DNA from: Bacteroidota bacterium | GTDB lineage: Bacteria > Bacteroidota > Bacteroidia > Chitinophagales > BACL12 | Direction: 5' to 3' | DNA length: 64,000 nt | Assembly (NCBI GenBank): GCA_016715425.1 | Contig: JADKAC010000005.1 | Span: 832,798 to 896,797, forward strand | In this document: positions 1-64,000 of the stretch, in pieces | How the letters are laid out: the number at the start of each line of letters is the position of its first letter | How positions within the stretch are numbered: the stretch's first letter is position 1 | The notes under the pieces: model-generated | Told to the model about the DNA's origin: nothing | Seen by the model: the letters and a program-made list of their open reading frames with translations, nothing else | Databases searched by the model: none | Translations under genes and position numbers: made by a program

Positions 1-428
1 TTTCCATCACTACCTGAGCAAAGAAGAACTGCTGCCATACTGGCTGCGATACCAGTGCAAATTGTGGCTACATCCGGAGAAACATATTGCATAGTATCAT
101 AGATGGCAAGGCCACTGTAAACTACTCCTCCCGGACTATTAATATAAATTTGAATATCTCTTTTGTTATCTACTGAGTCCAAAAAAAGCAATTGAGCCTG
201 TACCACATTTGCAACGTAGTCATCAATAGCTGTTCCCATAAAAATGATTCTATCCATCATTAAACGGGAGAAAACGTCAATAGCCTGAGCATTCATTTGT
301 CTCTCCTCAATAATATATGGGGTAAAGTTTGTTACATGTAAACTTGATGTTTTCATATAACTGTCCAGAGTGTTGCTGGACATTCCCAAATGTTTGGTTG
401 CGTATTTTAAAAATTCATTATTCTGCAT
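1..428 (-). CDS. clpP: ATP-dependent Clp protease proteolytic subunit ClpP (N-terminal part only; the gene runs off the window start)
   Basis: Own translation of the minus strand from the ATG at 428-426 gives MQNNEFLKYATKHLGMSSNTLDSY...IIEERQMNAQAIDVFSRLMMDRIIFMGTAIDDYVANVVQAQLLFLDSVDNKRDIQIYINSPGGVVYSGLAIYDTMQYVSPDVATICTGIAASMAAVLL. These are canonical ClpP motifs, including the catalytic-Ser segment. It lies directly downstream of tig. It is absent from the ORF track because it is truncated. Confidence 0.9.
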   Translation of the reverse strand, partial: MQNNEFLKYATKHLGMSSNTLDSYMKTSSLHVTNFTPYIIEERQMNAQAIDVFSRLMMDRIIFMGTAIDDYVANVVQAQLLFLDSVDNKRDIQIYINSPGGVVYSGLAIYDTMQYVSPDVATICTGIAASMAAVLLCSGSDG

Positions 429-1794
429 ATGTAACTTCCTTATTTAAGTTTTGATATTCCTCCAAAGTAGTCATTTCGTCAATGGTGGTGATATATCCTT
501 TTAATATTTCAAAAAATTTCTGCTGCATAACACGGTCATGCATATTTTCTACAAATGTTTTATCATTAAGATTATTTTGAACTATGTAGTTCACTAATTC
601 TTCTCCCATGGAACCGTAAGTGCTTCTTACCTGCATCATTGTTTCTTCAATTATTTCTTCTTTGGTCGCTTCAAGAGAATTCTCTTTTCTTACCTTTTGA
701 AAAATCAATGATTGTTTTAATCGGGTTTTAAATGTATTAAATTGTTCTTCAAAGGACATTTCATCTAATTCTTTTTCCATGGTGGCTCTAAACCACTTTT
801 GTAGGAAGACTTCCGGAAGGGGTACTTCGGTTGTATCTGTTAAATACTTGTAGATATCATTTTCCAAAGCTGTTTCCGTCATCCGGTCATTATAGGACTC
901 AATAATATCTTTAATCTTATTTTGCAATTCTTCCTCGTTACTCACCGGGCCATATTCTTTGGATAGATTTTCAAATACTTCTGCATTTAATTCTGCAGGT
1001 TTTAGTCTTACTATCTTCTCCACTTTACATTCAAAAGATGGACTCATGGAATCTAATTTTCCCAAATCTTCCTCTTTCATTTGTAAAATGTTTTTAGCCA
1101 CATTTGTTTTTTCTCCATTAAAGACGGCAAATAGATCCGGTATATTTTTAACTGCGTCTTTTTCAATACCATTAAATAACTCCACGCCGCTCTCTGTAAG
1201 CATTTCTAAATTGAAATAACTATCTGTATCAATACCATTTTCAATTGGAGTGCCGTCTGATTTCACTTCTTGCAAATGCACATACACTACATCACCTTCC
1301 ATAGCACTTTCTACTTCTTCCTGAGTGCCCAAACGTTTTAATATTCTGCCCACTTCAGCCTCAATCTCTTCCAGCTTAGCAGGAATACGATAGCGTTTAA
1401 AAGCTGCGGCACCTTTAAATACTTCAGATACATTTAACTCAGGTTGAATACCCAATTCATACTTAAATGTATAAGGCTTGTCGGAATTATAATCTATTTC
1501 AACTCTCTCATCCTCTGAAGGCAAAGGGTCGCCTAATATTTCAATATTAGATTCTTTAACATAATTGCTTATTTGTTCATTTACCAATCTGTTTAATTCA
1601 TCGGCAAGTGCTTGATCGCCATATAATTTTTTAACCATACTTATAGGCACATGTCCGGGTCGGAAGCCTTTTATAGTAGCTTTTTTGCCTAAATCTTTAA
1701 TGGATTTATCAAATTTAGGTTTGTAATCTGCAGGGTCTATTTCAATGGTTAAGCGTAAATGTAGGGGACCTAAATTTTCTGATGAGATATTCAC
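418..1794 (-). CDS. tig: trigger factor (ribosome-associated peptidyl-prolyl isomerase chaperone)
   Basis: 458 aa. N-terminal LRLTIEIDPADYKPKFDKSIKDLGKKATIKGFRPGHVP is the trigger-factor ribosome-binding signature (GFRPGxxP). The tig-clpP synteny also fits. Confidence 0.9.
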   Translation of the reverse strand: MNISSENLGPLHLRLTIEIDPADYKPKFDKSIKDLGKKATIKGFRPGHVPISMVKKLYGDQALADELNRLVNEQISNYVKESNIEILGDPLPSEDERVEIDYNSDKPYTFKYELGIQPELNVSEVFKGAAAFKRYRIPAKLEEIEAEVGRILKRLGTQEEVESAMEGDVVYVHLQEVKSDGTPIENGIDTDSYFNLEMLTESGVELFNGIEKDAVKNIPDLFAVFNGEKTNVAKNILQMKEEDLGKLDSMSPSFECKVEKIVRLKPAELNAEVFENLSKEYGPVSNEEELQNKIKDIIESYNDRMTETALENDIYKYLTDTTEVPLPEVFLQKWFRATMEKELDEMSFEEQFNTFKTRLKQSLIFQKVRKENSLEATKEEIIEETMMQVRSTYGSMGEELVNYIVQNNLNDKTFVENMHDRVMQQKFFEILKGYITTIDEMTTLEEYQNLNKEVTYAE

Positions 1795-1844
1795 GATAAA
1801 AACTTGTTTTGATTAAATAATGAAAACTTTTGGATTTATGAATG

Positions 1845-1926
1845 TGCGGGTGGAGGGACTCGAACCCCCATGCCTTGCGGCGCCAGATCCTAAGTCTGGT
1901 ATGTCTACCAATTTCACCACACCCGC
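1845..1926 (-). tRNA. tRNA-Leu (anticodon UAG), class II with a long variable arm
   Basis: The reverse complement reads GCGGGTG..CCAGA-CTTAGGA-TCTGG..long variable arm..GGGGGTTCGAGTCCCTC-CACCCGC-A. Acceptor stem GCGGGTG/CACCCGC and anticodon stem CCAGA/TCTGG pair perfectly. The anticodon loop is CT-TAG-GA, and a GTTCGAGTC T-loop is present. Confidence 0.9.
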
Positions 1927-2070
1927 AATTCGGCGTGCAAATGTAGTTAAAAACACACGAAAACTTCTTTGAAATGCAGATGAATCTTTAAAACTGTTTT
2001 ATACAGCATCGTGTTAGTATCATTGCATTGAATAAGTATTTGTACTGTAATTTAGATTTTGAAAAACCTT

Positions 2071-4269
2071 ATGGAAATAGTTCAGCCAAAAAATGTCGAG
2101 CAAGAGAAAAAAGATATTTTAAAAGAATATCGCAATCTATTGCGATCACTTCGGGATGGAATTACAAGCTCGGAGAAAAAACAACTGCGTCTTGCTTTTG
2201 AAATGGCGATGGAGGCACACAAGGATATGCGTAGAAAATCCGGTGAGCCTTTTATTATGCATCCGTTAAGAGTTGCTCAGATTGTTACCAGAGAAATGGG
2301 TTTAAATGCTACTGCTGCAATTTGCGCATTGTTGCATGATGTAGTGGAAGATACTGAACTTACCCTGGATGATATCAAAAGAGAGTTCGGGATTAAGGTT
2401 GCAAAAATTATTGATGGTCTCACAAAAGTTTCAGGGGTTTTTGATCTAACCAGTTCTATTCAAGCAGAAAATTTTAAAAAATTATTACTCACCCTTGCAG
2501 ATGATGTGCGTGTGATTTTGATAAAAATTGCAGACCGGTTACACAACATGCGGACTATGGATAGCATGCCCCGAAAAAAACAATTAAAGATTGCTTCGGA
2601 AACAATGTATCTGTATGCGCCACTTGCGCACCGCTTGGGCTTTTATGCGATAAAAACTGAATTGGAAGATTTGGTAATGAAATATACTGAGCCGGAAAGC
2701 TATGGAGACATTGTAAAAAAACTTGCAGAAACCAAACGTGAGCGAAGTAGATATATCAATGAATTTTGTAAGCCAATTAAAGACAGATTAGATGAATCGG
2801 GTATAAGCTATAGCATGTTTGGGAGACCAAAATCCATTCATTCTATTTTTAATAAAATGCAAACCAAAAGTGTAACGTTTAATGAAGTGTATGATCTGTT
2901 TGCAATTCGAATAATAATTAATAGCGTACCCGAAAAAGAAAAAGCAGATTGTTGGAGAGTGTATTCCATTGTAACTGAATTATATCAGCCAAATCCTGAT
3001 CGTTTGAGAGATTGGGTGTCCACACCAAAAGCAAATGGTTATGAAAGTTTGCATACTACAGTGATGGGAAATAAAGGCCGTTGGGTAGAAGTGCAAATTC
3101 GTTCCGGGCGAATGGATGAAATTGCCGACAGAGGTTTTGCTGCACATTGGAAATATAAAGAAGGAACTACGGATAAAGCATTAGATAATTGGTTGAGAGA
3201 AATTCGGGAGTTATTGCGTAATCCGGATTATAATGCATTGGAATTTATGGATGATTTCAAAAGCAATTTATTCTCAAAAGAAATTTATGTGTTTACGCCA
3301 AAGGGAGATTTAAAAATATTACCTCAGGATGCTACAGCTTTAGATTTTGCATTCGAGATACATACGGATGTGGGTTATCATTGTATAGGTGCAAAAGTGA
3401 ATCATAAATTAGTGCCACTCAGTTATAAATTAAGTAACGGCGATCAGGTGGAAGTAATTAATTCCAGAAAGCAAAAACCAAATGAAGACTGGTTAAATTT
3501 TCTGATTACAAGTAAAGCAAGATCGAAAGTTAAAAATGCGTTGAAAGAAGAACGCCGTTCTGTTGCAATACAAGGCAAAGAATTGGTGGAGAAAAAATTG
3601 AAAGGAATGAAGGTTTCTTTTGATGATAAAAATGTAAATGAAATGCTGCACTTTTATCATCAACCATCATCGTTAGAATTTTATTTTAAAGTTGCAAAGA
3701 AGGAAATTGATCTTAAAGAACTGAAAGATTTTAAAATAACAGGCGGTAGAATTACAGCTCCATCAAATAAAAATAAAGAAGAAGAAAAAGTTGAAGTATT
3801 AAAACAAATTGCCAATGCCGAGTTACTGATATTTGATGAGTCGAGTGATAAAATAAAATTTAGTCTGTCGAAGTGTTGTAATCCTATTGTTGGTGATGAA
3901 GTGTTTGGGTTTATTACAATTAATGATGGTATTAAAATTCATAGAACCAATTGTTCGAATGCTACTGAAATGATGAGCAAGTATGGCTATAGGATTGTGA
4001 GAACACGATGGACTAATCAAAAAGAAATTGCGTTCCTTACCGGATTAAAAATAATAGGTTTGGATGATGTGGGTTTGGTAAGCAAAGTAACAAATATCAT
4101 TAGCGGTGATTTACGTATGAACATGCAAAGTCTGACAATGGATGCAAAGGATGGTATGTTTGAAGGCAACATAAAAATATTTGTAAAAAATACTGATGAA
4201 CTGGATGTGTTAATTAATCGTCTTAAAAAATTGAAAGAGATTGTGGAAGTAAAACGTATAGAAACATAA
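2071..4269 (+). CDS. bifunctional RelA/SpoT-family (p)ppGpp synthetase/hydrolase
   Basis: The HD hydrolase motif (HPLRVAQIV...LLHDVVEDT), the synthetase region (YESLHTTV, RSGRMDEIADRGFAAHWKYK), and TGS- and ACT-like C-terminal regions are all present. The ORF track starts at TTG 2059; ATG 2071 seems the more likely start. Confidence 0.9.
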   Translation: MEIVQPKNVEQEKKDILKEYRNLLRSLRDGITSSEKKQLRLAFEMAMEAHKDMRRKSGEPFIMHPLRVAQIVTREMGLNATAAICALLHDVVEDTELTLDDIKREFGIKVAKIIDGLTKVSGVFDLTSSIQAENFKKLLLTLADDVRVILIKIADRLHNMRTMDSMPRKKQLKIASETMYLYAPLAHRLGFYAIKTELEDLVMKYTEPESYGDIVKKLAETKRERSRYINEFCKPIKDRLDESGISYSMFGRPKSIHSIFNKMQTKSVTFNEVYDLFAIRIIINSVPEKEKADCWRVYSIVTELYQPNPDRLRDWVSTPKANGYESLHTTVMGNKGRWVEVQIRSGRMDEIADRGFAAHWKYKEGTTDKALDNWLREIRELLRNPDYNALEFMDDFKSNLFSKEIYVFTPKGDLKILPQDATALDFAFEIHTDVGYHCIGAKVNHKLVPLSYKLSNGDQVEVINSRKQKPNEDWLNFLITSKARSKVKNALKEERRSVAIQGKELVEKKLKGMKVSFDDKNVNEMLHFYHQPSSLEFYFKVAKKEIDLKELKDFKITGGRITAPSNKNKEEEKVEVLKQIANAELLIFDESSDKIKFSLSKCCNPIVGDEVFGFITINDGIKIHRTNCSNATEMMSKYGYRIVRTRWTNQKEIAFLTGLKIIGLDDVGLVSKVTNIISGDLRMNMQSLTMDAKDGMFEGNIKIFVKNTDELDVLINRLKKLKEIVEVKRIET

Positions 4270-4273
4270 TAGA

Positions 4274-4804
4274 ATGGAAGAACATTTAAAAAAACAATTT
4301 GATGAAGTGAAGAATATTTTTTCAGCACATTTGGAAACACATGGCTTGAGAAAAACACCTGAACGGTTTTCCATTCTTGAAGAAATTTATTCACGAACTG
4401 ATCATTTTGATGCGGAGAGTTTATTTTCTCATCTATTGAAAAACGATCACCATATTAGCAGAGCAACAGTGTATAATACGCTAGAGCTTTTATTGACTTG
4501 TGATTTGATAACGAAACATCAATTTGGAAAAAACCTGGCGCAATATGAAAAATCGTATGGCTTCAAGCAGCACGATCATATTATTTGTGTGGATTGTAAA
4601 AAGGTAGTGGAATTTTGTGATCCCAGAATTCAGCAAATACAATCTATGATGGGAGAATTGCTCAACTTTACTATTACTCACCATGCTTTGAACTTGTATG
4701 GCGTTTGTGGAAGTTGTCAGAAACAACGAGAAATGGAAGCAATTAATAATCCCAAAAAAATAAAATTGAAGCCTGATCAAATTAAAATAAACACACAAAA
4801 TTGA
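4274..4804 (+). CDS. Fur-family metalloregulator (Fur/Zur/PerR type)
   Basis: Winged-helix region (ISRATVYNTLELL), a HHDHIICVDC..VEF metal site, and a C-terminal CGSC pair. Confidence 0.8.
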   Translation: MEEHLKKQFDEVKNIFSAHLETHGLRKTPERFSILEEIYSRTDHFDAESLFSHLLKNDHHISRATVYNTLELLLTCDLITKHQFGKNLAQYEKSYGFKQHDHIICVDCKKVVEFCDPRIQQIQSMMGELLNFTITHHALNLYGVCGSCQKQREMEAINNPKKIKLKPDQIKINTQN

Positions 4805-4807
4805 GTT

Positions 4808-5167
4808 ATGGAATATCGCATTGAAAAAAAGGAACTCCCAATCGCACTGATTGAATTAAATGGAAGATTGATTGGCGATTATCAGGTGGTAGATCTTACT
4901 GATGAAATAAATGAATTGATTGAAGATGGATTTGTATATCTAATTTTTGAATTATCTCATCTTGAATTTATTAATAGCACAGGATTAAATTTCTTTTTGA
5001 AAACACTCACGAAAGTGCGCAGGCAGGATGGCGAAGTGGTGCTAACTAATCTGAATGAATTGTTGAATACTTTAATGGTAACAACAAAGCTGAATTCATT
5101 TTTTGTAATTGAAAAATCCGGTGAGGACCCCGTAGCTTATTTTAAGGAAAAAGGTTTGATTTTATAA
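4808..5167 (+). CDS. STAS-domain protein (anti-sigma-factor-antagonist-like)
   Basis: 119 aa. The LEFINSTGLNFFL segment is typical of SpoIIAA/STAS domains. Confidence 0.6.
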   Translation: MEYRIEKKELPIALIELNGRLIGDYQVVDLTDEINELIEDGFVYLIFELSHLEFINSTGLNFFLKTLTKVRRQDGEVVLTNLNELLNTLMVTTKLNSFFVIEKSGEDPVAYFKEKGLIL

Positions 5168-5168
5168 T

Positions 5169-6017
5169 TTACTCTGCGGCTCGACGCAAACAATATTCCC
5201 AATCTACACTTGTAAGTTGCTTTATTTCCTCCAATTCATTTTGCGGTATCAATGGTTTTTTATTCACCCATGATTTGGGTAATAATAAAGCGGTATATAA
5301 AATAAAATATCGGAAAATAAGAACGGGTAATCTTGCAAGAAAAAATAAAATTCTGTTTTTTGGAAGTTGCTCTTTATTTACCGGAATTACTTTTGCAATT
5401 GCTTGCATATATTTTATTTGTTTTTCATTGTAAGATGAATGCACTTTTTTGAAATCGAGTTTTGAAATATCAATAGATGCATTACAATAATCTGCAATTT
5501 TTAAAATTGTGTTTCCCGGCTCTTTTAAAAAATCATCATAGATAATTATTAAAGGTTTGAAATTAAATATTTCTTCCAATAATTTTATTTTATTACCAAA
5601 TTCTAAATCTTCCATCCGAAATCTTCCTCTGTTTTTCACAGGATCAATAAAGTCAGAAAAGGACCCTGTAAAACCATTTTTTGCAAATCGCCGGTATTGG
5701 CTGGCAATCCAACTATCTTGTCTGCGCAAGAATAAAATGGCATGAGTATCCGGATATTTTGTAGCAAACTTGATTACTTCTGTTTCAAACTGTTGGTCAA
5801 ATTCTCTGGATATTAGAATTGACTCTGCATCAGTTTTTTCCAGTTCCTGAAATATGCGATAATATTTTCTGGATGGCACATAAGTAAGCCCCTTAAAATT
5901 AGGGAAAACTTTCTGCTGCATGTATTTAGAGGCTATTTTACCCAGACCTACATGGAGGTATATGGATGCTTGTTTATCTGTTTCTTTTTCCATTTCAAGC
6001 CCTAAAAATCCAAACAA
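5169..6017 (-). CDS. putative sulfotransferase-family protein
   Basis: A PAPS 5'-phosphosulfate-loop-like motif (LHVGLGKIASKYMQQ) and a 3'-phosphate-like motif (LRRQDSWIASQYRRF). Assigned by motif resemblance only. Confidence 0.4.
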   Translation of the reverse strand: MFGFLGLEMEKETDKQASIYLHVGLGKIASKYMQQKVFPNFKGLTYVPSRKYYRIFQELEKTDAESILISREFDQQFETEVIKFATKYPDTHAILFLRRQDSWIASQYRRFAKNGFTGSFSDFIDPVKNRGRFRMEDLEFGNKIKLLEEIFNFKPLIIIYDDFLKEPGNTILKIADYCNASIDISKLDFKKVHSSYNEKQIKYMQAIAKVIPVNKEQLPKNRILFFLARLPVLIFRYFILYTALLLPKSWVNKKPLIPQNELEEIKQLTSVDWEYCLRRAAE

Positions 6018-6081
6018 TCTTTGATTTATTGCAATGTGGATACAGCATAATTATATTTTAAACGAATTTTGTCGGTCTTAA

Positions 6082-7368
<1,287 letters not shown>

Positions 7369-7372
7369 GATT

Positions 7373-8677
7373 ATGCAATCGTCTGTTAAAAGAAAATGGA
7401 CTGATCATGTAGTGGATGCAAATACATTTAAATCAAAATGTATGCAATGGTCGGGCAATTTTTCAAAGCATATTATTCTGGATACATGCAGTAATACTTT
7501 ATATTCAAATAGCAAATTTGATGTGCTGTTTGCTGTGGGTGAATACAAGAGTATAAATGTAAAATATGGCAATGCATTTTCGCAATTGCAAACATTTATT
7601 GATGAATCGCAGGATTGGCTGTTTGGATTTCTGGGTTATGATTTAAAGAATGAAGTGGAGAAGTTGCAATCCAATAATTCCGATCATCTTGAGTTTCCTG
7701 ATTTGCTGTTTTTTGTACCAATTCATATAATTATTTTTAAAGGTGATACAGTTTCCATCGGCACTTTAGAATCAGAAAATATATTTCAAATAATTTCAGA
7801 TACTGTTGTTCAAGATCCATTTCAAGAACAGGGCATTTCTACATTGCAAAGCAGAATTACAAAGCAAGAATATTTAGATACTATCGCTCGTATTAAAGAA
7901 CATATTTTAATTGGTGACGTGTATGAGATGAATTATTGTTTTGAGTTGTTTGCTGAAAATTCTTCTATTAATCCTACGCAATGTTTCAATACTTTAATTG
8001 ATTATTCTGCTTCACCATTTTCCGCTTTATTGCAATGGGATGCCTTATCAATAATCAGTGCAAGTCCGGAGCGATTTTTAAAAAAATCAAGAAGTAAAAT
8101 TATTTCTCAACCGATAAAAGGAACAATACGCAGAGGAATTTCACAGAAGGAGGATGCTGAATTAAAACATCAACTTGCAACAAGTGAAAAGGATAAAGCA
8201 GAGAATGTAATGATTACTGATTTGGTGAGAAATGATCTTACAAAATTTGCAATGACAGGTTCTATTCAGGTGGATGCATTGTTTGAAATTAAAAGTTTCA
8301 GACATGTGCATCAAATGGTTTCTACCATATCTGCTGAATTGAAACCGGATGTGCAAATTACCGATGTAATTAAAAATGCATTTCCAATGGGTAGCATGAC
8401 AGGTGCACCAAAAGTTATGGCAATGGAGCTGATTGAAAAATATGAAAGAACAAAGCGAGGTTCTTATTCAGGTGCGCTCGGATATATCACTCCGGAAAAT
8501 GATTTTGATTTTAATGTACTCATCCGGAGCATATTTTATAACAGGGCGAAAAAATACATTTCAATACAAGCGGGTAGTGCTATTACATGGGATTCAGATG
8601 CAGAATCTGAATACGAAGAATGTTTATTAAAAGCAGAGTCTTTAATAGCAATTTTACAATCCTCAGCAAACCATTAA
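7373..8677 (+). CDS. chorismate-binding enzyme, aminodeoxychorismate synthase component I-like
   Basis: C-terminal chorismate-binding motifs: SASPERFL, PIKGT.RRG, ENVMITDLVRND, PMGSMTGAPK, RGSYSGALGY. Confidence 0.75.
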   Translation: MQSSVKRKWTDHVVDANTFKSKCMQWSGNFSKHIILDTCSNTLYSNSKFDVLFAVGEYKSINVKYGNAFSQLQTFIDESQDWLFGFLGYDLKNEVEKLQSNNSDHLEFPDLLFFVPIHIIIFKGDTVSIGTLESENIFQIISDTVVQDPFQEQGISTLQSRITKQEYLDTIARIKEHILIGDVYEMNYCFELFAENSSINPTQCFNTLIDYSASPFSALLQWDALSIISASPERFLKKSRSKIISQPIKGTIRRGISQKEDAELKHQLATSEKDKAENVMITDLVRNDLTKFAMTGSIQVDALFEIKSFRHVHQMVSTISAELKPDVQITDVIKNAFPMGSMTGAPKVMAMELIEKYERTKRGSYSGALGYITPENDFDFNVLIRSIFYNRAKKYISIQAGSAITWDSDAESEYEECLLKAESLIAILQSSANH

Positions 8678-8701
8678 TTTGTTTCACTGTTATTTTGCTA
8701 T

Positions 8702-9292
8702 ATGCGTTTTGCACTTCTCATATTTTCAGTTGCAATTTTTACTTCTGTAAAAAGTCAGCAGATATTTGATAATCTGAGAGCTTCGCAATTAGGTGACAGC
8801 ATTTTAATTCAATGGACGTTACTTGCAGATTATAGTTGTAACGATATGTTATTGCAACGTTCTGTAAAGGATGAAAATTTTAAAACTATTTTTTCTATTT
8901 CCGGTATCTGTGGTGCAACAGAAAATATCAGCTATCAATATTTGGATGGAATAAATTTGCAATCAGCACAAAAGTATAATTATCGTATTTCGGCCTCCAG
9001 TGATTATTATATCAGTAACACAGCAACAATAATTTTTAATAACACAGGTGATAGAGATATTGTAATTTTTCCCAACCCCGCATCATCTGATTTTATTATT
9101 TCAATTAATAACAATCTAAGTATTCCATTACATGCAGAAATTATTTCACTTGATGGAAAAATCCTGTGGCAAAATGTTTTGTATAGTCACCTTGCAGAAA
9201 TTCATTCAGAGCTGGCTAATGGAATTTATATTTTGAGAATAATTACTGATGATGGAATAATCCGTTATTCAAAATTTATTATTCAGCAATAA
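8702..9292 (+). CDS. secreted protein with a T9SS C-terminal sorting domain
   Basis: Signal peptide, plus the C-terminal [15 protein letters not shown]...[23 protein letters not shown] pattern typical of Por secretion-system CTDs. Confidence 0.7.
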
Positions 9293-10556
9293 TTAAAAAA
9301 TAATTTTTCTTACCTCGTTGCACTAATAAATATTTGTTGTTTATCAAATCAGCAGATTGAATTAGCGCTTCACTATCTGTAATCTTTTGCTTATTAATAC
9401 TCAATGAATTTTCTTGCAATGCCCGACGCAATTCGCTTTTAGATGCTATAATAGTTGTAGCAGTGGTGAGCAGGTCTGTAACAGAAATACCTTCTGAAAT
9501 ACTTACATTAAAAGTAGGCACTCCTTCAAATACATCTAAAAAAGTTTGTTCATCTAATTCCTTTAATGCTTCAGTAGTTGATTTACCGAATAAAATTTCA
9601 CTTGCTTCCTGCGCTTTTATAAATTCTGTTTCTGAATGTACACGACATGTAATATCTTTTGCAAGCACTTTTTGCAGGTTGCGTAAGTGCGGTTCTTTTC
9701 TATGTTGCTCAATAATATCTTCCGTTTCTGTTCTATTGAAAAGTGTAAAAATTTTGAGATAATTTTCTGCATCCGCATCACTTGCATTCAACCAAAATTG
9801 ATAGAATTTATAGGGGGATGTTTTTTTCGCATCCAACCAAATATTTCCACTTTCTGTTTTACCGAATTTTGTTCCGTCTGCTTTTTTAATGAGTGGAGTA
9901 CATAGTGCAAATGCTTCACCTCCTTCCATTCTTCTAATTAATTCATTGCCCGTTGTAATATTTCCCCATTGATCGCTACCACCCATTTGCAACATTACCT
10001 GTTTGTGTTTCCACAAATAATAAAAATCATAACCCTGAATTAATTGATAGGAGAATTCAGTAAATGAAAGTCCTTTTTCCATTCTATTTTGCACACTATC
10101 TTTTGCAAGCATGTAATTGATAGAAATATGTTTGCCCACTTCCCTGATAAATTCTAAGAAAGAAAATTCCTTCAACCAATCATAATTATTTACAAGTTCA
10201 GCCGCATTTTCTTTGCTTGAAAAATCTAAAAATTTTTCCAATTGTTTTTTCTGACATGCAATATTGTGGTTTAAAATTTCATTGTCCAACAAATTACGTT
10301 CAGCACTTTTTCCCGAAGGATCACCCACCATACCTGTTGCGCCACCTACAAGTGCAATGGGTTTGTGACCGCAATTTTGAAAATGCAGCAGCGTCATTAT
10401 CTGCACCATATTGCCCACACCCAATGAATCGCCCGTCGGGTCAAAGCCAATATAACCAGCAGTTGAGCCTTTCATTAATTGTTCTTCAGTGCCCGGCATA
10501 ATTTCGGACAACATGCCTCGCCAACGTAACTCTTCTACAAAATTTTTTATCTGCAT
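9279..10556 (-). CDS. tyrS: tyrosine--tRNA ligase
   Basis: Class I motifs: [13 protein letters not shown] (HIGH-like region) and KFGKTESG (KMSKS-like). An S4-like C-terminus is present. 425 aa. Confidence 0.9.
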
Positions 10557-10663
10557 GTCGCAAATTTATTGCTTTCACATGATTTGAATCCAAACATGAT
10601 TTTATAGGTTTAATTTTATCCTGAAAAAATAACAATGATTTTTCAACAGCTAACAAATTATAA

Positions 10664-11335
10664 ATGAATTTTCTGTCGCACTATTATCATGAGCTTCCAT
10701 GCGACAATCCCTATTTTATATGCGGAGTAATTCTGCCAGATATACTTTCAAATTTCAGCAAGCGCATAGGACATAAAATCAGAGTGAGTCCTAATAAAAT
10801 TATATCTGTAGATAATAATGAAATAATGCGTATTGGTAAAGGAGTACAGCAACATTATTTGGTAGATAGGTTTTTTCATGAGTCAGATTATTTCAAAACA
10901 AATACTGCAATTATTGATGAAAAAATTCATGAATTGGATTTTGATGCAATTGAAAGAAGGCAGTTTGCATTTAGTCATGTGTTTCTTGAAATGATGATGG
11001 ACAGATGTCTTTTGATTCAAGATAATTCAATAGCTGATACTTTGTATGCGCAATTAGATAAGGTAAATCTGAAGTTGTTAAAAGAATTTTTAAACACAAA
11101 TTCTAACTATCCGGAGCATGCAGCCACTATTCAACATTTCGATCAATTTCGAAATTTGAAGTTTATATACCATTATGCGGATATTGCACGTTTTAGCGGC
11201 ATAATGGATTCCCTGAATCAAAGTATCGGCAATCCGCCGTTCAATAATAAAGACAAGGAACAATTGAAAATACTTATACACCAAATGGAATCTGTACTTT
11301 TAATCGCCACATTCCCTAATTTTGTCAAAGCCTAA
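10664..11335 (+). CDS. hypothetical protein, possibly acyl-carrier-protein phosphodiesterase (AcpH)-like
   Basis: The N-terminal MNFLSHYYH... resembles the MNFLAHL start of AcpH-family proteins. Resemblance only. Confidence 0.3.
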   Translation: MNFLSHYYHELPCDNPYFICGVILPDILSNFSKRIGHKIRVSPNKIISVDNNEIMRIGKGVQQHYLVDRFFHESDYFKTNTAIIDEKIHELDFDAIERRQFAFSHVFLEMMMDRCLLIQDNSIADTLYAQLDKVNLKLLKEFLNTNSNYPEHAATIQHFDQFRNLKFIYHYADIARFSGIMDSLNQSIGNPPFNNKDKEQLKILIHQMESVLLIATFPNFVKA

Positions 11336-11342
11336 ACAGACA

Positions 11343-12443
11343 ATGAAATACCTATTATTAATTTGCATATCGCTATTATTTTTTGTAAAAATTTCAGAAG
11401 CGCAAACCGCACGTAAATACAGCAACGAATTTTTATCCATCGGTGTATCTGCCGAAGCATTGGGTATGGGCGGCAGTGTGGTTGCAGGCGTAGATGATGT
11501 AACAGCCGGTTATTGGAATCCTGCCGGATTGGTATTGGTTACTTCCGATTATGAAGTTGGGATTATGCATTCTGAATATTTTGCAGGTATTGCCAAATAT
11601 GATTACGCCGGTATTGCAATTCCTTTAAAAGAAAAAAATAGTGCATTAGCTTTTTCAATTATTCGATTTGGTGTGGATGATATTCCAAATACATTATTTT
11701 TAATTGGTCCGGATGGCAGTATTAATTACGACAATATCACTTCTTTTTCTGTTGCTGATTATGGCTTCCTTGGTTCATATGCAACTAAGTTGGATTGGAA
11801 TGATTTGCGAATTGGATTCAATGCAAAAGTGGTACATCGCACTGCAGGATATTTTGCAACGGCTTGGGGATTTGGATTAGATGCTGGTGCGCAAATGGAT
11901 AAAAATAATTGGCAGTTTGGAATTATGCTGCGTGATATAACTTCCACATTTAATGCATGGTCGTTTGCATTTACGGATGCGGATGAGCAAGTGCTTGTAG
12001 CAACCGGAAATGCCCTTCCTGAAAATTCATTAGAAATTACAACTCCTAAAATAATTCTGGGTACAGGATATAATTTTGATATAGGAGAAAATTTTGGAGG
12101 TAAATCAGAAATAAATTTAGATGTTACCACCGATGGAAAAAGAAATGTATTAGTAAGTGCAGCACCATTTAGTATGGATCCACATTTAGGAATTGAATTC
12201 AATTATAAAGAATTTATTTATCTGCGAGGTGGCGTAAATAATTTGCAACAAGCAATTGCCGATGATGCCACAGAAGAGTCCTGGATTATTCAACCGAATA
12301 TCGGTGTTGGGTTAGTAATTGGCCCGGTGAAATTAGATTACGCATATACCAATATTGGAAATCAGGGAGAGATATTGTATTCACATGTTATTTCTTTAGC
12401 TCTTGATTTTAATAAAAAAGTAGCCCCATTAAAAAATCAATAA
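11343..12443 (+). CDS. PorV/PorQ-family outer-membrane beta-barrel protein (T9SS-associated)
   Basis: Signal peptide MKYLLLICISLLFFVKISEAQ, the motif FLSIGVSAEALGMGGSVVAGVDDVTAGYWNPAGL, and alternating beta-strand character. It lies directly upstream of a C25 peptidase gene. Confidence 0.55.
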   Translation: MKYLLLICISLLFFVKISEAQTARKYSNEFLSIGVSAEALGMGGSVVAGVDDVTAGYWNPAGLVLVTSDYEVGIMHSEYFAGIAKYDYAGIAIPLKEKNSALAFSIIRFGVDDIPNTLFLIGPDGSINYDNITSFSVADYGFLGSYATKLDWNDLRIGFNAKVVHRTAGYFATAWGFGLDAGAQMDKNNWQFGIMLRDITSTFNAWSFAFTDADEQVLVATGNALPENSLEITTPKIILGTGYNFDIGENFGGKSEINLDVTTDGKRNVLVSAAPFSMDPHLGIEFNYKEFIYLRGGVNNLQQAIADDATEESWIIQPNIGVGLVIGPVKLDYAYTNIGNQGEILYSHVISLALDFNKKVAPLKNQ

Positions 12444-12456
12444 TCCCTAATTACTT

Positions 12457-15400
12457 ATGGTAAGAAAATTACTCTTCGGATTACTATTACTAAATTTTTA
12501 TTCAATTTCATCCAATGCACAGTCAGCAATTTATGGTGATGAATGGATTGAATATTCACAACATTATTTTAAAATTAAAGTAACTGCCGATGGTCTATAT
12601 CGCATTTACTATCCGCAATTAAATGATGCACTTGCCGTATCGGGTTATAGTTTGGCATCTATCAATCCAAAAAATTTCCAGTTGTTTTATAGAGGACAAG
12701 AAGAATTTATTCATATAGAAGGAGAGGCTGACAATGTATTTAATGAAACCGATTACATTGAGTTTTATGGAAGATTTAATAATGGTGAAATTGATACACG
12801 ACTTTATGAAGATCCAAATTTTCAAGCGAATACATATGCAAGTATGTTCACTGATACCAGTGTATATTTTTTAACCTGGAATTTTTCTGAAAGTAATAAT
12901 CGGGTTGAAAATCTCTTTAATAATTTAGATGCATTGCCCACTGCTGAATCGCATTATCGTTTTCAGTCTTTTATGATGAATGGCACTGTGGGTGTGTTTA
13001 ATAAAAGCACAAGTTATCTTTCGTATGGAGTGCCATATCTTGAAATTTATTCATCAAAATTTGAAGAAGGTGAAGGTTATACAGAATCCAGATTTGCAAA
13101 CTCAACTCGCACAAAAACACTCACAACTACCAATGCATATTTCGGCGATGATGCGGATGCAGTTACTTTAAAAACTGTGGTTATCGGTAATAATGATGTT
13201 TCGCATCATTATACAATTACAGTAAATGGAGTTGTGATGACCGATACCAGTTACTTCGGTTTTAATATGGCGAAGTATAATTTTATTTTGGATACAATTA
13301 AAGCATCCAACACAATTGCTTTTGCTTCGCTTGGTGGTTCTACAGATTATTTGCGCAATGGATATATTGATATTAATTATGCCCGCAGTTGGGATTTTAA
13401 TAATGCATCTCGTGTCGGATTTACTCTTGCCAATTCCGCAAGTGCTACTAAATATTTTGAAGTAACAGATTTTAATGAGAGCGCTACTAATCCGGTGTTA
13501 TATGATTTAACCAATCACAAACGAATTATTGGAATCGTTGAAAGTGATATTTCTAAATTTCATTTATCTTATGATGCAAGTAATGCTGATATGTGGTTAA
13601 GCAGTCAGGATACTTTGGTTGATATTTTAAAAATAACCAGTTTAACTCCGGTTACATTTAAAGATTACAGTATTGTTGCTAATCAGGGAGATTATATTAT
13701 TATAACAAATCCGGTGTTGTATGCGGATATTGCTACGGGTGTGAATTGGGTGCAGGAGTATGCAAATTATCGTTCATCTTTTGCCGGTGGTAATTACAAT
13801 GTGTTGATAATTGATATTAATTCTTTGTATGATCAATTTGCTTATGGAGATAAAAAAAATCCATTGGCTATCAGAGATTTTTCTTTGTATGCTGCCGATA
13901 GTTTTTCTGTTGCTCCAAAATATGTATTCCTAATAGGTAAAGCAATCTCTTATGATTATAATCGCAACTCAACTACAAATAATAATAATAATCTTGTACC
14001 TACTTTCGGAACACCCGGCTCTGATATATTACTCACTTCAAGATTAGGAGAAGTGTATCCTGAAATTCCTGTGGGCAGATTAGTAACAAGAACAGGAGAT
14101 GATGTGCGCAAATATTATCAGAAAGTTGTAGAGTATGAAGCCGTGCAACAAAGCTCTATGCAAACGATTGAAAATAAAGCATGGATGAAAAATATTCTGC
14201 ACTTTGCCGGTGGATTAAGTGTGTATGAACAAACGCTGTTTAATAATTATCTGATTGCGTATAAAAATATTATTCAGGATACTTTGTATGGTGCCAATGT
14301 ATTTCAATTTAATAAAGTTAGTACCGATCCGATATATTATAGCACTGATACCTATATTGATTCATTAATTAATAGTGGTGTTTCCTTATTAACTTTTTTT
14401 GGTCATTCATCCGCCAACTCTTTTGATTTTAATATTGGTGATCCGAACAATTTGGAGAATGCAGGTAAGTATAATATTGTGTTCGGGAATGGATGTTATA
14501 CCGGTGCCGTGCATGAAACCGGAGGTACATTAAGTGAAGATTATATTCTTGCAGAAAGCAAAGGTTCTGTGGGTTTTCTTGCAGCCGCCACTTATACTTT
14601 AGCGAGCAGTTTAAATACCTATGCAAAATATTTTTATAAAGATCTTGGGATTTATAATTATGGAGATGGCATTGGAAAAATAATGCAATCGGTTACGGAT
14701 AGTATTGCGGATTATCCCAATGTGTATGATAGACTAACTGCTGAACATACTACCTTAAATGGTGATCCTGCTTTAACATTAAATACACATCAGAAACCGG
14801 ATTTTGTAATTGAAGAGCCCTCCGTAACTTTTAATCCTGAAATAGTTTCTACGGTTGATGACTCGCTACAAATACAAGTTGTTATTACCAACATCGGGCA
14901 ATCCGTGAATGCAATTATTTCCACTTCAATAAAACGCATTAATCCATTGGGAACAATTACGGAATTGAACAAAGAAATTGAAGCGCCTTATTTCAGAGAT
15001 ACACTTGTTTTTAAATTTCCAATAGACAAACTAAATGATGTCGGCATAAATGCATTTACAATTTATGTAGATAATTTATTGGCAGTGGAAGAAATGGATG
15101 AGATGAATAATGTGCTGAATATTTCAACGAATATTATTTCTGATGATGCATTGCCGGTGTATCCTTATGAGTATAGTTTAATTAACCAGGTGCCGGCTTA
15201 TCTCGCCGCTTCTACTTCAAATATTTTTGCAGATTATAAACAATACCGATTTGATATTGATACTACAGAGTTGTTTAACAGTGCTCTTAAAAAAACAAAA
15301 ACTGTTGTAAAATCCGGTGGCGTTTTATATTGGGATAATCCGAATATTACATGGATAGATAACACCGTGTATTATTGGCGAATAACTCTTGATACAATTT

Positions 15401-17496
15401 ATGATAATGATCCGATATGGAGAAAGAGTTCTTTTCTGTATAAAAATGGCCCTGAAATTGGCTGGAATCAAAGTCATTATTTTCAATATTTAAATGATAG
15501 CTATTATCAAATGTTGATGAATACAAATCGGAATTTTGCATTCGTTAATGATATAAAAAATTATCAAGTGAATACCGGTATTTATCCTGTAACCGATTGG
15601 ACAGAAGTAACGAGTTATATCAATGGAGAAGAAATCGCATTGGGTTCTTGTGCAAGCAATGGCTTTGTGATTTTTGTAATTAATCCATTAACAGGATTGC
15701 CCTGGACCACCTATGAAATAGGTGATACAGGCTTTGGACCTTATGGTGATGTGTATTGTGGTGATGATGAATTTCGTCCTGTTATTCAAATGAATACCAA
15801 TACACTTGAATCAAGAACTAATGTCTATAATCTGATGATGGATTCTGTTCCTGAAGGTTTTTATTTTTTATGTTATTCAAATAACTACGCAAAATTTAAT
15901 GAGTGGTTGGATGATACAACTGCAACAGGTGGAACAAGTTTATTCGATGCATTTTTAAGTTATGGAGCAAGTGAAATTTTAGATCTCGCAGAGTATGATG
16001 TTGATCGCTCTTATATTTTCTTTGGAAGAAAAGGTGATCCTTCTCTTGCTCAGGAAATTATTGGTGATTCAATCGGCAATAAAATTTCTTTTTCTACGGA
16101 TATCATTGGCAGATGGTATAAAGGTGATGTTACAAGTACAAAGGTGGGTCCGGCATCGCAATGGGATAAAGTGCTTTGGCAATTTACTGATCCAACAGGA
16201 GAAGCTTCTGATTCTACATTTTTAGAAATAATAGGAGAAGATTGGAATGGCAATCAAACAATGTTAGCAAATAATATTACGGCAGATGAATATGATTTAA
16301 GCAGTGTTGATCCAATTATATATCCTTATCTGCGATTAAATATGTTTTCGCAAAATGATTCATTGCGTATTCCTGCGCAAATAGATTATTGGAGAGTTGT
16401 TTATACTCCGGTTCCGGAAGCTGCATTAAATCCGGGAAGTCATTTTGTGTTTTTGCGGGATACAATTGATCAGGGACAACCCTTGCTTTTTGAAGTGTCC
16501 ATTGATAATGTGAGTGCATGGAATATGGATAGTATATTAATTAGTTATAGTGTGAGAGATAATAGTAATAATGTAATTCCCATTACTTATCCCAGACAAG
16601 ATTCGCTTTTTAAATTCAATAATATGATTACTAAAATGAGTGTGGATACCTGGGAATTACCTGCGGGAAAAGCAACATTAATTGTTGAAGTAAATCCGAA
16701 TAATGATCAACCGGAACAATATCATTTTAATAATATCGCTTACCTGCCATTTTTTATAACAGGAGATAATGCAGATCCGTTGTTGGATGTAACTTTTGAT
16801 AACGTGCATATTTTAGATGGCGATATTGTTTCTGCAAAACCTGAAATAAAAATTAATTTGAATGATGAAAATCGTTTCCTTGCATTGAATGATACATCAC
16901 TATTGGATATCTCTTTTAAATATCCTGATGGCACTGTAATGAAAATGTATTTTAATAATGGACTGATGGAATTTTTTCCGGCAGATTCCAATAATCTGGA
17001 TCAACAAAATCAAGCGGAAGTAATTGTGAAAAATATTTTTAATAAAGATGGAGTGTATGAATTATGGATTACAGCAAATGATGTTAGCGGCAATCTTGCG
17101 GGTGGTGGAATTGATTACAGAATAAGTTTTGAAGTAATTAATAAACCGATGATAAGTAATGTGCTGAATTATCCCAATCCATTTACGACACAAACACATT
17201 TTGTATTTACACTCACCGGAAATGAAGTGCCTGATTATTTTAAGATTCAAATAATGACGGTAACAGGTAGAATAATTAAAGAAATATTAAAACCTGAATT
17301 AGGTCCTATTCATATTGGAAATAATATTACTGAATACGTTTGGAATGGTACGGACAAATTTGGTGATCCGGTTGCGAACGGGTTATACTTATATAGAATA
17401 GTAGCAAAGCTGAATGGTAAAGAGCTTGATAAATATAACACAGGAACTGATCAGTATTTTAAAGCTGATTTTGGCAAAATGTATCTTGCCAGATAA
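12457..17496 (+). CDS. very large gingipain-like C25 cysteine peptidase, PorU-like (candidate T9SS sortase)
   Basis: 1679 aa with a signal peptide. A caspase-like His/Cys dyad context is present (LLTFFGHSSANSF ... NIVFGNGCYTGA). The C-terminal Ig-like/CTD segment reads NYPNPFTTQTHFVFTL...GLYLYRIVAKLNG. Adjacent to the PorV/PorQ-like gene. Confidence 0.6.
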   Translation: MVRKLLFGLLLLNFYSISSNAQSAIYGDEWIEYSQHYFKIKVTADGLYRIYYPQLNDALAVSGYSLASINPKNFQLFYRGQEEFIHIEGEADNVFNETDYIEFYGRFNNGEIDTRLYEDPNFQANTYASMFTDTSVYFLTWNFSESNNRVENLFNNLDALPTAESHYRFQSFMMNGTVGVFNKSTSYLSYGVPYLEIYSSKFEEGEGYTESRFANSTRTKTLTTTNAYFGDDADAVTLKTVVIGNNDVSHHYTITVNGVVMTDTSYFGFNMAKYNFILDTIKASNTIAFASLGGSTDYLRNGYIDINYARSWDFNNASRVGFTLANSASATKYFEVTDFNESATNPVLYDLTNHKRIIGIVESDISKFHLSYDASNADMWLSSQDTLVDILKITSLTPVTFKDYSIVANQGDYIIITNPVLYADIATGVNWVQEYANYRSSFAGGNYNVLIIDINSLYDQFAYGDKKNPLAIRDFSLYAADSFSVAPKYVFLIGKAISYDYNRNSTTNNNNNLVPTFGTPGSDILLTSRLGEVYPEIPVGRLVTRTGDDVRKYYQKVVEYEAVQQSSMQTIENKAWMKNILHFAGGLSVYEQTLFNNYLIAYKNIIQDTLYGANVFQFNKVSTDPIYYSTDTYIDSLINSGVSLLTFFGHSSANSFDFNIGDPNNLENAGKYNIVFGNGCYTGAVHETGGTLSEDYILAESKGSVGFLAAATYTLASSLNTYAKYFYKDLGIYNYGDGIGKIMQSVTDSIADYPNVYDRLTAEHTTLNGDPALTLNTHQKPDFVIEEPSVTFNPEIVSTVDDSLQIQVVITNIGQSVNAIISTSIKRINPLGTITELNKEIEAPYFRDTLVFKFPIDKLNDVGINAFTIYVDNLLAVEEMDEMNNVLNISTNIISDDALPVYPYEYSLINQVPAYLAASTSNIFADYKQYRFDIDTTELFNSALKKTKTVVKSGGVLYWDNPNITWIDNTVYYWRITLDTIYDNDPIWRKSSFLYKNGPEIGWNQSHYFQYLNDSYYQMLMNTNRNFAFVNDIKNYQVNTGIYPVTDWTEVTSYINGEEIALGSCASNGFVIFVINPLTGLPWTTYEIGDTGFGPYGDVYCGDDEFRPVIQMNTNTLESRTNVYNLMMDSVPEGFYFLCYSNNYAKFNEWLDDTTATGGTSLFDAFLSYGASEILDLAEYDVDRSYIFFGRKGDPSLAQEIIGDSIGNKISFSTDIIGRWYKGDVTSTKVGPASQWDKVLWQFTDPTGEASDSTFLEIIGEDWNGNQTMLANNITADEYDLSSVDPIIYPYLRLNMFSQNDSLRIPAQIDYWRVVYTPVPEAALNPGSHFVFLRDTIDQGQPLLFEVSIDNVSAWNMDSILISYSVRDNSNNVIPITYPRQDSLFKFNNMITKMSVDTWELPAGKATLIVEVNPNNDQPEQYHFNNIAYLPFFITGDNADPLLDVTFDNVHILDGDIVSAKPEIKINLNDENRFLALNDTSLLDISFKYPDGTVMKMYFNNGLMEFFPADSNNLDQQNQAEVIVKNIFNKDGVYELWITANDVSGNLAGGGIDYRISFEVINKPMISNVLNYPNPFTTQTHFVFTLTGNEVPDYFKIQIMTVTGRIIKEILKPELGPIHIGNNITEYVWNGTDKFGDPVANGLYLYRIVAKLNGKELDKYNTGTDQYFKADFGKMYLAR

Positions 17497-17594
17497 CGAT
17501 TTTTGAACATGGAAATACATTGAAAAGAGCGGCTAATTACCGCTATTTTCATTTTAGAAAAGGGGTGATTATAGATTGAAGTAAATAGATATTA

Positions 17595-17813
17595 TTAATT
17601 AAAGCTTAAAGAATATTCGTAGGTGTTACTGTCTTCAGGAATTGATTCTCCTCTATCATGAAGTTCTTCTATATAAAGTTCAATTGCTTCTTTTGCCATA
17701 GTAATAGCCTCATCTAAATCTTCACCATAAGTAATACAACCGGACAGTGCGGGAACAGACACAGTAAATCCACCTTCTGTTTCCTTTTGTAAATGTATTT
17801 TATAGGTGTACAT
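17595..17813 (-). CDS. hicB: HicB-family antitoxin-like protein (N-terminal HicB fold only, no DNA-binding domain)
   Basis: 72 aa. YKIHLQKETEGGFTVSVPALSGCITYGEDLDEAITMAKEAIELYIEEL is the UPF0150/HicB signature. Confidence 0.75.
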   Translation of the reverse strand: MYTYKIHLQKETEGGFTVSVPALSGCITYGEDLDEAITMAKEAIELYIEELHDRGESIPEDSNTYEYSLSFN

Positions 17814-17912
17814 ATTTTATAGTTTAATTCTCTTATTCTGTTTGCTATTATTCTTCAGAGAGTAAATGTTTTTTTAAAAATAAAAATCTAAATCCTCAAA
17901 TCAGTTCAGCGC

Positions 17913-19529
17913 TTAGTTAACTGCTATTTTCATTTTAGAAAAGGTATCATCATTTAAGCTTTCAATTGCTTTTTTATATGCATCATCATAACTATTATAA
18001 ACAATCCAAAATGCTTCGAAATCATATAAGTCACGAGCAAGACTTGCTTTTAATATCTGTGTTAATTTCATTTCACAGGTTTTATATTGTTCTTCATCAT
18101 AAGGCACTTCTTCACCTTCGGCATATTTGAAAAATTTATCCCACACTTCTTTATTCACTTCGAATTTCGAATTGAAATCAAAAGGAGTGGGGTACATAGT
18201 TTTAAATTCATTTCTATTATCATTTATATATTCCAATGCAAACTGATTTACAATTCCTTTACCAACCACTTGCGCATAATAATCAGTTGCCCAAGATGTG
18301 TCGAGTGCAATATAAATGTCGGGCATTATTCCACCACCGCCATATACAATTCTATCACCGCTTGTAAAATATTTTAATGAATCCGGAAATGCAATTAATG
18401 AATCTGCAGTTAATTCACCATCTGACAAACGATGTCCAAGTTCTTCTGCATACACATCTAAACCTTCATCATACGGTTTTTGAATACTACGACCTGATGG
18501 AGTATAATATCTGGATACAGTTAAACGGATTGCAGAACCGTCGGTCAAATTAAATGGACGTTGTACGAGTCCCTTTCCGAATGAACGTCTTCCTATTACT
18601 AATGCTCTGTCCCAATCTTGTAATGCACCTGAAACAATTTCACTTGCGGATGCAGAACCTTCATCTATTAATACAACTACTTTTCCTGTTTCCATACTGC
18701 CTACAGAAGTTGCAACTGCATCTTGCCTTGGATATGCACGACCTTCTGTATAAACAATCAGTTTACCACTTGGTAAAAATTCATCCGAAATATCTATTGC
18801 AGCATTTAAATAGCCACCACCATTTCCACGTAAATCGAAAATCAGATTTTTCATTCCTTCAGCTTTCAATTCTGTGATAGCTTGTTTAAATTCTTCTGTA
18901 GTAGTTGCTGAAAATTTACTTAATCGGATATAACCAATTTCCGGACTTATCATATACGAAGCATCAATACTATATAGTGGAATTATATCTCTGGTAATTT
19001 TAAATTCAAGATTTTTCTTTGAACCTCTTCTTGAAATTTCTACATCAACCACAGTTCCTTTTTTCCCCCGCAATCTATCCATCACTCCCTTGTTATTTAT
19101 TCCGGTGCCGGCTACATTTTCTCCATCTATCACTACAATTTTATCGCCGCTCAAGATGCCCACTTTTTCTGAAGGACCACCGGAAATTGTATTCACTACA
19201 TTAATAGTGTCTTTTAAAATATTGAATTGAATACCCACACCTTCAAAATTTCCTTCCAACGGTTCATTAGCTTGTTTTAATTCGTCTTCTGAAAAATATA
19301 CAGAGTGTGGATCTAATTGAGTGAGTACTTCATTAATTGCATCGTCAACCAACTTACCTGAATTAATATCATCCATATATTTGGATTCCAGAATATCCAT
19401 GAATCTGCTGAATTTTTGTTTCGCCTGATCGGGAGTTAATGTAGATTCTGTTGTTGTGGGTTGACTAAAGGCAAAAAAGGATATAAAAAATATCCCTGCT
19501 GTTAAACTTGATTTAAGTGCTATTTTCAT
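17913..19529 (-). CDS. S41-family C-terminal processing (tail-specific) peptidase
   Basis: A PDZ region (GILSGDKIVVIDGENV) and the catalytic region (DLRGNGGGYLNAAIDISDEF, LIDEGSASASEIVSGALQD, FGKGLVQ). Confidence 0.85.
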   Translation of the reverse strand: MKIALKSSLTAGIFFISFFAFSQPTTTESTLTPDQAKQKFSRFMDILESKYMDDINSGKLVDDAINEVLTQLDPHSVYFSEDELKQANEPLEGNFEGVGIQFNILKDTINVVNTISGGPSEKVGILSGDKIVVIDGENVAGTGINNKGVMDRLRGKKGTVVDVEISRRGSKKNLEFKITRDIIPLYSIDASYMISPEIGYIRLSKFSATTTEEFKQAITELKAEGMKNLIFDLRGNGGGYLNAAIDISDEFLPSGKLIVYTEGRAYPRQDAVATSVGSMETGKVVVLIDEGSASASEIVSGALQDWDRALVIGRRSFGKGLVQRPFNLTDGSAIRLTVSRYYTPSGRSIQKPYDEGLDVYAEELGHRLSDGELTADSLIAFPDSLKYFTSGDRIVYGGGGIMPDIYIALDTSWATDYYAQVVGKGIVNQFALEYINDNRNEFKTMYPTPFDFNSKFEVNKEVWDKFFKYAEGEEVPYDEEQYKTCEMKLTQILKASLARDLYDFEAFWIVYNSYDDAYKKAIESLNDDTFSKMKIAVN

Positions 19530-19673
19530 ATTACGTTTGTATATATCAATAAAGGTAGAAATTGATTCTTATTGTTTTAAACTTTAATCACTATCGATTA
19601 GTTTAAGATTAACATTCTTTAACTCGAAATTTATGTGCGCTGTCATTCTGATTGTATTTGATATTAAATTTTT

Positions 19674-20561
19674 ATGAAGATAATCGCAGTGTATTATATT
19701 TTGCTGGCAACTCTTCTGTTTGCAATTATGAATGTATTGATTAAGTATCTCACACATATTCCTTCTTATGAAATTGTGTTCTTTCGTTCTGTAATTTCAT
19801 TTGTAATTACACTCGGTATTTTGATGCGATTAAAAATATTTCCTTTTGGCAGAGGCAATCGTTTTTGGTTAATAGTGCGAGGTCTTGCCGGCTCTGCTGC
19901 ATTGTTATTATTCTTTTATACGTTGCAACATTTACCTTTAGCCACTGCGGTTACCATACAATATCTCTCACCCATTTTTACAATTTTGTTTGCTTCTATT
20001 CTGATAAAAGAACCGGTTCACTGGAAACAATGGATATTTTTTTTGTTAGCATTTGCAGGTGTATTTGTAATAAAAGGATTTGATCCCAGAGTTTCACTTC
20101 CACTACTTGGATTCGGAGTGTTGTCTGCAATATGTGCTGCCTTTGCATATACTGCGGTGAGAAGTGTAAGAGATAATGAACATGCATTGGTGATTATTTT
20201 TTATTTACCCCTTTCAACTCTGCCATTAATTACACCTTATACTATTATGCATTGGACAGCACCTCATGGTTTAGATTGGCTATTGTTATTTGCTGTTGGA
20301 ATACTTACACAGTCTGCGCAATATTTAATGACAAGAGCTTATCAAATTGAAAAGGTGGGCAATGTTTCGCCATTCACTTACACCGGAATAATATTCGCAA
20401 TTATTTTTGGTTCATTAATTTTTAAAGAAACATATTCCTTGCAAGTTATTCTTGGAATTGCTTTGGTGTTGACAGGTGTGCTATTGAATTTTGCTTTTGT
20501 AAATGGATATATTTCTACAAAAAAATTAAAAATATTTGTGAGAAATTTTCCAGGCTTTTAA
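19674..20561 (+). CDS. EamA/DMT-family transporter
   Basis: 295 aa with about 10 predicted hydrophobic helices arranged as two EamA-like halves. Confidence 0.7.
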   Translation: MKIIAVYYILLATLLFAIMNVLIKYLTHIPSYEIVFFRSVISFVITLGILMRLKIFPFGRGNRFWLIVRGLAGSAALLLFFYTLQHLPLATAVTIQYLSPIFTILFASILIKEPVHWKQWIFFLLAFAGVFVIKGFDPRVSLPLLGFGVLSAICAAFAYTAVRSVRDNEHALVIIFYLPLSTLPLITPYTIMHWTAPHGLDWLLLFAVGILTQSAQYLMTRAYQIEKVGNVSPFTYTGIIFAIIFGSLIFKETYSLQVILGIALVLTGVLLNFAFVNGYISTKKLKIFVRNFPGF

Positions 20562-21725
20562 TCAGTACTCCAATAATTCATTACCTGCATGAATAGTGAG
20601 TTTTTTACCGCTTTGTTCTTTGCAATAACCAATCACCTTTGCATCAATATTATAAGATTTTGAAATTGCAATTATATCATTTGCAATTGCGGGTTCTACA
20701 TATAATTCCATGCGATGTCCCATATTAAATACCTGATACATTTCCTTTAATCCCGAACCGGATTCCTGCTGAATTATTTTAAACAACAAAGGCATCTCAA
20801 ACAGATTATCTTTTACAATATGAATATCATTTACAAAATGCAATACCTTGGTTTGTCCGCCACCACTGCAATGAATAATTCCCTGAATCTGATTTTTAAA
20901 ATTTTTAATTACATCTTTCAAAACAGGTAAATATGTTCTGGTGGGTGAGAGCACAAGTTTGCCCAATGTTGTTCCTGCTTCATCAATTACATCTGTTAAT
21001 TTTCTGCTTCCTGAATACACTACATCCGCAGGTAAATTTGTATCGTAAGATTCCGGATATTTAGCAGCATAATCATTGGTAAAAATATCATGACGTGCAG
21101 ATGTTAATCCATTACTTCCTGTACCGCCATTATAAAAATCTTCATAAGTGGATTGTCCCGTTGATGATAACCCAACAATTACGCAACCTGGTGTAATATC
21201 ATTTACTATTAACTCGTTGCGTTTAATTCTTCCGAAGGCAGTAATTCCTACATCAATTGTTCTTACAATATCACCTACATCGGCAGTCTCTCCACCTGAA
21301 TGAAATAAATGAATATCTGATGCAGCCATCCGTTCAATAAAATCTTGCGTACCTCCAATAATTTCTGCAAGTATTTCTCCTGGAATCAATCCTTTATTTC
21401 TGCCAATAGTGGAGGAGATAATAATATTATCTGTAATGCCAACGCAAGCCATATCATCCACATTCATCACCAATGCATCTTGTGCAATTCCTCGCCACAC
21501 AGATATATCACCGGTTTCTTTCCAATATAAATATGCGAGTGAAGTTTTGGTGCCGGCAGTATCTGCATGCATTACATTGCAATACAATTCATCGTCGCCA
21601 ATTATATCGGGCAAAATTTTACAAAATGCATTTGAAAATAAACCTTTATCCAGCATTTGAATTGCTTTATGTACATCTTCTTTTTGTGAGGATACGCCTC
21701 TCTTTTCATATTTATTTTCCTGCAT
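20562..21725 (-). CDS. purM: AIR synthase-related protein (phosphoribosylformylglycinamidine cyclo-ligase-like)
   Basis: RGVSSQKEDVHKAI, HADTAGTKT, VNDITPGCVIVGLSSTG, HCSGGGQTK: the PurM N- and C-domain pattern of the long Bacteroidota form. Confidence 0.7.
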   Translation of the reverse strand: MQENKYEKRGVSSQKEDVHKAIQMLDKGLFSNAFCKILPDIIGDDELYCNVMHADTAGTKTSLAYLYWKETGDISVWRGIAQDALVMNVDDMACVGITDNIIISSTIGRNKGLIPGEILAEIIGGTQDFIERMAASDIHLFHSGGETADVGDIVRTIDVGITAFGRIKRNELIVNDITPGCVIVGLSSTGQSTYEDFYNGGTGSNGLTSARHDIFTNDYAAKYPESYDTNLPADVVYSGSRKLTDVIDEAGTTLGKLVLSPTRTYLPVLKDVIKNFKNQIQGIIHCSGGGQTKVLHFVNDIHIVKDNLFEMPLLFKIIQQESGSGLKEMYQVFNMGHRMELYVEPAIANDIIAISKSYNIDAKVIGYCKEQSGKKLTIHAGNELLEY

Positions 21726-21975
21726 GCCGCAAATTTAGCCAATCACATTTCGTTTATGTAAAGCTTGAATGTTATTTGATTTATTGTCACCGATATTCTA
21801 TTTAAATAATTATTCATTCCACCTATAATTGAAATAAAGTATGGATTTCTTACTTAGGAAGGAATCTTTAGAAGTCACATAACACTTTTAAGTGTCGGTT
21901 CAAACGCACCATTTTTCAAAAGGATTGTCACTTTGGCTTTCTTTAATGGTATATTTTTGAATCATTGTTTTTAAA

Positions 21976-22509
21976 ATGAGAAACACACTTCTGATATTAT
22001 CAATTGTAATTGTAGGATTTTCTTCCTGCTCAGAGCCACTAGTAGATAAGGCTGAAATAAATCCGAATTTAATTCGATATGGAAATTTCGAGAATCAAAC
22101 ATTGTCGTTGGATTTATGGTCTAATGATGGAGCAGGAGAATTTAATATTGAAGATATGGAATCTTATGAAGGAAAATTTGCAATGCATTTAAACCCTGAA
22201 AGCTGCATGCAATTATTTTACAATGAGGCAGTTTATGTAGAGAAAGAAAAATTATATGAATTATCTCTTGCAATTAAATTGGATGGTGAACAAACTAACT
22301 GTTCAGGTGGTTTAATCATGCATATTTTTCAGGGTGAGAAAACACTTCTACAATTTAATATTGATAAATCTAATGCAGAACAATGGGTGGTGAAGAAATA
22401 TTATTTCACACCAATTTCTGATGACATGCTGGAATTTGAAATTATTTCCGGTGTGCACAATACATTTCTCGACGATGTACAGTTACGTCTTGTCGGGGAA
22501 TTCAACTAA
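21976..22509 (+). CDS. hypothetical lipoprotein
   Basis: Signal peptide with a lipobox (VGFSSC). No recognisable catalytic motifs. Confidence 0.5.
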   Translation: MRNTLLILSIVIVGFSSCSEPLVDKAEINPNLIRYGNFENQTLSLDLWSNDGAGEFNIEDMESYEGKFAMHLNPESCMQLFYNEAVYVEKEKLYELSLAIKLDGEQTNCSGGLIMHIFQGEKTLLQFNIDKSNAEQWVVKKYYFTPISDDMLEFEIISGVHNTFLDDVQLRLVGEFN

Positions 22510-22535
22510 GAGGATTGCCATTCCTAATAAAGTGT

Positions 22536-22582
22536 AAGTTGCTATCGAAATCAACCCGAGGACGATAGCAACTTCTTTTTTT
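22536..22582 (+). terminator. rho-independent terminator downstream of the 21976-22509 gene
   Basis: Perfect 10-bp inverted repeat GTTGCTATCG (22538-22547) / CGATAGCAAC (22563-22572), followed by TTCTTTTTTT. Confidence 0.75.
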
Positions 22583-22660
22583 ATATTTTCTGAAGGGTAA
22601 TACTTTTATAAAATCTCTATTTTCTTGTTCGCTAAATTTGCCTCATATCTGTTTGTTGTT

Positions 22661-24763
22661 ATGAAGAAAGAAAAAGTAAAAAGCCCAAAGTATAAAAGAA
22701 TACACCGTGATTTAAGCTGGCTTTCTTTTAATGAGAGAGTATTGCAGGAGGCGGAAGACATACGTGTGCCTTTAATAGAACGACTGCGATTTTTAGGTAT
22801 TTATTCTAACAACCAGGATGAATTTTTTCGAGTGCGGGTAGCCACTTTAAAACGCATGGCTCGCATAGAGAAATTGCAGATGAAAGAATTTGAATTCAGC
22901 CCCACAAAAATTATTCATCAGATACAAAAAAAAGTATTAGTACTAAAAAATCGATTTGATGAATTGTATTTAGACCTTTTACAGGAATGTAAAAAAGAAA
23001 ATATATTTATTTTAAATGAGAAGGAGTTAAATGCAACACAAGGAGCGCTGGTAAAACGATTTTTTATTCAACAGGTCCGCAGTAAATTATTTCCTATAAT
23101 GATAGATCAGGTAAAAAAATTACCTGTGCTAAGTGATAAATCTATTTATCTGGCGGTGGCTCTTACAAAAAAAAATGGTAACGGTTTCGCTTCAAATTAT
23201 TCATTAATAGAAGTGCCGGATATTAATCCATTGCGATTTTTTGTGCTTCCAGAAAGTGGCGATAAAAAATTTGTAATCCTTTTGGATGATGTTATCAGAT
23301 ATAATCTGCCGCAGATATTTCAAATGATGGATTATGATTCCATTGAATCCTATACTATTAAAATAACTCGTGATGCTGAATTAGAATTAGATATGGATCT
23401 TTCACAAAGTTTGTTGGAGGTAATTCAAAAGAGTGTGAAGAAGCGGGGGAAAGGCGAGCCGGTTCGTTTTATTTATGATGCGGAAATGCCGGTGGCGATG
23501 TTAGATTTTTTTTCAAAAAAAATGAAACTGCAAAAAGGCGATGCGATAATTCCCGGAGCCCGCTATCACAACTTTAAAGACTTTATGAATTTCCCTGATT
23601 TGGGTAGAAATGATCTGTGTTATAAAAAAGATATTCCGATTGCGCATCCATTATTGCTTGCAGGTAAAAGTGTATTCAGTGTATTGCAAAAAAAGGATAT
23701 TATGTTGCATCCACCATATCAATCCTTTGACCATATCATTGATTTTTTGCGTGAAGCTGCAATTCGTTCTTCTGTTACACATATCTATATGTCGTTGTAC
23801 AGAGTTGCAAAAGATAGCAGTGTTGTAATGGCTTTGATAAATGCAGCACGCAATGGAAAAAATGTAACGGTGGTTATGGAATTGCAAGCAAGATTTGATG
23901 AAGAGAATAATATTTTTTATGCACATCAAATGGAAGAGGAGGGCGTGAAAGTAATTTTTGGATTAAACAATTTAAAAGTACATGCAAAACTCTGTCTTGT
24001 TGTAGATATTGAAAACCGTAAACAAAAACAATATGGAATTGTGGGTACGGGAAATTATAATGAGAATACAGCAAAAGTGTATACCGATATTTTTTTATTA
24101 ACTGCTAAGCCTGAAATAACAAAAGAGATTAAGCAGGTATTTACTTTTTTCGAAAATCAATTTGCTGTAACGCCATATAAAAATCTCATTCTTGCTCCGA
24201 TGTACATGCGACAGAAATTAAAGCAATTGATAAGCAGAGAAATGAAAAATGCAAAAGTTGGTAAACAAGCAGAGATATTTATTAAAGTAAATAATTTGGC
24301 AGATTCTGCTATCATCAAGAAATTATATAATGCCGGAAAGGCAGGTGTGAAAGTGCGGCTAATAGTGCGCAGTGTTTGCTCCATAGTGACTGAAGTAAAT
24401 AATCTCAGTGATAATATTCAAGCGAGAAGTATATTGGATAAATTTCTGGAACATCCTAGAATATTTATGTTTGCGAATGGAGGGAAATCAGAAATATTTA
24501 TTGGATCAGCGGATATTATGGAGCGCAATTTAGATTTTCGTGTAGAGGTGATGTTAAAAGTATTAGACGAAGAAATAAAAAAACAAATTACAGATATCAT
24601 GGAGTTGCAATGGAAAGATAATATGAAAGCACGCAATCTTTCTTTGCAATATTTAAACGAATATATACCTCATGAAAAAGGAACAGAATTGATACGAAGT
24701 CAAAAAGCAATATATGATTATTTTACAAATTATTTCGACAATACAGTAAATCAAGCACATTGA
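22661..24763 (+). CDS. ppk: polyphosphate kinase 1
   Basis: N-terminal RDLSWLSFNERVLQEA, two PLD-like HKD-type domains (KVHAKLCLV) and about 700 aa. The track start is TTG 22625; ATG 22661 (MKKEKVK) is more plausible. Confidence 0.9.
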   Translation: MKKEKVKSPKYKRIHRDLSWLSFNERVLQEAEDIRVPLIERLRFLGIYSNNQDEFFRVRVATLKRMARIEKLQMKEFEFSPTKIIHQIQKKVLVLKNRFDELYLDLLQECKKENIFILNEKELNATQGALVKRFFIQQVRSKLFPIMIDQVKKLPVLSDKSIYLAVALTKKNGNGFASNYSLIEVPDINPLRFFVLPESGDKKFVILLDDVIRYNLPQIFQMMDYDSIESYTIKITRDAELELDMDLSQSLLEVIQKSVKKRGKGEPVRFIYDAEMPVAMLDFFSKKMKLQKGDAIIPGARYHNFKDFMNFPDLGRNDLCYKKDIPIAHPLLLAGKSVFSVLQKKDIMLHPPYQSFDHIIDFLREAAIRSSVTHIYMSLYRVAKDSSVVMALINAARNGKNVTVVMELQARFDEENNIFYAHQMEEEGVKVIFGLNNLKVHAKLCLVVDIENRKQKQYGIVGTGNYNENTAKVYTDIFLLTAKPEITKEIKQVFTFFENQFAVTPYKNLILAPMYMRQKLKQLISREMKNAKVGKQAEIFIKVNNLADSAIIKKLYNAGKAGVKVRLIVRSVCSIVTEVNNLSDNIQARSILDKFLEHPRIFMFANGGKSEIFIGSADIMERNLDFRVEVMLKVLDEEIKKQITDIMELQWKDNMKARNLSLQYLNEYIPHEKGTELIRSQKAIYDYFTNYFDNTVNQAH

Positions 24764-25671
24764 AATTTGCAGCAATAGATATCGGCAGTAATGCAATCAG
24801 ATTATTATTTGAAAATGTTTATGAAACAGATAATGGCCCTGTATTTTATAAAGATGAAATAGTGCGAGTGCCATTAAGATTAGGCGAAGAAGCTTTTACC
24901 TTAGGGTATTTCAGCAAACAAAAAATTGATTTATTAGTAAAGACAATGGAGGCAATGCGCAATCTGATAGAAGTGCATAATGTAATTGCATATAGAGCAG
25001 TTGCCACATCTGCAATGCGTGATGCAGCAAATGGTGCGGAGGTGATTGCAATGATTAAAAATAAAACAGGAATTAATATTGAAATTATTTCTGGCGATGA
25101 AGAGTCTAAGTTTATTTTACAATATCCATTGCAACAATCACATTTAAATCCACTTGGCGATTATTATTATATTGATGTAGGTGGAGGAAGTACGGAGCTT
25201 GCAATTATTAGTAATGGAAAATTATTGCACAACAAATCATTTAATATCGGGACACTGCGTATTTTAAATAATCAGGTTACGGATGATAGTTGGAAAGAGA
25301 TGATGCTATGGCTTCAAAAAAATAAGACAGATCTCCCGGATATTGCGGCAATAGGTGTTGGTGGAAATATTAATAAAGTGATGAAGATGTATGGTAAGCC
25401 GGGTAAAATGTTTATTACACTTGCCGTATTAAAACATGTTGCATCTGATCTTGAAAAATTAACTTTAACTGAACGCATGATTGAGTTAGGATTGAAACCG
25501 GATAGGGCAGATGTAATTATTCCTGCTCTAAAAATTTATATCAATGTGTTGAAATGGGCCGGGTTAGATAAAATATTTATTCCAAAACAAGGATTGAGTG
25601 ATGGAATAATTTCACAGTTATATAGTGATTATATTTCTTCAAAAGAAATTTCGGAAAGAAAGAAGAGCTAA
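24760..25671 (+). CDS. ppx: exopolyphosphatase (Ppx/GppA family)
   Basis: AAIDIGSNAIRLL and DVGGGSTEL are ASKHA phosphate-binding motifs. It overlaps the ppk stop by 4 nt and has a TTG start. Confidence 0.85.
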   Translation: MKFAAIDIGSNAIRLLFENVYETDNGPVFYKDEIVRVPLRLGEEAFTLGYFSKQKIDLLVKTMEAMRNLIEVHNVIAYRAVATSAMRDAANGAEVIAMIKNKTGINIEIISGDEESKFILQYPLQQSHLNPLGDYYYIDVGGGSTELAIISNGKLLHNKSFNIGTLRILNNQVTDDSWKEMMLWLQKNKTDLPDIAAIGVGGNINKVMKMYGKPGKMFITLAVLKHVASDLEKLTLTERMIELGLKPDRADVIIPALKIYINVLKWAGLDKIFIPKQGLSDGIISQLYSDYISSKEISERKKS

Positions 25672-25838
25672 AGAACTAACAAAAATTAGGGAGTAAGTTG
25701 TAAATTTATTTTTAAGGAAAAGCAATTACAGCACCCTAAGTGTTGACATTCCGGAATAATTAATATTTAATTAATATAGGTTTTTGAACTGGTAAATAAA
25801 TTGCAAATACCTTTACTGTAAAATAAATTAAGCTTAAC

Positions 25839-26513
25839 ATGCAATTTAAAATTCTGATTGTAGATGATGAACCTGACGTAGTTGAATTTATTGAATACAA
25901 TCTTTTGAAGGAAGATTATGAAGTGCATAAAGCATTTAACGGGAAGCAAGGTCTTCTTTTAGCAAAGGAAATAAAACCAGATTTAATTTTATTAGATATA
26001 ATGATGCCCGAAGTTGATGGTATTGAAGTATGCAGAGAATTGCGGGCAATTCCTGAATTTAGCCAAACGCTGATAGCATTTCTTACAGCAAGAAACGAAG
26101 ATTTTACTCAGGTACAAGGATTTGAGGTTGGTGCAGATGATTATATATCAAAACCTGTGAAGCCAAGGATTTTAACCAGCCGGATAAAAGCATTGTTGCG
26201 CAGGAAAATAAATGTACTTGAAGAAAATGGTATTCAAGTTTTTGGTGATCTTAAATTTGATAGAGAAAAGTATCTTGTTTATAAAAATAATATTCCTATT
26301 AATCTGGCAAAAAAAGAATTTGAATTGTTTCAATTGTTGACTTCTAAGCCGGGCAGAGTTTTTACTCGTTATGAAATATTCAGCGAAATTTGGGGTATTG
26401 ATGTGATAGTTGGAGACAGAACTATTGATGTGCACATCAGAAAAATAAGAGAAAAAATTGGGGATGATTTTATTAAAACAATTAAAGGTATCGGTTATAA
26501 GTTTGACTTTTAA
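25839..26513 (+). CDS. OmpR/PhoB-family response regulator
   Basis: Receiver domain (ILIVDDEPD, LLDIMMPEVDG, KP) plus a winged-helix output domain (RTIDVHIRKIREKI, GIGYKF). Confidence 0.9.
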   Translation: MQFKILIVDDEPDVVEFIEYNLLKEDYEVHKAFNGKQGLLLAKEIKPDLILLDIMMPEVDGIEVCRELRAIPEFSQTLIAFLTARNEDFTQVQGFEVGADDYISKPVKPRILTSRIKALLRRKINVLEENGIQVFGDLKFDREKYLVYKNNIPINLAKKEFELFQLLTSKPGRVFTRYEIFSEIWGIDVIVGDRTIDVHIRKIREKIGDDFIKTIKGIGYKFDF

Positions 26514-27559
26514 TGAAAAATCCAACTCCTAAGCAAATTGTATTTAGATCAGCATTACTTATTTCTTTGCTTTATTGCGTGTTGTCTTTACTACCTTTTT
26601 TATTTCCACAGCTTAATTATATTTTTTACTACACTATAATTCTAACAGCTGCAATTTTTGTAATCAGCTACTTTGTTTTTTTTCGATTTCTGGAAGCATT
26701 TATTTATCGTAAAATAAAGTTGATCTATAAAAATATTCATGATCTTAAATCCACCCGAAAGCTTACAAGTCAAACTGTGGATTTACAAAAAGACATTATC
26801 TCCGAAGTAAATGAACAAGTGGTAAATTGGGCTAATGAACGCAATTCTGAAATTGAACAGTTGAAGAAATTAGAAATTTATCGACGTGAATTTTTAGGTA
26901 ATGTTTCACATGAATTAAAAACTCCAATTACCAGCATTCTTGGTTATCTTGAAACACTAAGCGACGGTGGCATAAATGATCCTGATATCTCTACCGATTA
27001 TTTAAATAAAGCGATACGCAATGTGGAACGCATGATTTCTACAATAGATAATTTGGAATCCATAGCAAATTTGGAAAGTGGTGAATTGCAATTAAAAGAG
27101 ATTCCTTTTGATATAAATGATTTAACTAAACAAGTATTAATTGACATTGAATTACCTGCCAGGCAGCGCAATATTTCTATGGTAATAAAGGAAGGTTGCG
27201 ATAAAACATTTACAGTTATGGCAGATAAAAATCTGATACGTGATGTGCTTACTAATTTATTAATTAATTCTATTAAATATGGAAAACCTGAAGGCAAAAC
27301 AAGTATTGGATATTATAATATGGGTGAAAATGTTTTGGTTGAGGTTTCCGATAATGGTGTAGGTATTTCTAAAGAAAATTTAAATCGAGTTTTTGAAAGA
27401 TTTTATCGTGTTGAAAAAAGTCGTAGCCGTGAATTTGGAGGTACCGGTCTTGGCCTTTCCATCGTTAAACATATTATTGAAGCACATAATCAAACAGTAT
27501 CTGCACGCAGTACAATTCATCAGGGATCCACCTTTGGATTTACATTAAAGAAAGCGTAA
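26513..27559 (+). CDS. sensor histidine kinase (PhoR-like architecture)
   Basis: Two N-terminal TM helices, H-box FLGNVSHELKTPIT, N-box LLINSIKY, and G-boxes DNGVGI / GGTGLGLSIV. ATGA start/stop overlap with the regulator gene. Confidence 0.85.
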   Translation: MKNPTPKQIVFRSALLISLLYCVLSLLPFLFPQLNYIFYYTIILTAAIFVISYFVFFRFLEAFIYRKIKLIYKNIHDLKSTRKLTSQTVDLQKDIISEVNEQVVNWANERNSEIEQLKKLEIYRREFLGNVSHELKTPITSILGYLETLSDGGINDPDISTDYLNKAIRNVERMISTIDNLESIANLESGELQLKEIPFDINDLTKQVLIDIELPARQRNISMVIKEGCDKTFTVMADKNLIRDVLTNLLINSIKYGKPEGKTSIGYYNMGENVLVEVSDNGVGISKENLNRVFERFYRVEKSRSREFGGTGLGLSIVKHIIEAHNQTVSARSTIHQGSTFGFTLKKA

Positions 27560-27589
27560 TATTTCTTTACAATTTCTAAGAATTTTGAA

Positions 27590-30445
27590 TTATTTTATAG
27601 TCCAATATAAAGCTAAACTATACGTGCGGCCCGTTTCATATTGTTGAATTGTATAATCGTTTTCTTTATAGGAAATTGTTTTTAGATATTGCGAATTTAA
27701 AATATTCTTTACGCCAATTCTTATTCGAATATGATCTCCTATTCCCTTATTAATAAATGCATCTAACGTAGTTGCAGGTCGTTCATAAATATCGGGTGTT
27801 CCTGATTGACTTACTTCGCTTAATCTTTTTCCAAATAAATTATAGGTAACAATTGCATCTAATTTTAATGGTGTATTTGAATATCCTAAATTGGCATTAA
27901 CCAAATAAGGACTTTGTCCCTGAAATGGTCTGTAATCCGGGAAATCAGGATTGAAATTTTGATTCACTGCCTTTTCTAAACTATCTAAATCAACTCTGGA
28001 ATATATGTAGGAAAGATTTGTACTAAAGTCGAAATCTTTTAAACCAGAAGTTAGAAAACTTAGATTTTTTCGAAATTCAAATTCCAATCCATATACATAC
28101 GCCTTCTCTGTATTTTTAAATTGAAATTCAGGATTTGCCGCCTTTGGATTGTAAACTAAAATAATTGGGTTTATGAAGTTTTTATAATAAGCGCTCACCG
28201 CAATTAACTCTCCTGCCTTTGGAAAAAATTCCCATCGTGTATCAAAGTTGCTGATGTTAGTTTTTTGTAACTCAGGATTTCCTAAATAAATCTCTCCTCC
28301 AATAAATTCAAAAGAAGCAAAAGGTGCAAGTTCACGCATATTTGGTCGGGCAATAGTTTTGCTAAATCCAAATCGTAAATTCATTTTATCATTTAATGCA
28401 TGCACCATATTTATGGAAGGAAGAACATCTAAATCTTTAATAGCTCCAGGAGATTTTGAGGTATCCTGACTAGCAACATATATGTCAGTTGTTTCTAGTC
28501 TTGCACCTGCAATTAATTTCCATCCAGGTAAAAATTCGAATATTGCCATTCCATACCCTGCGGCTATTCCTTCATGTCCTGAATAATTATTTTCTTCCTG
28601 AGAATCATTTACTGTATATAGTCCAAAAATGTATTGCTCCTTATCAATATCATTTCCAATTATACCTGTATTATTAGGTGCAAAATATGTATCTGCATCA
28701 CCTGCATAATTATTACCATCCCTGTTCAACATTTTAAATCTGTACTCATTAAAATCTCTTGTCTTATAACTGTAAGCACCACCAAATTTTAATTTATTGC
28801 TTTTACTAAATGTTTCCGCAAAAGGAATAGATAAATCAAACTTTCCCTGATATTGTTTGTCTTCCAATGTTCTCCAAAAATGAAATGGTTCATCATATTC
28901 GCTTGAAGTAATATAATATAAAGAATCACCGACATTTGTATTTGCAAAAAAGCGAAGATCAGGATCCTCTTGAGATGTATTAAAAATACTTGCACCCCAT
29001 TCTAACTTTATTTCTTTTGCCGGATTTAATAAATGTTCACCAGCCAATTGATAGCTTAATAATGTTCGTTCTCTGAATCCAAGATTACGGGTTTCGAATG
29101 TTGCATCACTATTAGAAATGCCACCCGGCCAAGCACCATTTTGATATCGGCTACTTATTTCGGTATCATGATTATATAGAGTGGTAAATTCCAATTGGTT
29201 ATTATTATTTAATTTATATGCAAGATTTATCATGCCACCAAGCTGCGGTGATTCTACACTGCGAGCATCATTTAAATCATAATATTTTGTAAGACCGGGC
29301 GCATTTGTTTCTCCAAGAAAATAGGATGCAGAAGTACCATCATTATAACTTCTGAATTCACGTTTAAAATTTACACCGATATAATAACCCAATGGATTGC
29401 CCAACACATTTTTGGTATTACCAACTGAAAATGCTACAGCATGATCTAAGGGTGCAGTCATTTGTCGTGGAGACATTATTGGAGATAAAGATTTGGATGC
29501 AGAATCTAAAATATTAGCTAATTCCGGATCCTTCCTGGCAGGAATATAAAACCCTTTTGTAAGTAAAGAATTTACATCTTCATTTTCTAAAATTTCAGGA
29601 ATGGATTTCGTGCCATCATCATACCCTAACCAATCCAAGTTACCTCTATTCAATGTTAAAAATTGATTGTTAAAAGAACTTTGATCATTATATCCAAAAC
29701 CCGTAGATAAATTCATTACAAAATCATCAGGAAAACTTTTAGTCGTGATGTTTACATTACCACCGGTAAAATTTCCAGGTAAATCCGGAGTGAAAGTTTT
29801 AGATGTAATAATATTATCTAATAATCCTGCTGGAATAATATCCATTGGAGGACTATTTTTATAAGGATCAGTACTTGGCAATAATTGACCATTCAATTGA
29901 CTGGTAGTATAGCGATCACCCAACCCTCTCACATAAATATATTTACCATCAACTAATGAAGCACCTGTAACTTTTTTCATGCTTTCTGCTGCATCTGAAG
30001 AACCGTATCTTGCAATTTCCTGTGCAGAAATTCCATCTTGCACATTAATGGATTTTTTTTGTACAGATAACATTGAGTTGGCGGTATTTTCAACTTGACG
30101 AGCTTGAATTACAACTTCCTCTAATTCATTTTCTGAGGCGGCTAGTATCACATTTAAGGTAGTTTTTTCTCCCGGTTTTAAAACAATATCATATATAATT
30201 TGTGGCGAATAGGATATATAGCTCATGGATATTGAATATGTGCCTGCTTCCAAATCATCAATCCAATAATTGCCATCAAGATCTGTTGCAACACCTGTGG
30301 TAGTTCCTGTGATTACCACATTCACTCCAATTAAAGTTTCTCCTGTTTTGGAATCAGTTATTTGACCTCGTATGCCGCAGTTTTGGGCTTGTGTAGATGA
30401 AATTCCTATTATTAAAAGTAGAATTCCTAAACTGAAAAGTCGCAT
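27590..30445 (-). CDS. TonB-dependent receptor with an N-terminal carboxypeptidase-regulatory-like domain
   Basis: 951 aa. CarbopepD_reg-like segment (GQITDSKTGETLIGVNVVI), a plug region, and the C-terminal beta-barrel ending ...YSLALYWTIK. Confidence 0.85.
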   Translation of the reverse strand: MRLFSLGILLLIIGISSTQAQNCGIRGQITDSKTGETLIGVNVVITGTTTGVATDLDGNYWIDDLEAGTYSISMSYISYSPQIIYDIVLKPGEKTTLNVILAASENELEEVVIQARQVENTANSMLSVQKKSINVQDGISAQEIARYGSSDAAESMKKVTGASLVDGKYIYVRGLGDRYTTSQLNGQLLPSTDPYKNSPPMDIIPAGLLDNIITSKTFTPDLPGNFTGGNVNITTKSFPDDFVMNLSTGFGYNDQSSFNNQFLTLNRGNLDWLGYDDGTKSIPEILENEDVNSLLTKGFYIPARKDPELANILDSASKSLSPIMSPRQMTAPLDHAVAFSVGNTKNVLGNPLGYYIGVNFKREFRSYNDGTSASYFLGETNAPGLTKYYDLNDARSVESPQLGGMINLAYKLNNNNQLEFTTLYNHDTEISSRYQNGAWPGGISNSDATFETRNLGFRERTLLSYQLAGEHLLNPAKEIKLEWGASIFNTSQEDPDLRFFANTNVGDSLYYITSSEYDEPFHFWRTLEDKQYQGKFDLSIPFAETFSKSNKLKFGGAYSYKTRDFNEYRFKMLNRDGNNYAGDADTYFAPNNTGIIGNDIDKEQYIFGLYTVNDSQEENNYSGHEGIAAGYGMAIFEFLPGWKLIAGARLETTDIYVASQDTSKSPGAIKDLDVLPSINMVHALNDKMNLRFGFSKTIARPNMRELAPFASFEFIGGEIYLGNPELQKTNISNFDTRWEFFPKAGELIAVSAYYKNFINPIILVYNPKAANPEFQFKNTEKAYVYGLEFEFRKNLSFLTSGLKDFDFSTNLSYIYSRVDLDSLEKAVNQNFNPDFPDYRPFQGQSPYLVNANLGYSNTPLKLDAIVTYNLFGKRLSEVSQSGTPDIYERPATTLDAFINKGIGDHIRIRIGVKNILNSQYLKTISYKENDYTIQQYETGRTYSLALYWTIK

Positions 30446-30546
30446 GTAGTGCTTAATTTGCCCGCAAAAATATCAGGTCAGTCTTAGCGAATTTTTAACT
30501 ATAGATTAAGTGTAAGTTAACCTATACAAATAAAAACACTTGCATA

Positions 30547-30579
30547 TAAAAAAAAGCCGGTTACAATTTGCAACCGGCC
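30547..30579 (-). terminator. rho-independent terminator after the 30605-32266 gene
   Basis: Inverted repeat GCCGGTT (30556-30562) / AACCGGC (30572-30578), with an A8 run on the plus strand (a T-run on the minus strand) immediately downstream in the direction of transcription. Confidence 0.65.
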
Positions 30580-30604
30580 AATCAAGATTTCTATGAGAAA
30601 ACTA

Positions 30605-32266
30605 TTAATTAATAATGATTTTTGTTTCTGATATTCCGTTTAATGAACTCACACGTAATTGATATAAGCCAGAAGCAAGTTCGTCAGTTTCAATAGTGAA
30701 AGTATGCATACCTGCATTTAAAGTTTCACTATTTGCAATTTTAGTAACAACACGTCCTTGAATATCTACCAAAGTAATATTTACTTTTTCTGTCTTTGCA
30801 AGTGTTAATTGTAATGTTGCATTATCTATAACAGGGTTTGGATAAACAGCTATATCAGCATCTAATTTATTTAATTGATCAATAGCTATGGTTTCAGATA
30901 AATAACCATATTCAGAAAGAGCAGTCCAGATATCCATCCAATTTGTTTCGTTAGCAGCAAATGCTCCTTTGTAAGGAACAGTTGTAAAAAATTCATCAAG
31001 AGAAGTAGTAAGAGAAGTATTGTAAGCTGGACCTATTGCACTTGGTCTTGGATCTAATCCACCATTTGGTAAACGACTAATACCACCTATTTGCGGATTA
31101 ACAATAGTATTTTCATTATCAGTAAAATGAGAAATCAAAAAAGCACAAGTAGGATCTTCTGCATCTGCAGTGGCACGAATCATTTCACCTACTACTAATC
31201 CATCACCATTTCCGAATTCATACCAAATATTGTTTTTCAAATTTAAAACACCATCTTCCATACGTTGGCGACTGTCAACACCAGAAGCTTCAGGTAAATC
31301 TTCTACTTCAATTGCATAAAAATTATAACTTGTTATAATACTATTTGCTATCGTTCCACCAGAAGCATCACGGAATAATAGAGCAGCAGGATTTGCAGCC
31401 GCAGCACTAATACCACTTCCAATCATTGTTACATTATATACTGTTGGATTTGAATAAGGTGTTTGTCCATCAGGGATAGCACCATCTAATTCGCCGCCAT
31501 TATCTGCTTCATCAATATCTTGTAATACAAACCAAAATTGTCCATTACCACGAAATCCGGTATCCCAATCAAAACTATCATCCGAGTTACATGCTAATAC
31601 AAGATTTTTGATATTAGGTGTTCCACCAAAAAATTCAACACCATCGTCAGAGCTGGCAAATATTTCAATATATTCCAAGATAGTTTCTGAACCTACACCA
31701 CCAAGTGTTAAACCATTAATTTCATTTCCCGGAGCCAATTCAGCACCGCAATGTCGAATGGAAAGATATTTAATAGAACCACTATTATCGGAGTCATTCT
31801 CACCACCGTATTGTGCACGAATTTCATCAGTGGGTATGCCTTCAACTTGTGCAGGAGATGTTGCATTTCCAATGGTAGCATTGCCCAAAATAACTAAGCC
31901 CCCCCAAAGCGAACGGTCTTGTGCTGTAAGATCACTGGGGTCATTTACATCGTCTAATTCTGATGTCATAATTACAGGTTCTGATTGTGTACCATTCACA
32001 TTAATTTTTGCACCTTGTGTAATAATTAAAGCAGATGCATTATCTGATGAGGTGGGTGTTTCTAATCCTTTTATCACAGTACCCGCTGCTATATTTAAAA
32101 TTCCACCAGATTCTATATACACAAAACCATCTAAAAGATATTCCTTGTCTGGAGTCCAGTTATAAATTCCACTCCCAAGGTCTTCGTCTGTAATCACAAC
32201 CTGTGATTGCGCAAATGCCATAGTTGCAAATGCTGCATAAATTGATAATAAAGTTAATTTTTTCAT
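30605..32266 (-). CDS. secreted protein with a T9SS C-terminal sorting domain (beta-helix-like body)
   Basis: Signal peptide and the C-terminal VYPNPVIDNATLQL...GLYQLRVSSLNGISETKIIIN. Paired with the TonB-dependent receptor gene. Confidence 0.65.
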   Translation of the reverse strand: MKKLTLLSIYAAFATMAFAQSQVVITDEDLGSGIYNWTPDKEYLLDGFVYIESGGILNIAAGTVIKGLETPTSSDNASALIITQGAKINVNGTQSEPVIMTSELDDVNDPSDLTAQDRSLWGGLVILGNATIGNATSPAQVEGIPTDEIRAQYGGENDSDNSGSIKYLSIRHCGAELAPGNEINGLTLGGVGSETILEYIEIFASSDDGVEFFGGTPNIKNLVLACNSDDSFDWDTGFRGNGQFWFVLQDIDEADNGGELDGAIPDGQTPYSNPTVYNVTMIGSGISAAAANPAALLFRDASGGTIANSIITSYNFYAIEVEDLPEASGVDSRQRMEDGVLNLKNNIWYEFGNGDGLVVGEMIRATADAEDPTCAFLISHFTDNENTIVNPQIGGISRLPNGGLDPRPSAIGPAYNTSLTTSLDEFFTTVPYKGAFAANETNWMDIWTALSEYGYLSETIAIDQLNKLDADIAVYPNPVIDNATLQLTLAKTEKVNITLVDIQGRVVTKIANSETLNAGMHTFTIETDELASGLYQLRVSSLNGISETKIIIN

Positions 32267-32432
32267 TGCATTTTTATTTGCTGCAAAAAAAACATCACTG
32301 TCTTATCAACGAATTATGTCTTTGTTAAATGATTGTGAATTTATAAAGTAATTAATACTCAGTAGGGTAAAAAGAGCAGAATTTATATCTAGTATTAATT
32401 TTATTTGATAAGAATATTAACTTGAAGTTATT

Positions 32433-32858
32433 TTAGCTTTTCACTAAATTAAATGAGCCCGCTAAATCGATACATATTTTTTTTATTTCTTCTCTTGCGG
32501 TATGATACCGTTCCAATGTATTTAAATATGAGTCAGATTTTAATGGATCTGTTATCTCGTATTGTTCAAAAGGAATTCCATTTAAGCTTTCAATAATTTC
32601 AGGCGCTACATAGCCAAGAATATAGATATAATCAAATGTTTTTAAAATATTCTTATTGAAATCTACGGTAAGATTTTGATTTAGTTCAATACCATCTTCA
32701 AACATTACATCTAATGCAAGCGGATGAATTGTGCGGATATCCGTACTAGCAACAGTAATTTGTATATCACCTTTATTAAAATATTGCAAATATCCTTGGA
32801 ACATACGTCCAAGACTTGCTTTTCCTCTGGAGATAACGAGTATTGAATTAAGTTTCAT
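32433..32858 (-). CDS. hypothetical protein with a degenerate low-molecular-weight phosphatase/ArsC-like N-terminus
   Basis: ILVISRGKASLGRMFQGYL aligns by eye with the ILFVCTGNSCRSQMAEG P-loop, but both the Cys and the Arg of CX5R are replaced. A DP motif is retained near the C-terminus. Confidence 0.3.
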   Translation of the reverse strand: MKLNSILVISRGKASLGRMFQGYLQYFNKGDIQITVASTDIRTIHPLALDVMFEDGIELNQNLTVDFNKNILKTFDYIYILGYVAPEIIESLNGIPFEQYEITDPLKSDSYLNTLERYHTAREEIKKICIDLAGSFNLVKS

Positions 32859-32975
32859 TGTTGCTGCTAAATTAATGTAGTTTTAAAAAGAAAATATTAA
32901 TTTTTTTCTTACTTAATTTACACTAGCTTATCAATCAACTGATTTTCAACTTGTACCCTAAAAACAATTTAAGTC

Positions 32976-34115
32976 ATGAATCTTCTAGAAAAATTATCAG
33001 CACCCGGCCCGAAACGTATTCTTGCCCTGGATGGCGGTGGTATTAAAGGCGCACTCACACTTGGTTTTTTAAATAGAATTGAAACGATTCTTAGAAAAAA
33101 GCATCACAATGAAAACATGGTGCTCAGCAATTATTTCGATTTTATCGGCGGTACCAGTACAGGTTCTATTATTGCAGCGCTGCTTGCAATAGGACATAGC
33201 ACAGAATATATCACTAAACTTTATCGTGAATTAGGTGGAGAAATTTTTAAAGATGATCGTCCTGTAATTGGTGGGTTGTTTGTTCCAAAATTTAAATCGA
33301 AGAATTTAAAAGAACGATTGAAAAAAGAATTTGGTGATATGACTTTAGAAAGTGATAAAATTCTAACCGGACTATGCATACTTACAAAAAGAATTGATAC
33401 AGGAGGAACATGGCCAATAATTAATCATCCGAAGGCAAAATATTTTAAGGATAATAAAGATATTCTGTTGCGGGATGCTGTTCGTGCAAGTACTGCGGCT
33501 CCTTCTTATTTTGAACCGGAAAGATTACAGGTGAAATTAGATCAAGCCGGAGATTTTATTGATGGTGGTGTCAGTATGGCAAATAATCCTGCATTATATA
33601 TGTTTATGGTTTCTCAATTAAAAGGATTTCCATTTCATTGGAATACAGGAAAAGAAAATCTGCTGATAGTTTCGGTTGGAACTGGTGGTACTCGTGCAAG
33701 ATTTCCTTTGGATAAATTAGATATAGTGGACAAGGTGGTAAAGGCAAAACATTGGGCGGTAAGTTCAATTGAATTGTTGATGAGCGATGCTCATATTTTT
33801 AATCAAATGATGTTGCAATCTTTGGGTTATTCACCAACCAGAATTTCCATTGATAGAGAGATTGGCAATATGGAATTAGATTGTATCACCACAAATCCAT
33901 TGTTTACTTATTTGCGTTATGATATGCCTTTCGATCCCGTTATAATTGCACAGCATCCTACTGTTGCAGAATATATAAATAAGTCAAAAATAGATGTGTT
34001 TGATTTGCGTAAAATGGATAAAGCAAAAAATAGAGAGGTGTTAGGTGCTATTGGTGAAATTGCTGCAGATGAACAAGTGAAAGCCGATCATTTTTCAGAT
34101 AGTTTTAATATTTAA
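32976..34115 (+). CDS. patatin-like phospholipase
   Basis: Oxyanion motif LALDGGGIKG, nucleophile elbow GGTSTGS (GxSxG), and catalytic Asp motif FIDGGVSMANNP. The Ser-Asp dyad is complete. Confidence 0.9.
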   Translation: MNLLEKLSAPGPKRILALDGGGIKGALTLGFLNRIETILRKKHHNENMVLSNYFDFIGGTSTGSIIAALLAIGHSTEYITKLYRELGGEIFKDDRPVIGGLFVPKFKSKNLKERLKKEFGDMTLESDKILTGLCILTKRIDTGGTWPIINHPKAKYFKDNKDILLRDAVRASTAAPSYFEPERLQVKLDQAGDFIDGGVSMANNPALYMFMVSQLKGFPFHWNTGKENLLIVSVGTGGTRARFPLDKLDIVDKVVKAKHWAVSSIELLMSDAHIFNQMMLQSLGYSPTRISIDREIGNMELDCITTNPLFTYLRYDMPFDPVIIAQHPTVAEYINKSKIDVFDLRKMDKAKNREVLGAIGEIAADEQVKADHFSDSFNI

Positions 34116-34117
34116 TT

Positions 34118-34342
34118 ATGAAAAAATTTAAAAAAGGGGATATACCTGATTTAAAATTTGCTCAGGCAGTGAAGAAGCCTATTCCGGTAAAATGCATTCA
34201 ATTAGAAGAACCATTTGAAGTGGAAACAATGGAAGGAATTATGCAAGGTAAAGCGGGAGATTGGCTGATAGTGGGAATTCATGGAGAAATGTATCCTATT
34301 GATAAAACGATTTTCGAAAAAACATACGACATAAAAGAATAG
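34118..34342 (+). CDS. small protein, PGDYG-domain-like
   Basis: 74 aa. ...PVKCIQLEEPFEVETMEGIMQGKAGDWLIVGIHGEMYPIDKTIFEKTYDI matches my memory of the PGDYG small-domain pattern (PGDY replaced by AGDW). Starts 2 nt after the patatin stop. Confidence 0.4.
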   Translation: MKKFKKGDIPDLKFAQAVKKPIPVKCIQLEEPFEVETMEGIMQGKAGDWLIVGIHGEMYPIDKTIFEKTYDIKE

Positions 34343-34399
34343 GAAGTAATACCAACTTCACAGAATAGAATAAATTTAAATTAATTAAAACAAACTAAT

Positions 34400-35194
34400 A
34401 TGCTGGAATTTTCAAAAAGTATGCAACGATTAATTAGCATGAACAAACTTGAACAGGCTATTGATGAATTTCAAAATGTGTTGGATAGATTTAATCCGAT
34501 TACAGAAACGGATAAAATAGAACAACGGGATTTGCGAACGGCTATCATCGCAACTTCACAACGATTGTATTTAGTAAAAGAAAAAGAACAAAAAGGAAAT
34601 TTAAGTGATGACGAAATCATGCGTGAACGTCGTTCGGTAAGCAATTCATTTCTGGATATAATAAATGAGCTGGATAAATATGATGCAGTAAATGCATATT
34701 TAATTACTTGGGAAGATGAGCAAGCCTGGAGAAAAACAAATTCATTAAATGCCATTGATGCATATAAGGAATATTTAAATAAATATCCTACGGGTAAATA
34801 TGCAGATGATGCAAGAAAATTTATCAGCATGTTGAAGATGATGGAGGAACAAAAAATAAAAGAGAAGGCAGAAGAAATCTATACTCCTCCTTTACAAAGC
34901 CATGCACCAAAACAGGAACGTATTATTTACAATGATCCTCCAGTTGAAAACAGAACAATGTATGAAAAACAACATGCATCTGTGGGTTCCGGCGAAGAAC
35001 TTTCTAATGGCTTATTTATCGTTTTACTCATTGGTTGTATTATTCCAATTATAGGTATTGGTGCCGGTGCGTATTTTCTTTATACAAAAAATAACTCCGT
35101 TTATAAATATGATGAGCCTAGCCGTAAAAAAGGAAGAACACTTATGATAGTGGGAGGGATAATGGTATTTCTATATATTATCGGAGGCTATTGA
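34400..35194 (+). CDS. membrane protein: N-terminal helical adaptor (effector-associated-domain-like), central helical region, C-terminal 2-TM hairpin
   Basis: The N-terminal ~90 aa align with the C-terminus of the adjacent TIR protein (see findings). The C-terminus has two hydrophobic helices, LFIVLLIGCIIPIIGIGAGAYFLY and TLMIVGGIMVFLYIIGGY. Confidence 0.6.
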   Translation: MLEFSKSMQRLISMNKLEQAIDEFQNVLDRFNPITETDKIEQRDLRTAIIATSQRLYLVKEKEQKGNLSDDEIMRERRSVSNSFLDIINELDKYDAVNAYLITWEDEQAWRKTNSLNAIDAYKEYLNKYPTGKYADDARKFISMLKMMEEQKIKEKAEEIYTPPLQSHAPKQERIIYNDPPVENRTMYEKQHASVGSGEELSNGLFIVLLIGCIIPIIGIGAGAYFLYTKNNSVYKYDEPSRKKGRTLMIVGGIMVFLYIIGGY

Positions 35195-35195
35195 A

Positions 35196-35960
35196 ATGCC
35201 TGACTACAAAATCAATAATATCTTCATTTCCTACGCTCACGAAGATGAGCTGTTTAAGGATAAGCTTGTAAAACATTTATCGGGGTTAACAAGAAACGGC
35301 CAAATAAATTTATGGACAGATACGGTTATAGTTCCCGGTCAGGAATGGGATAATGAAATTAAGAATGCATTGCAACAAGCAGATATTATTTTGTTTTTAG
35401 TGAGTGCGGATTTTATGGCTTCCAATTATATTCATACTATCGAAATTGAAAATGCAATTGCAAAACATAATTCTGGTGAAATAATTATTGTTCCGGTAAT
35501 TATCCGTTCTTGCGATTTCCGGAGTTTGCCTTTAAAGAAATTTCAGGCATTGCCAAAAGGAAATGTTCCGGTTACAAAATGGAGCGATGAGGATGAAGCG
35601 TTTTTAAATATTGTAGAAGGTATTAAAATGATTTTGGCTCCGGTAAAAGTAAATACAGCGCCGTCACCAGTTGTAAACCTAGATTCACAGATAATTGCAA
35701 GTATATCTCCTGAAATTTCTAAACAAATTCGCAATTTTATTGCAACTAATAAAACAGAATTGGCAATAAACATTATGATGAAAGTTATTCCTGAAAATAA
35801 TGCAGATGCAAGTAATACCTGTATTGTGTTACAGGCAAAATATAATGAATTGCGTAAAAAGAATAGATTGGGAATTATGTCGTATGATGAATATTCAAGA
35901 TCCGTTTCGGGGGTGAATATTTCATTGCTTGAATTATTGGATACTTTAACTAATGCATGA
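35196..35960 (+). CDS. TIR-domain protein with a C-terminal helical adaptor domain
   Basis: IFISYAHEDELFKDKLVKHL...WTD..VPGQEWDNEIKNALQQADIILFLVSADFMASNYIHTIEIENAI is a TIR_2-type pattern that includes the conserved Glu position. The ~80-aa C-terminal region is helical. Confidence 0.85.
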   Translation: MPDYKINNIFISYAHEDELFKDKLVKHLSGLTRNGQINLWTDTVIVPGQEWDNEIKNALQQADIILFLVSADFMASNYIHTIEIENAIAKHNSGEIIIVPVIIRSCDFRSLPLKKFQALPKGNVPVTKWSDEDEAFLNIVEGIKMILAPVKVNTAPSPVVNLDSQIIASISPEISKQIRNFIATNKTELAINIMMKVIPENNADASNTCIVLQAKYNELRKKNRLGIMSYDEYSRSVSGVNISLLELLDTLTNA

Positions 35961-36928
35961 TGCAATTTCGAACTGAATTATTTCCGGCATCGGAAGCAAT
36001 TGTTATTAATTATAATTCTCGGATTTTTACTATCGGTTCTTGTTTCACTGAACATATTAGCAATACTCTTAGAACTTTAAAATTTAATGTGCTGTCAAAT
36101 CCATTTGGCATTGTATATAATCCGGTTTCAATTTGCAATCAATTGGAAAGAATTGTAAAGAGAAAGTATTTTATTGCTGACGATTTGTTTTTATCTGAAG
36201 GAGTTTATCGCACATTTGAAGCGCATAGCATAATGGCTGATTATACTCAAGAAGAAACATTGCAAAAAATAAATACTGTAATTGATGAATCACATATTAG
36301 GTTACAAAACACTACCCATGTCATCATTACTTTCGGTGCTTCGATTATACATGAGCTTAGTGAAACAAAATCTATAGTAGCAAATAATCACAAACAAGCG
36401 GCAAGTACATTTCAAAAACGTTTTCTCACAATTATTGAAATAGTAGAGGCATATCTGATGATAATATTTTATCTAAAGAAAATGAATGCGGATATTGAAA
36501 TTGTGTTTACCATAAGTCCTGTACGGCATATCAAAGATGGGCTTACGGATAATACAATAAGCAAGTCCTTACTGTTTGCTGCCTTGCATGAAATCTTAAA
36601 TAAAAAAGATATTTTTTATTTTCCTTCTTATGAATTAGTGATAGATGATTTGCGTGATTATCGTTTTTTTGAAAAAGATTTGGTGCATCCCAATGCAATG
36701 GCTATTGATTATGTATGGGAGAAATTTAAATCGTGGGCAATTAGTAAAGATTGTTATTCAACGATGGAAAATATTTCCAAAATAAATTCTGCAATTCAAC
36801 ACAGACCCTTTTTCAATAAAACTGAACAGCATAAGGAATTTAGAAAGAAAATGGTAGAATTTACTTTGCAATTGCAGAAAAAAAATCCGATGTTGAATTT
36901 CGAAAAGGAAATTGAATTCTTTACTTGA
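35957..36928 (+). CDS. GSCFA-family protein (SGNH-hydrolase-like, function unknown)
   Basis: The N-terminal FTIGSCFTEHI matches the GSCFA signature. The remainder is consistent in length (323 aa). ATGA overlap with the TIR gene. Confidence 0.65.
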   Translation: MMQFRTELFPASEAIVINYNSRIFTIGSCFTEHISNTLRTLKFNVLSNPFGIVYNPVSICNQLERIVKRKYFIADDLFLSEGVYRTFEAHSIMADYTQEETLQKINTVIDESHIRLQNTTHVIITFGASIIHELSETKSIVANNHKQAASTFQKRFLTIIEIVEAYLMIIFYLKKMNADIEIVFTISPVRHIKDGLTDNTISKSLLFAALHEILNKKDIFYFPSYELVIDDLRDYRFFEKDLVHPNAMAIDYVWEKFKSWAISKDCYSTMENISKINSAIQHRPFFNKTEQHKEFRKKMVEFTLQLQKKNPMLNFEKEIEFFT

Positions 36929-36940
36929 TTTTTTTAAAAT

Positions 36941-37275
36941 GGTATCGGGTATCGAGTATCGGGTATAGAACTTTGACTATTGACTATTGACTTAGACATT
37001 GACAAAAAAAACACATCACTGAATTTGGCTATTAACTTTTAGCTATTGGCTGTTGGCGAAAAAAAACTTTGACTATTGATGAAAAACTTTGGCTATTGGC
37101 TATTGACCATTAACATTGACTATTGACAAAAAAAACTCATCACTCATTATTGATTATTCATTAATTATTTTTCATTTACAATTTACAATTTACCATTTAC
37201 AATTGCTTATTGCTTATTGCCTTTTGCTAATTGCTTATTATTTTTTCACCATTCACCATTCACCATTCACTATTT
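36941..37275. repeat. mosaic of heptanucleotide tandem-repeat blocks in a convergent intergenic region
   Basis: Blocks of about 4-5 units each: GGTATCG (36941-36968), TTGACTA (36973-37003 and again 37068-37130, mixed with TTGGCTA), TTGGCTA-like (37026-37060), ATTTACA (37174-37204), TTGCTTA (37203-37237), TCACCAT (37246-37273). There is also a higher-order repeat TTGACAAAAAAAAC(A/T)CATCACT at about 36998 and 37123. Confidence 0.9.
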
Positions 37276-37617
37276 TCTTATCCAACGCAAGGCATACCCT
37301 GCGCATGCACTGAAGCCACCAATAATTCCCATCAATAGACTACTAATCAGAAGGAATAAATTTTTATTACTGAGTCCAAATACTTCCGCCATACGGGTAC
37401 TTAATAAACCTGCATTTTGAATATCGAACCACATATATAAAAGTATCCATGCAATGGAAACTATCAAAACACCGGATAAAAATGCTTTGTATAATTTATT
37501 TACAGGAATAAAGAAAAACATAAAAAATGTTACGCCTGCAAATACAAACCACGGTAATAGCAATTGCAAAACAATACAAATAAGCACACCGGATACTATC
37601 AGCCATAAAAATTTCAT
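37270..37617 (-). CDS. small integral membrane protein (hypothetical)
   Basis: About 115 aa with 3-4 hydrophobic helices. ATG 37617 (MKFLWLIVSG) is preferred over the track start 37647 because it removes the overlap with the acylase gene. Confidence 0.5.
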   Translation of the reverse strand: MKFLWLIVSGVLICIVLQLLLPWFVFAGVTFFMFFFIPVNKLYKAFLSGVLIVSIAWILLYMWFDIQNAGLLSTRMAEVFGLSNKNLFLLISSLLMGIIGGFSACAGYALRWIRK

Positions 37618-37618
37618 G

Positions 37619-40045
37619 TTATTTAAATATTGTTGTGAAAAAGGCATTATGTTCTGCCTCTTTTTCTGTTTTATAAAATTGAAGTGGATAATAAATATTA
37701 TTTGCCCAGTCAGTTATAAAATTATCATAATACTTACTTCCCGGATTACCGCTTTGGCCGCCGGGATAAATTGCCCATGCCTTTATTTGTTTTGGATCCA
37801 TTTCTACAATCATTCGCCACGATGGTCCATTGCGTTCGCTGGTGGCATTCACTATATTTCTATAGCCCCCATTTTTAATTGTAGTGCGACTAAAAGCAGG
37901 TATTTGTGCTAAGTGCATGATTGAAGTATTTTTATATTTATACCACTGCAAATTATCGGGATGTAATTGCAAAAGACTATCCTTCCAAATTGTGGTTTCT
38001 TCTATTGCCATTAATGCGATATCTGCAAAAGTTTCTTTCTTGTTTGTATTTTGAATATCGAAATAATTAACCGCCAATCCGGATTTTATAAATTGAATAG
38101 TTGCATAATTGCTTGGTAATAAAAGTGATTTTGTATTGTTAGGAATAACAAACTCATCCCACAACATGGTATTAAAAGTTGTCCAGAATTTTTGAAACAG
38201 GGAAGGAGTTATTAATTCTGCATTATTTTCATAATTCCATGTACCTAAAGAATCATAAATAACATTTGCACTATCCGAAAGTTGCATTGCATCAATTGCA
38301 CGTAAAAGTATCGGCAATGACTCAGCTGCGATTAAATTGTAATTATCACCTTGAAGCAGCATCATATCTTCAACAGTAATTTGTTGCATAGAATCTAATA
38401 AGAAATTGATGCGACGATTTCGAAAAAATTCAAAATCGCTGCTCATATAAAAATAAGGATAGAGTGTATCTGTAGGATGTTGATTTGCCGAACTCACATA
38501 CCCTCGTGTAGGATTAAGAATAAACGGATTTTGAGAAAAAGGGATATAAGTATTCCATTCATTTGCAGGCATACTTCCATCCAATACAAAGCGACCTTGT
38601 TCCGGCCACTTCACTGCATATTTTCCTGTTTGTGTAATACCGATATCTCCCGTGATAGATGCAAAAACAATGTTTTGACCGGGACATTCAAAATAGGAAA
38701 CGGCAGTTCTGTAATCGGAATAATTCTTCGATTTGTTCAGCAAATAAAACACTCTAAAATCATTAGAAATATCAATAGCGGCCCAACGCATTGCCAATGA
38801 ATTCCAATCCGAATACGCAGTATCAAAATCTTTATAAACCATTGGCCCCTGATGCGTGTAAAAAACTGTATCTATTATTTCTGGTCCGTCTTTTACTTTA
38901 ATATGTTCTATTTGTTTTGAAAATGGTTTTATTGAATTATCATACTTGTAATTATTGTTATCTGCATTTGTAATGCGATACCAGTCACGTACATCACGAC
39001 CAGAATTAGTACTGCCCCATGCGATATAATTATTAAATCCGATTATTATCGCAGGCGCACCGGCAAAACATACTCCATAATTATTATTATCCGGTGTGGT
39101 TAATTGAATCTCAAACCATATAGAAGGTAAGTTTAATTGCAGATGCGGATCATTACATAAAATAGCATTGCCGTTTTTGGTTTTAGCAGGTGCAATGGCC
39201 CAATTATTACTGCCTACACCTGATTGTTCTTCGTCGTGTTGTTCATGATTATTTATACCATAAATAGATTCAGTATAATATGCATTGGAAGTATCGGTTT
39301 GTAAAGCATTAAAATTATATGGAGTTCCTTTTGGAATTATGGGTTCCAAATCATTTGGCCAAAGCGGATATAACAAATTAAAATCTTCCCGACCAATTAA
39401 ATTAATGGCATTTGTGTATTCCACATCATCATCAAAACCTGCGAGAGTATTGCTCATGTACATCAGTAAATTACAAGTATGCAACGGTTCGAACTTCGTG
39501 GGTTTAAAATTCAACAGTTTATATTCCAAAGGATAATCTGCGTATTTCAGCGTTTCGATATATGCATTCACACCTTCGGAATATGCATTTATAATTCCAT
39601 TAATTTCCGGATCCGCTTGAATTGCTTTTAATTTATTTTCTGCACCCTTTGCCATTCCTAAACGACGTTGAAGACGATCATAATTAATTAAATCCGGACC
39701 TAATATTTCAGAGAGCTGACCTGATGCTGCACGGAAAGTAATTTCCATTTGCCATAAACGATGTTTAGCAACAATGTATCCTTGAGCCATATATAAGTCG
39801 TGCTCGTTTTCAGCAAATATGTGGGGCACCAAACGGGTGTCATAATACACATGCACAGGATCATGTAATCCGGGCAATTCTAATACTTGTGATTTGTAAT
39901 CATATTTATTTTCTGCATTCGCCATATAGCCATGAACAGGATCTAATAATTTTCCTACTGGAGGTAATTTTCCTTTTCCATTATTGAAAATGAAAATTAG
40001 TGTAATGGAGATACAAGCAAAAAATATAAAACGAAGAAATCGCAT
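37619..40045 (-). CDS. penicillin acylase-family Ntn hydrolase (possibly an acyl-homoserine-lactone or beta-lactam acylase)
   Basis: 808 aa with a signal peptide. The autoprocessing/nucleophile site GVGSNNWAIAP (Ser-Asn-Asn-Trp) is typical of the S45 family. Confidence 0.8.
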   Translation of the reverse strand: MRFLRFIFFACISITLIFIFNNGKGKLPPVGKLLDPVHGYMANAENKYDYKSQVLELPGLHDPVHVYYDTRLVPHIFAENEHDLYMAQGYIVAKHRLWQMEITFRAASGQLSEILGPDLINYDRLQRRLGMAKGAENKLKAIQADPEINGIINAYSEGVNAYIETLKYADYPLEYKLLNFKPTKFEPLHTCNLLMYMSNTLAGFDDDVEYTNAINLIGREDFNLLYPLWPNDLEPIIPKGTPYNFNALQTDTSNAYYTESIYGINNHEQHDEEQSGVGSNNWAIAPAKTKNGNAILCNDPHLQLNLPSIWFEIQLTTPDNNNYGVCFAGAPAIIIGFNNYIAWGSTNSGRDVRDWYRITNADNNNYKYDNSIKPFSKQIEHIKVKDGPEIIDTVFYTHQGPMVYKDFDTAYSDWNSLAMRWAAIDISNDFRVFYLLNKSKNYSDYRTAVSYFECPGQNIVFASITGDIGITQTGKYAVKWPEQGRFVLDGSMPANEWNTYIPFSQNPFILNPTRGYVSSANQHPTDTLYPYFYMSSDFEFFRNRRINFLLDSMQQITVEDMMLLQGDNYNLIAAESLPILLRAIDAMQLSDSANVIYDSLGTWNYENNAELITPSLFQKFWTTFNTMLWDEFVIPNNTKSLLLPSNYATIQFIKSGLAVNYFDIQNTNKKETFADIALMAIEETTIWKDSLLQLHPDNLQWYKYKNTSIMHLAQIPAFSRTTIKNGGYRNIVNATSERNGPSWRMIVEMDPKQIKAWAIYPGGQSGNPGSKYYDNFITDWANNIYYPLQFYKTEKEAEHNAFFTTIFK

Positions 40046-40095
40046 ATCCGGAAAATTAATTCGAAAAGTTACAAGTATTGAAGTGAATTAGATAA

Positions 40096-40407
40096 TTACT
40101 GTAAACAATCATTTGCATATTGTTCCATTTCTTCAGTTGAAATATTTTCAATTGATTCAGGATCGGGATATTTTTCCATGATAGCAGCTAGCATACATTT
40201 ACAATAGGACTCTGCAACGACAGTGTCAAAATTTTCAACTGTACCATCATAACAAATTTCATAAAAGGCTTTTTGTTGCTCTGCTGACCAATTCACTTGT
40301 TGTTTACAGCCTAAAAAAACAGAAATGATAACAAGAAATGAAAAGGAATAAAACACTTTCAATGTGTGATAATTTAGATAATTAGATAAATGTAAATTGC
40401 GATTCAC
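40096..40407 (-). CDS. hypothetical small lipoprotein
   Basis: Lipobox VFLGC, followed by a short Cys-containing soluble domain. Confidence 0.4.
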   Translation of the reverse strand: MNRNLHLSNYLNYHTLKVFYSFSFLVIISVFLGCKQQVNWSAEQQKAFYEICYDGTVENFDTVVAESYCKCMLAAIMEKYPDPESIENISTEEMEQYANDCLQ

Positions 40408-40452
40408 ATTGTATAGTTAGATAGTTAGAAAAAGAAATTCGCTTGCATTTTT

Positions 40453-41373
40453 TTATTCTGTGAAATGAAAAGTAGCTATCATTCCACGTAAACCCATATC
40501 CACTACTTGTTCTGTTAATGCAGGATTCACTACATCCACATCCCAGATTCCGTTGGCATTTACATCTTCCCATTCAAAACTATTATTGTTTGAAAAGGAT
40601 AATGTAATAGTAAGATTTTGCTTTTTAGATTCATCATCAATCACTAATGGCTCGGTAAATTTTCCTGTAATCACACCTGATCCCAAAGGCAAGGGAGAAG
40701 TAGCAGCAATCGGATTTACACAAGTTGTAATTCCAATTGATTGACCTGAGTATGTTGAATTATAAGATTCGTAAGGTGCAGTTAAATGTGTTTCAAAAGC
40801 CCAGAACCCTTGCGATTTATTTGCATTAATATCTGTGCTTAATTGCATTATTTGTAAAGTGCGAATGTAGGTATTGTAACCAATAAAAGATGCGACCGTT
40901 CCTGTAGTTTCTACATCACCAACGCTTGGAATATTCCTTAAAATAAGATCAATATCATAATTCAGATAGGACACTGATGCACGCACATAATTATAATTAT
41001 CGTTTGCGATACGGTTGATATTAACTGTAAAGCTTATTTCATTTTCTGAAACAATAATTGCAGAATCAAAATCAATAGCAACTGCGCCACCGTCAATTGT
41101 TTCTGCTGATTTATAAAGCTGTGCGCCTTTTTTATAGGGAGTAAATTCGTCCTGTGATAATTCTAAATAATGAATGCTCAATTCATTTATTCTAGGTGAT
41201 TGTGCAGCATTTCCTGCAGGTAGAGTAACAGGATTACCGTCCTTATCTAATCTCACTTGCGTTTCATCAAATATCGATTTAAAATCTACCGTACTAAAAT
41301 GTTTTATGTCTTTGTCGCAGGAAGAGAAAATGAAAGTTGTTACAACTGAAATTATCAAAATTATTTTATACAT
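40453..41373 (-). CDS. hypothetical lipoprotein
   Basis: Signal peptide with lipobox IFSSC. No recognisable motifs. Confidence 0.45.
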   Translation of the reverse strand: MYKIILIISVVTTFIFSSCDKDIKHFSTVDFKSIFDETQVRLDKDGNPVTLPAGNAAQSPRINELSIHYLELSQDEFTPYKKGAQLYKSAETIDGGAVAIDFDSAIIVSENEISFTVNINRIANDNYNYVRASVSYLNYDIDLILRNIPSVGDVETTGTVASFIGYNTYIRTLQIMQLSTDINANKSQGFWAFETHLTAPYESYNSTYSGQSIGITTCVNPIAATSPLPLGSGVITGKFTEPLVIDDESKKQNLTITLSFSNNNSFEWEDVNANGIWDVDVVNPALTEQVVDMGLRGMIATFHFTE

Positions 41374-41502
41374 ACACCATGCATGATTTTTATTAAATTC
41401 TTATCGGTAAAATTAGTAAATAAACTTTGCGCTATCTACTTAAACAGGAAATCATAAGCATGCTGTTATTACATTCATGATAAAAGTTGCGAGGCGAATT
41501 AT

Positions 41503-41925
41503 TTATTCTATTAATTTTTTCATTTCCTGCATTAGCGACGCCCAATTACTTGCTGAATGTTCTGCTTTTTCTGCATCATAATTTGATTGTGTAATCACTA
41601 ACTCTGTTTTGTCTCCCAAATCTTTTACTTCATATCTAATCCATAAATAATTATCCGGTTTATCTTCTTTATTACTCCAATTGCTCAAGTAGGTATAAGT
41701 AAGTACTTTGTTGGGTTCATATTCCAAAACTTTACCCTGATCTTTATATTTCTGACCTTCCCATTCACCCTGAAAAATTATTGGACTACCCACTTTCCAA
41801 TCAGTAATTAAATCAGTTCCGAAAAAATATTGTTTTACAATTTCTGGATTGGTTAATGCATTCCATACCTTCTCAACCGGTGCATTAAAAGTTGTTTTGT
41901 ATTGTTTTTTAAAATCTGTTTGCAT
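41503..41925 (-). CDS. SRPBCC-superfamily protein (AHSA1/START-like)
   Basis: FNAPVEKVWNALTNPEIVKQYFFG is typical of the Activator-of-Hsp90-ATPase-homolog-1-like family. Confidence 0.7.
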   Translation of the reverse strand: MQTDFKKQYKTTFNAPVEKVWNALTNPEIVKQYFFGTDLITDWKVGSPIIFQGEWEGQKYKDQGKVLEYEPNKVLTYTYLSNWSNKEDKPDNYLWIRYEVKDLGDKTELVITQSNYDAEKAEHSASNWASLMQEMKKLIE

Positions 41926-41943
41926 ATTGTTTCAATTATAGAA

Positions 41944-42351
41944 TTATTTCGCTTTCATTTTATTTCCCCGTGCATCATGAGTTACTTCTGCAAGACCGAG
42001 TGCTTCCATCAAGGGTGGAATATACATTCCAAAACGACCACGAAAACCTTTCTTTAAACCATACCAACCACCAGTCGGATTTTTATCTGATCGACCCCAT
42101 GCTTCCACTGTATTATCCTTCGCAGATTTTTGTTCATCAACACTTCCAAGTTCCATCCAGTCACCATGTTTTTTAAGCATCGTATGCAAGTCGTCCAAAC
42201 AGTTAATGTTATAATGTAAAATGGTTTTCCCAACAGTGCAAACCAAAATTTCTTTCCCATCTTTTTCTTCTACATGCATAGTGTATTCGCTGCTTAATGG
42301 TGGTGTTTTCAGCACCATTGGTTTTTCTTTTGTTCCTATTTTGTACGACAT
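41944..42351 (-). CDS. hypothetical protein
   Basis: 135-aa ORF with a conserved-looking C-terminus, GFRGRFGMYIPPLMEALGLAEVTH. I cannot name the family. Confidence 0.4.
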   Translation of the reverse strand: MSYKIGTKEKPMVLKTPPLSSEYTMHVEEKDGKEILVCTVGKTILHYNINCLDDLHTMLKKHGDWMELGSVDEQKSAKDNTVEAWGRSDKNPTGGWYGLKKGFRGRFGMYIPPLMEALGLAEVTHDARGNKMKAK

Positions 42352-42538
42352 AATGTTGAGTTTTATTTCTGTGTGAAGATAATTAATAGGTTCTTAAATT
42401 ATGAGTTGTTATTTATATTTTTATAAATTAAATAAATAGGAGATAATATATTTTTTTTTAAACACCTGGTTTATTAACCAAACTTTATAAATGCTTTTTT
42501 ATCAAATTATTAATTTTCACAATGGCTAAAAGTATTTT

Positions 42539-43030
42539 CTATTTCAGTTTCCATTTCTCGACAATTTTTGCATTGAATCCATCTTTATCTTTCGGATTGG
42601 GATGCCCTATTCCAGTTTCAATATAGTCTTTCAAACTTTTCTCAATATAATTCGTCCAACTTTCTTTACAAATTTCAAAACATTCATATTGAGGAGTTAA
42701 TCCTTGGTGTGTAAATAGTATTCGGGTTTGTTCACCTTCTGGTTGAATTTCAAAAATTAATAAAGTATTTGTCCATTCTGTTTTGTCATTAGTAAAATTG
42801 AAATGATTATCTAAAATTAAATAGATCAATTTTTTATTAGGTGAATTTTCTATAAGTTGTATGTTACATAAATGCACATCTTTATAATGATAAAAGAATT
42901 TTTCATTCAGTTGATCTGTATTCCCTTCTATGTCTTCAGACCACCATTGTTTAAAATTTTTAATATATAGATAAACTGAATTTGCATCTTTATTTACAAG
43001 AATATTAGTAGTGAAATTTTCTGAGTTCAT
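42539..43030 (-). CDS. SRPBCC-superfamily protein (putative)
   Basis: Size (163 aa) and pattern (VYLYIKNFKQWWSEDIEG...) resemble AHSA1/START-like proteins. Confidence 0.45.
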   Translation of the reverse strand: MNSENFTTNILVNKDANSVYLYIKNFKQWWSEDIEGNTDQLNEKFFYHYKDVHLCNIQLIENSPNKKLIYLILDNHFNFTNDKTEWTNTLLIFEIQPEGEQTRILFTHQGLTPQYECFEICKESWTNYIEKSLKDYIETGIGHPNPKDKDGFNAKIVEKWKLK

Positions 43031-43252
43031 GCTAAAAATTTTAAGAGTTATTGAAAATTGATTTTTTTATTAATGATATTTCTCTGCGAAAATACTATAC
43101 GGATTAATGAGTTTATTATTTATTAAAAATTTAAAATACCCTTACCAATACATAATAGGATGTTGTTAAACTATTTTAATACTTAATTCATTAATATTAC
43201 CAGATTCATAATAAAAAAGAATCTATTAATTAATTTATAATAATTACCAAAT

Positions 43253-44005
43253 ATGGAAAATCAAATACAACAAGAAGAATTGGATATGCGGGTGTTAATC
43301 CCAATTGAAAGACATAAAAAGTTGATACAGCTTTTTAAAGAATTACCAGTAGATGCAAATTTTATTTTCATCAACGATCATGATCCTATTCCGCTCTACT
43401 ATGAGTTTCGTTCGATTTACGGAGATGTGGTTGGATGGGAATATTTGAATCGTGGTGGGAGAGAATGGAAGGTGAGAGTTACCCGCACAGAAGCATCTCA
43501 AGGCAGAGAATTTACGGATATATCTACTTTACTCGATTTGCGCAAAGCAAAGAAAGAGGAATGGAAACAAATTGTATTTCATCGCTATGGAATGATGGAG
43601 CAAGGCGATACTATGGAAATAATTGCTGCTGAAGATCCGAAAGAAATTCATGGAATATTTGTGATGAAATTTGAAGGACAACATTCCTGGATTTATAAAA
43701 AGCAGGAAGACGGTGAATATGTTATTCATATTTCTAAAAAAGTGAAAAGTGGTTTGGGTGATGATGGTTTTTCAGTGGTGAATGAATTTGATTTGCGTCC
43801 TTATCCGCCAACTGAACGTCATGAAATGTTTTATAAAGCTTTTGCGGATATTAAAGTAGGTGAAGCTTTTGAATTTATTAATGATCATGATCCTAAGCCA
43901 TTGTATTATCAAATGGAAGCCGAAAGTGAAGAGCCTTTTAAATGGGAATATTTAGAAAAAGGTCCCGACGAATGGAAGGTGAGGGTGATTAAAGTAAAAG
44001 CATAA
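43253..44005 (+). CDS. protein with two DUF2249 domains
   Basis: Internal duplication: FIFINDHDPIPLYYEF...WEYLNRGGREWKVRV and FEFINDHDPKPLYYQM...WEYLEKGPDEWKVRV. Confidence 0.65.
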   Translation: MENQIQQEELDMRVLIPIERHKKLIQLFKELPVDANFIFINDHDPIPLYYEFRSIYGDVVGWEYLNRGGREWKVRVTRTEASQGREFTDISTLLDLRKAKKEEWKQIVFHRYGMMEQGDTMEIIAAEDPKEIHGIFVMKFEGQHSWIYKKQEDGEYVIHISKKVKSGLGDDGFSVVNEFDLRPYPPTERHEMFYKAFADIKVGEAFEFINDHDPKPLYYQMEAESEEPFKWEYLEKGPDEWKVRVIKVKA

Positions 44006-44013
44006 TATATTTA

Positions 44014-44041
44014 GGGAGCTATAATGAGCTCCCTTTTTTTA
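44014..44041. terminator. hairpin terminator between convergent genes (T-run present only on the plus strand)
   Basis: GGGAGCT (44014-44020) / AGCTCCC (44027-44033) with a 6-nt loop, followed by T7 on the plus strand. Confidence 0.65.
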
Positions 44042-44069
44042 TTCATGTTTATAATATTCTATCAGATTT

Positions 44070-44588
44070 TTATTCGAGAGTGTTCCCAATAATTTCATCA
44101 TAATTATAACCTGCTCTTTCCAATGCACGCTTAGCAGATTCTAATGCAATAGGTGCCGGATTTGGTGGATGCACAGGCACATCTTCTGTAAGTGCAAGTT
44201 GATTTAATATCTCTTGCGTTTGCCCTTGCGTTAATGCTTCACATACATTATATAATCCACCCGGTTCTTCTTCTGCTAAATCATGTTTTTCTAAAACATA
44301 ACATATTGCTTTTATCAAGGACATCGTTGGCGGTGGAACCATTAATGCGGTGAGTGCGCCATGCTCAAGTCGAAATCGTGGAATTATTTCTTTCATCACT
44401 GAATCATCTACACTTTTTGCAGCGGGGAAAAGTGTTTTCTCTTCCATCTTAATATGCGTCAATAATTTTATTCGGAATTGAAGATAATAGTCCATATTTA
44501 TTTCACCGGATTTTTCAATTGCTTTATTCAATAAATTATCAATACGATGATGATCTTCTGTAAAAAATTGATATAATGGTTTGTTCAT
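44070..44588 (-). CDS. hemerythrin-like (HHE cation-binding) domain protein
   Basis: FTEDHHRIDNLL ... HIKMEEKTLFPA ... LEHGAL pattern. Convergent with the DUF2249 gene, a pairing I recall as common. Confidence 0.55.
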   Translation of the reverse strand: MNKPLYQFFTEDHHRIDNLLNKAIEKSGEINMDYYLQFRIKLLTHIKMEEKTLFPAAKSVDDSVMKEIIPRFRLEHGALTALMVPPPTMSLIKAICYVLEKHDLAEEEPGGLYNVCEALTQGQTQEILNQLALTEDVPVHPPNPAPIALESAKRALERAGYNYDEIIGNTLE

Positions 44589-44651
44589 AATTTTAAAATG
44601 TGCTTTACTAATTCACGAATTATAATTTCGTGATTGAATATTTATTTTCTG

Positions 44652-45284
44652 TTAATTAACTCTGATATACCAATGCGCCTGAATTAAATTTGCTAAATCA
44701 ATTCCCGGATATTCCACACGACCACCATTTTGAGAATTTTCTTCATTTGGCCATGGATCCCTTACAACAATGGATTGAATCATCGGACCATAATCTGTTT
44801 CTAAATAACTGCAAGCAGTAATTACAACAGCATGACCTGAATTCGGACTCGATTGATAGCCAATTAAAACAGGATGTTGATTCGCAAGTTCTTCGATTAA
44901 ATAGGATGGAGTAGGAGCCCCAAAATTTAATGTTGCATATACTTCATACTGCCTTCCGTTATTGTCAACATTCCAATTATTTAAGTTGGCAGTTATCACT
45001 TCAAAGTTTCCGGTCCAGTTTGGTAAATTTCCATAAGGATCAGAACCATAACTTCTTTCTACAATTTGTTCTTGAGTGATGTTGATACCGTAATAATTAA
45101 ATATCATTTGTAATGATGCAGCCCAGCACCAATTAGAATTTCGCTGACTGGATGCATAGTAATTAAAATTTTCACTGAGAATTCCAACATAGGTAGCTTC
45201 TTGCGTGTAAGATTGTTGTGCAAAAATTTGTTGACCTATACTCACTGATAGCAATAGTAGAAAAGTCAATTTTAATTTTTTCAT
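44652..45284 (-). CDS. secreted papain-like (C39-like) cysteine peptidase
   Basis: Signal peptide, nucleophile context NSNWCWAASLQMIFNYYG, and His context SGHAVVITA. Confidence 0.55.
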   Translation of the reverse strand: MKKLKLTFLLLLSVSIGQQIFAQQSYTQEATYVGILSENFNYYASSQRNSNWCWAASLQMIFNYYGINITQEQIVERSYGSDPYGNLPNWTGNFEVITANLNNWNVDNNGRQYEVYATLNFGAPTPSYLIEELANQHPVLIGYQSSPNSGHAVVITACSYLETDYGPMIQSIVVRDPWPNEENSQNGGRVEYPGIDLANLIQAHWYIRVN

Positions 45285-45445
45285 GATGCTTATTTTAATT
45301 ATTTAATATGCGATAAGTGTAATCACTAATTTTTAATTTGATTATAAAATACTCTTTAATTCATTCGTATTATTTATCTAAGTTACAGTAAAGATGTTTT
45401 CTTTTTTAATTTGATAGTAATGCAATTTTATTTTTATACTTTCTT

Positions 45446-48139
45446 CTATAACCACTGATTAAATTTTCGGATATACCAATTTTTCATATACTGAATTAAT
45501 AAACAATATGCAGTTAGAATTCCTATTAACCAAGGGAAATATGCAAGTGGCAAAGGCTGCATAAATAGAATTTCCGCTAAAGGTGTAAATGGAATTATTA
45601 TTCCGATAATCATTATTAAAGAAGTGAGTGCAATTACTGGTGCTGATGCCCAACTTTGAATAAATGGAATTTTCTTTGTGCGTATCATATGGACGATTAA
45701 TGTTTGAGAAAGCAAGCCTTCTACGAACCAACCGGTTTGAAATAAACTTTGATGTTCCGGATTGTTGGCTTTAAAAATAAAGAACATCACTGCAAATAAA
45801 ATGTAATCGAAAATGGAACTTGTTGGTCCTATATAAATCATAAATTTGCGAATGCCGGAAGCATCCCATTTTTTAGGTTTTTCTAAATAGTCTGTATCCA
45901 TTTTATCCCAGGGAATAGAAGTTTGAGAAACACTGTATAACAGATTTTGTACAAGAATCTGAATTGGTAACATTGGTAAAAAAGGTAAGAATGCACTTGC
46001 ACCAAGAATACTAAATACATTTCCGAAATTGCTGCTTGTAGCCATCTTAATATATTTAATAATATTTCCAAAAGTTTGACGTCCGTATTCAACACCTTTT
46101 TTAAGTACCATCAAATCTTTTTCAAGCAAAATAATATCAGAACTTTCTTTTGCAATGTCCACTGCTGTATCAACAGTAATTCCAACATCGGCCTCTTTTA
46201 ATGCAGGCGCATCATTAATGCCATCACCCAAAAATCCTACAGTGTGTCCTTTTGCTTTTAAGGATTTTACAATACGCACTTTTTGTAAGGGGCTCATCTT
46301 TGCAAATATGGAAATATCATCCACTCGTGCAGTTAATTCTTCATCAGAAATTAAATCCAATTCATCCCCCAGAATTATATTTTGAATTGGAATTCCAACA
46401 TCAGTACAAATCTTTTTTGTAACAGTATCATTATCACCAGTCAATACTTTTACCGGGACATTTAATTTGCGTAATGCGGCTATACTTGGTTTTGCCGATG
46501 GTTTTGCAGGATCAAGAAACCCAATAAATCCTGTGAAGATTAAATTACTTTCATCAGCCACTCCATAATTGAGAGGATGATCGCCATCAAATTCACGAAT
46601 AGCAAGCAGTAAAATACGCAGACCTTTTTCATTGAGCTTATTTGCAGTTTCCAAAACACCTGCCCGCATTTCTGAAGTTATTTGTATTATTTCATCTCGC
46701 TTAATATGCAGTTGCCTGTCTTCACCCGGATTAAAACTATGTGTGCATAGAGATAACATTTCTTCCACAGCACCTTTACAGATTAACAGATGTGTATTGT
46801 TTTTTTGTTTAAGGATAATACTCATTCTTCTGCGTTGAAAATCAAAAGGAATTTCATCTACTTTTTGGTAGTATTCTTTCACCTTTAAATAATCATTCAA
46901 CTCCACATGTTCCAACACCGCTTTATCCATTAAATTAACCAAACCTGTTTGATGATAACTATTCAGATATGCCCATTTTAATACTTCATCATCTTCTACA
47001 CCAAATACATTTAAGTGTTGTTCCAAAACAATTTTATCCAGAGTAAGTGTACCTGTTTTATCGGTGCAAAGCATATCCATTGCACCAATATTTTGAATGG
47101 CATTTAAGCGCTTCACAATCACTTTCTGTTTGCTCATGCTTAACGCACCTTTGGCAAGATTGGCAGTTACAATTACGGGTAACATTTCCGGTGTTAACCC
47201 AACAGCAACTGCAATTGAAAAAAGCAATGCTTCCATCCAATCTCCTTTTACCAATCCATTAACCAGAAAAATAACGGGCACCATAATTAGCATAAACCGA
47301 ATAAGTAAAGTACTTACTTTATTAATGCCGAGATCAAAACTAGTTGCCGGATTTTCACCAACTAAACTTCTGCCAATGCTTCCGAAATATGTACTAGAAC
47401 CTGTAGTAATAACCACCGCCGTTGCTGCGCCACTCTCAACAGTTGTTCCCATAAAACATAAATTATTTAATTCTATTACTGGTTTATTTCCAATTTCAGA
47501 AATTGCATTTGCACTTTTTTCGATGGGTAATGATTCACCTGTTAACATGGACTGACCAATAAATAAATCAATACTTTGCACTATGCGACAATCAGCAGGA
47601 ATCATATCACCCGCAGATAAATACACTATATCACCCGGCACCAGCATCTTCATATCCAACTCATTTCTACCGACATATTTTCGAAGAACAGCAGCGGTTG
47701 TTTTTACCATGTTTTTTAATTGTTCTGCAGCACGATTACTTCTGTATTCCTGAAAGAAACTAAGTAACCCACTTATCAAAACCATTATGGAAATAACAAG
47801 AACAGTTTTATAATCTTTTTCGCCCTGCACTACCAACCATACATCCATGATATATGAAATGATTACGATAGAAAGCAGGATTAAAATAAATGGATTGACA
47901 AATGATTTTATTAATTGTTTCACCCACGAAGGAGAGCGATCATAATCCACTTCATTTAAACCAAATTTCAAGATGCGATCTTCTGCTTCCTCTTGCGATA
48001 AACCCTTCTCATCACTCTCCATCAAATCATACACAGCAGGGGAATCCATACTTGCTGCATTGCGCAAAAATTCAATATCGGCTGAACTCATTCCCAATCG
48101 CTGTGATTTTGAAATGGTTTTAAAGGAGGTTTTTTTCAT
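45446..48139 (-). CDS. mgtA: magnesium-translocating P-type ATPase
   Basis: 897 aa with DKTGTLT, TGES, TGDN and GDGINDAPALK motifs. The overall layout and N-terminus are typical of MgtA/MgtB. Confidence 0.85.
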   Translation of the reverse strand: MKKTSFKTISKSQRLGMSSADIEFLRNAASMDSPAVYDLMESDEKGLSQEEAEDRILKFGLNEVDYDRSPSWVKQLIKSFVNPFILILLSIVIISYIMDVWLVVQGEKDYKTVLVISIMVLISGLLSFFQEYRSNRAAEQLKNMVKTTAAVLRKYVGRNELDMKMLVPGDIVYLSAGDMIPADCRIVQSIDLFIGQSMLTGESLPIEKSANAISEIGNKPVIELNNLCFMGTTVESGAATAVVITTGSSTYFGSIGRSLVGENPATSFDLGINKVSTLLIRFMLIMVPVIFLVNGLVKGDWMEALLFSIAVAVGLTPEMLPVIVTANLAKGALSMSKQKVIVKRLNAIQNIGAMDMLCTDKTGTLTLDKIVLEQHLNVFGVEDDEVLKWAYLNSYHQTGLVNLMDKAVLEHVELNDYLKVKEYYQKVDEIPFDFQRRRMSIILKQKNNTHLLICKGAVEEMLSLCTHSFNPGEDRQLHIKRDEIIQITSEMRAGVLETANKLNEKGLRILLLAIREFDGDHPLNYGVADESNLIFTGFIGFLDPAKPSAKPSIAALRKLNVPVKVLTGDNDTVTKKICTDVGIPIQNIILGDELDLISDEELTARVDDISIFAKMSPLQKVRIVKSLKAKGHTVGFLGDGINDAPALKEADVGITVDTAVDIAKESSDIILLEKDLMVLKKGVEYGRQTFGNIIKYIKMATSSNFGNVFSILGASAFLPFLPMLPIQILVQNLLYSVSQTSIPWDKMDTDYLEKPKKWDASGIRKFMIYIGPTSSIFDYILFAVMFFIFKANNPEHQSLFQTGWFVEGLLSQTLIVHMIRTKKIPFIQSWASAPVIALTSLIMIIGIIIPFTPLAEILFMQPLPLAYFPWLIGILTAYCLLIQYMKNWYIRKFNQWL

Positions 48140-48247
48140 ACTGAGAATCTATGTTTGCGATAATACAAAACTTCCATCTCAATATTATGAGTATTTCATA
48201 ATTCAGTGGGAAGAAGTAATTATATCACTTTGTAATACACAAATAAA

Positions 48248-48637
48248 TTAATTTGTCTGCGTACTCACCGACCAATAATTGCCGGCAAAATCATAGAAGG
48301 AACCACGGGTATCCGGATCACCTTCTCTATTAACAGGCTTGTCAATTATTTTACAACCATTTTCAATTGCATTAGCAAATGTTTTAAAAACATCAGGAAC
48401 ATAAAAATGCAACATTGTTTTATTTGCTGCATAATTATCAGTGCTATCACTAATCATAATTACAGAATCATCCAACTGCAATTCAGCATGCATAATTTTT
48501 CCGTTTTCACTATCATATCTACGAAGTTCTTTCGCATCAAAAATGATCTTTAATAAATCAATGAATTTTTGTGCATCATCTATTATCAAATATGGCGAAA
48601 GTGAATTGTAGTTGGCGGGTTTGTATGGTTTGTTCAT
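48248..48637 (-). CDS. VOC (glyoxalase/bleomycin-resistance/dioxygenase) family protein
   Basis: 129 aa. The pattern is consistent with PhnB-like VOC proteins (HAELQLDDSVIMISD ... GDPDTRGSFYDFAGNYW). Confidence 0.6.
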   Translation of the reverse strand: MNKPYKPANYNSLSPYLIIDDAQKFIDLLKIIFDAKELRRYDSENGKIMHAELQLDDSVIMISDSTDNYAANKTMLHFYVPDVFKTFANAIENGCKIIDKPVNREGDPDTRGSFYDFAGNYWSVSTQTN

Positions 48638-48850
48638 AGTAGTTTGGTTATAGGATGAATCAGTTTAATTATAATACTAAAATAAATATTTTTTATAAAT
48701 TAGCGATGTTTCAAATTGTTTTTTCACTTTAAAATCAATTAAGCAGCGAAAAATTATCACACCTATAAAAGTTGTATTAACGCATGTTTAAATTGCGTTG
48801 CTATTTGTACTCATTGTGCATCTTCTTGCACACAGGAAGAGGATGTAAAG

Positions 48851-49078
48851 ATGATGGCAAAATGTATTCGGTTGTATTTGGAATGTATTGCGATTTGTAA
48901 TGCCACTGCGCAATTAATGAGTATAGGAAGTAGTAAGGCAAAAGAGATTTGTGCTATTTGTGCAGACATTTGTAATGCGTTTGCTGAAGAATACAGCAAA
49001 CATAAAACAGAACATTGTCAGGAAGGTGCAACACCATGTAAGGCTTGTGCTACCGAATGTTTTAAGATGGCCGTTTAA
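48851..49078 (+). CDS. four-helix-bundle Cys-rich copper-binding protein (DUF326-like), apparently lacking a canonical start
   Basis: Has the CxxxC-rich repeat pattern. The conserved sequence continues upstream in frame (KSCINACLNCVAICTHCASSCTQEEDVK) to a stop at 48740-48742, with no ATG/GTG/TTG in that stretch. Confidence 0.55.
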   Translation: MMAKCIRLYLECIAICNATAQLMSIGSSKAKEICAICADICNAFAEEYSKHKTEHCQEGATPCKACATECFKMAV

Positions 49079-49142
49079 TTAATAATTCTAAAATAAAAAT
49101 GATGCAATCAAAATTTATATTGACCGCATCATTTATTATTAT

Positions 49143-49694
49143 TTATATATTTAAATTCCCTTCGATAGAATCATCCAAAGTTTTACCCATTATCGCACCC
49201 GCAGCAATTTTCAACATTGCAATGGCATTTCCATGTTTATTGTCCCAATAATAACCATCCTCTGCAGTAACTTTAATAACAGTAATTCTTGGATCATCAA
49301 TTCCTTCTGTAAACCAAGTTTTAATCAATGGATTCCATAGCTCTTTTATTAAATTTTTATCAGTAGAAATTGTGGCTTTGCCATAAATACTCAAAAAGTC
49401 AGAATAAGAAGAACCCTGAAAGAGTAATTGTACTTTAGGATCAATGTTTATGTCTAAATTCTTATGACTGTCATTAGCACTCAAGAACCACAAATTTCCA
49501 TTATCATCCACTTTTTGTACTGCCATAGGTCTAACAGTTACAGATTTTCCGGTGGTAATTCCGGTGCAGAAAAAGCAAGTATTATTATCTGCCAGTTCTT
49601 TTATTTTTTCAGCAGCTTTTTTACCATGAAGGTCTTCATGATTTTCTTCTTGTTGATTTTTGTTGATGCTATCCATATTGTTTTTTTTAAGCAA
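49143..49694 (-). CDS. pyridoxamine 5'-phosphate oxidase-like FMN-binding protein (general stress protein 26 type)
   Basis: ...GNLWFLSANDSHKNLDINIDPKVQLLFQ...FLSIYGKATISTDKNLIKELWNPLIKTWFTEGIDDPRITVIKV...GYYWD. Confidence 0.7.
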   Translation of the reverse strand: MLKKNNMDSINKNQQEENHEDLHGKKAAEKIKELADNNTCFFCTGITTGKSVTVRPMAVQKVDDNGNLWFLSANDSHKNLDINIDPKVQLLFQGSSYSDFLSIYGKATISTDKNLIKELWNPLIKTWFTEGIDDPRITVIKVTAEDGYYWDNKHGNAIAMLKIAAGAIMGKTLDDSIEGNLNI

Positions 49695-49776
49695 ATATCA
49701 ACAGGCTGGTTAAAAAAAAGTTTTTAGGGATTTATGTGATGATTGAATTTATGTATCAGTTTATAAGGATTTAATC

Positions 49777-50040
49777 TTAAGTTTTAAAAATTTTATCAAC
49801 TGTAATAATTCTATATGTATTTTGATTTATAGTTATTTTAATATTGTTAGCATTATTCATTACATAGATGTTTTTACCTATTCTCTGGAAAAAATCTATT
49901 TGAGTTTCTTCAATTATTGCAGAGAGCATTTTTTCAATTTCAGATTTTGAATATCTACAATTCAATTTTTTATTAATTCTTTCATAAACGAATTCAGTGT
50001 AACAAAGCTTGTTTAAAATTTCAGTTTTATCAATGAACAT
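49777..50040 (-). CDS. small hypothetical protein (DUF3781-like)
   Basis: 87 aa. The C-terminal IGKNIYVMN..NIKITINQNTYRIITVDK resembles my memory of the DUF3781 pattern. Confidence 0.35.
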   Translation of the reverse strand: MFIDKTEILNKLCYTEFVYERINKKLNCRYSKSEIEKMLSAIIEETQIDFFQRIGKNIYVMNNANNIKITINQNTYRIITVDKIFKT

Positions 50041-50395
50041 TTTATGATTTGAATTTGCAAGTGGGTTTTTTAAACTTGATAAAAATGATAGTGAAAAAAA
50101 ATCAAATTTATAGTTTAAAATTAGAGGATGAGTTGAGAATTTGAATTTTACTTCTAAGATATATTCATTAAAAACTCTTTCTATAGATTGAAATAATCCA
50201 ATTTTATCGTTTTACAAAAAGGTTGGAAGTATTAATACTAAAATATGTGGCCAATCAAGAACAAGCCCTTTCAAGCTTTGATACACAATCCATCTTTTTA
50301 CTCTATAGAAATATTTTTTCATGTTGAATAAATTCTTTCTATCTTACCTCGCTATTTTTAATATATGTTAATTATACTTAATTAATTAAACCAAG

Positions 50396-51139
50396 ATGAT
50401 CTCCACATTAATTATTGAAAATGACAATAACTCTAGCAATACATTAGAGAGTTTACTTTGTGAAAGCTGTCCTCTAGTTTCCATAGTTGGCACAACCAAT
50501 AACTATACTGACGCAATTAATTGTATAGAAAAAATACATCCAGATTTAGTGTTTCTTGATGTAGATATGCCTCATCTTAAAGGGTTAGAAACCTTTAATC
50601 ATTATTATCCTTCTGCTTTCGAAATAATAGTGACTTCCAATTCGGAAAAATTTGCAATTCAAGCATTAAATTGCTGTGCTTCCGGGTATCTGCTTAAACC
50701 TATAAAACTGAAAAAGCTTATTACTTCAGTAAATTATGCAACTCAGAGAATACAAGATAAAAAAGTTAATAAGCAAAATAACGTAACGGACAATAACGCA
50801 TTGAAGAAATTTGTACTGCAAGAAATAATTGGAATACCAACAATTGAAGGTTACGAATACATTCCTGTTAAGGACATCATACGCTGCGAAGGAATGCAAA
50901 AATATACCCGTGTCATTACGGTTGACAAAACAGATCTGATAAGCTCTTATAATTTAGGTGAATTTATAAAACGATTGGATTGCCATGGTTTTTATTCACC
51001 CCATAAATCCCATCTTATTAATTTAAAAATGGTACGTAAGTATCACAACGAAGGAAATGTGCTTATGCTGAATGGTTCTTGGGTGCCTGTTGCCAAAAGA
51101 AGGAAAAAGGAATTTCTTGGCCAAATCGAACATCTTTAA
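50396..51139 (+). CDS. LytTR-family response regulator (orphan; no adjacent kinase gene)
   Basis: Receiver domain (DLVFLDVDMP, IIVTSNS, YLLKP) plus a LytTR DNA-binding domain (IPVKDIIRCEGMQKYTRVIT...SHLINLKMV). Confidence 0.8.
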   Translation: MISTLIIENDNNSSNTLESLLCESCPLVSIVGTTNNYTDAINCIEKIHPDLVFLDVDMPHLKGLETFNHYYPSAFEIIVTSNSEKFAIQALNCCASGYLLKPIKLKKLITSVNYATQRIQDKKVNKQNNVTDNNALKKFVLQEIIGIPTIEGYEYIPVKDIIRCEGMQKYTRVITVDKTDLISSYNLGEFIKRLDCHGFYSPHKSHLINLKMVRKYHNEGNVLMLNGSWVPVAKRRKKEFLGQIEHL

Positions 51140-51537
51140 TTCCCGTTAATTCCTAAATTCAAATCTTTCGTTCCGTATAATCTCCCATTAGTCTAATAAG
51201 GCTTGTAAACCATCTTTGGGATTTATAATCTTTACCTGATCTTTTATTAAAAAAGTTTAGAATTCATTTACTCTGATGTTAATTAAAGACAAATAATTGA
51301 AACAATCTCAAAGAAATCAATTCCAATAGGATTAAGATTAAAGTTGGGCAAACTAATGTAAAGTTGTAATGTGAAAAAGAAAAAATAAATTGATTTTCCT
51401 TTCTGCTTTATTTTTTGAGAAGAAAAGATCGGGTTGGGACTGAAGGGGCGAAGCTATATCACAATAAGTTACTGCCTAACAAATACATTTCTAACTATTC
51501 AAACATAAAATTCTTAATTATTCTAAAGAGGTAAATT

Positions 51538-53060
51538 ATGCCAATACAACCAACATATCCCGGAGTGTATGTTCAAGAAGTGCCCAGTGGGGTACGAACC
51601 ATTGCCGGAGTCAGCACATCCATTGCAATGTTTATCGGACGCACAAAATGGGGGCCTGTAAATGAGCCTATTTCATGTCTGAATTACACCGAATTCCTAC
51701 GCACATTCACTGAAGATATATCGCAGGGTGATATGGCAAGAGCTGTTCGGCTATTTTTTATAAATGGAGGTACTAGATGCTATGTTAATCGCATTGGGGC
51801 AAATATTGATACAGCATTGTTAACTATTCAAGATGGTGAAGGGGCTCCGGCAGATTCTTTAACAGTTTCAGCAAAATATCCTGGCGATTTAGGTGAATCA
51901 ATTCATTTGATAATTACCAACTCCACTACTGGTGTAAATGGCACTTTCGATCTTGAACTTTATAGAGATATTGCTGGAATTAAAACAGATAACCAGAAAT
52001 GGACAGGTCTGTCAATGAATCCTACTAATCAAAAGTATGCTCCCACGTATGTCAATTATAAATGGGCAGTTTTAACTTCAAATGAAATTGTTCCGGCCAC
52101 TGTTCCTCCAACTTTCAATCAATTTGCTCCTGATAATACAGCAGATACTCAACTGGCTGGAGGAAGCGATGGTATAACACCTTTAACCAATAATGAATAT
52201 ACTGCAGCCTATGATGTAATAGATAAGGAAGTAGATTTATTTAATCTTATGATTATTCCAAAAGATAATTCAATTGATCAGGAAGATGTTTGGGCATTGG
52301 CAAGTGAGTTTTGTTTGCGAAGACGAGCCTTCTTGTTAATGGATCCCCGTGAAGAATGGACAACTTATCAAGAAGCCACTCATGTTACGGATGGTGTTAA
52401 TTCACTCCGCACAAGTTTAGTTAAAGACCACAGTGCTGTATTTTCCCCCGATTAACCGTAAATGAAAATGGAGTTACTATTAATGTAGGACCCAGTGGTG
52501 CAATTGCCGGGCTAATGGCAAGAACAGATTCAAACCGTGGTGTTTGGAAAGCACCTGCAGGTACGGAAGCGGATCTTCGGGGAATTACTGGTCTTGAATA
52601 TCGTTTCAGTGATTCAGAAAACGGTGTAATGAATCCGAGAGGAATTAATATAATCCGGATTTTTCCAAACGGTATAGTAAATTGGGGTGCCCGGACTATG
52701 GATGGTGATGATGATTTTGCTAGTGAGTATAAATACATTCCCATTCGCCGAACAGCGCTGTTTATAGAAGAGAGTCTTTATCGAGGTTTAAAATGGGTTG
52801 TTTTCGAACCCAATGATGAGCCACTTTGGGCACAAGTACGATTGAATGTCGGAGCATTTATGCACAACTTGTTTCGTCAGGGAGCATTTCAGGGAACAAA
52901 GAAGCAAGATGCATACTTTGTGAAATGCGACAGTGAAACAACTACACAAAATGATATCAACTTAGGTATAGTAAATATTTGGGTAGGATTTGCTCCTTTA
53001 AAACCTGCTGAATTCGTAATTCTATATCTGCAACAAATGACTGGACAAATACAGGTTTAA
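51538..53060 (+). pseudogene. contractile tail sheath protein (eCIS Afp2-4/Pvc2-4-like), interrupted by a single-base frame disruption
   Basis: N-terminal PTYPGVYVQEVPSGVRTIAGVSTSIAMFIG, and the C-terminal part GPSGAIAGLMARTDSNRGVWKAPAG...NIIR...GARTM. The two parts sit in frames offset by -1 and join as ..SAVFSP|RLTVNENG.. if one base is added in the C5 run at 52445-52449. Confidence 0.85.
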
Positions 53061-53078
53061 CTTTTTAAAACAATAATT

Positions 53079-53585
53079 ATGGCGGTTCCTCAATTTGTGG
53101 TTAATGCGTATCGCTTTGACCCCTACAAAAATTTTAAATTCCGAATTCGTTGGGACGGAAAAGTCGTTGCGGGTGTGAGTAAAGTAACCGGATTAAAACA
53201 ATCCACCGAACCCGTAAAACATAGGGAAGGTGGTGATCCCAGCAGTTCCAGACTAAGCCCAAGTGTTTGGAGTTTCGAACCCATTACTCTTGATAGAGGA
53301 GTAACACATGATCCGGAATTTGAAAACTGGGCAAAAAAAGTGTGGAACGTGGAAGGCGACTCTGCTATCTCCTTAAAAGATTTTCGCAAGGATATTATTA
53401 TTGAATTGCTCAATGAGCAAGGTGTAGTTGCAAAAGCGTATAAAGTATATCGCTGTTGGGTTTCCACTTATCAGGCACTGCCAGAATTAGATGCCGGTGG
53501 AAATGCTGTCGCTATTGAGCAAATGGTTTTGCAAAATGAAGGTTGGGAGCGTGATGTAGAAATTCCTGAACCTTCGCAAACTTAA
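53079..53585 (+). CDS. contractile-system inner tube protein (T4 gp19 / Afp1-Afp5-like)
   Basis: YRFDPYKNFKFRIRWDGKVVAGVSKVTGLKQSTEPVKHREGGD...FEPITLDRGVTHD.EFENW is the conserved phage-tail-region tube signature. Confidence 0.85.
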   Translation: MAVPQFVVNAYRFDPYKNFKFRIRWDGKVVAGVSKVTGLKQSTEPVKHREGGDPSSSRLSPSVWSFEPITLDRGVTHDPEFENWAKKVWNVEGDSAISLKDFRKDIIIELLNEQGVVAKAYKVYRCWVSTYQALPELDAGGNAVAIEQMVLQNEGWERDVEIPEPSQT

Positions 53586-53595
53586 GAGATTGATA

Positions 53596-54357
53596 ATGAG
53601 TGATACAGAAGATTTGTTAATTCCATTGAGGTTAACTCCAGGAGTTGAGTCTATTACTTTAAGGAGTTTGAGAGGTAGGGATGAAATAGTAATTCAAAAT
53701 ACTGGAACAAAAAATCTGTTAAGTTTTCTCGAATCTTTAATTCAATCAGAGCAATCAACTAATAAGATTAATTCTTCCCAAATTGTAACTGCAGATCGAG
53801 ATCGTTTATTAGCACTCTTCTATATCTCTTTGTATGGTGCCAAAATTGAAAGTACGGTAAGCTGTAAAGAATGTGATCAGAAATTTGATCTTGATTTTAG
53901 GCTCGATGAGCTTCTTCAACATTATCAACCATCTACTAGCATTTTACTTAACAGTGGTAAATATGAATTAGAATCTGGAGTTTGTTTCAGGCTTCCCAAT
54001 GGTGAAGATGAAATTCTAATTGAAGGACTCAATATTGAAGAAGCAGAAAAGCAATTATTTGAAAGATGTTTACTCATGGGAGACATTGAAACGGATAAAG
54101 AAAAAGTTCAGCAGAAAATGGCGGAACTTGCACCCTTACTTACAATGAATATGCAAACCATTTGTCCGGAATGTAGCCATGTCCAAGAAGTTCGGTTTGA
54201 TATTCAATCCTTTTTCCTTACAAAACTCAATCAGGAAAAATCCACCTTATTAAGAGAAATACATTCAATAGCATCTCATTATCATTGGTCACATCAGGAA
54301 ATTTTGGAATTGCCCAGAAATTTAAGAAAACAATATGCTGCCTTAATTGAAAGCTGA
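53596..54357 (+). CDS. eCIS-associated hypothetical protein with a split 4-Cys zinc-ribbon-like site
   Basis: Sits directly after the tube gene. CKEC (..SCKECDQKF..) and CPEC (..ICPECSHVQ..) pairs lie about 90 aa apart. Confidence 0.5.
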   Translation: MSDTEDLLIPLRLTPGVESITLRSLRGRDEIVIQNTGTKNLLSFLESLIQSEQSTNKINSSQIVTADRDRLLALFYISLYGAKIESTVSCKECDQKFDLDFRLDELLQHYQPSTSILLNSGKYELESGVCFRLPNGEDEILIEGLNIEEAEKQLFERCLLMGDIETDKEKVQQKMAELAPLLTMNMQTICPECSHVQEVRFDIQSFFLTKLNQEKSTLLREIHSIASHYHWSHQEILELPRNLRKQYAALIES

Positions 54358-54359
54358 TT

Positions 54360-55120
54360 ATGAATAACTACTTTGCAAAGCTTGCAGCTAGAAACAATCA
54401 AGAAAATAATCATTCATTATTACCAATAATTTCAACAAATACTCTCAGTAATGAAAAAGCATTAATTGATGAGAGAGAGAAATTAAAGCCAACTGAATTT
54501 GCTCAGAAGAATGAAGATTTCCAACAAGACCTTTTAACTATTCAACCTCAACCGAAACAATCAATTTTGGAAAAAAATGAAACACCTGAGCTTAAGAATA
54601 ATAATGTTACTTCCTATTTATTAAAGCACATCGACAGAATAAATGATTTTGAAAATAAAGATGCTGCAATTAATAACCATTACACCTCTGAGGAAATGAA
54701 ATATGAAGACTCGGCAAAATCGCTTAAAAAACCTAAACAGCCATTAGGCAATCTAACTCCAAATTCCACAAAGAGTATTTTAAGCGAGGAGGATTATTCA
54801 AATAGTAAATCATATACTGAAGAGAATCCTGAATTTATTTTGCCTTCTCAAATTCAATCTCTAAGTTCCAATAAATTGATTTCAAATAAAAAGGAGTGGA
54901 GAGAATTGTTTCTAATATGGGGGCAAATAAAAACAAGCAACTGGTTCATAATAGAAATCAAATAGCAAGTCCTAAGCTTGTAATTGGAAAAATTATAGTT
55001 GAGATTATATCCCCCAAAACAATTTCTCCTCCCAAAATAATTACAAGGATTGTTTCTCAAAACGCTAAACCAAATTCATCAAAATCAAATAAACTGTCTT
55101 TTGGCTTAGGTCAAATGTAG
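54360..55120 (+). CDS. low-complexity eCIS protein encoded in two -1-offset overlapping frames (possible tape-measure or assembly-chaperone analogue)
   Basis: ORF 54360-54965 is N/S/K/E-rich. The -1 frame is open from 54890 to 55120 and encodes ...SPKLVIGKIIVEIISP...SFGLGQM. An AAA-AAG lysine pair lies at 54888-54893, exactly where the -1 frame opens. Confidence 0.45.
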
Positions 55121-55121
55121 T

Positions 55122-56390
55122 ATGGATTATACTTCTTTAAAAGAGATAAGCGAAACAATTATTGCAGTAATTCAAACAGCAGTAAATGATACTGAAAATT
55201 GGCCGCCAACTTTAAAAGTGCTTCCTGAATTGCTAAGGGATCAAAATAATGGAATTGGATTTTATTTATTTCATGCAAATGAAAGCAGCCACTATAAGAA
55301 TTTTCCTGCTCCCGGAAATGATAATCCTCCCGTGAAATATACCCCAATGGCATTGAATTTATTTTATCAATTATCGGCAAACAGCACAAATATTAATAAT
55401 GAAAAGGATGCCTATGATGAGCAGAATTTGATGAGTGTGGCAATGAAATCTTTACACGATCATTCCGAAATAAAAACAACTACCACCGGTAAAAAAATCA
55501 ATATCAAAATTACTCTTCAAACACTCACGCCAAGTGAATCTGTTCAATACTGGGCCGCAGCGGAATCACCCGTCAGGCTTTCGGCTTATTATGAAGTTTC
55601 CGCTGTATTTCTTGAGCCGGAAAAGCAAAAGTCCTATGCAGGCAGGGTACTTTCTTATGGCAATTTTGTATTCGTAAGAGGATTACCTCAAATTACTTCC
55701 AGCGAAAGTATAATTGAATATATGATGCCGGGAGAAGCTACTTTAAGTCAGGTAAAAATTAGTCCGGCTCAAGCAATTCCTGCATTTATGTTTCCTGATA
55801 TCACCAATAGTAAGGTGAGTTTTTTTGGAACAGGCTTTTATGGAAATAATATAAAATTGTTAGTGATAAGTCCTTTATGGCCGGAACCTGCCTTGGCAGA
55901 TGACTCTTGGCAAGCAACTATTGTTTCTGAAAATCTCTTCACTATTGTTGTTCAACCCACAGCAAATCTGGTGAATGCTTTAACACCTGTAGATATTATT
56001 CCGGGACTTTATTCAGCTCAAGTAAGTATCACTGAAGAAAGGACTTTACCTAATGGAACAATCAAAATATTTAATCATGTTTCTAACCAGTTTCCTTTTT
56101 CAGTAATGCCCCGAATCAGTGCGATTAGCCCTTTAATAGCGGGTGTCTTTTCAGTAACTTGTAATGTATTTCAACATACGGGATTAACTGTAGATGATAT
56201 TCAAGTTTATATCGGAGAAACAAAACTTGTATTATCTAATGCGGTTCTTCCGGCTTCAGGTGAATTTAAAATTACTTCAAATACCACTATTGATATTCAA
56301 ATACCAAGTGGTTTACCATCGGGTGAAATTGCATTGAGAATATTAATTAGAGGAATTGAATCAGAACCCCGATGGATTACAATTCCTTAA
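55122..56390 (+). CDS. DUF4255-domain protein (eCIS tail terminator/cap, Afp16-like) with an extended C-terminal beta-rich region
   Basis: N-terminal ...IGFYLFHANESSHYKNFP....PMALNLFYQLSA...EQNLMSVAMKSLHDHSEI matches the DUF4255 pattern. 422 aa. Confidence 0.65.
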   Translation: MDYTSLKEISETIIAVIQTAVNDTENWPPTLKVLPELLRDQNNGIGFYLFHANESSHYKNFPAPGNDNPPVKYTPMALNLFYQLSANSTNINNEKDAYDEQNLMSVAMKSLHDHSEIKTTTTGKKINIKITLQTLTPSESVQYWAAAESPVRLSAYYEVSAVFLEPEKQKSYAGRVLSYGNFVFVRGLPQITSSESIIEYMMPGEATLSQVKISPAQAIPAFMFPDITNSKVSFFGTGFYGNNIKLLVISPLWPEPALADDSWQATIVSENLFTIVVQPTANLVNALTPVDIIPGLYSAQVSITEERTLPNGTIKIFNHVSNQFPFSVMPRISAISPLIAGVFSVTCNVFQHTGLTVDDIQVYIGETKLVLSNAVLPASGEFKITSNTTIDIQIPSGLPSGEIALRILIRGIESEPRWITIP

Positions 56391-56413
56391 ATGAAATAGT
56401 CAAGTTTAAATAA

Positions 56414-58504
56414 TTGATTGATACAAACGAAAATATAGTTTTTGAAGGTGTAAATATCCAAAGGGATGATTTAGCTGGGCTTGTAGTAGCAAGAATTCGA
56501 TTGCTTTCTCAAAGGCGAATTTCCTGGCTTCGCAAAATTTGGAGTGAAAATTCCAATTCCGGCAATACTGAATTTAATGCCCATAGCGAAGTAGATGGAT
56601 ACCTGATTGATAAAGATATTCCTGTTAAAGAAAGTGAATGGTATGCGCAAGATTCTGAAATACAAGAGATATCATTTCTCTTAAATGAAACCGAACAAGC
56701 CTTGTTAGGTAATCCCGATTTGCGGTTAAATATTCTCGCTGATATTTTTAAATTAAATAGTTTAGAAATTGATATTCTTCAAATATGTCTGGCTATTTCC
56801 ATTGAACCAAATATGGGGAGAGTATTTGCTTATTTGCAAGATAATTCATCAAAAAACTATGTAACTGATTCTTTAGTTGCAAGACTTTTTGGCTATGGCA
56901 ACTGGATTATTTTACCCGCTTCATCATCTTTAAAAATTTGGGGACTAATTAAAGAAAATGTTTCTCAACAAAGCGAACCTGCAAGATTTGAATGTGATCC
57001 TTTTATTAAAAACTGGCTATTAGGATTGGATGCCATTGATGATTCTTTAATCAGCATTTGTAATTTCCAATCGCCAGAAAATCCTTTAAAAAACTGGCCG
57101 GTTCACAATACAGTATCAGATATTAAAAGGATAACGAATAACCAGCCTCAAAATAAACTTAGAGTTTTTGTGGAAGGGTCAGAGGGATGCGGTCGTAAAA
57201 CCTTTGCAGCTGTAGTAAGTAAAAATTTGGGATTGCCGCTAATTGCAATAAATGCAGATAGAATTCCTGAAAACCGTTGGCAACTCTTTTATATGCTTGC
57301 ACAACGACAGGCTTTTCTATTAAATGCAGCCGTGGCCTGGTATGGAGAAACAATGCAAGAGCATTTTTGGCCTTCGGATATTCCTTCCTGCAATTTGCAA
57401 TTTGTAATAGGAGAGTCTGATGAATCTCTTGTTACTAATAGTCATTTTATTGATTTGCGAATAACACTACCAAATATTTCTTATGAAGAAAGGTTAAGCC
57501 TCTGGCGAAAATTTGTTCCGCAATCATTGGAATGGGAAAAAAGGGAAATGGAAGAAATGGTTTTAAGGTATGAAACTACTGCAGGGCAAATTGTTTCCAT
57601 AGGTAAAAAAAGAACGGCGACAATTGAAAATGCCTATGAGGCTTTGCGGGCAGATTCCGGTCGGAGGTTGGGAAGTTTAGCACAGCAAATGCCCGGTACG
57701 TTTTCATTTGATGATTTGGTCTTACCGGATTATACTAGAAAAGGAATTGAAGATTTTGTTTTTGAAGCAACGGAAAGGATTACCTTTTGGGAGCAATCAA
57801 ATACCAAACGTCTTTTCCCTTATGGTCGTGGTCTTATCGGGTTATTTGCCGGTGAATCCGGAACAGGGAAAACAATGGCTGCGCAAGTAATTGCGGCTGA
57901 GTTAAAATTAGATTTATTTCGAATTGATCTTTCTAATGTAGTGAGCAAGTATATTGGTGAAAGTTCAAAAAATATAGAACGCATTTTAGCAAGAGCCAAA
58001 AACATGAATGTGGTTTTGCTTTTTGATGAAGCCGATTCGATCTTTGGGAAAAGAACTGATATTAAAGATGCCCATGACCGTTATGCAAATACGGATACAA
58101 ATTACTTGTTGCAGGCAATCGAATCTTATCCAGGTATAGTAATTCTTTCGAGTAATAAAAAATCAAATATTGACAGTGGGTTTACCAGAAGAATTCGATA
58201 TGTACTGGAATTTTCCAAACCTGATGCAGCGCAAAGACTGCTGATTTGGAAAAAAATATTAGGAGAAATGACAAATAGCCAAACACTTTTAAAACTTGAA
58301 AATGAATTGATTAAGCTTTCTGCTTTAATGGAAATTACAGGTGCCCAAATAAAACAAACTATATTATCAGCATTATTTATTGCACGACGGGAAAAATCAG
58401 AATTGCATATTTCACATTTACTTTCCGGACTTGAAAGAGAGATGGCAAAAGAGGGCAGAGGACTGGGTAAACAGATGCAAGAAAATTTCACCAAAACCTT
58501 ATGA
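56414..58504 (+). CDS. AAA+ ATPase (eCIS Afp15-like)
   Basis: Walker A GESGTGKTMAAQVIA, Walker B VLLFDEADSIFGKR, and SKYIGESSKNIERIL (CDC48/FtsH-like AAA). A long N-terminal region is present, as in Afp15-type proteins. TTG start. Confidence 0.85.
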   Translation: MIDTNENIVFEGVNIQRDDLAGLVVARIRLLSQRRISWLRKIWSENSNSGNTEFNAHSEVDGYLIDKDIPVKESEWYAQDSEIQEISFLLNETEQALLGNPDLRLNILADIFKLNSLEIDILQICLAISIEPNMGRVFAYLQDNSSKNYVTDSLVARLFGYGNWIILPASSSLKIWGLIKENVSQQSEPARFECDPFIKNWLLGLDAIDDSLISICNFQSPENPLKNWPVHNTVSDIKRITNNQPQNKLRVFVEGSEGCGRKTFAAVVSKNLGLPLIAINADRIPENRWQLFYMLAQRQAFLLNAAVAWYGETMQEHFWPSDIPSCNLQFVIGESDESLVTNSHFIDLRITLPNISYEERLSLWRKFVPQSLEWEKREMEEMVLRYETTAGQIVSIGKKRTATIENAYEALRADSGRRLGSLAQQMPGTFSFDDLVLPDYTRKGIEDFVFEATERITFWEQSNTKRLFPYGRGLIGLFAGESGTGKTMAAQVIAAELKLDLFRIDLSNVVSKYIGESSKNIERILARAKNMNVVLLFDEADSIFGKRTDIKDAHDRYANTDTNYLLQAIESYPGIVILSSNKKSNIDSGFTRRIRYVLEFSKPDAAQRLLIWKKILGEMTNSQTLLKLENELIKLSALMEITGAQIKQTILSALFIARREKSELHISHLLSGLEREMAKEGRGLGKQMQENFTKTL

Positions 58505-58737
58505 TACAAATAGATGAATTGCAAATCAGGATGTCGGGCAAAAGCGAATATGATGGAAATACAATAGCCAAACAAGTTGCTGAAAGATTGGCTGAATCTC
58601 TTCCGGAATATTCAGGCACTCACCATATTCCTCAATTAAATGTGCACATGCAATTGAAAGGTTCTAATGATACCACTCAACTTGCAAATCAAATTGCCGA
58701 ACAGATTATCCGCCAAATAAAACTTACCACTTTTTAA
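58501..58737 (+). CDS. small hypothetical protein between the ATPase and DUF4157 genes
   Basis: 78-aa ORF. ATGA overlap with the ATPase stop, and it ends 1 nt before the next ATG. Confidence 0.45.
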   Translation: MIQIDELQIRMSGKSEYDGNTIAKQVAERLAESLPEYSGTHHIPQLNVHMQLKGSNDTTQLANQIAEQIIRQIKLTTF

Positions 58738-58738
58738 A

Positions 58739-59871
58739 ATGAATGCGCTTTTACATCATAACAATTTAGCTGTAAAACCTGCAATGACTTTTGCTAAAAC
58801 AAAACCAGTTGTTCAGGCAAAACTCACTGTAAATGAGCCGGGAGATATCTATGAACAGGAAGCCGAAGCAATGGCAGACAGGGTAATGCGAATGTCTTCC
58901 AACGAAGCAACAAAACCCGTTACAGGTTTAATTGGCAAATCCTTACAAAGAAAATGTGCTCATTGCGAAGAAGAGGAAAAAAAGAAAAACCCATTATGCG
59001 CAAGGCTGAAGCAGGCAATTCGGGTATGTCCGTTTCAACTTCATTTGCTTCTTCTTTAAATGCTTCAAAAGGAGGTGGCTCTCCATTGCCGGATGGAACA
59101 AGGAGTTTTATGGAAAACGCTTTTAGTGCAGATTTTTCGGAGGTAAGAATTCATACAGGAAGCAAGGCTTCTGAAATGAGTAGAGGAATAAATTCAAAAG
59201 CTTTTACGCATGGGAATGATATTTATTTTAATGAGTGCCAATACTCTCCCAATACCCATTCTGGAAAAAGTTTGCTGGCACATGAGTTGACGCACACTAT
59301 ACATCAAAATACAAATCAAAAATCCATCGGAAGTATTCAACGTTTTGCGGATTGCAATGTTTCTCAAAATCAAATGATCAGAGATGGATTGACTCGTGCA
59401 AGAAGAAGATCAACTCGTGCAATTCGTGCGGTTACTAACTTGCAAAACGGGAGTGATAGAAGTGCAGCTGGATCTTTAGCTCGTTTCTTTGGTGAAGTAA
59501 CCTCAGCTCAAATTACAATCATACTAGATAGAATGAATGCTGCCGATGGCCAGTTGAACAATCCAGCACTTTGGAAATGCGATACGGCTGCTACTTATTC
59601 TCATTGTGGTCCACCAAATCCTTGGTGCGCCGGAACCTTATGTCCTTCAATTGGTGCCATTACCCATTTATGTCCTAGGGTTTTTAACGAGGAAAGCTCA
59701 ATGGGATGTGTAGAAAGCAGCAGATCTATATTATTACAACACGAAGCATTGCGAGCTGCAGGTGTATGTGGCGGTGTTCAACCACCTGGAGATATGACAT
59801 CTCCCGGATCAATAAATAATATTTTTTCCTATTCTCGCTTTATGTATAGTATTGCAAGTGGAAGTAGATGA
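58739..59871 (+). pseudogene. DUF4157 (eCIS-associated zincin-like) effector-type protein, copy 1, with a 1-nt frame disruption
   Basis: GGGSPLPDGTRSFMENAFSADFSEVRIHTG...AFTHGNDIYF...LLAHELTHTIHQ. The frame breaks at 58985-58992: AAAAACCC here versus AAAAAGCCC in the paralog at 59896. The C-terminal ~185 aa are Cys-rich and unique. Confidence 0.8.
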
Positions 59872-59895
59872 AAATCGAAAGTTGAAAGAAAAATC

Positions 59896-60813
59896 ATGAT
59901 TCATAATCTTAAAATTAATGATGCTCCAAAAGTTAATAATAAAATAATTAGAGCTAAATCATTTATTAATTCCCCGGGAGATATTTATGAGCAAGAAGCG
60001 GATGCAATGGCATACCGGGTAATGCGCATGTCATCTCAAGAATTTGAAAAACCTGTTACAGGTTTAATAGGTAAATCCTTACAAAGAAAATGTGCTCATT
60101 GCGAAGAAGAAGAAAAAAAGAAAAAGCCCATTATGCGAAAGTCAGAAGCAGGTAATTCTGGTATATCTGTTTCTTCTTCTTTTGCAGCTTCTTTAAATTC
60201 ATCCAAAGGTGGTGGTTCACCATTGTCACAGGGAACAAAAAGTTTTATGGAAAATGCGTTTAGTACTGATTTTTCTGCTGTTAAAATTCATACTGATGTA
60301 CAAGCTTCGGAATTGAGTAAGAGTATTAATGCAAAAGCATTTACGTATGGAAATGATATTTATTTTGGAGATGGACAATATAATCTTGGATCAGTTGATG
60401 GAAAATATTTACTTGCTCATGAGTTGACACATACACTTCAACAAAATATTGATTCCGGATTACTTCAACGAATTCAAGATGGTAGGGCAACCGGCTGGAA
60501 GCGATGGTATGAATTTGTTCAACAAGCAGCAAATAATTTTTATGAGAAAGAATTAAATATTGATATGAGTTTGCAAGAAAATAGAGCCAATATTGTGCAT
60601 AGCTGCAAACATGAAAATAATTGGAACCAGTGTAAAACAGAGAATTATTCGAATAATAGTAATAGCCCACAAGTAACTGTGAGCTGGAGACCAGAAAATA
60701 AGGAGGTTACTGTTATTAATTTACCCCACTTCTGTAGATATACATATGTGCATGATTCAGGTGGATACATTTTTACAAAATTAAATTGTGAAACTTTAGC
60801 TGTTTATACTTAA
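59896..60813 (+). CDS. DUF4157 (eCIS-associated zincin-like) effector-type protein, copy 2, intact
   Basis: GGGSPLSQGTKSFMENAFSTDFSAVKIHTD...AFTYGNDIYF...LLAHELTHTLQQ. The N-terminal ~190 aa are paralogous to copy 1. The C-terminal ~115 aa are unrelated to copy 1. Confidence 0.85.
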   Translation: MIHNLKINDAPKVNNKIIRAKSFINSPGDIYEQEADAMAYRVMRMSSQEFEKPVTGLIGKSLQRKCAHCEEEEKKKKPIMRKSEAGNSGISVSSSFAASLNSSKGGGSPLSQGTKSFMENAFSTDFSAVKIHTDVQASELSKSINAKAFTYGNDIYFGDGQYNLGSVDGKYLLAHELTHTLQQNIDSGLLQRIQDGRATGWKRWYEFVQQAANNFYEKELNIDMSLQENRANIVHSCKHENNWNQCKTENYSNNSNSPQVTVSWRPENKEVTVINLPHFCRYTYVHDSGGYIFTKLNCETLAVYT

Positions 60814-60865
60814 TATGGTTGCTTTATTCACTACTGAAATAAAAAATATTATAAATTAATAACCC

Positions 60866-61588
60866 ATGCCCACCGGCTACTCCCGCTCACCTAAACTTTT
60901 AAAAGGTGCTCTCATAGAATTCTCTGAGCGCTTTATTGGTCCTGTTCCAAATGTGATTGTATTCCAATACAATCCGGAAACGATGACTCGGGCATTGGAA
61001 GTATGGAGTCAAGGTGGAGGCGGAGAATCAACCACCAGCAGCGAAACTTCTCATACAGCCCAACCCTTTGATCCACCCGAAACTTTTACTCTTGCTCTTG
61101 AACTTGATGCTACCGATGCACTGGAAAATCCGGCGTCTCATCCTGTGGCTGCAATTTCTGGCGTGGCAGACAGAATTGCTGCTATGGAAATGCTTTTGTA
61201 TCCTCAGGGTGATAGTTTATTGGGTGGCTTAATGGGTTCAATTTCAAGTTCACTTGGCTTGGGAGGTGGCGGAGCAGTGCAGCCTGTTCCTCGGGGTACT
61301 GTTCCGGTAGTGTTATTTGTTTGGGGGCCTGGTCGCATTATACCAGTAAGACTTACCACTTTTTCTGTTGAAGAACAGGCCTATTCACCATTATTATATC
61401 CCATTCAGGCAAAAGTGAGTTTAGGATTAAAAATTCTAACTCCGAGAGATTTCCCGGAAACCAATAGAAAATTGAGCGAAGAACTTGCCATAACCGCCTT
61501 TAATTTTACCCGCAAACAAAAAGAAGTTTTAGCTGCTTCCAACATGGCCAATAGTGTTGAGTCAATATTGGGAATGCTTCCTTTTTAA
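60866..61588 (+). CDS. contractile-injection-system tube-like / tube-initiator-like protein (Afp7 N-terminal-domain-like)
   Basis: LLKGALIEFSERFIGPVPNVIVFQYNPETMTRAL ... VPVVLFVWGPGRIIPVRLTTFSVEEQAYSPLLYPIQAKVSLGLKIL is a pattern I associate with CIS tube-family proteins encoded next to LysM/gpX genes. Confidence 0.5.
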   Translation: MPTGYSRSPKLLKGALIEFSERFIGPVPNVIVFQYNPETMTRALEVWSQGGGGESTTSSETSHTAQPFDPPETFTLALELDATDALENPASHPVAAISGVADRIAAMEMLLYPQGDSLLGGLMGSISSSLGLGGGGAVQPVPRGTVPVVLFVWGPGRIIPVRLTTFSVEEQAYSPLLYPIQAKVSLGLKILTPRDFPETNRKLSEELAITAFNFTRKQKEVLAASNMANSVESILGMLPF

Positions 61589-61610
61589 TTTCAATCTACA
61601 ACATCAAACT

Positions 61611-61883
61611 ATGTTTTCCGAAAAAAGCAGATACAAAAATGCCACGCAATATGAAGTGACCGACCATAGGGGAAGAACTGTTAAGGTGGTTGCAACACCA
61701 ACCGCTCCACAACAAACCATTAAAGGTTACCACTTGCTTAAACAAGGTCAGCATATTGATCATTTAGCTTCTCTATATCTAAATGATGCCGCCGGATTCT
61801 GGCGAATTGCCGAGGCTAACGATTCTATATTGCCCGAATCACTTACTGAACAATCTGAAATTGCTATACCGAATAAAACTTAA
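61611..61883 (+). CDS. LysM-like tail protein (P2 gpX-like)
   Basis: YHLLKQGQHIDHLASLYLNDAAGFWRIAEANDSILPESLTEQSEIAIP is the LysM/gpX pattern. ATG 61611 is preferred over the track start 61554. Confidence 0.55.
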   Translation: MFSEKSRYKNATQYEVTDHRGRTVKVVATPTAPQQTIKGYHLLKQGQHIDHLASLYLNDAAGFWRIAEANDSILPESLTEQSEIAIPNKT

Positions 61884-61886
61884 ATT

Positions 61887-62953
61887 TTGGGTTTAGATAT
61901 TCTGATATGTGTTGATGATATTCCCAATGAAAATCTTACTCAAAAAGTTAGTAGTGTAGAAGTATATGAGAAAATGGATCAAAACACCAGCTACAAACTG
62001 AATTTTGCTGTGGACATTTGCGATGGAGATATTGCACAAAATATAGAAGCAGATACTGCACCTGCAAAAATTTTAAGTATTCTCGCACATGTAAATGATA
62101 GTCTGATTTGCCTGGTAAAAGGGCCGGTAACCACACAGCAATCTCGTCTTAATCATGGAGGCGCCGGATCTTCATTAAATATAGAAGGCGAGGACACAGG
62201 AAAAAATCTTGATCATGCACCAATATTTCAGATTACAGATTCAGGAACTGACGCCGATATTGTAACTACCATTATATCTAATGCTGACCAAATGATTCCT
62301 GATGTAGAATCAACACCTGATTCACTGCATGCAGAAGAAAACCACAGCCATGTACAGCGTGAATCTAATTTGAGCTTATTAAGAACACTGGCTCGTCGCA
62401 ATGGCTTTCATTTTTGGATTACATACACAAACGAAGGAATGGCTACAGGTCATTTCCGGTCACGCAGTTTAGATGGGCAGCCGGCAAATACTTTAATTGT
62501 AAATCATGAGAATAACAATATTGATTTGTTACAGGTAAATTCCGATTCAACCCGCCCTTCAAGAACCGAAGGCAGGCAAATTGATCTTAGAACGCTGAGT
62601 GTTATCGGTGGTGAAACTACTTTGGAAGATTCTACTTTAGGGTCAAGTGGATTGCGGGAGTTAAATGGCACGGAACAACAATCCATTCAACTGGCACCTG
62701 CAGTTGATGATGCTGGAGCCTTAACCGCCAGAAGCAGGGAGCTTTAAGAGATGCGCAATGGTTTATAAATGCCACTTGCCAAACCAGTCTTCACCGACTT
62801 TGCAATATCGTTCGGTTTCATACTTTAGTCCAAGTTCAAGGTGCCGGAAGTCGCCATAGCGGCAATTATTATGTTACGGGTGTAAGACATAAAATTGATG
62901 CGGTCGGCCATGTAATGGATTTAGAATTGGAAAGAAACGCATGGGGAAATTAA
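61887..62953 (+). pseudogene. phage late-control gpD-like baseplate hub protein, with a 1-nt frame disruption near the C-terminus
   Basis: The main ORF ends at 62747. The -1 frame (open from 62711) encodes GALRDAQWFINATCQTS...VQVQGAGSRHSGNYYVTGVRHKIDAVGHVMDLELERNAWGN, the conserved gpD C-terminus. One extra G in the GGG run at 62737-62739 would join the two frames. Confidence 0.7.
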
Positions 62954-62989
62954 CTATTAAGTAAAATGGCAATAAACACACTATAAAGA

Positions 62990-63694
62990 ATGGACGATCA
63001 ATTAGTTCAACAATTATTAGAGTGGACACGAAATAAGTTTTTTGGCAAGTATCGTGGTTTAGTAACTGATAATAATGATGCGACCAACAGAGGTAGGGTT
63101 AAGGTAAATGTTCCCGCCGTTTTTAATGAGTTAGAAGTTTGGGCTTTGCCTTGCCTGCCTTACACTGGAGATAACGTTGGTTTTTACACAATTCCTGATT
63201 CCGGTGCCGGAGTTTGGGTTGAGTTTGAAGGAGGTGATCCCTCTTTTCCTATTTGGACAGGTGGCTTTTGGGCTGATGGTCAATTACCAACTAATGAACA
63301 AGGCAGCGGCGCTACGCCTACTTTACGCATGTTACGGAGTGAAAAAGGATTGATGATAACCTTTAACGACGACGCCGAAGTGCTTACTTTAAGTGATGAA
63401 AACGGCAGTAATATCATGACATTTGAAGTACAGTCGGGCAAAATAAAAATACAAGCTAACATAAAAGTTGTTGTGGAAGCTCCATTAATTGAATTGGTTG
63501 AAAATTCAACACATCCCTTGGTTTTTGGCGATAACCTGCTTCAATATCTTAACCAGATAGTTCAAACATTTAATACACACATGCATCCCGGAGAATTAGC
63601 AGCCGGAGTAATACCGGTAACACCTATGACTCCGGTACCGCCAATGCCACCGGCCACACCAAGTCTTTTATCTAACAAGGTTACTACAGGATAA
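62990..63694 (+). CDS. baseplate spike protein (gpV / gp5 OB-fold, VgrG-like)
   Basis: FGKYRGLVTDNNDATNRGRVKVNVPAVF...WALPCLPYTG...GFYTIPDSGAGVWVEFEGGDPSFPIWTGGFW is the gpV/gp5 N-terminal signature. Confidence 0.8.
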   Translation: MDDQLVQQLLEWTRNKFFGKYRGLVTDNNDATNRGRVKVNVPAVFNELEVWALPCLPYTGDNVGFYTIPDSGAGVWVEFEGGDPSFPIWTGGFWADGQLPTNEQGSGATPTLRMLRSEKGLMITFNDDAEVLTLSDENGSNIMTFEVQSGKIKIQANIKVVVEAPLIELVENSTHPLVFGDNLLQYLNQIVQTFNTHMHPGELAAGVIPVTPMTPVPPMPPATPSLLSNKVTTG

Positions 63695-63705
63695 AATAAA
63701 ATAAT

Positions 63706-63993
63706 ATGGCTCTCGATTCAGGAACAAAATCACCCGGAACATCTTTATATAGTGGCAGTATGGCTGATGCTATGGAAAAAGCATTTGTGGAAGAATGGCC
63801 TACTGTGATGGGGGATGATGCCGATTTACCCGCATCGAGTGAACAGTTAAATCTTATGTTCAGAGCTATTGCGCAAGGTGTTATCAGACATCTGAAACAA
63901 AATAGTGAATCCTTGAAAGTTACTGTTACAGTTCAAATTGGGCCCACGACATATACAGGTACAGGTTCTGTAACAGATATTGAAATCAGTTAA
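63706..63993 (+). CDS. small hypothetical eCIS-locus protein
   Basis: 95-aa ORF following the spike gene. It has no PAAR motifs, and I do not recognise the family. Confidence 0.4.
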   Translation: MALDSGTKSPGTSLYSGSMADAMEKAFVEEWPTVMGDDADLPASSEQLNLMFRAIAQGVIRHLKQNSESLKVTVTVQIGPTTYTGTGSVTDIEIS

Positions 63994-64000
63994 ATTATAT

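What the first reader, a model, noticed from the sequence alone, without database searches (positions are those of the whole stretch)
32976..36928. Five-gene patatin / PGDYG-like / adaptor-2TM / TIR-adaptor / GSCFA operon that fits no named defence system
Seen in the sequence: five same-strand ORFs are packed with a 2-nt gap, a 57-nt gap, a 1-nt gap and a 4-nt ATGA overlap, which implies co-transcription and likely translational coupling. The patatin protein has a complete catalytic set (DGGGIKG, GTSTG, DGG). The TIR protein keeps the conserved Glu position (..YIHTIEIENAI..). The third protein ends in a 2-TM hairpin. Established knowledge: patatin phospholipases and TIR NADases are recurrent effectors of bacterial anti-phage systems (CBASS CapV, Thoeris ThsB and others). 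Those systems also carry a signal-generating or sensing partner, such as a CD-NTase, a SIR2/SLOG ThsA, or a STAND NTPase. None of these is present here or in the flanking genes. Inference: this could be a compact multi-effector conflict module (membrane lipid attack, membrane protein and NAD depletion) that uses an unrecognised trigger. The 74-aa PGDYG-like protein or the GSCFA hydrolase-like protein are the only candidates for sensor or modulator roles. The block sits between a T9SS/TonB pair and an unusual repeat mosaic, consistent with an accessory insertion.
Basis: partly seen in the sequence, partly recalled or inferred. Interest (0 to 1): 0.8.

Follow-up and report, generated by a model that had tools for sequence, protein, structure and literature searches.

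The report
TIR–patatin conflict module with PGDYG partner
A Chitinophagales genome carries a compact four-gene module, probably for phage defence or cell suicide (lipase, small PGDYG β-barrel protein, membrane adaptor, TIR enzyme), and the small protein belongs to an uncharacterised family, common in phages, that repeatedly sits next to or is fused to such killing enzymes; the fifth gene (GSCFA) is just a neighbour.

Summary
There are five tightly packed + strand ORFs with the stated gaps, an intact patatin catalytic set, an invariant TIR glutamate and a C-terminal 2-TM hairpin.

Four genes form a real, conserved module made of two coupled pairs: patatin with a 74-aa PGDYG β-barrel, and EAD11–helical hairpin–2TM with TIR–EAD11.

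GSCFA is a resident neighbour. It is absent from every other TIR-EAD11, patatin or PGDYG context. Its orthologues sit among unrelated housekeeping genes, and it evolves at a different rate.

The block is not a recent insertion. It is syntenic in relatives down to 58% TIR identity, has ordinary GC content, and is flanked by housekeeping genes.

It matches no PADLOC system. Conceptually it belongs with the expanded Thoeris family (TIR as sensor and signal maker plus a membrane-attacking effector) and with EAD-coupled conflict systems.

The new element is PGDYG. This small β-barrel has no solved structure or described function. It is found in 514 phage genomes. It also recurs beside TIR with patatin, SLATT or caspase genes in three phyla, and is fused to patatin, SLATT and DHH domains. 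It may receive the TIR signal or detect phage. Its function has not been tested.

The parts
32976..34115 (+). Patatin-like phospholipase (379 aa). Catalytic G-G-G-x-K-G (residues 19-25), Ser61 in GTSTG, Asp196 in DGG. Predicted membrane-lipid-degrading effector.
   Evidence: Pfam PF01734 3e-29. PADLOC CBASS-type phospholipase effector PDLC00758 7e-50. NCBIfam CBASS_lipase 137 bits, below the 200 cut-off. Orthologues at 50% (L006), 46% (Algibacter) and 38% (L009) identity all sit in TIR islands.
34118..34342 (+). 74-aa single-unit PGDYG-like small beta-barrel protein, the partner of the patatin.
   Evidence: PF14083 23.6 bits, below GA 27. Exhaustive phmmer finds 5765 representative clusters, including proteins that pass PF14083. 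AF2 pLDDT 93.8, five strands plus a helix. No PDB fold match. 22 phage structure matches at E<=1e-3. It is fused to the patatin in L009.
34400..35194 (+). EAD11-helical hairpin-linker-2TM protein (264 aa), a membrane-embedded partner of the TIR protein. EAD11 = residues 7-92 (34418-34675). Conserved TPR-like hairpin = residues 95-160 (34682-34879). Variable disordered linker. TM helices 203-228 (35006-35083) and 239-263 (35114-35188).
   Evidence: Pfam EAD11 8e-10. AF2 secondary structure. Conservation pattern. Only 5 homologues in 5.8e9 clusters, all from the same lineage, plus a more distant one in L013.
35196..35960 (+). TIR-EAD11 protein (254 aa). TIR = about residues 9-149 (35220-35642) with catalytic Glu83 (35442-35444). 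EAD11 = residues 176-251 (35721-35948).
   Evidence: TIR_2 3e-17 and EAD11 3e-16. PADLOC ThsB1 PDLC00420 5e-45. E83 invariant.
35957..36928 (+). GSCFA-family (SGNH-like) protein. Overlaps the TIR stop codon and is probably co-transcribed, but is judged a resident neighbour and not a component.
   Evidence: PF08885 2e-81. Absent from all other TIR-EAD11, patatin and PGDYG loci. Orthologues sit in housekeeping contexts. 50% identity to syntenic copies, against 58-79% for the other four genes.
32859..32975 (.). 117-nt divergent intergenic region upstream of the patatin gene, the presumed promoter region.
   Evidence: Read from the sequence. The sigma-70-type scan was not above shuffles, as expected for Bacteroidota, so no promoter is identified.

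Best explanation
This is a four-gene, vertically inherited, TIR-centred conflict module, most likely for abortive-infection phage defence. It is built from two coupled pairs.

Pair A is the patatin phospholipase plus the 74-aa PGDYG beta-barrel.

Pair B is TIR-EAD11 plus EAD11-hairpin-2TM. The two EAD11 domains bind each other (a homotypic adaptor). This holds or assembles the TIR enzyme at the inner membrane on the 2-TM protein.

Proposed mechanism, by analogy with Thoeris. The ThsB-like TIR is the infection sensor. Once triggered it oligomerises and cleaves NAD+, either releasing a cADPR-type signal or simply depleting NAD+. The PGDYG protein, physically associated with the patatin, transmits activation. 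The patatin then degrades membrane phospholipids. The 2-TM partner adds a second membrane lesion or localises the reaction.

Shown here: domain content, intact catalytic residues, conserved gene order, recurrent co-occurrence and gene fusion.

Inferred, not shown: defence function, EAD11-EAD11 binding, a TIR-derived signal, and PGDYG as its receiver.

GSCFA is a co-transcribed housekeeping neighbour.
For: Domains and catalytic residues.

The same four genes occur in the same order at 58-79% identity in L002-L005.

Evolutionary rates fall into two matched classes: patatin 79/71% and PGDYG 78/68%, against EAD11-2TM 64/58% and TIR-EAD11 63/58%.

Independent recurrences:
- Saprospiraceae: TIR-patatin-SLATT divergent from PGDYGx2 + TIR-EAD11.
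- L009: a patatin::PGDYG fusion in an island with TIR-EAD11 and an EAD11 membrane protein.
- Algibacter: caspase-TPR-S, PGDYG (69% id), two membrane-anchored TIRs and a patatin (46% id) in one operon.
- Maribacter: caspase-TPR-S, PGDYG / nSTAND1, TIR, SLATT.
- Dictyobacter: TIR-PGDYG-SLATT.
- Caballeronia: TIR...SLATT-PGDYG.

SLATT-SLATT-PGDYG and DHH-PGDYG fusions exist.

TIR-EAD11 homologues lie next to nSTAND1 + SIR2-EAD11, a Septu-like pair and SLATT.

L013 keeps the EAD11-2TM + TIR-EAD11 pair.

Literature: EAD homotypic coupling (PMC7159879); TIR + SLATT = type VII Thoeris, and TIR + SLOG-patatin is a predicted type (10.64898/2025.12.03.692087).
Against: There is no experimental evidence for any step.

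The locus is not in a defence island. The flanks are housekeeping genes. Patatin and PGDYG evolve as slowly as the flanking genes, which is unusual for defence genes.

PGDYG occurs alone in Flavisolibacter and Ilyomonas. It is repeated 31 times in one giant protein, which fits a generic binding module better than a dedicated nucleotide receptor.

More distant patatins (34-36% id) lack PGDYG.

The two SLOG-patatin Thoeris candidates tested in E. coli gave no defence.

Most TIR-EAD11 genes have no second EAD11 gene within 10 kb, so EAD11 may act by self-association rather than by pairing.

The positive charges in the TM1-TM2 loop (SRKKGR) are atypical for a simple N-in hairpin.
Confidence: 0.5

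Rival explanations
1. Two independent two-gene modules happen to be adjacent. One is a patatin + PGDYG pair. The other is an EAD11-coupled pair in which the 2-TM protein senses membrane perturbation and the TIR is a terminal NAD+-depleting effector. No signal passes between TIR and patatin.
For: The two pairs have different evolutionary rates. The only sizeable gap (57 nt) lies between them. L013 shows the EAD11 pair, though its upstream sequence is cut by the contig end. In three Flavobacteriaceae, PGDYG follows a caspase-TPR-S gene rather than a patatin gene. Kaur et al. describe membrane-sensor + effector two-gene systems that use EADs (PMC7159879).
Against: TIR genes accompany patatin and/or PGDYG in at least seven independent contexts across three phyla. 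In Saprospiraceae, PGDYG directly precedes TIR-EAD11 with a 1-nt gap. No terminator separates the pairs.
Confidence: 0.25
2. One reading: a five-gene system in which the GSCFA hydrolase is a functional sensor, modulator or effector.
For: The 4-nt overlap with the TIR gene is kept in L002-L005. GSCFA is an SGNH-like hydrolase that could in principle degrade a lipid or a nucleotide signal.
Against: GSCFA is found nowhere else next to TIR-EAD11, patatin or PGDYG. Orthologues at 37-42% identity are equally tightly packed against unrelated genes such as a prenyl synthase and TatD. Its divergence is out of step with the other four genes. A weak terminator-like hairpin lies just after the TIR stop codon.
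Confidence: 0.07
3. The module is not an immune system. It is a housekeeping or developmental module for regulated membrane-lipid remodelling or programmed cell death in a filamentous or gliding Bacteroidota lifestyle, using TIR/NAD+ chemistry for endogenous signalling.
For: Vertical inheritance at a fixed chromosomal site, housekeeping flanks and no mobile elements. Slow evolution of patatin and PGDYG. The 74-aa protein is 60-78% identical across Flavobacteriia and Chitinophagia, sometimes alone. Kaur et al. link EAD systems to multicellular habits (PMC7159879).
Against: The partners in other genomes are classic conflict genes: SLATT, caspase-TPR-S, nSTAND1, SIR2 and a Septu-like pair. PGDYG is widespread in phages. 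Distribution is patchy, and EAD11-2TM has only 5 homologues.
Confidence: 0.12

Closest known systems
Thoeris, as expanded to types I-XI and 29 putative types (Yirmiya et al., bioRxiv 10.64898/2025.12.03.692087). The nearest members are the putative 'TIR + SLOG-patatin' type and type VII (TIR + SLATT, canonical cADPR).
   Same: A ThsB-like TIR with the catalytic Glu sits beside a cell-killing, membrane-directed effector (patatin here; SLATT in the Saprospiraceae, Dictyobacter and Caballeronia relatives). No separate sensor gene is needed.
   Different: The patatin has no SLOG or other recognised signal-binding domain. A PGDYG beta-barrel, separate here and fused in L009, occupies that architectural slot. 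The TIR carries an EAD11 adaptor paired with a 2-TM protein. Neither PGDYG nor EAD11 appears in that paper or its stored supplements. Signal production and defence are untested. The two SLOG-patatin candidates gave no defence in E. coli.
EAD-coupled NTP-dependent conflict systems (Kaur, Burroughs, Iyer, Aravind 2020, PMC7159879)
   Same: The same effector-associated domain (EAD11) is on two adjacent gene products, one of them an enzymatic TIR. This implies homotypic recruitment. The closest analogy is their membrane-associated two-gene system, EACC1 (TM sensor, sometimes EAD-fused) + effector.
   Different: There is no NTPase, VMAP, iSTAND or GAP1 core in the window. The EAD partner is a 2-TM protein unrelated to EACC1. 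EAD11 is not among the ten EADs discussed in the text of that paper: the term 'EAD11' is absent from it.
Type I CBASS with a CapV patatin effector
   Same: The patatin is most similar to CBASS phospholipase effector profiles (PADLOC 7e-50; NCBIfam CBASS_lipase 1e-39).
   Different: There is no CD-NTase within 12 kb. The score of 137 bits is below the 200-bit equivalog cut-off. The neighbours are TIR, EAD11 and PGDYG instead.
Phage Thoeris-signal sponges Tad1/Tad2 (functional analogy for phage PGDYG proteins only)
   Same: They are small phage-encoded proteins whose domain relatives sit in host TIR systems, which is compatible with signal binding.
   Different: No sequence or fold similarity to any solved structure, including Tad proteins, was detected. 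The analogy is speculative.

Membership tests
Thoeris (TIR signalling defence) | ThsB: a TIR-domain protein with the catalytic glutamate | tested here: met
   TIR_2 3e-17. PADLOC ThsB1 PDLC00420 5e-45. Glu83 invariant in 15 homologues.
Thoeris (TIR signalling defence) | An adjacent effector carrying a domain that binds the TIR-made signal (SLOG, Macro, etc.) | tested here: inconclusive
   An effector (patatin) is present in the same operon, but no known signal-binding domain was found by Pfam, NCBIfam or PADLOC. PGDYG is a candidate only by its position and its fusions.
Thoeris (TIR signalling defence) | Infection-dependent production of a cADPR-type or related signal that activates the effector, and phage protection | not testable with these tools
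   This requires lysate/LC-MS and plaque assays.
Thoeris (TIR signalling defence) | Enrichment next to known defence genes | tested here: inconclusive
   The window flanks are housekeeping genes. Homologues sit beside SLATT, nSTAND1/SIR2, a Septu-like pair and caspase-TPR-S.
Type VII Thoeris (TIR + SLATT) | A SLATT-domain effector | tested here: not met
   No SLATT hit in the window proteins with Pfam or with a local SLATT HMM on the identical L001 locus. SLATT is present only in related loci.
CBASS | A CD-NTase (cGAS/DncV-like) signal synthase in the operon | tested here: not met
   No such gene among the cassette or the large flanking ORFs.
CBASS | A CapV-type cGAMP-activated phospholipase | tested here: not met
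   NCBIfam NF041079 gives 136.8 bits against a cut-off of 200. It is similar but not an equivalog.
EAD-coupled conflict systems (Kaur et al. 2020) | The same EAD on two or more proteins encoded by adjacent genes, one fused to an effector or signalling enzyme | tested here: met
   EAD11 at the N-terminus of protein 3 (8e-10) and the C-terminus of the TIR protein (3e-16). A local EAD11 HMM finds only these two ORFs in the 64 kb.
EAD-coupled conflict systems (Kaur et al. 2020) | One EAD copy fused to a core NTPase-type component (VMAP, iSTAND, STAND, GAP1, Ubl) | tested here: not met
   The partner is a 2-TM protein, and there is no NTPase in the window. In L011 an nSTAND1 gene is adjacent to two EAD11 effectors.
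EAD-coupled conflict systems (Kaur et al. 2020) | Adjacent EAD copies are each other's closest relatives | tested here: inconclusive
   The best match of the protein-3 EAD11 is the neighbouring TIR EAD11, but only at 26% and tied with others.
PGDYG (PF14083) | A match to the family profile above the gathering score | tested here: inconclusive
   23.6 bits against GA 27, and it covers only the C-terminal half of the 102-position model. The protein is, however, homologous at E down to 1e-39 to proteins that pass PF14083, and it matches phage 'PGDYG protein' models structurally at 6e-6. It is best read as a single-unit member of the wider family.
GSCFA (PF08885) | A match above the gathering score with the GSCF motif | tested here: met
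   273.6 bits against 25, with the motif IGSCFTEH. It is a member of the family but is judged not to be part of the system.

The most novel reading that the evidence does not exclude
The PGDYG beta-barrel is a previously unrecognised receiver/adaptor domain of TIR immunity. It would bind a TIR-made NAD+-derived signal, or co-assemble with phage PGDYG proteins, and switch on diverse killing effectors (patatin, SLATT, caspase-hydrolase) in trans or as a fusion. The hundreds of phage-encoded PGDYG proteins would then be sponges or decoys that counteract it. That would define both a new Thoeris-like branch and a new family of phage anti-defence proteins.
Probability: 0.2. Interest if true: 0.85.

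Novelty: new variant of a known kind. Interest (0 to 1): 0.6.

Why it matters
TIR signalling systems (Thoeris) are now thought to occur in about 8% of prokaryotic genomes, with many effector types still unverified. This locus shows a variant in which the phospholipase effector lacks any known signal-binding domain. Instead it is paired with a PGDYG beta-barrel, and elsewhere fused to one.

PGDYG is a family with no solved structure and no described function. It is present in about 1% of sequenced phage genomes. It recurs next to TIR with SLATT, patatin or caspase genes in Bacteroidota, Chloroflexota and Proteobacteria. If PGDYG is the signal receiver or a phage-recognition module, that would give a function to a large 'dark' phage/host protein family and suggest a new class of phage counter-defence.

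The locus also gives a minimal, NTPase-free example of EAD-mediated coupling (TIR tethered to a 2-TM protein), which makes the untested EAD homotypic-adaptor hypothesis directly testable with two small proteins.

Tried and rejected
- **GSCFA as a component:** rejected.
- **Accessory insertion or mobile island:** rejected. GC content is flat, the site is syntenic in relatives and the flanks are housekeeping genes.
- **A hidden third EAD11 protein or NTPase in the window:** none found.
- **Protein 3 as a SLATT relative:** no hit.
- **The central hairpin of protein 3 as a homologue of the post-TM region of the Algibacter TIR proteins:** only a marginal motif match (E 0.003 in a tiny database, 0.07 in the locus set). 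Not claimed.
- **A PGDYG relationship to a solved structure or to the Tad sponges:** none by profile or by Foldseek (best E 0.7).
- **Foldseek on the protein 3 model:** nothing meaningful.
- **Literature:** 'PGDYG' is found in no paper. 'EAD11' is found only as unrelated strings.
- **Looking for the window TIR in the Thoeris preprint's TIR table by motif:** no match, but the stored file is truncated.
- **Plasmid patatins at 34-36% identity:** no PGDYG partner, so the patatin-PGDYG link is not universal for the subfamily.
- **Promoter and terminator scans:** not above shuffled expectation.
- **The upstream 141-aa LMWPc/ArsC-like gene on the opposite strand:** absent in L005, so not part of the module.

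Full report
**1. Observation**

The five + strand ORFs exist exactly as described:
- patatin, 32976-34115
- a 74-aa protein, 34118-34342
- a 264-aa protein, 34400-35194
- a 254-aa protein, 35196-35960
- GSCFA, 35957-36928

The junctions are a 2-nt gap, a 57-nt gap, a 1-nt gap and an ATGA overlap, all read from the sequence.

Pfam gives the following:
- Patatin: 3e-29
- PGDYG: 23.6 bits, just under the cut-off of 27
- EAD11 at the N-terminus of protein 3: 8e-10
- TIR_2: 3e-17
- EAD11 at the C-terminus of protein 4: 3e-16
- GSCFA: 2e-81

The patatin has the Gly-rich loop (residues 19-25), Ser61 in GTSTG and Asp196 in DGG. The TIR Glu83 is invariant across 15 homologues down to 33% identity. Protein 3 ends in two hydrophobic helices, 203-228 and 239-263.

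PADLOC recognises only the patatin (CBASS-type phospholipase effector, 7e-50) and the TIR (ThsB1, 5e-45). It has nothing for proteins 2, 3 and 5. NCBIfam's CBASS_lipase model scores 137 bits, below its 200-bit cut-off.

**2. Source and setting**

The closest named relative is from a Chitinophagales MAG, at 91% identity for the TIR protein. About 12 kb on either side is housekeeping: polyphosphate kinase, a two-component pair, a TonB-dependent receptor, a T9SS substrate, penicillin amidase and a P-type ATPase. GC content is flat across the block.

A local EAD11 HMM finds only the two EAD11 ORFs in all 64 kb. No NTPase, CD-NTase, SLOG or SIR2 gene is nearby.

The same cassette lies at the same site (TonB receptor, T9SS protein, cassette) in relatives whose TIR protein is 63% and 58% identical. 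It is therefore an old resident of this lineage, not a recent insertion.

**3. Which genes belong together**

Identity of each window gene to its syntenic copies in L002 / L005:

| Gene | vs L002 | vs L005 |
|---|---|---|
| TonB receptor (flank) | 79% | 74% |
| T9SS protein (flank) | 73% | 69% |
| patatin | 79% | 71% |
| PGDYG | 78% | 68% |
| EAD11-2TM | 64% | 58% |
| TIR-EAD11 | 63% | 58% |
| GSCFA | 50% | 50% |

The four cassette genes fall into two matched rate classes. GSCFA falls outside both.

A census with local HMMs covered 92 loci. Eighty of them came from species-representative genomes selected through the TIR alignment. Four further look-ups followed. GSCFA appeared only in the window's own lineage.

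L013 is a Chitinophagales MAG with a 48%-identical TIR. It keeps a homologue of protein 3 (EAD11 + hairpin + linker + 2TM; E 8e-13 for the hairpin) overlapping TIR-EAD11. What follows is a secreted protein and Lpd, not GSCFA.

GSCFA orthologues at 37-42% identity are equally tightly packed against unrelated genes (an HMG-CoA-lyase-like gene, a prenyl synthase, TatD). No TIR, EAD11, patatin or PGDYG gene is near them. Its N-terminus MMQFRTEL is conserved there too, so the overlapping start codon is genuine. Tight packing is simply typical of these genomes.

I conclude that GSCFA is a resident neighbour, possibly co-transcribed, and not a system component.

**4. The patatin-PGDYG pair**

The window patatin has orthologues in three independent TIR-rich contexts:
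- 50% identity in Saprospiraceae (L006/L007/L018). The operon there is TIR-patatin-SLATT, divergent from a 191-aa double-unit PGDYG protein followed, after 1 nt, by TIR-EAD11.
- 46% identity in Algibacter amylolyticus. One operon encodes a caspase/α/β-hydrolase/TPR-S protein, PGDYG (69% identical to the window's), two membrane-anchored TIR proteins, the patatin and another TPR-S protein.
- 38% identity in L009. There the patatin is a 560-aa protein with a double PGDYG unit fused to its C-terminus. The island also holds TIR-EAD11, an EAD11 membrane protein and three more TIR genes.

A 61-position PGDYG-unit HMM, built from exhaustive-search hits, confirms homology of the window protein to the long forms and to the fusion (E 4e-8 to 1.6e-4 against about 20,000 ORFs).

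**5. What PGDYG is**

An exhaustive phmmer search finds 5765 representative clusters. They fall into four kinds:
- small stand-alone proteins
- tandem arrays, including 31 units in one 3743-aa protein
- fusions to SLATT_3-SLATT_1 (two examples), to a DHH phosphoesterase and to annexin
- fusions to ParB-like N-termini

The short form is 60-78% identical across Flavobacteriia and Chitinophagia isolates.

AlphaFold2 gives a confident model (pLDDT 93.8) of five strands and a C-terminal helix. It has no significant match to any solved structure (best Foldseek E 0.7; sequence profile). It has 22 matches at E ≤ 1e-3 among predicted phage proteins, many of them annotated 'PGDYG protein'. tblastn finds the unit in 514 of 50,697 phage records from very diverse hosts, including archaeal viruses. 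PHROGs lists it only under families of unknown function. The word PGDYG occurs in no paper of the searchable library.

Further genomic contexts:
- Robiginitalea: caspase-TPR-S, then PGDYG, next to SLATT.
- Maribacter: caspase-TPR-S, then PGDYG, converging on nSTAND1-TIR-SLATT.
- Dictyobacter (Chloroflexota): TIR-PGDYG-SLATT.
- Caballeronia (Betaproteobacteria): TIR-x-protease-SLATT-PGDYG, with a 4-nt overlap.
- Flavisolibacter and Ilyomonas: PGDYG stands alone.

Among the 80 TIR-selected genome loci (1.19 Mb), four carry a PGDYG ORF within a few kb of the TIR gene. There were none in 106 kb of control sequence. This is suggestive, not a rigorous enrichment test.

**6. The EAD11 pair**

Effector-associated domains were defined by Kaur et al. 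(PMC7159879). They are small non-enzymatic domains. One copy sits on a core component and another on an effector encoded by the adjacent gene, which implies homotypic recruitment.

Here, EAD11 sits on a TIR enzyme and on a 2-TM protein. The 2-TM protein's EAD11, central helical hairpin and TM hairpin are conserved, while its linker is variable and disordered.

Protein 3 has only five homologues among 5.8 billion clusters, all from the same lineage, plus the more distant one in L013.

Elsewhere, TIR-EAD11 occurs in several settings:
- with SIR2-EAD11 and an nSTAND1 NTPase
- with an EAD11 membrane protein
- after a Septu-like ATPase + HNH pair
- next to SLATT
- often with no second EAD11 gene within 10 kb

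In Algibacter the TIR proteins carry their own TM helix. Membrane tethering of the TIR therefore appears to be achieved either directly or through EAD11.

**7. Mechanism**

The best-supported reading is a TIR-centred abortive-infection module. The ThsB-like TIR senses infection and cleaves NAD+. It is held on the membrane protein by EAD11-EAD11 contact. The patatin, assisted by PGDYG, destroys membrane phospholipids.

Whether the TIR makes a signal (Thoeris-like) or only depletes NAD+, and whether PGDYG receives that signal, is inference. PGDYG fills the architectural slot that SLOG fills in the predicted 'SLOG-patatin' Thoeris type, and it is fused to the same effector classes (patatin, SLATT). 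That is the basis for proposing a receiver or adaptor role.

The 31-fold tandem arrays and the solo genes argue for caution. PGDYG could be a more general binding module, or a phage-protein mimic.

**8. Comparison with known systems**

The December 2025 preprint from the Sorek laboratory (10.64898/2025.12.03.692087) extends Thoeris to types I-XI and 29 putative types. Type VII is TIR + SLATT, using canonical cADPR. 'SLOG Patatin' is a predicted type whose two tested examples gave no defence in E. coli. Neither PGDYG nor EAD11 occurs in the text or in the stored supplements.

The present module is therefore a new variant of a known kind:
- It meets the TIR criterion of Thoeris.
- It lacks a recognised signal-binding effector domain.
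- It meets the paired-EAD criterion of the EAD systems but lacks their NTPase core.
- It is not CBASS, because there is no CD-NTase and the patatin scores below the equivalog cut-off.

**9. Verdict**

Interest is moderate to high. This is mainly because of the PGDYG lead and because the locus offers a minimal EAD pair for testing. All functional statements remain untested.

Noticed in passing
window 36929-37274: The intergenic region after GSCFA is a mosaic of at least six different short tandem heptamer arrays, each with about 4-6 copies: GGTATCG, TTGACTA/GGCTATT, TCATTAT, ATTTACA, ATTGCTT, TTCACCA. It is absent from the syntenic relatives, where RmuC converges on GSCFA, and it coincides with the end of the public contig L001. 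Its function is unknown.
   Followed up: partly
window 36929-40045 vs L002/L005 11729-13096: Synteny breaks immediately downstream of GSCFA. The relatives have RmuC, Lactamase_B and DMRL synthase. The window has a 125-aa multi-TM ORF (37270-37647, -) with no family hit, and a penicillin amidase (37619-40045, -) that overlaps it by 29 nt.
   Followed up: partly
window 25839-27559: A response regulator + histidine kinase pair lies between Ppx and the TonB-dependent receptor. It is absent at this position in L002/L005, where Ppx is followed directly by the receptor.
   Followed up: no
window 35981-36006: A terminator-like hairpin (TTTCCGGCATCGGAAG plus a weak T-tract) lies 21 nt after the TIR stop codon, inside the 5' end of GSCFA. 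It could partly uncouple GSCFA from the cassette. The total count of such sites is not above shuffles.
   Followed up: no
L009 628-17198 (GCA_028279185.1, JANQSS010000043.1): A large conflict island. It holds a 1758-aa DUF7379/LCAT/CHAT/TPR-S protein, TIR x2, two Peptidase_M19-like proteins, TIR-EAD11, a 166-aa secreted protein, an EAD11 membrane protein, a patatin::PGDYG fusion and a TIR-SH3 protein.
   Followed up: partly
L093 5242-13196 (Algibacter amylolyticus), L096, L109: In three Flavobacteriaceae the short PGDYG gene directly follows a Peptidase_C14 (caspase)/α/β-hydrolase/TPR-S gene, with TIR, patatin, SLATT or nSTAND1 genes nearby. This looks like a recurrent, undescribed caspase-TPR-S + PGDYG unit.
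   Followed up: partly
P0058 (3743 aa), P0065 (3138 aa), P0102, P0162/P0171: There are giant proteins with up to 31 tandem PGDYG units, a DHH phosphoesterase-PGDYG fusion, and ParB-like (DGHHRH motif) N-termini fused to PGDYG. Their origin and context are unknown because the library carries no annotation.
   Followed up: no
L016 1-1836: A TIR-EAD11 gene lies immediately downstream of an AAA_21-like ATPase fragment and a 222-aa HNH protein, a Septu-like pair. In L022, TIR-EAD11 is followed by a 515-aa AAA-ATPase-like protein.
   Followed up: no
L104 (Rhizobium leguminosarum plasmid p_2, 35901-44469): A DUF4231/SLATT - DUF3380 - patatin (36% identical to the window's) - DUF4071 - ... - TIR (744 aa) cluster on a conjugative plasmid. 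It repeats the same island theme in Alphaproteobacteria without a detectable PGDYG.
   Followed up: partly
window 32433-32858 (-): A 141-aa LMWPc/ArsC-like ORF, below the family cut-offs, is divergent from the cassette. It is present in L002 (57% identity) but absent in L005.
   Followed up: no

Follow-up and report, generated by a model that had tools for sequence, protein, structure and literature searches.

Two adjacent genes in the window, the whole 64-kb stretch of DNA analyzed here, encode copies of one known adaptor domain, EAD11, located at the N-terminus of a small protein with two transmembrane helices (2-TM) and at the C-terminus of a TIR protein. The two genes belong to a four-gene cassette that also encodes a patatin resembling CapV and a small PGDYG-like protein. 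On balance, we consider it probable that the cassette forms a membrane-tethered TIR/patatin conflict module in which the TIR protein is docked via pairing of the EAD11 copies. EAD11 as such is known; the version without an NTPase hub in view is new. The features on which the analysis is based are the following:

32976..34115, + strand, patatin-like phospholipase, CapV-like, 379 aa (Pfam Patatin, E 3.3e-29)
34118..34342, + strand, PGDYG-like protein, 74 aa (Pfam PGDYG, 23.6 bits, below the 27-bit cut-off)
34400..35194, + strand, EAD11-TPR-like-2TM membrane protein, 264 aa (ORF and translation)
34400..34681, + strand, EAD11 copy 1, residues 1-94 of the membrane protein (Pfam EAD11 and hhalign)
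34682..34879, + strand, helical middle region with TPR-like unit, residues 95-160 (weak Pfam/NCBIfam matches, AlphaFold2)
35006..35191, + strand, C-terminal two-helix membrane hairpin (hydrophobicity, charges, AlphaFold2, conservation)
35196..35960, + strand, TIR-EAD11 protein, 254 aa (Pfam TIR_2, E 2.8e-17; EAD11, E 3.3e-16)
35214..35636, + strand, TIR domain, residues 7-147 with invariant Glu83 (Foldseek, family alignment)
35700..35957, + strand, EAD11 copy 2, residues 169-254 of the TIR protein (Pfam EAD11, AlphaFold2)
35957..36928, + strand, GSCFA-family protein, 323 aa (Pfam GSCFA, E 2.1e-81)

Two copies of EAD11 in adjacent genes

Both segments exceed the curated gathering cut-off of 26 bits for Pfam EAD11 (PF19964), residues 7-92 of the membrane protein with 38.9 bits (E 8.3e-10) and residues 176-251 of the TIR protein with 59.4 bits (E 3.3e-16). 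A pairwise BLASTP comparison of one segment with the other was not significant (E 3.5, 21% identity), so that the resemblance seen by eye is insufficient alone and profiles are needed. When the membrane-protein N-termini were compared with 14 TIR C-termini by hhalign, they matched with a probability of 97% and an E-value of 7.7e-11 over 80 columns, the sole gap being a 10-residue insertion (PITETDKIEQ) between helices of the membrane-protein copy. When the 64-kb window was translated in six frames and searched with an HMM built from both sets, just two EAD11 copies were found, namely those in the adjacent genes. In HMMER searches this joint profile retrieved 8080 cluster representatives at E<=1e-3, and a Pfam scan of the best 115 of them detected EAD11 in 115/115.

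The preliminary description had proposed from inspection of the sequence that the same helical adaptor domain of about 80 residues, presumed to be of the EAD type, is present in both proteins. This proposal is borne out by the Pfam scores and the profile-versus-profile match, and the family can now be named as EAD11. The location given at that time was right, while the size has to be corrected to about 85-94 residues, with a start at residue 1-7 of the membrane protein. The domain is all-helical in the AlphaFold2 models of both proteins. A kinship with Death-like domains is not supported: EAD11 is modelled with four helices, and the published HHpred network of EAD and Death domains shows only a self-match for it.

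The layout fits the principle described for EADs, according to which a terminal domain is present as one copy on an enzymatic effector, often with a second copy adjacent in the same operon (Kaur, Burroughs, Iyer and Aravind, eLife 2020, PMC7159879, and 2021, PMC8195603). It is a published tendency of EADs that adjacent copies are the ones most alike. The two copies in the window depart from it: they share 26.8% identity, and among 249 EAD11 domains they occupy only ranks 27 and 73 in each other's lists. A search of PDB sequences with EAD11 returned noise only, and the domain was not found in phage records.

Organization and conservation of the cassette

The PGDYG-like ORF begins 2 nt past the patatin stop, and a single nucleotide separates the stop of the membrane-protein gene from the start of the TIR gene (TGA-A-ATG); in orthologous pairs the latter gap amounts to 6 nt (L001), 9 nt (L092) and 11 nt (L012). 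The order patatin, PGDYG-like protein, EAD11-2TM protein, TIR-EAD11 protein is identical in L001 and L092. The cassette occupies one shared chromosomal site in three related genomes and is therefore not visibly mobile. Housekeeping genes flank it on both sides, and no match to it was found in plasmid records. The EAD11-bearing pair diverges faster than its surroundings, with identities of 56-63% as compared with 68-81% for the patatin, the PGDYG-like protein and the flanking genes. Furthermore, the identities of the membrane protein and the TIR protein track each other (63/61% and 56/56%), and the pair is retained in L012 at 35-48% identity despite different downstream neighbors.

A gene for a GSCFA-family protein, which shares 4 nt with the end of the TIR gene, follows the TIR gene in L001 and L092 as well. 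It was considered as a further component and rejected, as no such gene follows the L012 ortholog of the pair or is present in any other TIR-EAD11 locus; it is probably a syntenic neighbor and not a component. Scanning for sigma-70 promoters and terminators gave results similar to those for shuffled sequence, and such a scan does not cover the promoters of Bacteroidota. The linkage of TIR, patatin and PGDYG-like protein is absent from the PADLOC library, nor did we find the present arrangement described in the literature on EAD11, on PGDYG and on the combination of TIR, patatin and SLATT.

The TIR-EAD11 protein

The TIR protein is matched by the PADLOC model for ThsB1 with an E-value of 5.2e-45, and Foldseek returned TIR structures only (RPS4, SARM1, AbTir, SPARTA). 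Glu83, which is situated at what we take to be the catalytic position of TIR NADases, is invariant across 20 family members and aligns with the glutamate in the ...YEL... motif of BtTir (7uxr). The protein is predicted to be an active NAD+-cleaving enzyme. In the AlphaFold2 model (mean pLDDT 79.5), EAD11 copy 2 consists of four helices (172-183, 187-197, 203-225, 230-253) with a pLDDT of 85-92. The closest TIR relatives carry fused iSTAND or EAD7, which places this type of TIR in the conflict-system network of Kaur et al. A scan of a genome collection with the full-length TIR-EAD11 protein retrieved mostly relatives consisting of TIR only.

The membrane protein

The start of the 264-aa protein (MLEF) is invariant among five relatives. 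Five homologs with 56-90% identity are all flagged as PF19964, and a further relative with 35-37% identity is encoded in L012. No match to the protein was obtained in PADLOC, which has no model for it, or in PHROG, and a scan of metagenomes with the family yielded no relative. Foldseek searches of the PDB with the AlphaFold2 model (mean pLDDT 67.5) gave nothing below E 0.8. In this model, EAD11 copy 1 is formed by helices 14-29, 36-65 and 70-93 and is followed by the helices of the middle region (95-116, 119-128, 135-160), which includes one TPR-like unit of the BamD/YbgF type (WRKTNSLNAIDAYKEYLNKYPTGKYADDA). Matches to this unit are weak (Pfam TPR_6, E 0.031; NCBIfam BamD, E 2.9e-4, and YbgF, E 1.3e-3, the latter two far under their cut-offs). 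Residues invariant in the family within the middle region are W110, Y122, Y125, Y129, P130, G132, K133 and Y134.

A disordered linker joins the TPR-like unit to the C-terminal hairpin, in which the hydrophobic segments delimit TM1 (about 203-229), a loop (230-248) and TM2 (249-264), with modelled helices at 203-228 and 239-263. The hairpin possesses a conserved motif, P216..G219..AG.Y225, and conserved loop residues K230, Y235, K236, R242, K244 and G245. The loop between the membrane helices has a net charge of +4 and the segment ahead of TM1 one of -2; by the positive-inside rule, this counts against the N-in/C-in topology that the tether model requires. Neither SLATT nor any other Pfam family matches the hairpin at E<=1, and an assignment of the 2-TM module as SLATT was therefore discarded. 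A metagenome scan with the 2-TM module alone produced a single match of 29 residues in a zinc-ribbon membrane protein, which points to no more than a generic anchor motif.

The patatin and the PGDYG-like protein

The patatin carries the motifs GGGIKG at residue 20, GTSTG at residue 59 with Ser61, and DGGV at residue 196, and the Ser-Asp dyad is intact. The protein matches the CBASS-type phospholipase effector of PADLOC with an E-value of 7e-50; with NCBIfam CBASS_lipase it reaches 136.8 bits, which is under the 200-bit cut-off. The closest solved structure is that of cGAMP-activated CapV (PDB 8zr9, E 5.8e-20). Homologs of the patatin adjoin TIR-EAD11 genes in L001, L092, L003/4/17, L006 and L010, and they recur in four different layouts; in L072, a related TIR is preceded by a partial homolog.

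For the PGDYG-like protein, a PDB sequence search returned noise only, while PHROG families of unknown function were matched with E-values down to 2e-13 and tblastn matches were present in 514 phage records. In L006 and L010, the patatin carries two fused copies of the domain at its C-terminus, and in L003/4/5/17/19 a lipoprotein-like protein encoded upstream of TIR-EAD11 contains the domain in doubled form.

A probable membrane-tethered TIR/patatin module

The small membrane protein may be pictured as anchored in the inner membrane by its C-terminal hairpin, with EAD11 in the cytoplasm and with one TPR-like unit and a flexible linker in between. The two EAD11 copies would bind each other, and the membrane protein would hold the TIR protein at the membrane and probably keep it in check. 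The genomic context suggests that the EAD11 pair constitutes the variable half of the four-gene cassette, with the CapV-like patatin and the small PGDYG-like protein as the other half, and that the whole probably serves anti-phage abortive infection. One may speculate that a disturbance of the envelope or membrane, or the binding of a phage protein to the TPR-like unit, acts as the trigger and frees or clusters the TIR protein. The latter could then deplete NAD+ or produce an ADP-ribose-derived signal that activates the patatin, possibly via the PGDYG-like domain. Against a direct pairing speak the low identity of the two EAD11 copies and the finding, detailed below, that most TIR-EAD11 loci have no second EAD11 nearby.

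EAD11 in other loci and the case for a distal hub

A different explanation, which we regard as possible but rather unlikely, is that the pair consists of a 2-TM membrane perturber and a TIR NADase, both recruited by an EAD11-bearing NTPase encoded elsewhere in the genome, for example a STAND protein or an AP-GTPase, which might carry EAD11 as a tandem array. The two proteins would then not primarily bind each other. Such an arrangement is in line with the report by Kaur et al. that genomes often encode additional EAD copies at other sites, which correlate with a core component bearing the same EAD. EAD11 is in fact common on nSTAND1, KAP (KAP_NTPase), NB-ARC, AAA_16 and Roc-COR/LRR proteins, and it forms tandem arrays of 3-6 copies within proteins of 1000-1600 aa, which look like multivalent docking platforms. 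Published examples of EAD11, listed in supplementary files of the 2021 paper (PMC8195603), are LRR+AP-GTPase+COR proteins of a Bacteroidota species; a discussion of EAD11 was not found in the main texts of PMC7159879 and PMC8195603.

Membrane modules can likewise be carried by EAD11. An N-terminal EAD11 followed by TM segments is present in about 30 of 143 newly retrieved EAD11 representatives, two of which (P0108 and P0141) combine EAD11 with a 2-TM region that is SLATT-like by eye and was not tested against Pfam; such proteins are in keeping with the tethered module as well. Three EAD11-TM proteins whose surroundings were inspected have no EAD11 neighbor on their own contigs, two of the three contigs being very short. 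The L008 locus also speaks for a hub in that an nSTAND1 gene is flanked there by TIR-EAD11 and SIR2-EAD11; against this, EAD11 is not detectable in the nSTAND1 protein itself.

Within the window, however, there is neither a third copy of EAD11 nor a gene of the STAND, AP-GTPase or vWA-MoxR type, and the genes called in the 8-10 kb flanks of L001 and L092, both orthologous loci, do not include an NTPase hub either. Moreover, the near-abutting arrangement of the pair, maintained across 35-63% identity, exceeds what two independent effectors would need. The minimal architecture without a hub that had been proposed in the preliminary description is thus only partly supported: it holds for the 64-kb window and the orthologue flanks, but EAD partners are often encoded elsewhere in a genome, and a hub may likewise lie farther away here.

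With regard to direct docking of the TIR protein on the membrane protein, the other TIR-EAD11 loci are instructive. In L006/7 and L010, an unrelated protein consisting of EAD11, one TM segment and an ectodomain is encoded two genes from TIR-EAD11, and this is an independent instance of the same design. A second EAD11 is missing from the 6-10 kb flanks in L003/4, L011, L013, L015, L019, L021 and L043, so that adjacency is not the rule. SLATT 2-TM effectors accompany TIR-EAD11 in L013 and L003/4/19, and the related loci are rich in genes for TIR, CHAT, SLATT, SIR2 and nSTAND1.

Further alternatives

The proposed module can be extended to a previously undescribed, hub-less membrane TIR defense system, an extension that we think unlikely. 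Here, the EAD11-2TM protein would sense a disturbance of the envelope or of the membrane potential, and the hairpin with its atypically positive loop might insert or flip upon depolarization. The EAD11-tethered TIR protein would be released or clustered, and its product would switch on the CapV-like patatin by way of the PGDYG-like domain. If this were true, TIR-derived nucleotides would have a new receptor in the PGDYG fold, and the many small PGDYG homologs of phages would be candidate signal sponges, that is anti-defense proteins.

TIR NADases generally require oligomerization. EAD11 might accordingly do nothing but homo-oligomerize each protein separately, giving TIR filaments or clusters on the one side and membrane-protein clusters on the other, with no heterotypic contact and with gene adjacency reflecting domain shuffling inside a defense locus. 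The divergence of the two copies in the window and the many solitary TIR-EAD11 genes agree with self-association. It is rendered improbable by the recurrence of adjacent EAD11 partners from two unrelated membrane-protein families, by the 1-nt spacing, which suggests co-translation in fixed proportion, and by the equal and faster rate at which both proteins diverge.

We consider it very improbable that the cassette is not a conflict system at all but a housekeeping module related to membrane lipids or NAD, with EAD11 as a generic helical dimerization element. The shared chromosomal position in three related genomes, the moderate divergence, the neighboring housekeeping genes and the lack of matches in plasmid records would suit such a module. 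All recognizable domains are, however, typical of conflict systems (the ThsB1-matching TIR, the CapV-like patatin, EAD11), related loci are crowded with TIR, CHAT, SLATT, SIR2 and nSTAND1 genes, and iSTAND or EAD7 is found fused to the TIR domains most closely related to this one. A chance likeness of two amphipathic helical segments, as the BLASTP result taken by itself would allow, is refuted by the Pfam cut-off passed twice, by the profile-profile match and by the uniform EAD11 assignment of the best representatives that the joint profile retrieved.

Relation to known systems

The membrane-tethered module shares with published EAD systems the small non-enzymatic helical terminal domain in adjacent genes with one copy on a TIR effector, the TIR subtype, which is the same as that fused to iSTAND and EAD7, and the arrangement of an effector copy with a copy in the adjacent gene, which is repeated in L001, L092 and L012. 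It differs from them in that the second copy does not reside on a VMAP, iSTAND, GAP1, Ubl, STAND or AP-GTPase core but on a small TPR-like 2-TM protein with no NTPase within 64 kb, and in that the adjacent EAD11 copies are not mutual closest relatives. As in Thoeris, a ThsB-like TIR with active-site Glu is encoded beside candidate effectors. Unlike Thoeris, the operon lacks ThsA (SIR2-SLOG, Macro-TM) and the caspase-like effector of type IV; the candidate effectors are the patatin and the 2-TM protein, and coupling is proposed to occur partly via EAD11 contact and not only via a diffusible signal.

The patatin with its intact Ser-Asp dyad is nearest to CapV of type I CBASS, but the operon contains neither a CD-NTase nor another cyclase, and the conserved partners are TIR and the PGDYG-like domain. 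The membrane protein resembles SLATT effectors (Pfam SLATT_1 to SLATT_4), which are linked to TIR, SMODS and SLOG systems, as a small 2-TM protein beside TIR; SLATT_1 genes hold the equivalent place in L013 and are also found near TIR-EAD11 in L003/4/19. In contrast to SLATT effectors, it has no SLATT match (E<=1), and its TM helices, separated by a 19-residue loop, form the very end of the protein. It bears EAD11, whereas the SLATT proteins of L013 and L019 do not. With the metazoan Death-fold adaptors (Death, CARD, Pyrin), EAD11 has in common the proposed homotypic contact that would recruit an effector to its partner, but its four modelled helices differ from the six-helix bundle, and no Death-fold structure was among the Foldseek PDB matches to the models of both whole proteins.

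EAD adaptors are predicted to connect the effectors of bacterial immunity with the proteins that control them, as Death-fold domains do in animals; in the literature checked, we found none for which this had been shown and no experimental test of an EAD interaction. The EAD11 pair would be among the easiest test cases, since it offers an enzymatic read-out (TIR NADase) together with a localization read-out (membrane versus cytosol). If the pair merely plugs into a distal NTPase hub, it would simply be one more representative of the published EAD network. Two further leads emerge from the neighboring genes, namely the recurrent linkage of TIR, patatin and PGDYG-like protein and the fusion of a small, phage-widespread protein family to a defense-type phospholipase.

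Two adjacent genes encode proteins with an EAD11 domain

The preliminary description held that the membrane protein and the TIR protein share one domain and that this domain resembles adaptors of the EAD type. The common domain is confirmed by Pfam matches and by profile-profile comparison, and it is the effector-associated domain EAD11 (PF19964), which scores 38.9 bits in residues 7-92 of the 264-aa membrane protein and 59.4 bits in residues 176-251 of the TIR protein (curated cut-off 26 bits). Profiles of the membrane-protein N-termini and of 14 TIR C-termini align over 80 columns with 97% probability (E = 7.7e-11), interrupted only where the membrane-protein copy has 10 extra residues. The two segments are too divergent for pairwise BLASTP, which gave no significant match (E = 3.5). 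AlphaFold2 predicts four helices for the TIR-linked copy (pLDDT 85-92) and helices at residues 14-29, 36-65 and 70-93 for the membrane-protein copy (pLDDT ~80-89). A six-frame translation of the whole window, searched with an HMM built from both sets, contains these two EAD11 copies only. They are not each other's closest relatives, a point that the mechanism proposed below leaves unexplained. Both genes belong to a five-gene head-to-tail run on the plus strand.

Genes of the run
32976-34115, +, patatin-like phospholipase
34118-34342, +, PGDYG-like protein, 74 aa, begins 2 nt past the patatin stop
34400-35194, +, 264-aa protein (EAD11-2TM)
35196-35960, +, TIR protein (TIR-EAD11), 254 aa, begins 1 nt past the stop of the 264-aa gene (TGA-A-ATG)
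35957-36928, +, GSCFA-family protein, 4-nt overlap with the TIR stop codon (ATGA)

Conservation in related genomes

Two loci from related genomes, L001 and L092, keep the order patatin, PGDYG-like, EAD11-2TM, TIR-EAD11 and GSCFA at the identical chromosomal site. Both EAD11 proteins diverge in step, with identities to the window of 63/61% (EAD11-2TM/TIR-EAD11) in L001 and 56/56% in L092, while the patatin, the PGDYG-like protein and the flanking housekeeping genes evolve more slowly (68-81% identity). L012 belongs to a Chitinophagales MAG at greater distance (35-48% identity), in which EAD11-2TM and TIR-EAD11 are still neighbours with a gap of 11 nt; the contig is cut off upstream of the pair, and the genes 3' of it are unrelated ones. 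GSCFA is therefore probably not a component of the cassette. It is the fastest-diverging gene in the block (50% identity), retained in L001 and L092 and missing after the L012 pair.

The membrane protein and the TIR enzyme

The 264-aa protein consists of four parts.

Parts of the 264-aa protein
Residues 1-94, EAD11
Residues 95-160, helical middle region, one BamD/YbgF-type TPR-like unit (weak matches only)
Residues 161-202, disordered linker of variable length
Residues ~203-229 and 249-264, hydrophobic helices of a C-terminal hairpin, with a conserved loop of net charge +4 between them

Its homologues are few and every one of them carries EAD11. Searches returned no match to SLATT or any other family and none in PADLOC or PHROG, and a fold comparison with the PDB found nothing significant. 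Within the hairpin loop (residues 230-248, 35087-35143) K230, Y235, K236, R242, K244 and G245 are conserved. The segment preceding the first transmembrane helix has a net charge of -2 as opposed to +4 in the loop, which is the reverse of the positive-inside prediction for a cytoplasmic N-terminal domain. The positive loop thereby conflicts with a simple N-in/C-in topology and is unexplained.

Structural matches of the TIR domain (residues 7-147) are to TIR domains only, and the protein matches the PADLOC ThsB1 model with E = 5e-45. Glu83 is invariant and lines up with the glutamate in the YEL motif of BtTir; since this is the catalytic position of TIR NADases, the enzyme is predicted to be active. 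The closest relatives of the TIR domain (P0014, P0041 and P0034, 44-60% identity over TIR) are fused not to EAD11 but to iSTAND (PF19995) or EAD7 (PF19960), so that one type of TIR is swapped among different adaptors. Both iSTAND and EAD7 are hallmarks of conflict systems (Kaur et al., 2020, 2021).

EAD11 in other proteins and the question of a hub

An exhaustive profile search yielded 8080 EAD11 cluster representatives (E<=1e-3), and EAD11 copies and transmembrane segments were mapped in the 143 newly retrieved proteins among the best 150 of these. In the 115 of the 143 that were scanned with Pfam, typical effector partners are TIR, CHAT/caspase, trypsin, PNP, SIR2 and calcineurin-like phosphoesterase domains, and typical hubs are nSTAND1, KAP_NTPase, AAA_16, NB-ARC and Roc-COR with LRR. 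Proteins of 1000-1600 aa with three to six tandem EAD11 copies next to caspase/CHAT, TIR, trypsin or NTPase domains (P0059-P0072, P0091, P0121) resemble multivalent docking platforms. In about 30 of the 143, EAD11 is N-terminal and one to three transmembrane segments come after it, in some together with an ectodomain; in two such proteins the 2-TM region looks SLATT-like by eye. At L006/7 and L010 an unrelated EAD11-1TM-ectodomain protein is encoded two genes from TIR-EAD11, hence a membrane-protein partner arose at least twice. In L008 (1131-5982) genes for TIR-EAD11 and SIR2-EAD11 lie on either side of an nSTAND1 NTPase gene, and EAD11 is not detectable in the NTPase itself. A SLATT_1 gene immediately follows TIR-EAD11 in L013, and L003/4/19 hold an operon of divergent SLATT_1, patatin and TIR. 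At several TIR-EAD11 loci the retrieved flanks of 6-10 kb lack a second EAD11, and three EAD11-TM proteins whose contigs were inspected have no EAD11 neighbour on their contigs, two of which are very short. Adjacent EAD11 genes are therefore recurrent and not the rule.

That the usual NTPase hub is absent, as had been proposed, is supported locally. Across the 64-kb window neither a STAND, AP-GTPase, vWA or MoxR gene nor a third copy of EAD11 is present, and the regions flanking the orthologous loci likewise gave no called hub gene. Partners carrying an EAD are, however, frequently encoded at a distance in the genome (Kaur et al.). The window's large ORFs code for ordinary proteins (polyphosphate kinase, Ppx, two-component system, C25 peptidase, penicillin amidase, P-type ATPase, RelA/SpoT and others).

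The patatin and the PGDYG-like domain

The patatin is nearest to CapV of CBASS (PADLOC, E = 7e-50), matches PDB 8zr9 (E = 5.8e-20) and retains all motifs, GGGxKG, GxSxG (Ser61) and DGG; with NCBIfam CBASS_lipase it scores 136.8 bits, under the cut-off of 200 bits. Full-length homologues occur beside TIR-EAD11 in four layouts. The PGDYG-like domain, which stands alone 3' of the patatin in the window, is fused in two copies to the patatin C-terminus in L006 (14137-15819, minus strand) and L010 (11721-13394, minus strand), is doubled in a lipoprotein-like protein immediately 5' of TIR-EAD11 in L003/4/5/17/19 (L003 9424-9999), and adjoins a related TIR in Dictyobacter. By tblastn it matches 514 phage records, in every case with an annotation as hypothetical or of unknown function; a small domain of phage type is thus tied to a defence-type phospholipase and TIR.

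Proposed mechanism and relation to known systems

The data establish adjacent EAD11 genes 1 nt apart, a TIR predicted to be active, an intact CapV-like patatin and a conserved order of four genes. The EAD11 copies probably bind one another, so that the 2-TM protein would hold the TIR enzyme at the inner membrane. The genomic context points to a conflict module, probably of the anti-phage abortive-infection type, whose two damaging activities would be NAD+ cleavage and phospholipid hydrolysis. More speculatively, some trigger would set the module off, upon which TIR might either deplete NAD+ or make a signal for the patatin, and the PGDYG-like domain could be the receiver of a TIR-made signal. 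The earlier interpretation as a whole is partly supported.

What defines the EAD pattern is a pair of neighbouring genes, one of them for an effector (Kaur et al., 2020, PMC7159879; 2021, PMC8195603), and the core of the finding is therefore of a known kind. EAD11, a curated Pfam family, appears in the supplement of the 2021 paper on LRR+AP-GTPase+COR proteins from Haliscomenobacter, and the published HHpred network links it to itself alone. The cassette departs from Thoeris, CBASS and SLATT systems in at least one defining feature each, as does EAD11 from the Death-fold. Neither the literature searched nor PADLOC yielded a description of a small TPR-like 2-TM protein as EAD11 partner, of an EAD11 pair with the NTPase apparently absent, or of a linkage of patatin, PGDYG-like domain and TIR. 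The main value lies in a compact, testable EAD pair, with the PGDYG-like domain as a side lead.

Genomic setting

The window has a G+C content of ~33% and contains genes for a TonB-dependent receptor and for proteins with T9SS tails; the nearest named relative of the TIR protein is from a Chitinophagales MAG. These features identify the DNA as part of a Bacteroidota chromosome. To the right of the cassette the window departs from L001 and L092, where RmuC occupies the position. The intergenic region 3' of GSCFA (36941-37274) consists of successive different 7-bp tandem repeats of ~4-6 copies each, with the units GGTATCG, TTGACTA (two arrays), TCATTAT, ATTTACA, ATTGCTT and TTCACCA. Further downstream, 51538-63694 is an eCIS-like contractile injection system cluster encoding a sheath C-terminal domain, a T4-type baseplate protein, Pvc16_N, a CIS tube protein, an AAA ATPase with a winged-helix domain and two eCIS_core proteins.

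Follow-up and report, generated by a model that had tools for sequence, protein, structure and literature searches.

STRR heptamers were reportedly found in heterocystous cyanobacteria by Mazel et al. in 1990, with the units CCCCAGT, TTGGTCA and CAACAGT. To our knowledge, dispersed heptamer repeats of this and similar kinds have been known since then with neither an origin nor a function assigned to them. Rehm et al. (2015; PMC4692102) described the heptamers GGGAATC of Xanthomonas and GGGGA(C/T)T of Nostoc. MacGregor (2015; PMC4679880) reported TAACTGA and other heptamers in Beggiatoaceae, Cyanobacteria and five Bacteroidetes, and intergenic heptamer direct repeats in Gramella forsetii, Aequorivita sublithincola and Elizabethkingia anophelis. 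That study followed one unit, found the repeats missing from the same gaps of close relatives and patchy in their phylogenetic distribution, and suggested that they regulate translation from positions upstream of start codons. A further arrangement is the intervening sequence (IVS) with an S23p ORF in the 23S rRNA of Coxiella burnetii and Leptospira; in Coxiella, two or three tandem GACAGAT heptamers, variable among strains, lie just before the S23p ORF (PMC4990558). The repeat class treated here is itself already known, and heptamer assemblages of Bacteroidetes received a brief mention in 2015 (PMC4679880), which overturns the suggestion in the preliminary description of our locus that no equivalent was known to have been described in Bacteroidota.

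The window that we analyzed is a stretch of 64,000 nucleotides (C5:832798-896797) from the 3.82-Mb genome of a sludge bacterium (G000; 34% GC). In this window, a 335-bp chain of 7-bp tandem blocks (36941-37275) occupies the space between two convergent stop codons (Table 1). The self-match of the segment at lag 7 is 0.61, compared with 0.294 ± 0.023 and a maximum of 0.37 in 2000 shuffles, and the signal repeats as harmonics at lag 14 (0.51) and lag 21 (0.46). TRF resolves the segment into seven period-7 arrays of 3.7-5.7 copies each. The heptamer mosaic that had been described is thus real, with every named block recovered in its place by TRF except TTGGCTA, which we recognized by eye. The strict 7-bp periodicity claimed for it holds inside the blocks and is lost across them, where the phase shifts at A-run linkers. 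The higher-order duplication that had been reported also exists, as two copies of a TTGACA-A8-C(A/T)CATCACT junction. The second D-W-D series reads TTGACTA TTGATGA, A5, TTGGCTA x2, TTGACCA TTAACA TTGACTA TTGACA. The strand skew switches along the mosaic, with 36 G and 28 C in its left part and 6 G and 29 C in its right part. The left and right modules come from different families, the two halves have no complementarity, and folding compared with shuffles gave z values of -0.87 and +0.54, neither strand being better. Because of this, the window locus is not a hairpin like the gene-carrying cassettes discussed below. A scan of both strands from 36929 to 37269 revealed no intrinsic terminator, that is, no GC-rich hairpin followed by a U-run.

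Table 1. Features of the mosaic and its flanking genes (positions in the window).
Feature	Position	Strand	Basis and remarks
GSCFA-family gene	35957-36928	+	ORF list; Pfam PF08885, E 2e-81
GGTATCG x3.7 block	36941-36966	+	TRF; G-rich on +, reverse complement of the ATACCCG-type P family
TTGACTA-type block, D family, ~4 units (TRF x4.7 at 36973-37003)	36970-37003	+	TRF, census
Junction copy 1, TTGACA-A8-CACATCACT	36999-37021	+	By sequence; D module leads into S-type block
TTGGCTA-type block, W family, 5 degenerate units	37025-37059	+	Visible in sequence
Second D-W-D series	37069-37128	+	TRF (TTGACTA x5.7 at 37089-37127), strain alignment
Junction copy 2, TTGACA-A8-CTCATCACT	37123-37145	+	By sequence; strand skew flips here
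TCATTAT x4.7 block, S-like, AT-rich mosaic center	37144-37176	+	TRF
ATTTACA x4.4 block, K family	37174-37204	+	TRF
ATTGCTT x5.4 block, L family	37202-37239	+	TRF, strain alignment
TTCACCA x4.3 block, H family	37245-37274	+	TRF
Hydrophobic (membrane) ORF, 125 aa or 115 aa	37270-37647	-	ORF list; stop TAG 37270-37272

The mosaic closely approaches the stop codons on both sides. The TGA of the GSCFA gene (36926-36928) lies 12 nt before the first repeat block. At the other end, the H block reads TAG-TGAATGG... on the minus strand, where the stop codon of the opposing ORF starts the first unit; as noted earlier, the last block therefore overlaps this stop codon, which sits in a degenerate TTCACTA unit. 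The opposing 125-aa ORF has no match in Pfam. It overlaps the end of a penicillin-amidase gene by 29 nt (window 37619-37647). In other assemblies, its product is annotated as 115 aa with a later ATG as the start, in agreement with the ortholog in a species of the same genus (G001). In this congener, the orthologs of the GSCFA gene (62% identity) and of the 125-aa ORF (63%) have the same C-termini and are also convergent, with a gap of 63 nt that contains no repeats. The pattern TTGACWR x3 has 65 matches in our genome and none in the congener, and it is patchy in relatives, being found in three of 14 sister-genus species and in one other family.

The locus is present in four other assemblies of near-identical strains, which differ from the window by 4-12 substitutions per ~7 kb. 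All indels over these ~7 kb in the five strains fall inside the array: one TTGGCTA unit in the second D-W-D series, one ATTGCTT unit in the L block and an A8/A9 run. The suggestion of a slippage-prone hypervariable locus is borne out by the two whole-unit 7-bp indels among five strains. At a second locus, an [AG]TGGTGA array has 16, 12, 15, 12 and 11 units in the five strains. The run-length histogram of units falls monotonically with no preferred length, and no presence/absence polymorphism of a whole mosaic was found among close strains. We rejected a phase-variation contingency locus, because the array lies between two 3' ends and 7-bp changes spare both ORFs. Short-read (Logan) contigs of the species end in or beside the mosaic (loci L028-L032 and L035-L042). 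The arrays are therefore systematic break points of assembly, so that short-read MAGs probably contain too few of them. In practice, they break short-read assemblies at gene ends.

The mosaic is one member of a large family. TRF on the whole genome gives 682 period-7 rows against 184 period-6 rows; at a score of at least 38 and at least 3 copies, this amounts to 324 heptamer and 131 octamer arrays, with 0-21 arrays for periods 5, 6, 9, 10 and 11. With an independent lag detector, the genome yielded 83 lag-7 and 28 lag-8 arrays, and a copy simulated by a third-order Markov model yielded none. A rough ORF map places 306 of the 324 heptamer arrays between genes, and there are ~200 loci in all, in line with the expectation that the units would recur elsewhere in the genome. 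We grouped 376 blocks into nine families (35 blocks in the reversed-sequence control), with a vocabulary of TTGGCTA (W), TTGACTA/TTGACAA (D), GTTTCGG (F), CTCATCA (S), ATTTACA (K), ATTGCTT (L), TCACCAT/TCACTAT (H) and ATACCCG (P). The D and W families comprise 80 and 77 blocks, respectively, and the H family contains 41% C and 0% G genome-wide.

Several further repeats accompany this census. The octamer arrays (AATTCTAC, AAATGTGC, AATCRGCT and others; n=131) behave like the heptamers; examples lie at C5:276533-276640, C3:203579-203649 and C2:108964-109046. The longest array has ~60 CTGCCCT copies in three runs (C2:237741-238171), separated by GCCATCAGCCATCGCCATCGC linkers that match cassette arms at C8:535235. 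A 3-kb duplication of 99.7% identity, in opposite orientation (C1:407700-410800 and C7:415700-418800) and near two contig ends, contains a heptamer block. In a relative (G014, C1:453896-456916, L021), TTGTCAA or ATTCTCA runs alternate with a conserved CCCCGAAGCTTGATCATCCTCCCGACGATCA spacer in a ~70-nt higher-order repeat, a different set of modules that follows the same building principle.

The blocks are chained according to a polar grammar. In 85 of 93 multi-block loci, all blocks lie on one strand, and their order is nearly invariant: S precedes H in 13:0 cases, K precedes H in 7:0, D precedes H in 10:1 and K precedes L in 5:0. An all-against-all blastn of the loci returned 2490 like-oriented pairs and 34 oppositely oriented ones. 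Linkers that are not themselves repeated recur as well, with 12 genomic occurrences of GACTTTTTAAATTGAC and 25 of AAAAAAC[TA]CATCACT. Between two elements whose flanks are unrelated, matches have 81-91% identity, and pairwise matches between elements fade diffusely within the arrays. Independently of the unit-family definitions, we examined successive skewed arrays in the same gap. A G>C array is followed by a C>G array 65 times and the reverse occurs 4 times (tandem<< genes 18:0, convergent 24:0, tandem>> 17:2, divergent 6:2). The window mosaic follows this G-first, C-second rule, which applies to either strand when read 5' to 3'. As gaps between genes in tandem show this order too, it cannot result from transcription-coupled mutation bias, and we discarded that explanation. 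With regard to a link with the replication strand, array orientation shows a weak trend with local GC skew (119 to 86).

The loci are also unevenly placed with respect to genes. Convergent gaps hold 38% of the mosaic loci compared with 15% of all gaps, and divergent gaps hold 8% compared with 15%; where genes lie in tandem, neither orientation is favored (52 vs 48). In 39 of 50 loci, the H block touches or overlaps the stop codon of the opposite-strand gene, and H blocks that face a start codon do so from a median distance of ~100 nt.

The same arrays bracket a particular type of gene, an association that is absent from the preliminary description. The genome contains eight PF05635 genes (S23p / 23S rRNA intervening-sequence protein; Avd-like four-helix-bundle pentamer). 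We take Avd, a nucleic-acid-binding partner in a retroelement, to be the sole characterized PF05635 relative. PF05635 proteins are homologous to Avd, a basic pentamer that binds structured RNA (PMC10053308; bioRxiv 10.1101/2023.10.23.563531), and the closest solved structure to the proteins of our genome is X. campestris XCC0516 (PDB 2GSC, E 1.7e-20). Arrays lie within 250 nt on both sides of five of the eight PF05635 genes, compared with 25 of 3177 genes overall, and on at least one side of all eight, compared with 377 of 3177. Within each of these cassettes, the two arms repeat a single unit in inverted orientation (TGGCTGT/AGCCAAC, TTGACAG/TGTCAAC, TGAATGG/TTCACYW, the octamer AATGTGCA/CACATCTG and the hexamer GGCGAA/TCGCCA), and the G-rich arm comes first in seven of seven. 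The arm heptamers are W, D and H units, alongside one octamer family, which builds the arms of the cassette at C1:175957. Both arms of the cassette at C1:355412 consist of the D module with its linkers, and the same module recurs in solo mosaics. The solo mosaics accordingly have a cassette-like layout, and some of their modules and linkers are common to PF05635 arms. In a cassette between sucD and fumC, the upstream arm includes the sucD stop TGA in its first unit, and the downstream arm stops one base ahead of the fumC ATG. In the congener, sucD and fumC have the same order with ~290 nt between them, and neither a PF05635 gene nor arrays are present.

Three cassettes (arms TGGCTGT, the GGCGAA hexamer and CCCTCCG) occupy successive gaps at C8:532400-538600 (L161), in a row of sugar-nucleotide and polysaccharide genes that includes a UDP-glucose dehydrogenase, a GFO/IDH/MocA oxidoreductase and an epimerase. 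On the idea of one heptamer per PF05635 clade, the evidence points both ways: AATTAGT arms are common to two unrelated PF05635 proteins, and ACACGGG arms to two near-identical ones. Inverted arrays of the same unit also bracket ordinary host genes, namely one of 819 codons (ACCATTA/CAATGGT, C5:540434-543229) and one of 475 codons (GTAGAATT/TTCTACAA, C2:602722-604637), so that arm pairs are not restricted to PF05635 cargo. The window locus has no PF05635 ORF in it or beside it, and tblastn detected no decayed PF05635 genes beside solo arrays. The reverse transcriptase family PF00078 has no match in our genome or in the array-rich relatives G006, G014, G018 and G028, and on this ground we ruled out a reverse-transcriptase origin of the arrays.

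The association extends to related genomes. At the top PF05635 loci of ten relatives, adjacent heptamer arrays are present in 10/10, on both sides in ~8, and the unit differs from locus to locus. In small samples (100-200 kb) of 19 related Bacteroidota genomes, which as kin are non-independent, array density rises with the PF05635 count (rho 0.96 within the order, n=11; 0.77-0.81 across the phylum, n=19). Six genomes that lack PF05635 genes have 0, 0, 0, 1, 0 and 0 arrays, and the congener has neither PF05635 genes nor arrays. Exceptions to the correlation are G133, with 6 genes and 0 arrays, and G073, with 3 genes and 5 arrays. Two relatives with only divergent PF05635 matches (G012 and G022) contain octamer arrays and no heptamer arrays. 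The correlation could equally reflect a requirement of the cassettes for pre-existing arrays.

We consider it somewhat probable that the window mosaic is a cargo-less copy of the PF05635-cassette arm set that does not form a hairpin, changes length through slippage and can be accommodated at the 3' ends of genes. The window locus has the D, W and H modules, the linkers and the G-first chirality in common with the cassettes. The mosaic would represent an arm set that has no cargo and whose arms are not complementary, presumably copied into the gap between two convergent stops. Replication slippage may then have lengthened and shortened it until both stop codons were reached, and it would have been kept since 3' gaps tolerate such sequence. 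The locus probably has no specific role beyond that of an unstructured spacer without an intrinsic terminator. Traces of copying or mobility in the form of target-site duplications or defined ends were absent, and no PF05635 cassette of the genome matches the abundant families F, S, P, K and L or two octamer families.

Alternatively, the mosaic may be a plain long simple-sequence-repeat locus, produced by lineage-specific 7-nt slippage wherever selection permits, with PF05635 cassettes that sit in or recruit arrays and no copying between loci. Much of what we observed is compatible with this: length differences are whole units, copy numbers have a geometric-like distribution with no favored length, arrays are kept out of coding DNA and are scarce in divergent gaps, and there is no signature of mobility. 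Among the long SSRs of many bacteria, moreover, heptamers are the most frequent (Mrazek 2007, as quoted in PMC4679880). Slippage of this kind leaves unexplained, however, why identical non-repeated linkers occur at a dozen or more loci, why elements with unrelated flanks are 81-91% identical, and why block order and the 65:4 chirality are fixed in all contexts; nor does it fit with the near absence of arrays from the six PF05635-free genomes. We regard it as unlikely. A still more remote idea is the one raised in the preliminary description, a scar or attachment site bordering the adjacent TIR/patatin accessory operon. Although this defense-like operon is ~1 kb away, the GSCFA gene separates it from the array, the GSCFA/125-aa-ORF pair is conserved and convergent in the congener too, and ~200 like loci lie at ordinary gene ends beside housekeeping genes such as sucD and fumC, which makes an island-edge origin highly improbable.

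Another explanation gives the mosaic a function at the level of nucleic acid, either as a platform of multivalent sites for PF05635 pentamers or another protein, or as a Rho-loading (rut-like) insulator, whose G-free, C-rich arrays would keep transcription of one gene from entering its convergent neighbor where intrinsic terminators are lacking. The G-free, C-rich H blocks and the lack of structure on both strands of the window region point in this direction. A rut site is expected to be ~70 nt or more, unstructured and richer in C than in G, and the plus strand from 37129 to 37275 has 6 G and 29 C; a rho gene is present in the genome. Every transcript that enters the mosaic would have G-rich and then C-rich RNA. 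The Avd homolog binds a structured RNA element (bioRxiv 10.1101/2023.10.23.563531), and the three commonest heptamer families are each matched by PF05635 cassette arms. Terminator-like hairpins, none of which lies in the window gap, occur at 5-7% of element-bearing 3' ends compared with 12-36% of other 3' ends, although this deficit may stem from arrays simply filling the scanned 150 nt. Against such a role, the congener copes with only 63 nt between the same two genes, array length is free to vary between strains, and several unit families have no cognate cassette. We judge a platform or insulator to be improbable as the explanation of this locus. Nevertheless, neutral filler would be expected to show less order than the strict G-then-C chirality and the G-free H blocks do, and a functional role would account for the chirality better than neutrality.

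Beyond this locus, we tentatively put forward a broader proposal, which we hold to be possible but more doubtful than our reading of the window mosaic. PF05635 cassettes may have given rise to, or may drive, the heptamer and octamer arrays of the STRR type across bacteria in general, the dispersed arrays being arm-only derivatives or targets. Such a relationship would cover the Coxiella IVS, the GGGAATC repeats of Xanthomonas and the cyanobacterial STRRs, and the G-first chirality would reflect how cassettes are made or bound. If the PF05635 link is causal, the origin and function of heptamer repeats become a testable question. The genome analyzed here gives an unusually clean picture of them, with a closed vocabulary, a fixed order, chirality, whole-unit variation and the PF05635 link. 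In the literature that we searched, a closed vocabulary with fixed order, a context-independent 65:4 chirality and a quantitative tie to PF05635 were not found.

Comparison with known systems places the locus more precisely. Like an IVS, the cassettes have a PF05635 ORF in the loop between inverted arms; their arms are wholly heptameric, and they lie between protein-coding genes rather than in rRNA. The window locus, which lacks both an ORF and complementary arms, is not an IVS. As with REP/BIME elements and MITEs, hundreds of short non-coding mosaics sit at 3' ends and in convergent gaps and far exceed their gene-carrying relatives. By contrast, there is no palindromic unit, no terminal inverted repeat and no target-site duplication here, and the interior consists of tandem heptamers. 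The absence from corresponding gaps of close relatives and the patchiness reported for Bacteroidetes repeats in PMC4679880 recur here, whereas most of our arrays are located at 3' ends, and the vocabulary, order, chirality and PF05635 link are not described there.

The resemblance to the Xanthomonas and Nostoc heptamers (PMC4692102) is extensive. In both cases, there are ~200 dispersed loci per genome that are mostly intergenic, rare between divergent ORFs and variable in length among related genomes. The sense strand is G-rich within 50 bp of a stop codon or overlapping it, the antisense strand is G-rich directly before starts, and many inverted pairs are G-first. The differences lie in the units, which have no G-tracts here, and in the chaining of several families in fixed order instead of the use of a single unit. 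Without G-tracts, the units cannot form G-quadruplexes, and we excluded the quadruplex-forming GGGNATC class because G-runs and a four-unit preference are both absent. A four-unit ruler as in Xanthomonas was likewise rejected on the basis of the monotonic run-length histogram.

The likeness to cyanobacterial STRRs, which had been proposed from the outset, holds. In both, tandem heptamers are intergenic and dispersed, with several unit families per genome, in different phyla (Cyanobacteria and Bacteroidota). STRR3 read on the other strand (TTGACTG) would be a D-type unit, and STRR2 (TTGGTCA) would be near the W and D units. We know of no polar block grammar or PF05635 link described for STRRs. 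With its tandem units, dispersed copies, intergenic bias and strain variation, the window locus belongs to the dispersed heptamer SSR/STRR-like class.

Follow-up and report, generated by a model that had tools for sequence, protein, structure and literature searches.

The analysed stretch of 64,000 nucleotides (the window), from a Bacteroidota bacterium, harbors an eCIS-type contractile injection system (CIS) cluster that continues past the window end. The genes are arranged in the order sheath, tube, Pvc16_N cap, AAA+ ATPase, putative cargo genes, tube-like protein, and spike and baseplate genes. The two putative cargo genes, cassette 1 (c1) and cassette 2 (c2), are flanked by sheath, gp19 tube, Pvc16_N, AAA ATPase and Phage_base_V spike genes according to Pfam. 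They are neighbours in the same direction, placed between the AAA+ ATPase and the tube/baseplate genes. The spacing is 24 nt between c1 and c2 and 52 nt between c2 and the next structural gene; with these gaps only, no immunity gene adjoins either cassette. The following features were located.

51538-64000, + strand: eCIS-type contractile injection system cluster hosting the cassettes (Pfam matches, gene tables of sister loci)
52441 (sheath), 54888 (253-aa gene), 58985 (c1), 62737 (baseplate gene): homopolymer deletions
56414-58504, + strand: AAA+ ATPase of 696 aa, Pvc15/Alg15 type (PF00004, E=1.6e-26, and a WHD variant domain)
58501-58737, + strand: ORF of 78 aa between the ATPase and c1, present in all related assemblies
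58739-59871, + strand: c1, with N-terminal region, eCIS_core/DUF4157 domain and aspzincin-like tail; interrupted in the window by the loss of 1 nt
58937-58974, + strand: c1 copy of a 38-nt exact repeat, encoding KSLQRKCAHCEEE
58976-58992, + strand: frameshift site GAAAAAAAGAAAAACCC, A5 versus A6 in seven other assemblies
59083-59313, + strand: eCIS_core domain of c1 (Pfam, residues 44-120 of ORF 58954-59871; AF2 pLDDT 68-91), HELTHT at 59281-59298
59335-59343, + strand: IQR junction motif of c1, where the similarity between the cassettes stops
59344-59868, + strand: c1 tail of about 175 aa, predicted divergent aspzincin/M35-like fold with HEALR for HExxH and without the GTxDxxYG segment
59896-60813, + strand: c2, intact, 305 aa, with N-terminal region, eCIS_core domain and small alpha+beta tail
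60073-60110, + strand: c2 copy of the 38-nt exact repeat (repeat search)
60220-60447, + strand: eCIS_core domain of c2 (Pfam, residues 109-184), HELTHT at 60418-60435
60463-60471, + strand: LQR junction motif of c2
60472-60810, + strand: c2 tail of about 113 aa with conserved Cys and the motif CRY.Y...G...TK..C (family alignment, AF2)

The ATPase directly upstream of the cassettes is presumed to be the cargo loader, by analogy with Alg15 (bioRxiv 10.64898/2026.05.27.728243). A Pfam scan of the 78-aa ORF gave no match.

In the window, c1 is divided into two ORFs, 58739-59059 (106 aa) and 58954-59871 in the -1 frame. The cause is one A short in GAAAAAAAG-AAAAACCC at about position 58985, A5 instead of A6. 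The repeat finder recorded the same register change, with a c1-c2 spacing of 1136 before this site and 1137 beyond it. Seven related assemblies contain an intact c1 of 377 aa with the in-frame A6. The first-pass annotation had described a tandem pair of DUF4157 genes. Two co-directional genes are present, but copy 1 is not one ORF, and the consensus string given for both proteins spans the frameshift unremarked. Since a base is missing from the A-run, the shared protein string of the window c1 is legible only after frame repair.

Most likely, the c1 frameshift reflects a homopolymer error that was left uncorrected in the assembly. The window contains four 1-nt homopolymer deletions, a typical long-read error. 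Two related assemblies from the same population, L010 and L011, some of whose contigs reach hundreds of kb to several Mb, show the same type of defect in other genes. Strain heterogeneity around c1 could defeat polishing locally. The deletions may instead be genuine, the CIS of this strain decaying to pseudogenes or the A-run acting as a slippage or phase-variation site. All four affect CIS genes, within the interval 52.4-62.7 kb, while about 34 kb of upstream sequence, compared from 15.8 kb of the window onward, contained zero coding indels; under a uniform error model, this corresponds to approximately p=0.005. The c1 site, G_AAA_AAC behind an A7 run, also bears likeness to a slippery sequence. 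However, the A6 and the intact 377-aa c1 of the seven other assemblies count against a genuine shift, which is regarded as doubtful, and real decay of the cluster as less likely than an assembly error. A programmed -1 frameshift or slippage as a conserved feature of the A-run was ruled out, because the seven assemblies are in frame; three further homopolymer deletions occur nearby. Taken at face value, the frameshifts in the sheath, c1 and two other cluster genes would render the system non-functional in this genome.

Both proteins match PF13699 (ex-DUF4157, now eCIS_core; PVC-metallopeptidase) well over the curated cutoff of 22 bits, c1 with 103 bits (E=9.6e-30) and c2 with 98.8 bits (E=2e-28). 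The HExxHxxQ signature is exact in c2 (HELTHTLQQ); in c1, the first Q is replaced by H (HELTHTIHQ). An alignment of 17 homologues revealed H182, E183 and H186 as invariant. Foldseek searches of the PDB with the c1 and c2 models found no solved structure resembling the DUF4157 domain. The module from PGD to HELTHT comprises 154 ungapped residues, 120 of them identical between c1 and c2 (78%), with 360 of 462 nt identical. The 38-nt exact match was seen in none of 100 shuffles. In a codon-pair permutation, the 38-nt run had p=0.016, and a 53-nt stretch with one mismatch had p=0.005. The N-terminal region of about 100 residues combines a conserved amphipathic helix (PGDIYEQEAxAMAxRVMRM) with a CxxC-EEEEKKKK stretch. 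It is predicted to be largely disordered, AF2 assigning pLDDT values under 50 to residues 1-35 and 54-99 in c1 and to residues 1-28, 48-73 and 75-92 in c2. The DUF4157 domain and both tails were modelled with good confidence.

The first-pass annotation had noticed the shared module and the exact DNA match, and both were confirmed. It had also reported a complete divergence after the HELTH motif into unrelated tails. This agrees with the absence of similarity between the two tails (BLASTP E=0.54) and with their different predicted folds (AF2, Foldseek). Their lengths are roughly as claimed: starting at HELTHT, about 190 aa for c1 and 125 aa for c2; starting at the (I/L)QR junction, 175 and 113 aa. 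The association of DUF4157 with eCIS and its N-terminal fusion to toxins, stated in the same annotation, are published (PMC3482391, PMC8213781, PMC11297309) and reflected in the present Pfam name.

A resemblance of the c1 tail to aspzincin/M35 domains had been suspected from its layout, including the HExxH that reads HEALR. The suspicion proved correct at the level of fold and of profile. The best seven Foldseek matches of the tail model in the PDB are all M35 (1eb6, 1ge6, 1g12, 2x3a-c), each with probability 1.0. TM scores are 0.66-0.67 versus the single-domain chains 1eb6, 1ge6 and 1g12, and 0.38-0.41 versus the longer AsaP1 chains 2x3a-c. The family profile matches 1eb6 (E=2.2e-7), 2x3a (1.3e-4) and 1g12 (4.5e-4). 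It covers the full-length deuterolysin; cysteines, the active-site helix with its HE and the N..SY helix at the C-terminus are among the aligned features. The predicted helical, aspzincin-like fold is thus shared with the M35 aspzincins (PF14521, PF02102), e.g. deuterolysin (1EB6), the Grifola peptidyl-Lys metalloendopeptidase (1GE6) and AsaP1 (2X3A). In contrast to these, the second zinc histidine is replaced in HEALR by an Arg that is conserved across the c1 subfamily; the distant relatives P0060, P0061, P0076 and P0088 keep HExxH. The GTxDxxYG segment, whose Asp is the third zinc ligand, is deleted in the subfamily, leaving a gap opposite FTVDEYSG of P0060 and P0088, and the Asp of the nearby PPGD is not conserved. 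The window tail has no Pfam match even at E<=10, PF14521 included. Against the PF14521 cutoff of 30 bits, the L012 allele scores 18.2 bits, P0006 27.3, P0084 32.7 and P0061 54.2 bits. With the canonical aspzincin zinc ligands lost from its sequence, the c1 tail may lack protease activity.

The c2 tail was modelled by AF2 as one helix and a six-stranded sheet, with pLDDT values of 84-95 over most of its length. Foldseek searches of PDB and BFVD gave no match at E<=0.001, the matches being heterogeneous and either short or of high rmsd. Pfam at E<=10 returned sub-threshold noise only (Reprolysin_3, 14 bits), and no recognisable catalytic motif was found in the tail. It appeared to be an orphan when a word-indexed search came back empty. 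This view was given up after P0045 and an exhaustive HMMER search established a small family, with 9 cluster representatives among 1.84 billion proteins. Pfam scans revealed no toxin-family match for either tail.

The boundary between module and tail is marked by (I/L)QR, located 10-16 residues after the DUF4157 HExxH. The motif is present in 93 of 118 homologues, compared with a background of 1.5%. CdiA-CT and Rhs polymorphic toxins carry the demarcation motifs VENN and PxxxxDPxGL at the constant/variable boundary. (I/L)QR is likewise a short conserved motif exactly at this boundary. However, the secretion route differs, c1 and c2 are without an immunity gene, and (I/L)QR may act either as a cleavage site or as a recombination junction.

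A search for the N-module yielded 4458 homologues. The 118 tails obtained from the best 120 of them fall into 63 unrelated clusters. A genome scan returned 80 loci, none from Algoriphagus; 41 of the 80 species-representative loci contain tandem DUF4157 cores, 2-4 per locus. The relationships of N-modules and tails are in conflict: the N-module of c1 shares 72.6% identity with that of c2 in this comparison, but no more than 41-49% with those of proteins whose tails are 54-59% identical to the c1 tail. The diversity of tails and this conflict fit the proposal of a conserved handle with swappable tails.

Related strains differ in their cassette sets although they are about 99% identical in the flanks. 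The array c1+c2 occurs in the window and L001, c0+c1+c2 in L002-L005 and in L006, where c0 ends at the contig end, and c1+c2'+c3+orf171 in L012. Two, three or four cassettes are found among near-identical strains. In addition, the c1 N-module combines c0-type with c1-type sequence in a mosaic whose breakpoints differ between two strains. These mosaics and the differences in cassette number are direct evidence of recombination, and the cassette exchange by recombination postulated from the local nucleotide identity is borne out. A c2-to-c1 gene-conversion tract considered at 59088-59130 was dropped, since the same variant sites match c0 and belong to the c0/c1 mosaic. For this mosaic, the donor is not assignable, and deletion versus insertion is not polarisable. 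A plain tandem duplication, with paralogues whose C-termini drifted apart without cassette exchange, would explain exactly why the N-modules are adjacent, co-directional and 78% identical. It is already contradicted and very improbable: the tails differ in predicted fold and lack sequence similarity, each tail's own family elsewhere sits on far more divergent N-modules, and cassette number and N-module mosaics vary among strains of about 99% identity.

The closest known counterparts are Cgo1 and Cgo2 of AlgoCIS from Algoriphagus machipongonensis. These two DUF4157 proteins, encoded side by side, resemble each other in their disordered N-terminal regions and differ in their C-terminal domains. 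They occupy the lumen of the tube, leave it when the particle contracts and are not needed for its assembly (PMC8894135). Like c1 and c2, they form an adjacent pair inside a Bacteroidota CIS cluster with an AAA+ ATPase. By description, the likeness extends to the disordered N-terminal region, to the central DUF4157 domain and the differing C-termini, and one C-terminal domain of each pair is predicted to be metalloprotease-like. The proteins differ in size, 377 and 305 aa for c1 and c2 versus 498 and 1228 aa, and in their tail families. Loading, lumen location and toxicity are experimental findings for Cgo1/Cgo2 and predictions for c1 and c2. Loading in AlgoCIS needs the disordered N-terminal region and the AAA+ ATPase Alg15, while DUF4157 is dispensable (bioRxiv 10.64898/2026.05.27.728243). 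The toxicity of Cgo1 is independent of its metallopeptidase motifs. Due to this dispensability and independence, AlgoCIS does not explain the job of DUF4157, the best-conserved part of the handle.

The same plan was described for polymorphic toxins with a constant N-terminal PVC-metallopeptidase and variable toxin domains. An autoproteolytic releasing peptidase was proposed, and the immunity gene is often missing (Zhang et al., 2012; PMC3482391). Here as there, a constant HExxH domain precedes variable C-termini, several genes occur per genome, evolution proceeds by recombination and an immunity gene is absent. The earlier study was a survey across genomes, while the present data capture the shuffling at one locus among near-identical strains. 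eCIS-associated toxins (EATs) with an N-terminal DUF4157, e.g. EAT14 of Chitinophaga rupis (PMC8213781, PMC11297309), share the order of DUF4157 and effector, the location in or beside an eCIS operon and Bacteroidota hosts. [quoted passage not shown]

Taken together, c1 and c2 are probably cargo (effector) genes of the contractile injection system on the PVC-metallopeptidase/DUF4157 polymorphic-toxin plan, with an estimated probability of about 80%. Toxicity and presence in the particles are predicted for both by analogy with the characterized systems. Alternatively, DUF4157 proteins might be structural or assembly factors (core parts, chaperones or plugs) whose tails serve as adaptors and are not injected. 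The Pfam name 'eCIS core domain' is in line with such a role, as are the small c2 tail without an enzymatic signature and the c1 tail without canonical zinc ligands. Moreover, toxins without the domain are often encoded beside DUF4157 genes, and DUF4157 has been suggested to serve as a chaperone in trans (PMC11297309). However, 63 unrelated C-termini among the 118 close homologues (from the best 120) are not expected of structural parts, nor is a gene number that varies between strains. Cgo1/Cgo2 are luminal, released and dispensable for assembly (PMC8894135), and several DUF4157 fusions were toxic in experiments (PMC8213781, PMC11297309). The structural role is considered improbable.

As cargo, c1 and c2 would be four-part proteins: a disordered N-terminal region, the HExxH-containing eCIS_core domain, a short linker ending in (I/L)QR and a variable C-terminal domain. 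In analogy to Cgo1/Cgo2, the N-terminal region would be the loading signal. The AAA+ ATPase encoded upstream would recognise it and thread the cargo into the tube lumen. The zincin-like DUF4157 domain would most likely act after loading, e.g. in the release or maturation of the tail near (I/L)QR, and effector activity would reside in the tail. Since each cassette of the array opens with almost identical DNA, gene conversion and homologous recombination among the cassettes add, delete and re-pair tails. We infer ATPase loading, (I/L)QR processing and tail toxicity from these comparisons. A bolder and tentative reading joins three proposals, less likely right than wrong: (I/L)QR as the eCIS-cargo counterpart of VENN of CdiA, both autoproteolytic release site and cassette junction; the c2 tail as an undescribed small effector fold; and the HEALR aspzincin as an effector repurposed off the canonical zinc site.

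The cassette architecture is a known, already published kind of toxin cargo, and the idea is not new. It was described in 2012 and dissected in AlgoCIS in 2022 and 2026, so that the main contribution of the locus is two further uncharacterised tails in an already very large catalogue. New in this analysis are the degenerate aspzincin tail of c1, the tiny family of the c2 tail, the cassette reshuffling among strains and the (I/L)QR junction. The near-identical strains with two to four cassettes and mosaics make the exchange visible in progress, with mappable junctions. The short proteins of 305 and 377 aa and the defined loading module of the system are of possible interest for the engineering of eCIS protein delivery. 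As a possible substrate site of the DUF4157 peptidase, the (I/L)QR boundary is a concrete candidate. If true, any one of the three joined proposals would provide the DUF4157 domain, long without an explanation, with a function open to testing, the cleavage at (I/L)QR after injection.

The gene pair at 58739-60813, co-directional and inside a cluster of contractile injection system (CIS) genes, holds up as a real feature once the reading frame of its first member is corrected, and the known modular CIS cargo model explains it. The cluster starts at ~51.5 kb and extends past the window end. Its gene order was obtained from Pfam scans of the window ORFs:

50396-51139, LytTR-type response regulator, directly 5' of the sheath gene
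51538-53060, sheath
53079, gp19-type tube
between the gp19-type tube and Pvc16_N, T4_baseplate-like gene
55122, Pvc16_N cap protein
56414-58504, AAA+ ATPase
58501-58737, 78-aa ORF
58739-59871 (+), copy 1 (c1)
59896-60813 (+), copy 2 (c2)
60866, CIS_tube-like protein
62990, Phage_base_V spike

The gp25 and large baseplate genes come next past the window end, as known from sister-locus gene tables only. The LytTR-type protein could plausibly regulate these genes. The 78-aa ORF overlaps the ATPase stop codon, ends 1 base short of c1 and is kept in all related assemblies; it had no match in the Pfam scan. Both c1 (E=9.6e-30) and c2 (E=2e-28) match PF13699, the former DUF4157, presently named "eCIS core domain".

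The front part shared by c1 and c2 (N-module), described in the first-pass annotation, aligns gap-free over 154 residues from PGD to HELTHT with 120/154 identical amino acids and 360/462 identical nucleotides. The 38-nt exact repeat was located at 58937-58974 (c1) and 60073-60110 (c2). In codon-pair shuffling, a run of >= 38 nt occurred in 1.6% of trials and a 53-nt stretch with one mismatch was matched in 0.5%; local DNA identity thus exceeds the module background. The tails, i.e. the variable C-terminal domains, are unrelated in sequence, as claimed (BLASTP, E=0.54). In AF2 models, the N-terminus is probably disordered (pLDDT < 50; c1 1-35 and 54-99, c2 1-28, 48-73 and 75-92), apart from a predicted helix, PGDIYEQEAxAMAxRVMRM, between the disordered parts (c1 37-55, c2 30-48). 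DUF4157 (pLDDT 68-91 in c1, 80-91 in c2) is followed by a short low-confidence linker (c1 193-201, c2 186-201) and the tail (mostly 70-94 and 84-95, respectively). At the peak of c1/c2 DNA identity, within the otherwise disordered region, the CAHC of RKCAHCEEEEKKKK (58955-58966 in c1, 60091-60102 in c2) forms a CxxC pair before an acidic-then-basic run. This stretch is kept across many homologues; in 17 sequences, Q70 never varies and R71 and C73 hardly do.

Copy 1 had been read as an intact ORF, by a protein string that spans a break. In the window, c1 falls into two ORFs, 58739-59059 and 58954-59871, the latter in the -1 frame. GAAAAAAAG-AAAAACCC lacks one A at ~58985, and the repeat finder gave spacings of 1136 versus 1137 nt, a register shift. 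An exact-protein look-up retrieved the sister Chitinophagales MAG GCA_049290595.1 (L001), 99.3% identical over 14.1 kb, in which c2 is identical and c1 is intact with 377 aa. The intact 377-aa form also occurs in six further related assemblies (L002-L006, L012), which excludes a conserved programmed frameshift.

Compared with all sister assemblies, the window carries four single-base homopolymer deletions, each disrupting a CIS gene: at 52441 in the sheath (split into 51538-52455 and 52515-53060), at 54888 in a 253-aa gene, at 58985 in c1 and at 62737 in a baseplate gene. All four bear the signature that is typical when homopolymers are under-called in long reads. L010 and L011, two related assemblies from this population, carry defects of this kind in other genes; their contigs include some of hundreds of kb up to several Mb. 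An assembly error, e.g. a local polishing failure, is favored with a probability of about 0.65. The clustering in CIS genes is notable: no coding indels were found in the ~34 kb compared upstream (15.8-50 kb), and taking the fraction of the compared sequence occupied by the CIS cluster to the power of four, once for each deletion, yields about 0.005. Real decay of the CIS cluster is the rival explanation, and the less likely one. Non-coding single-base homopolymer differences from the sister assemblies occur at 41387 and 40050. Extra 7-nt segments are present in the sister assemblies at intergenic 37088 and 37201, the latter duplicating the adjacent AAGCAAT. At 32976-36928, patatin, EAD11, TIR-EAD11 and GSCFA genes stand in a row, resembling a defence or conflict module that has no connection with c1 and c2.

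The window c1 tail had no Pfam match. Full-length c1 homologues share 37-59% identity, and some match Aspzincin_M35 (P0061, 54 bits; P0084, 32.7; P0006, 27.3). In Foldseek, the seven top-ranked PDB matches of the c1 model (probability 1.0) were exclusively M35 structures, namely deuterolysin 1eb6, Grifola peptidase 1ge6 and 1g12, and AsaP1 2x3a-c. Target-normalised TM scores were 0.66-0.67 against the three chains with a single domain (1eb6, 1ge6, 1g12) and 0.38-0.41 against those of AsaP1, which are longer. A profile of 15 tails matched 1eb6 over its whole length (E=2.2e-7). An earlier hunch of an aspzincin is therefore correct at the fold level. Unlike in M35, the second zinc His is replaced by a conserved Arg (HEALR), and a deletion removes the GTxDxxYG segment, which carries the Asp ligand. 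To judge by these residues, the tail fails M35 membership on its defining chemistry. More distant relatives retain HExxH and a TVDEY-type segment. Some residual activity may be kept, since the His and Glu of HEALR are invariant.

The c2 tail had no match in a word-indexed search; nine emerged when 1.84 billion representatives were searched exhaustively with a profile. In most of these, the tail forms the very C-terminal end of a DUF4157 fusion. The model predicts one helix on a six-stranded sheet (AF2, pLDDT 84-95 across most of the tail), without a convincing match in PDB or BFVD.

The expectation of the same N-module with other tails was borne out. The HELxH motif is present in 118 of the best 120 N-module homologues, and BLASTP sorts the tails of these 118 into 63 clusters, of which 42 have a single member. 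Tandem arrays of two to four DUF4157 cores occur in 41/80 species-representative loci, which come from Bacteroidota, Cyanobacteria, Actinomycetota, Proteobacteria, Acidobacteriota and methanogenic Archaea. Identity between the N-modules of c1 and its neighbour c2 is 72.6%; between the c1 N-module and those of proteins that share 54-59% tail identity with c1, it is only 41-49%.

Recombination-driven cassette exchange, proposed earlier, is evident among strains with ~99% identical flanks. The window and L001 carry c1+c2, L002-L006 carry c0+c1+c2, and L012 carries c1+c2'+c3 and a 171-aa membrane ORF. At sites distinguishing c0 from c1 in three-cassette strains, c1 of the window and of L001 alternates between c0-type and c1-type blocks, with breakpoints differing between the two. 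Array differences and mosaics are direct evidence that the repeated N-module undergoes homologous recombination and gene conversion; deletion versus insertion of a cassette is not polarisable. Cassette c0 (374 aa, weak DUF4347 tail) lies 5' of c1 at L002 7703-8827 and also in L004 and L005, is truncated by a contig end in L003 and L006, and is lacking in the window and L001. In L012 (6001-10986, ~99.6% identical flanks), c2', c3 and the 171-aa ORF (weak 8xMP match) stand in place of window 60583-60865. The tail of c2' (312 aa) is only 57% identical to that of c2. Cassette c3 encodes a DUF4157 protein of 959 aa, which matches Anthrax_toxA weakly. Its ORF as called begins within the conserved helix (MADRVMRM); the N-terminal region may be truncated or the start miscalled.

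An [ILVM]QR motif follows HExxH by 10-16 residues in 93/118 homologues, against a background of 1.5% of 45-residue windows. It reads IQR in c1 (59335-59343) and LQR in c2 (60463-60471), and c1/c2 similarity ends immediately 3' of it. The motif may be a DUF4157 peptidase release site, a cassette junction, or both. An upstream [ILVM]Q[RK]K motif is present in 111/118 homologues.

The first-pass reading of a delivery handle with swappable tails is essentially a published model. Cgo1 and Cgo2 of AlgoCIS (Algoriphagus machipongonensis) are DUF4157 proteins encoded side by side, alike in their disordered N-terminal regions and different in their C-terminal domains; they occupy the tube lumen, and contraction frees them (PMC8894135). 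Loading requires the N-terminal region and the AAA+ protein of the cluster, Alg15, while DUF4157 and the C-terminal domain are dispensable (2026 preprint, 10.64898/2026.05.27.728243). The "PVC-metallopeptidase" was described as a constant N-terminal domain recombined with very diverse toxin domains, often without immunity genes beside them, and was proposed to be an autoproteolytic releasing peptidase (Zhang et al., 2012, PMC3482391). DUF4157 is the main marker of eCIS toxins (Geller, 2021; Danov, 2024). For the c1 and c2 proteins, we infer loading, processing and toxicity. What the pair adds to the known model is an aspzincin tail that is degenerate, a small family of tails for which no structural relative was recognised, cassette shuffling at the level of strains, and the (I/L)QR boundary.
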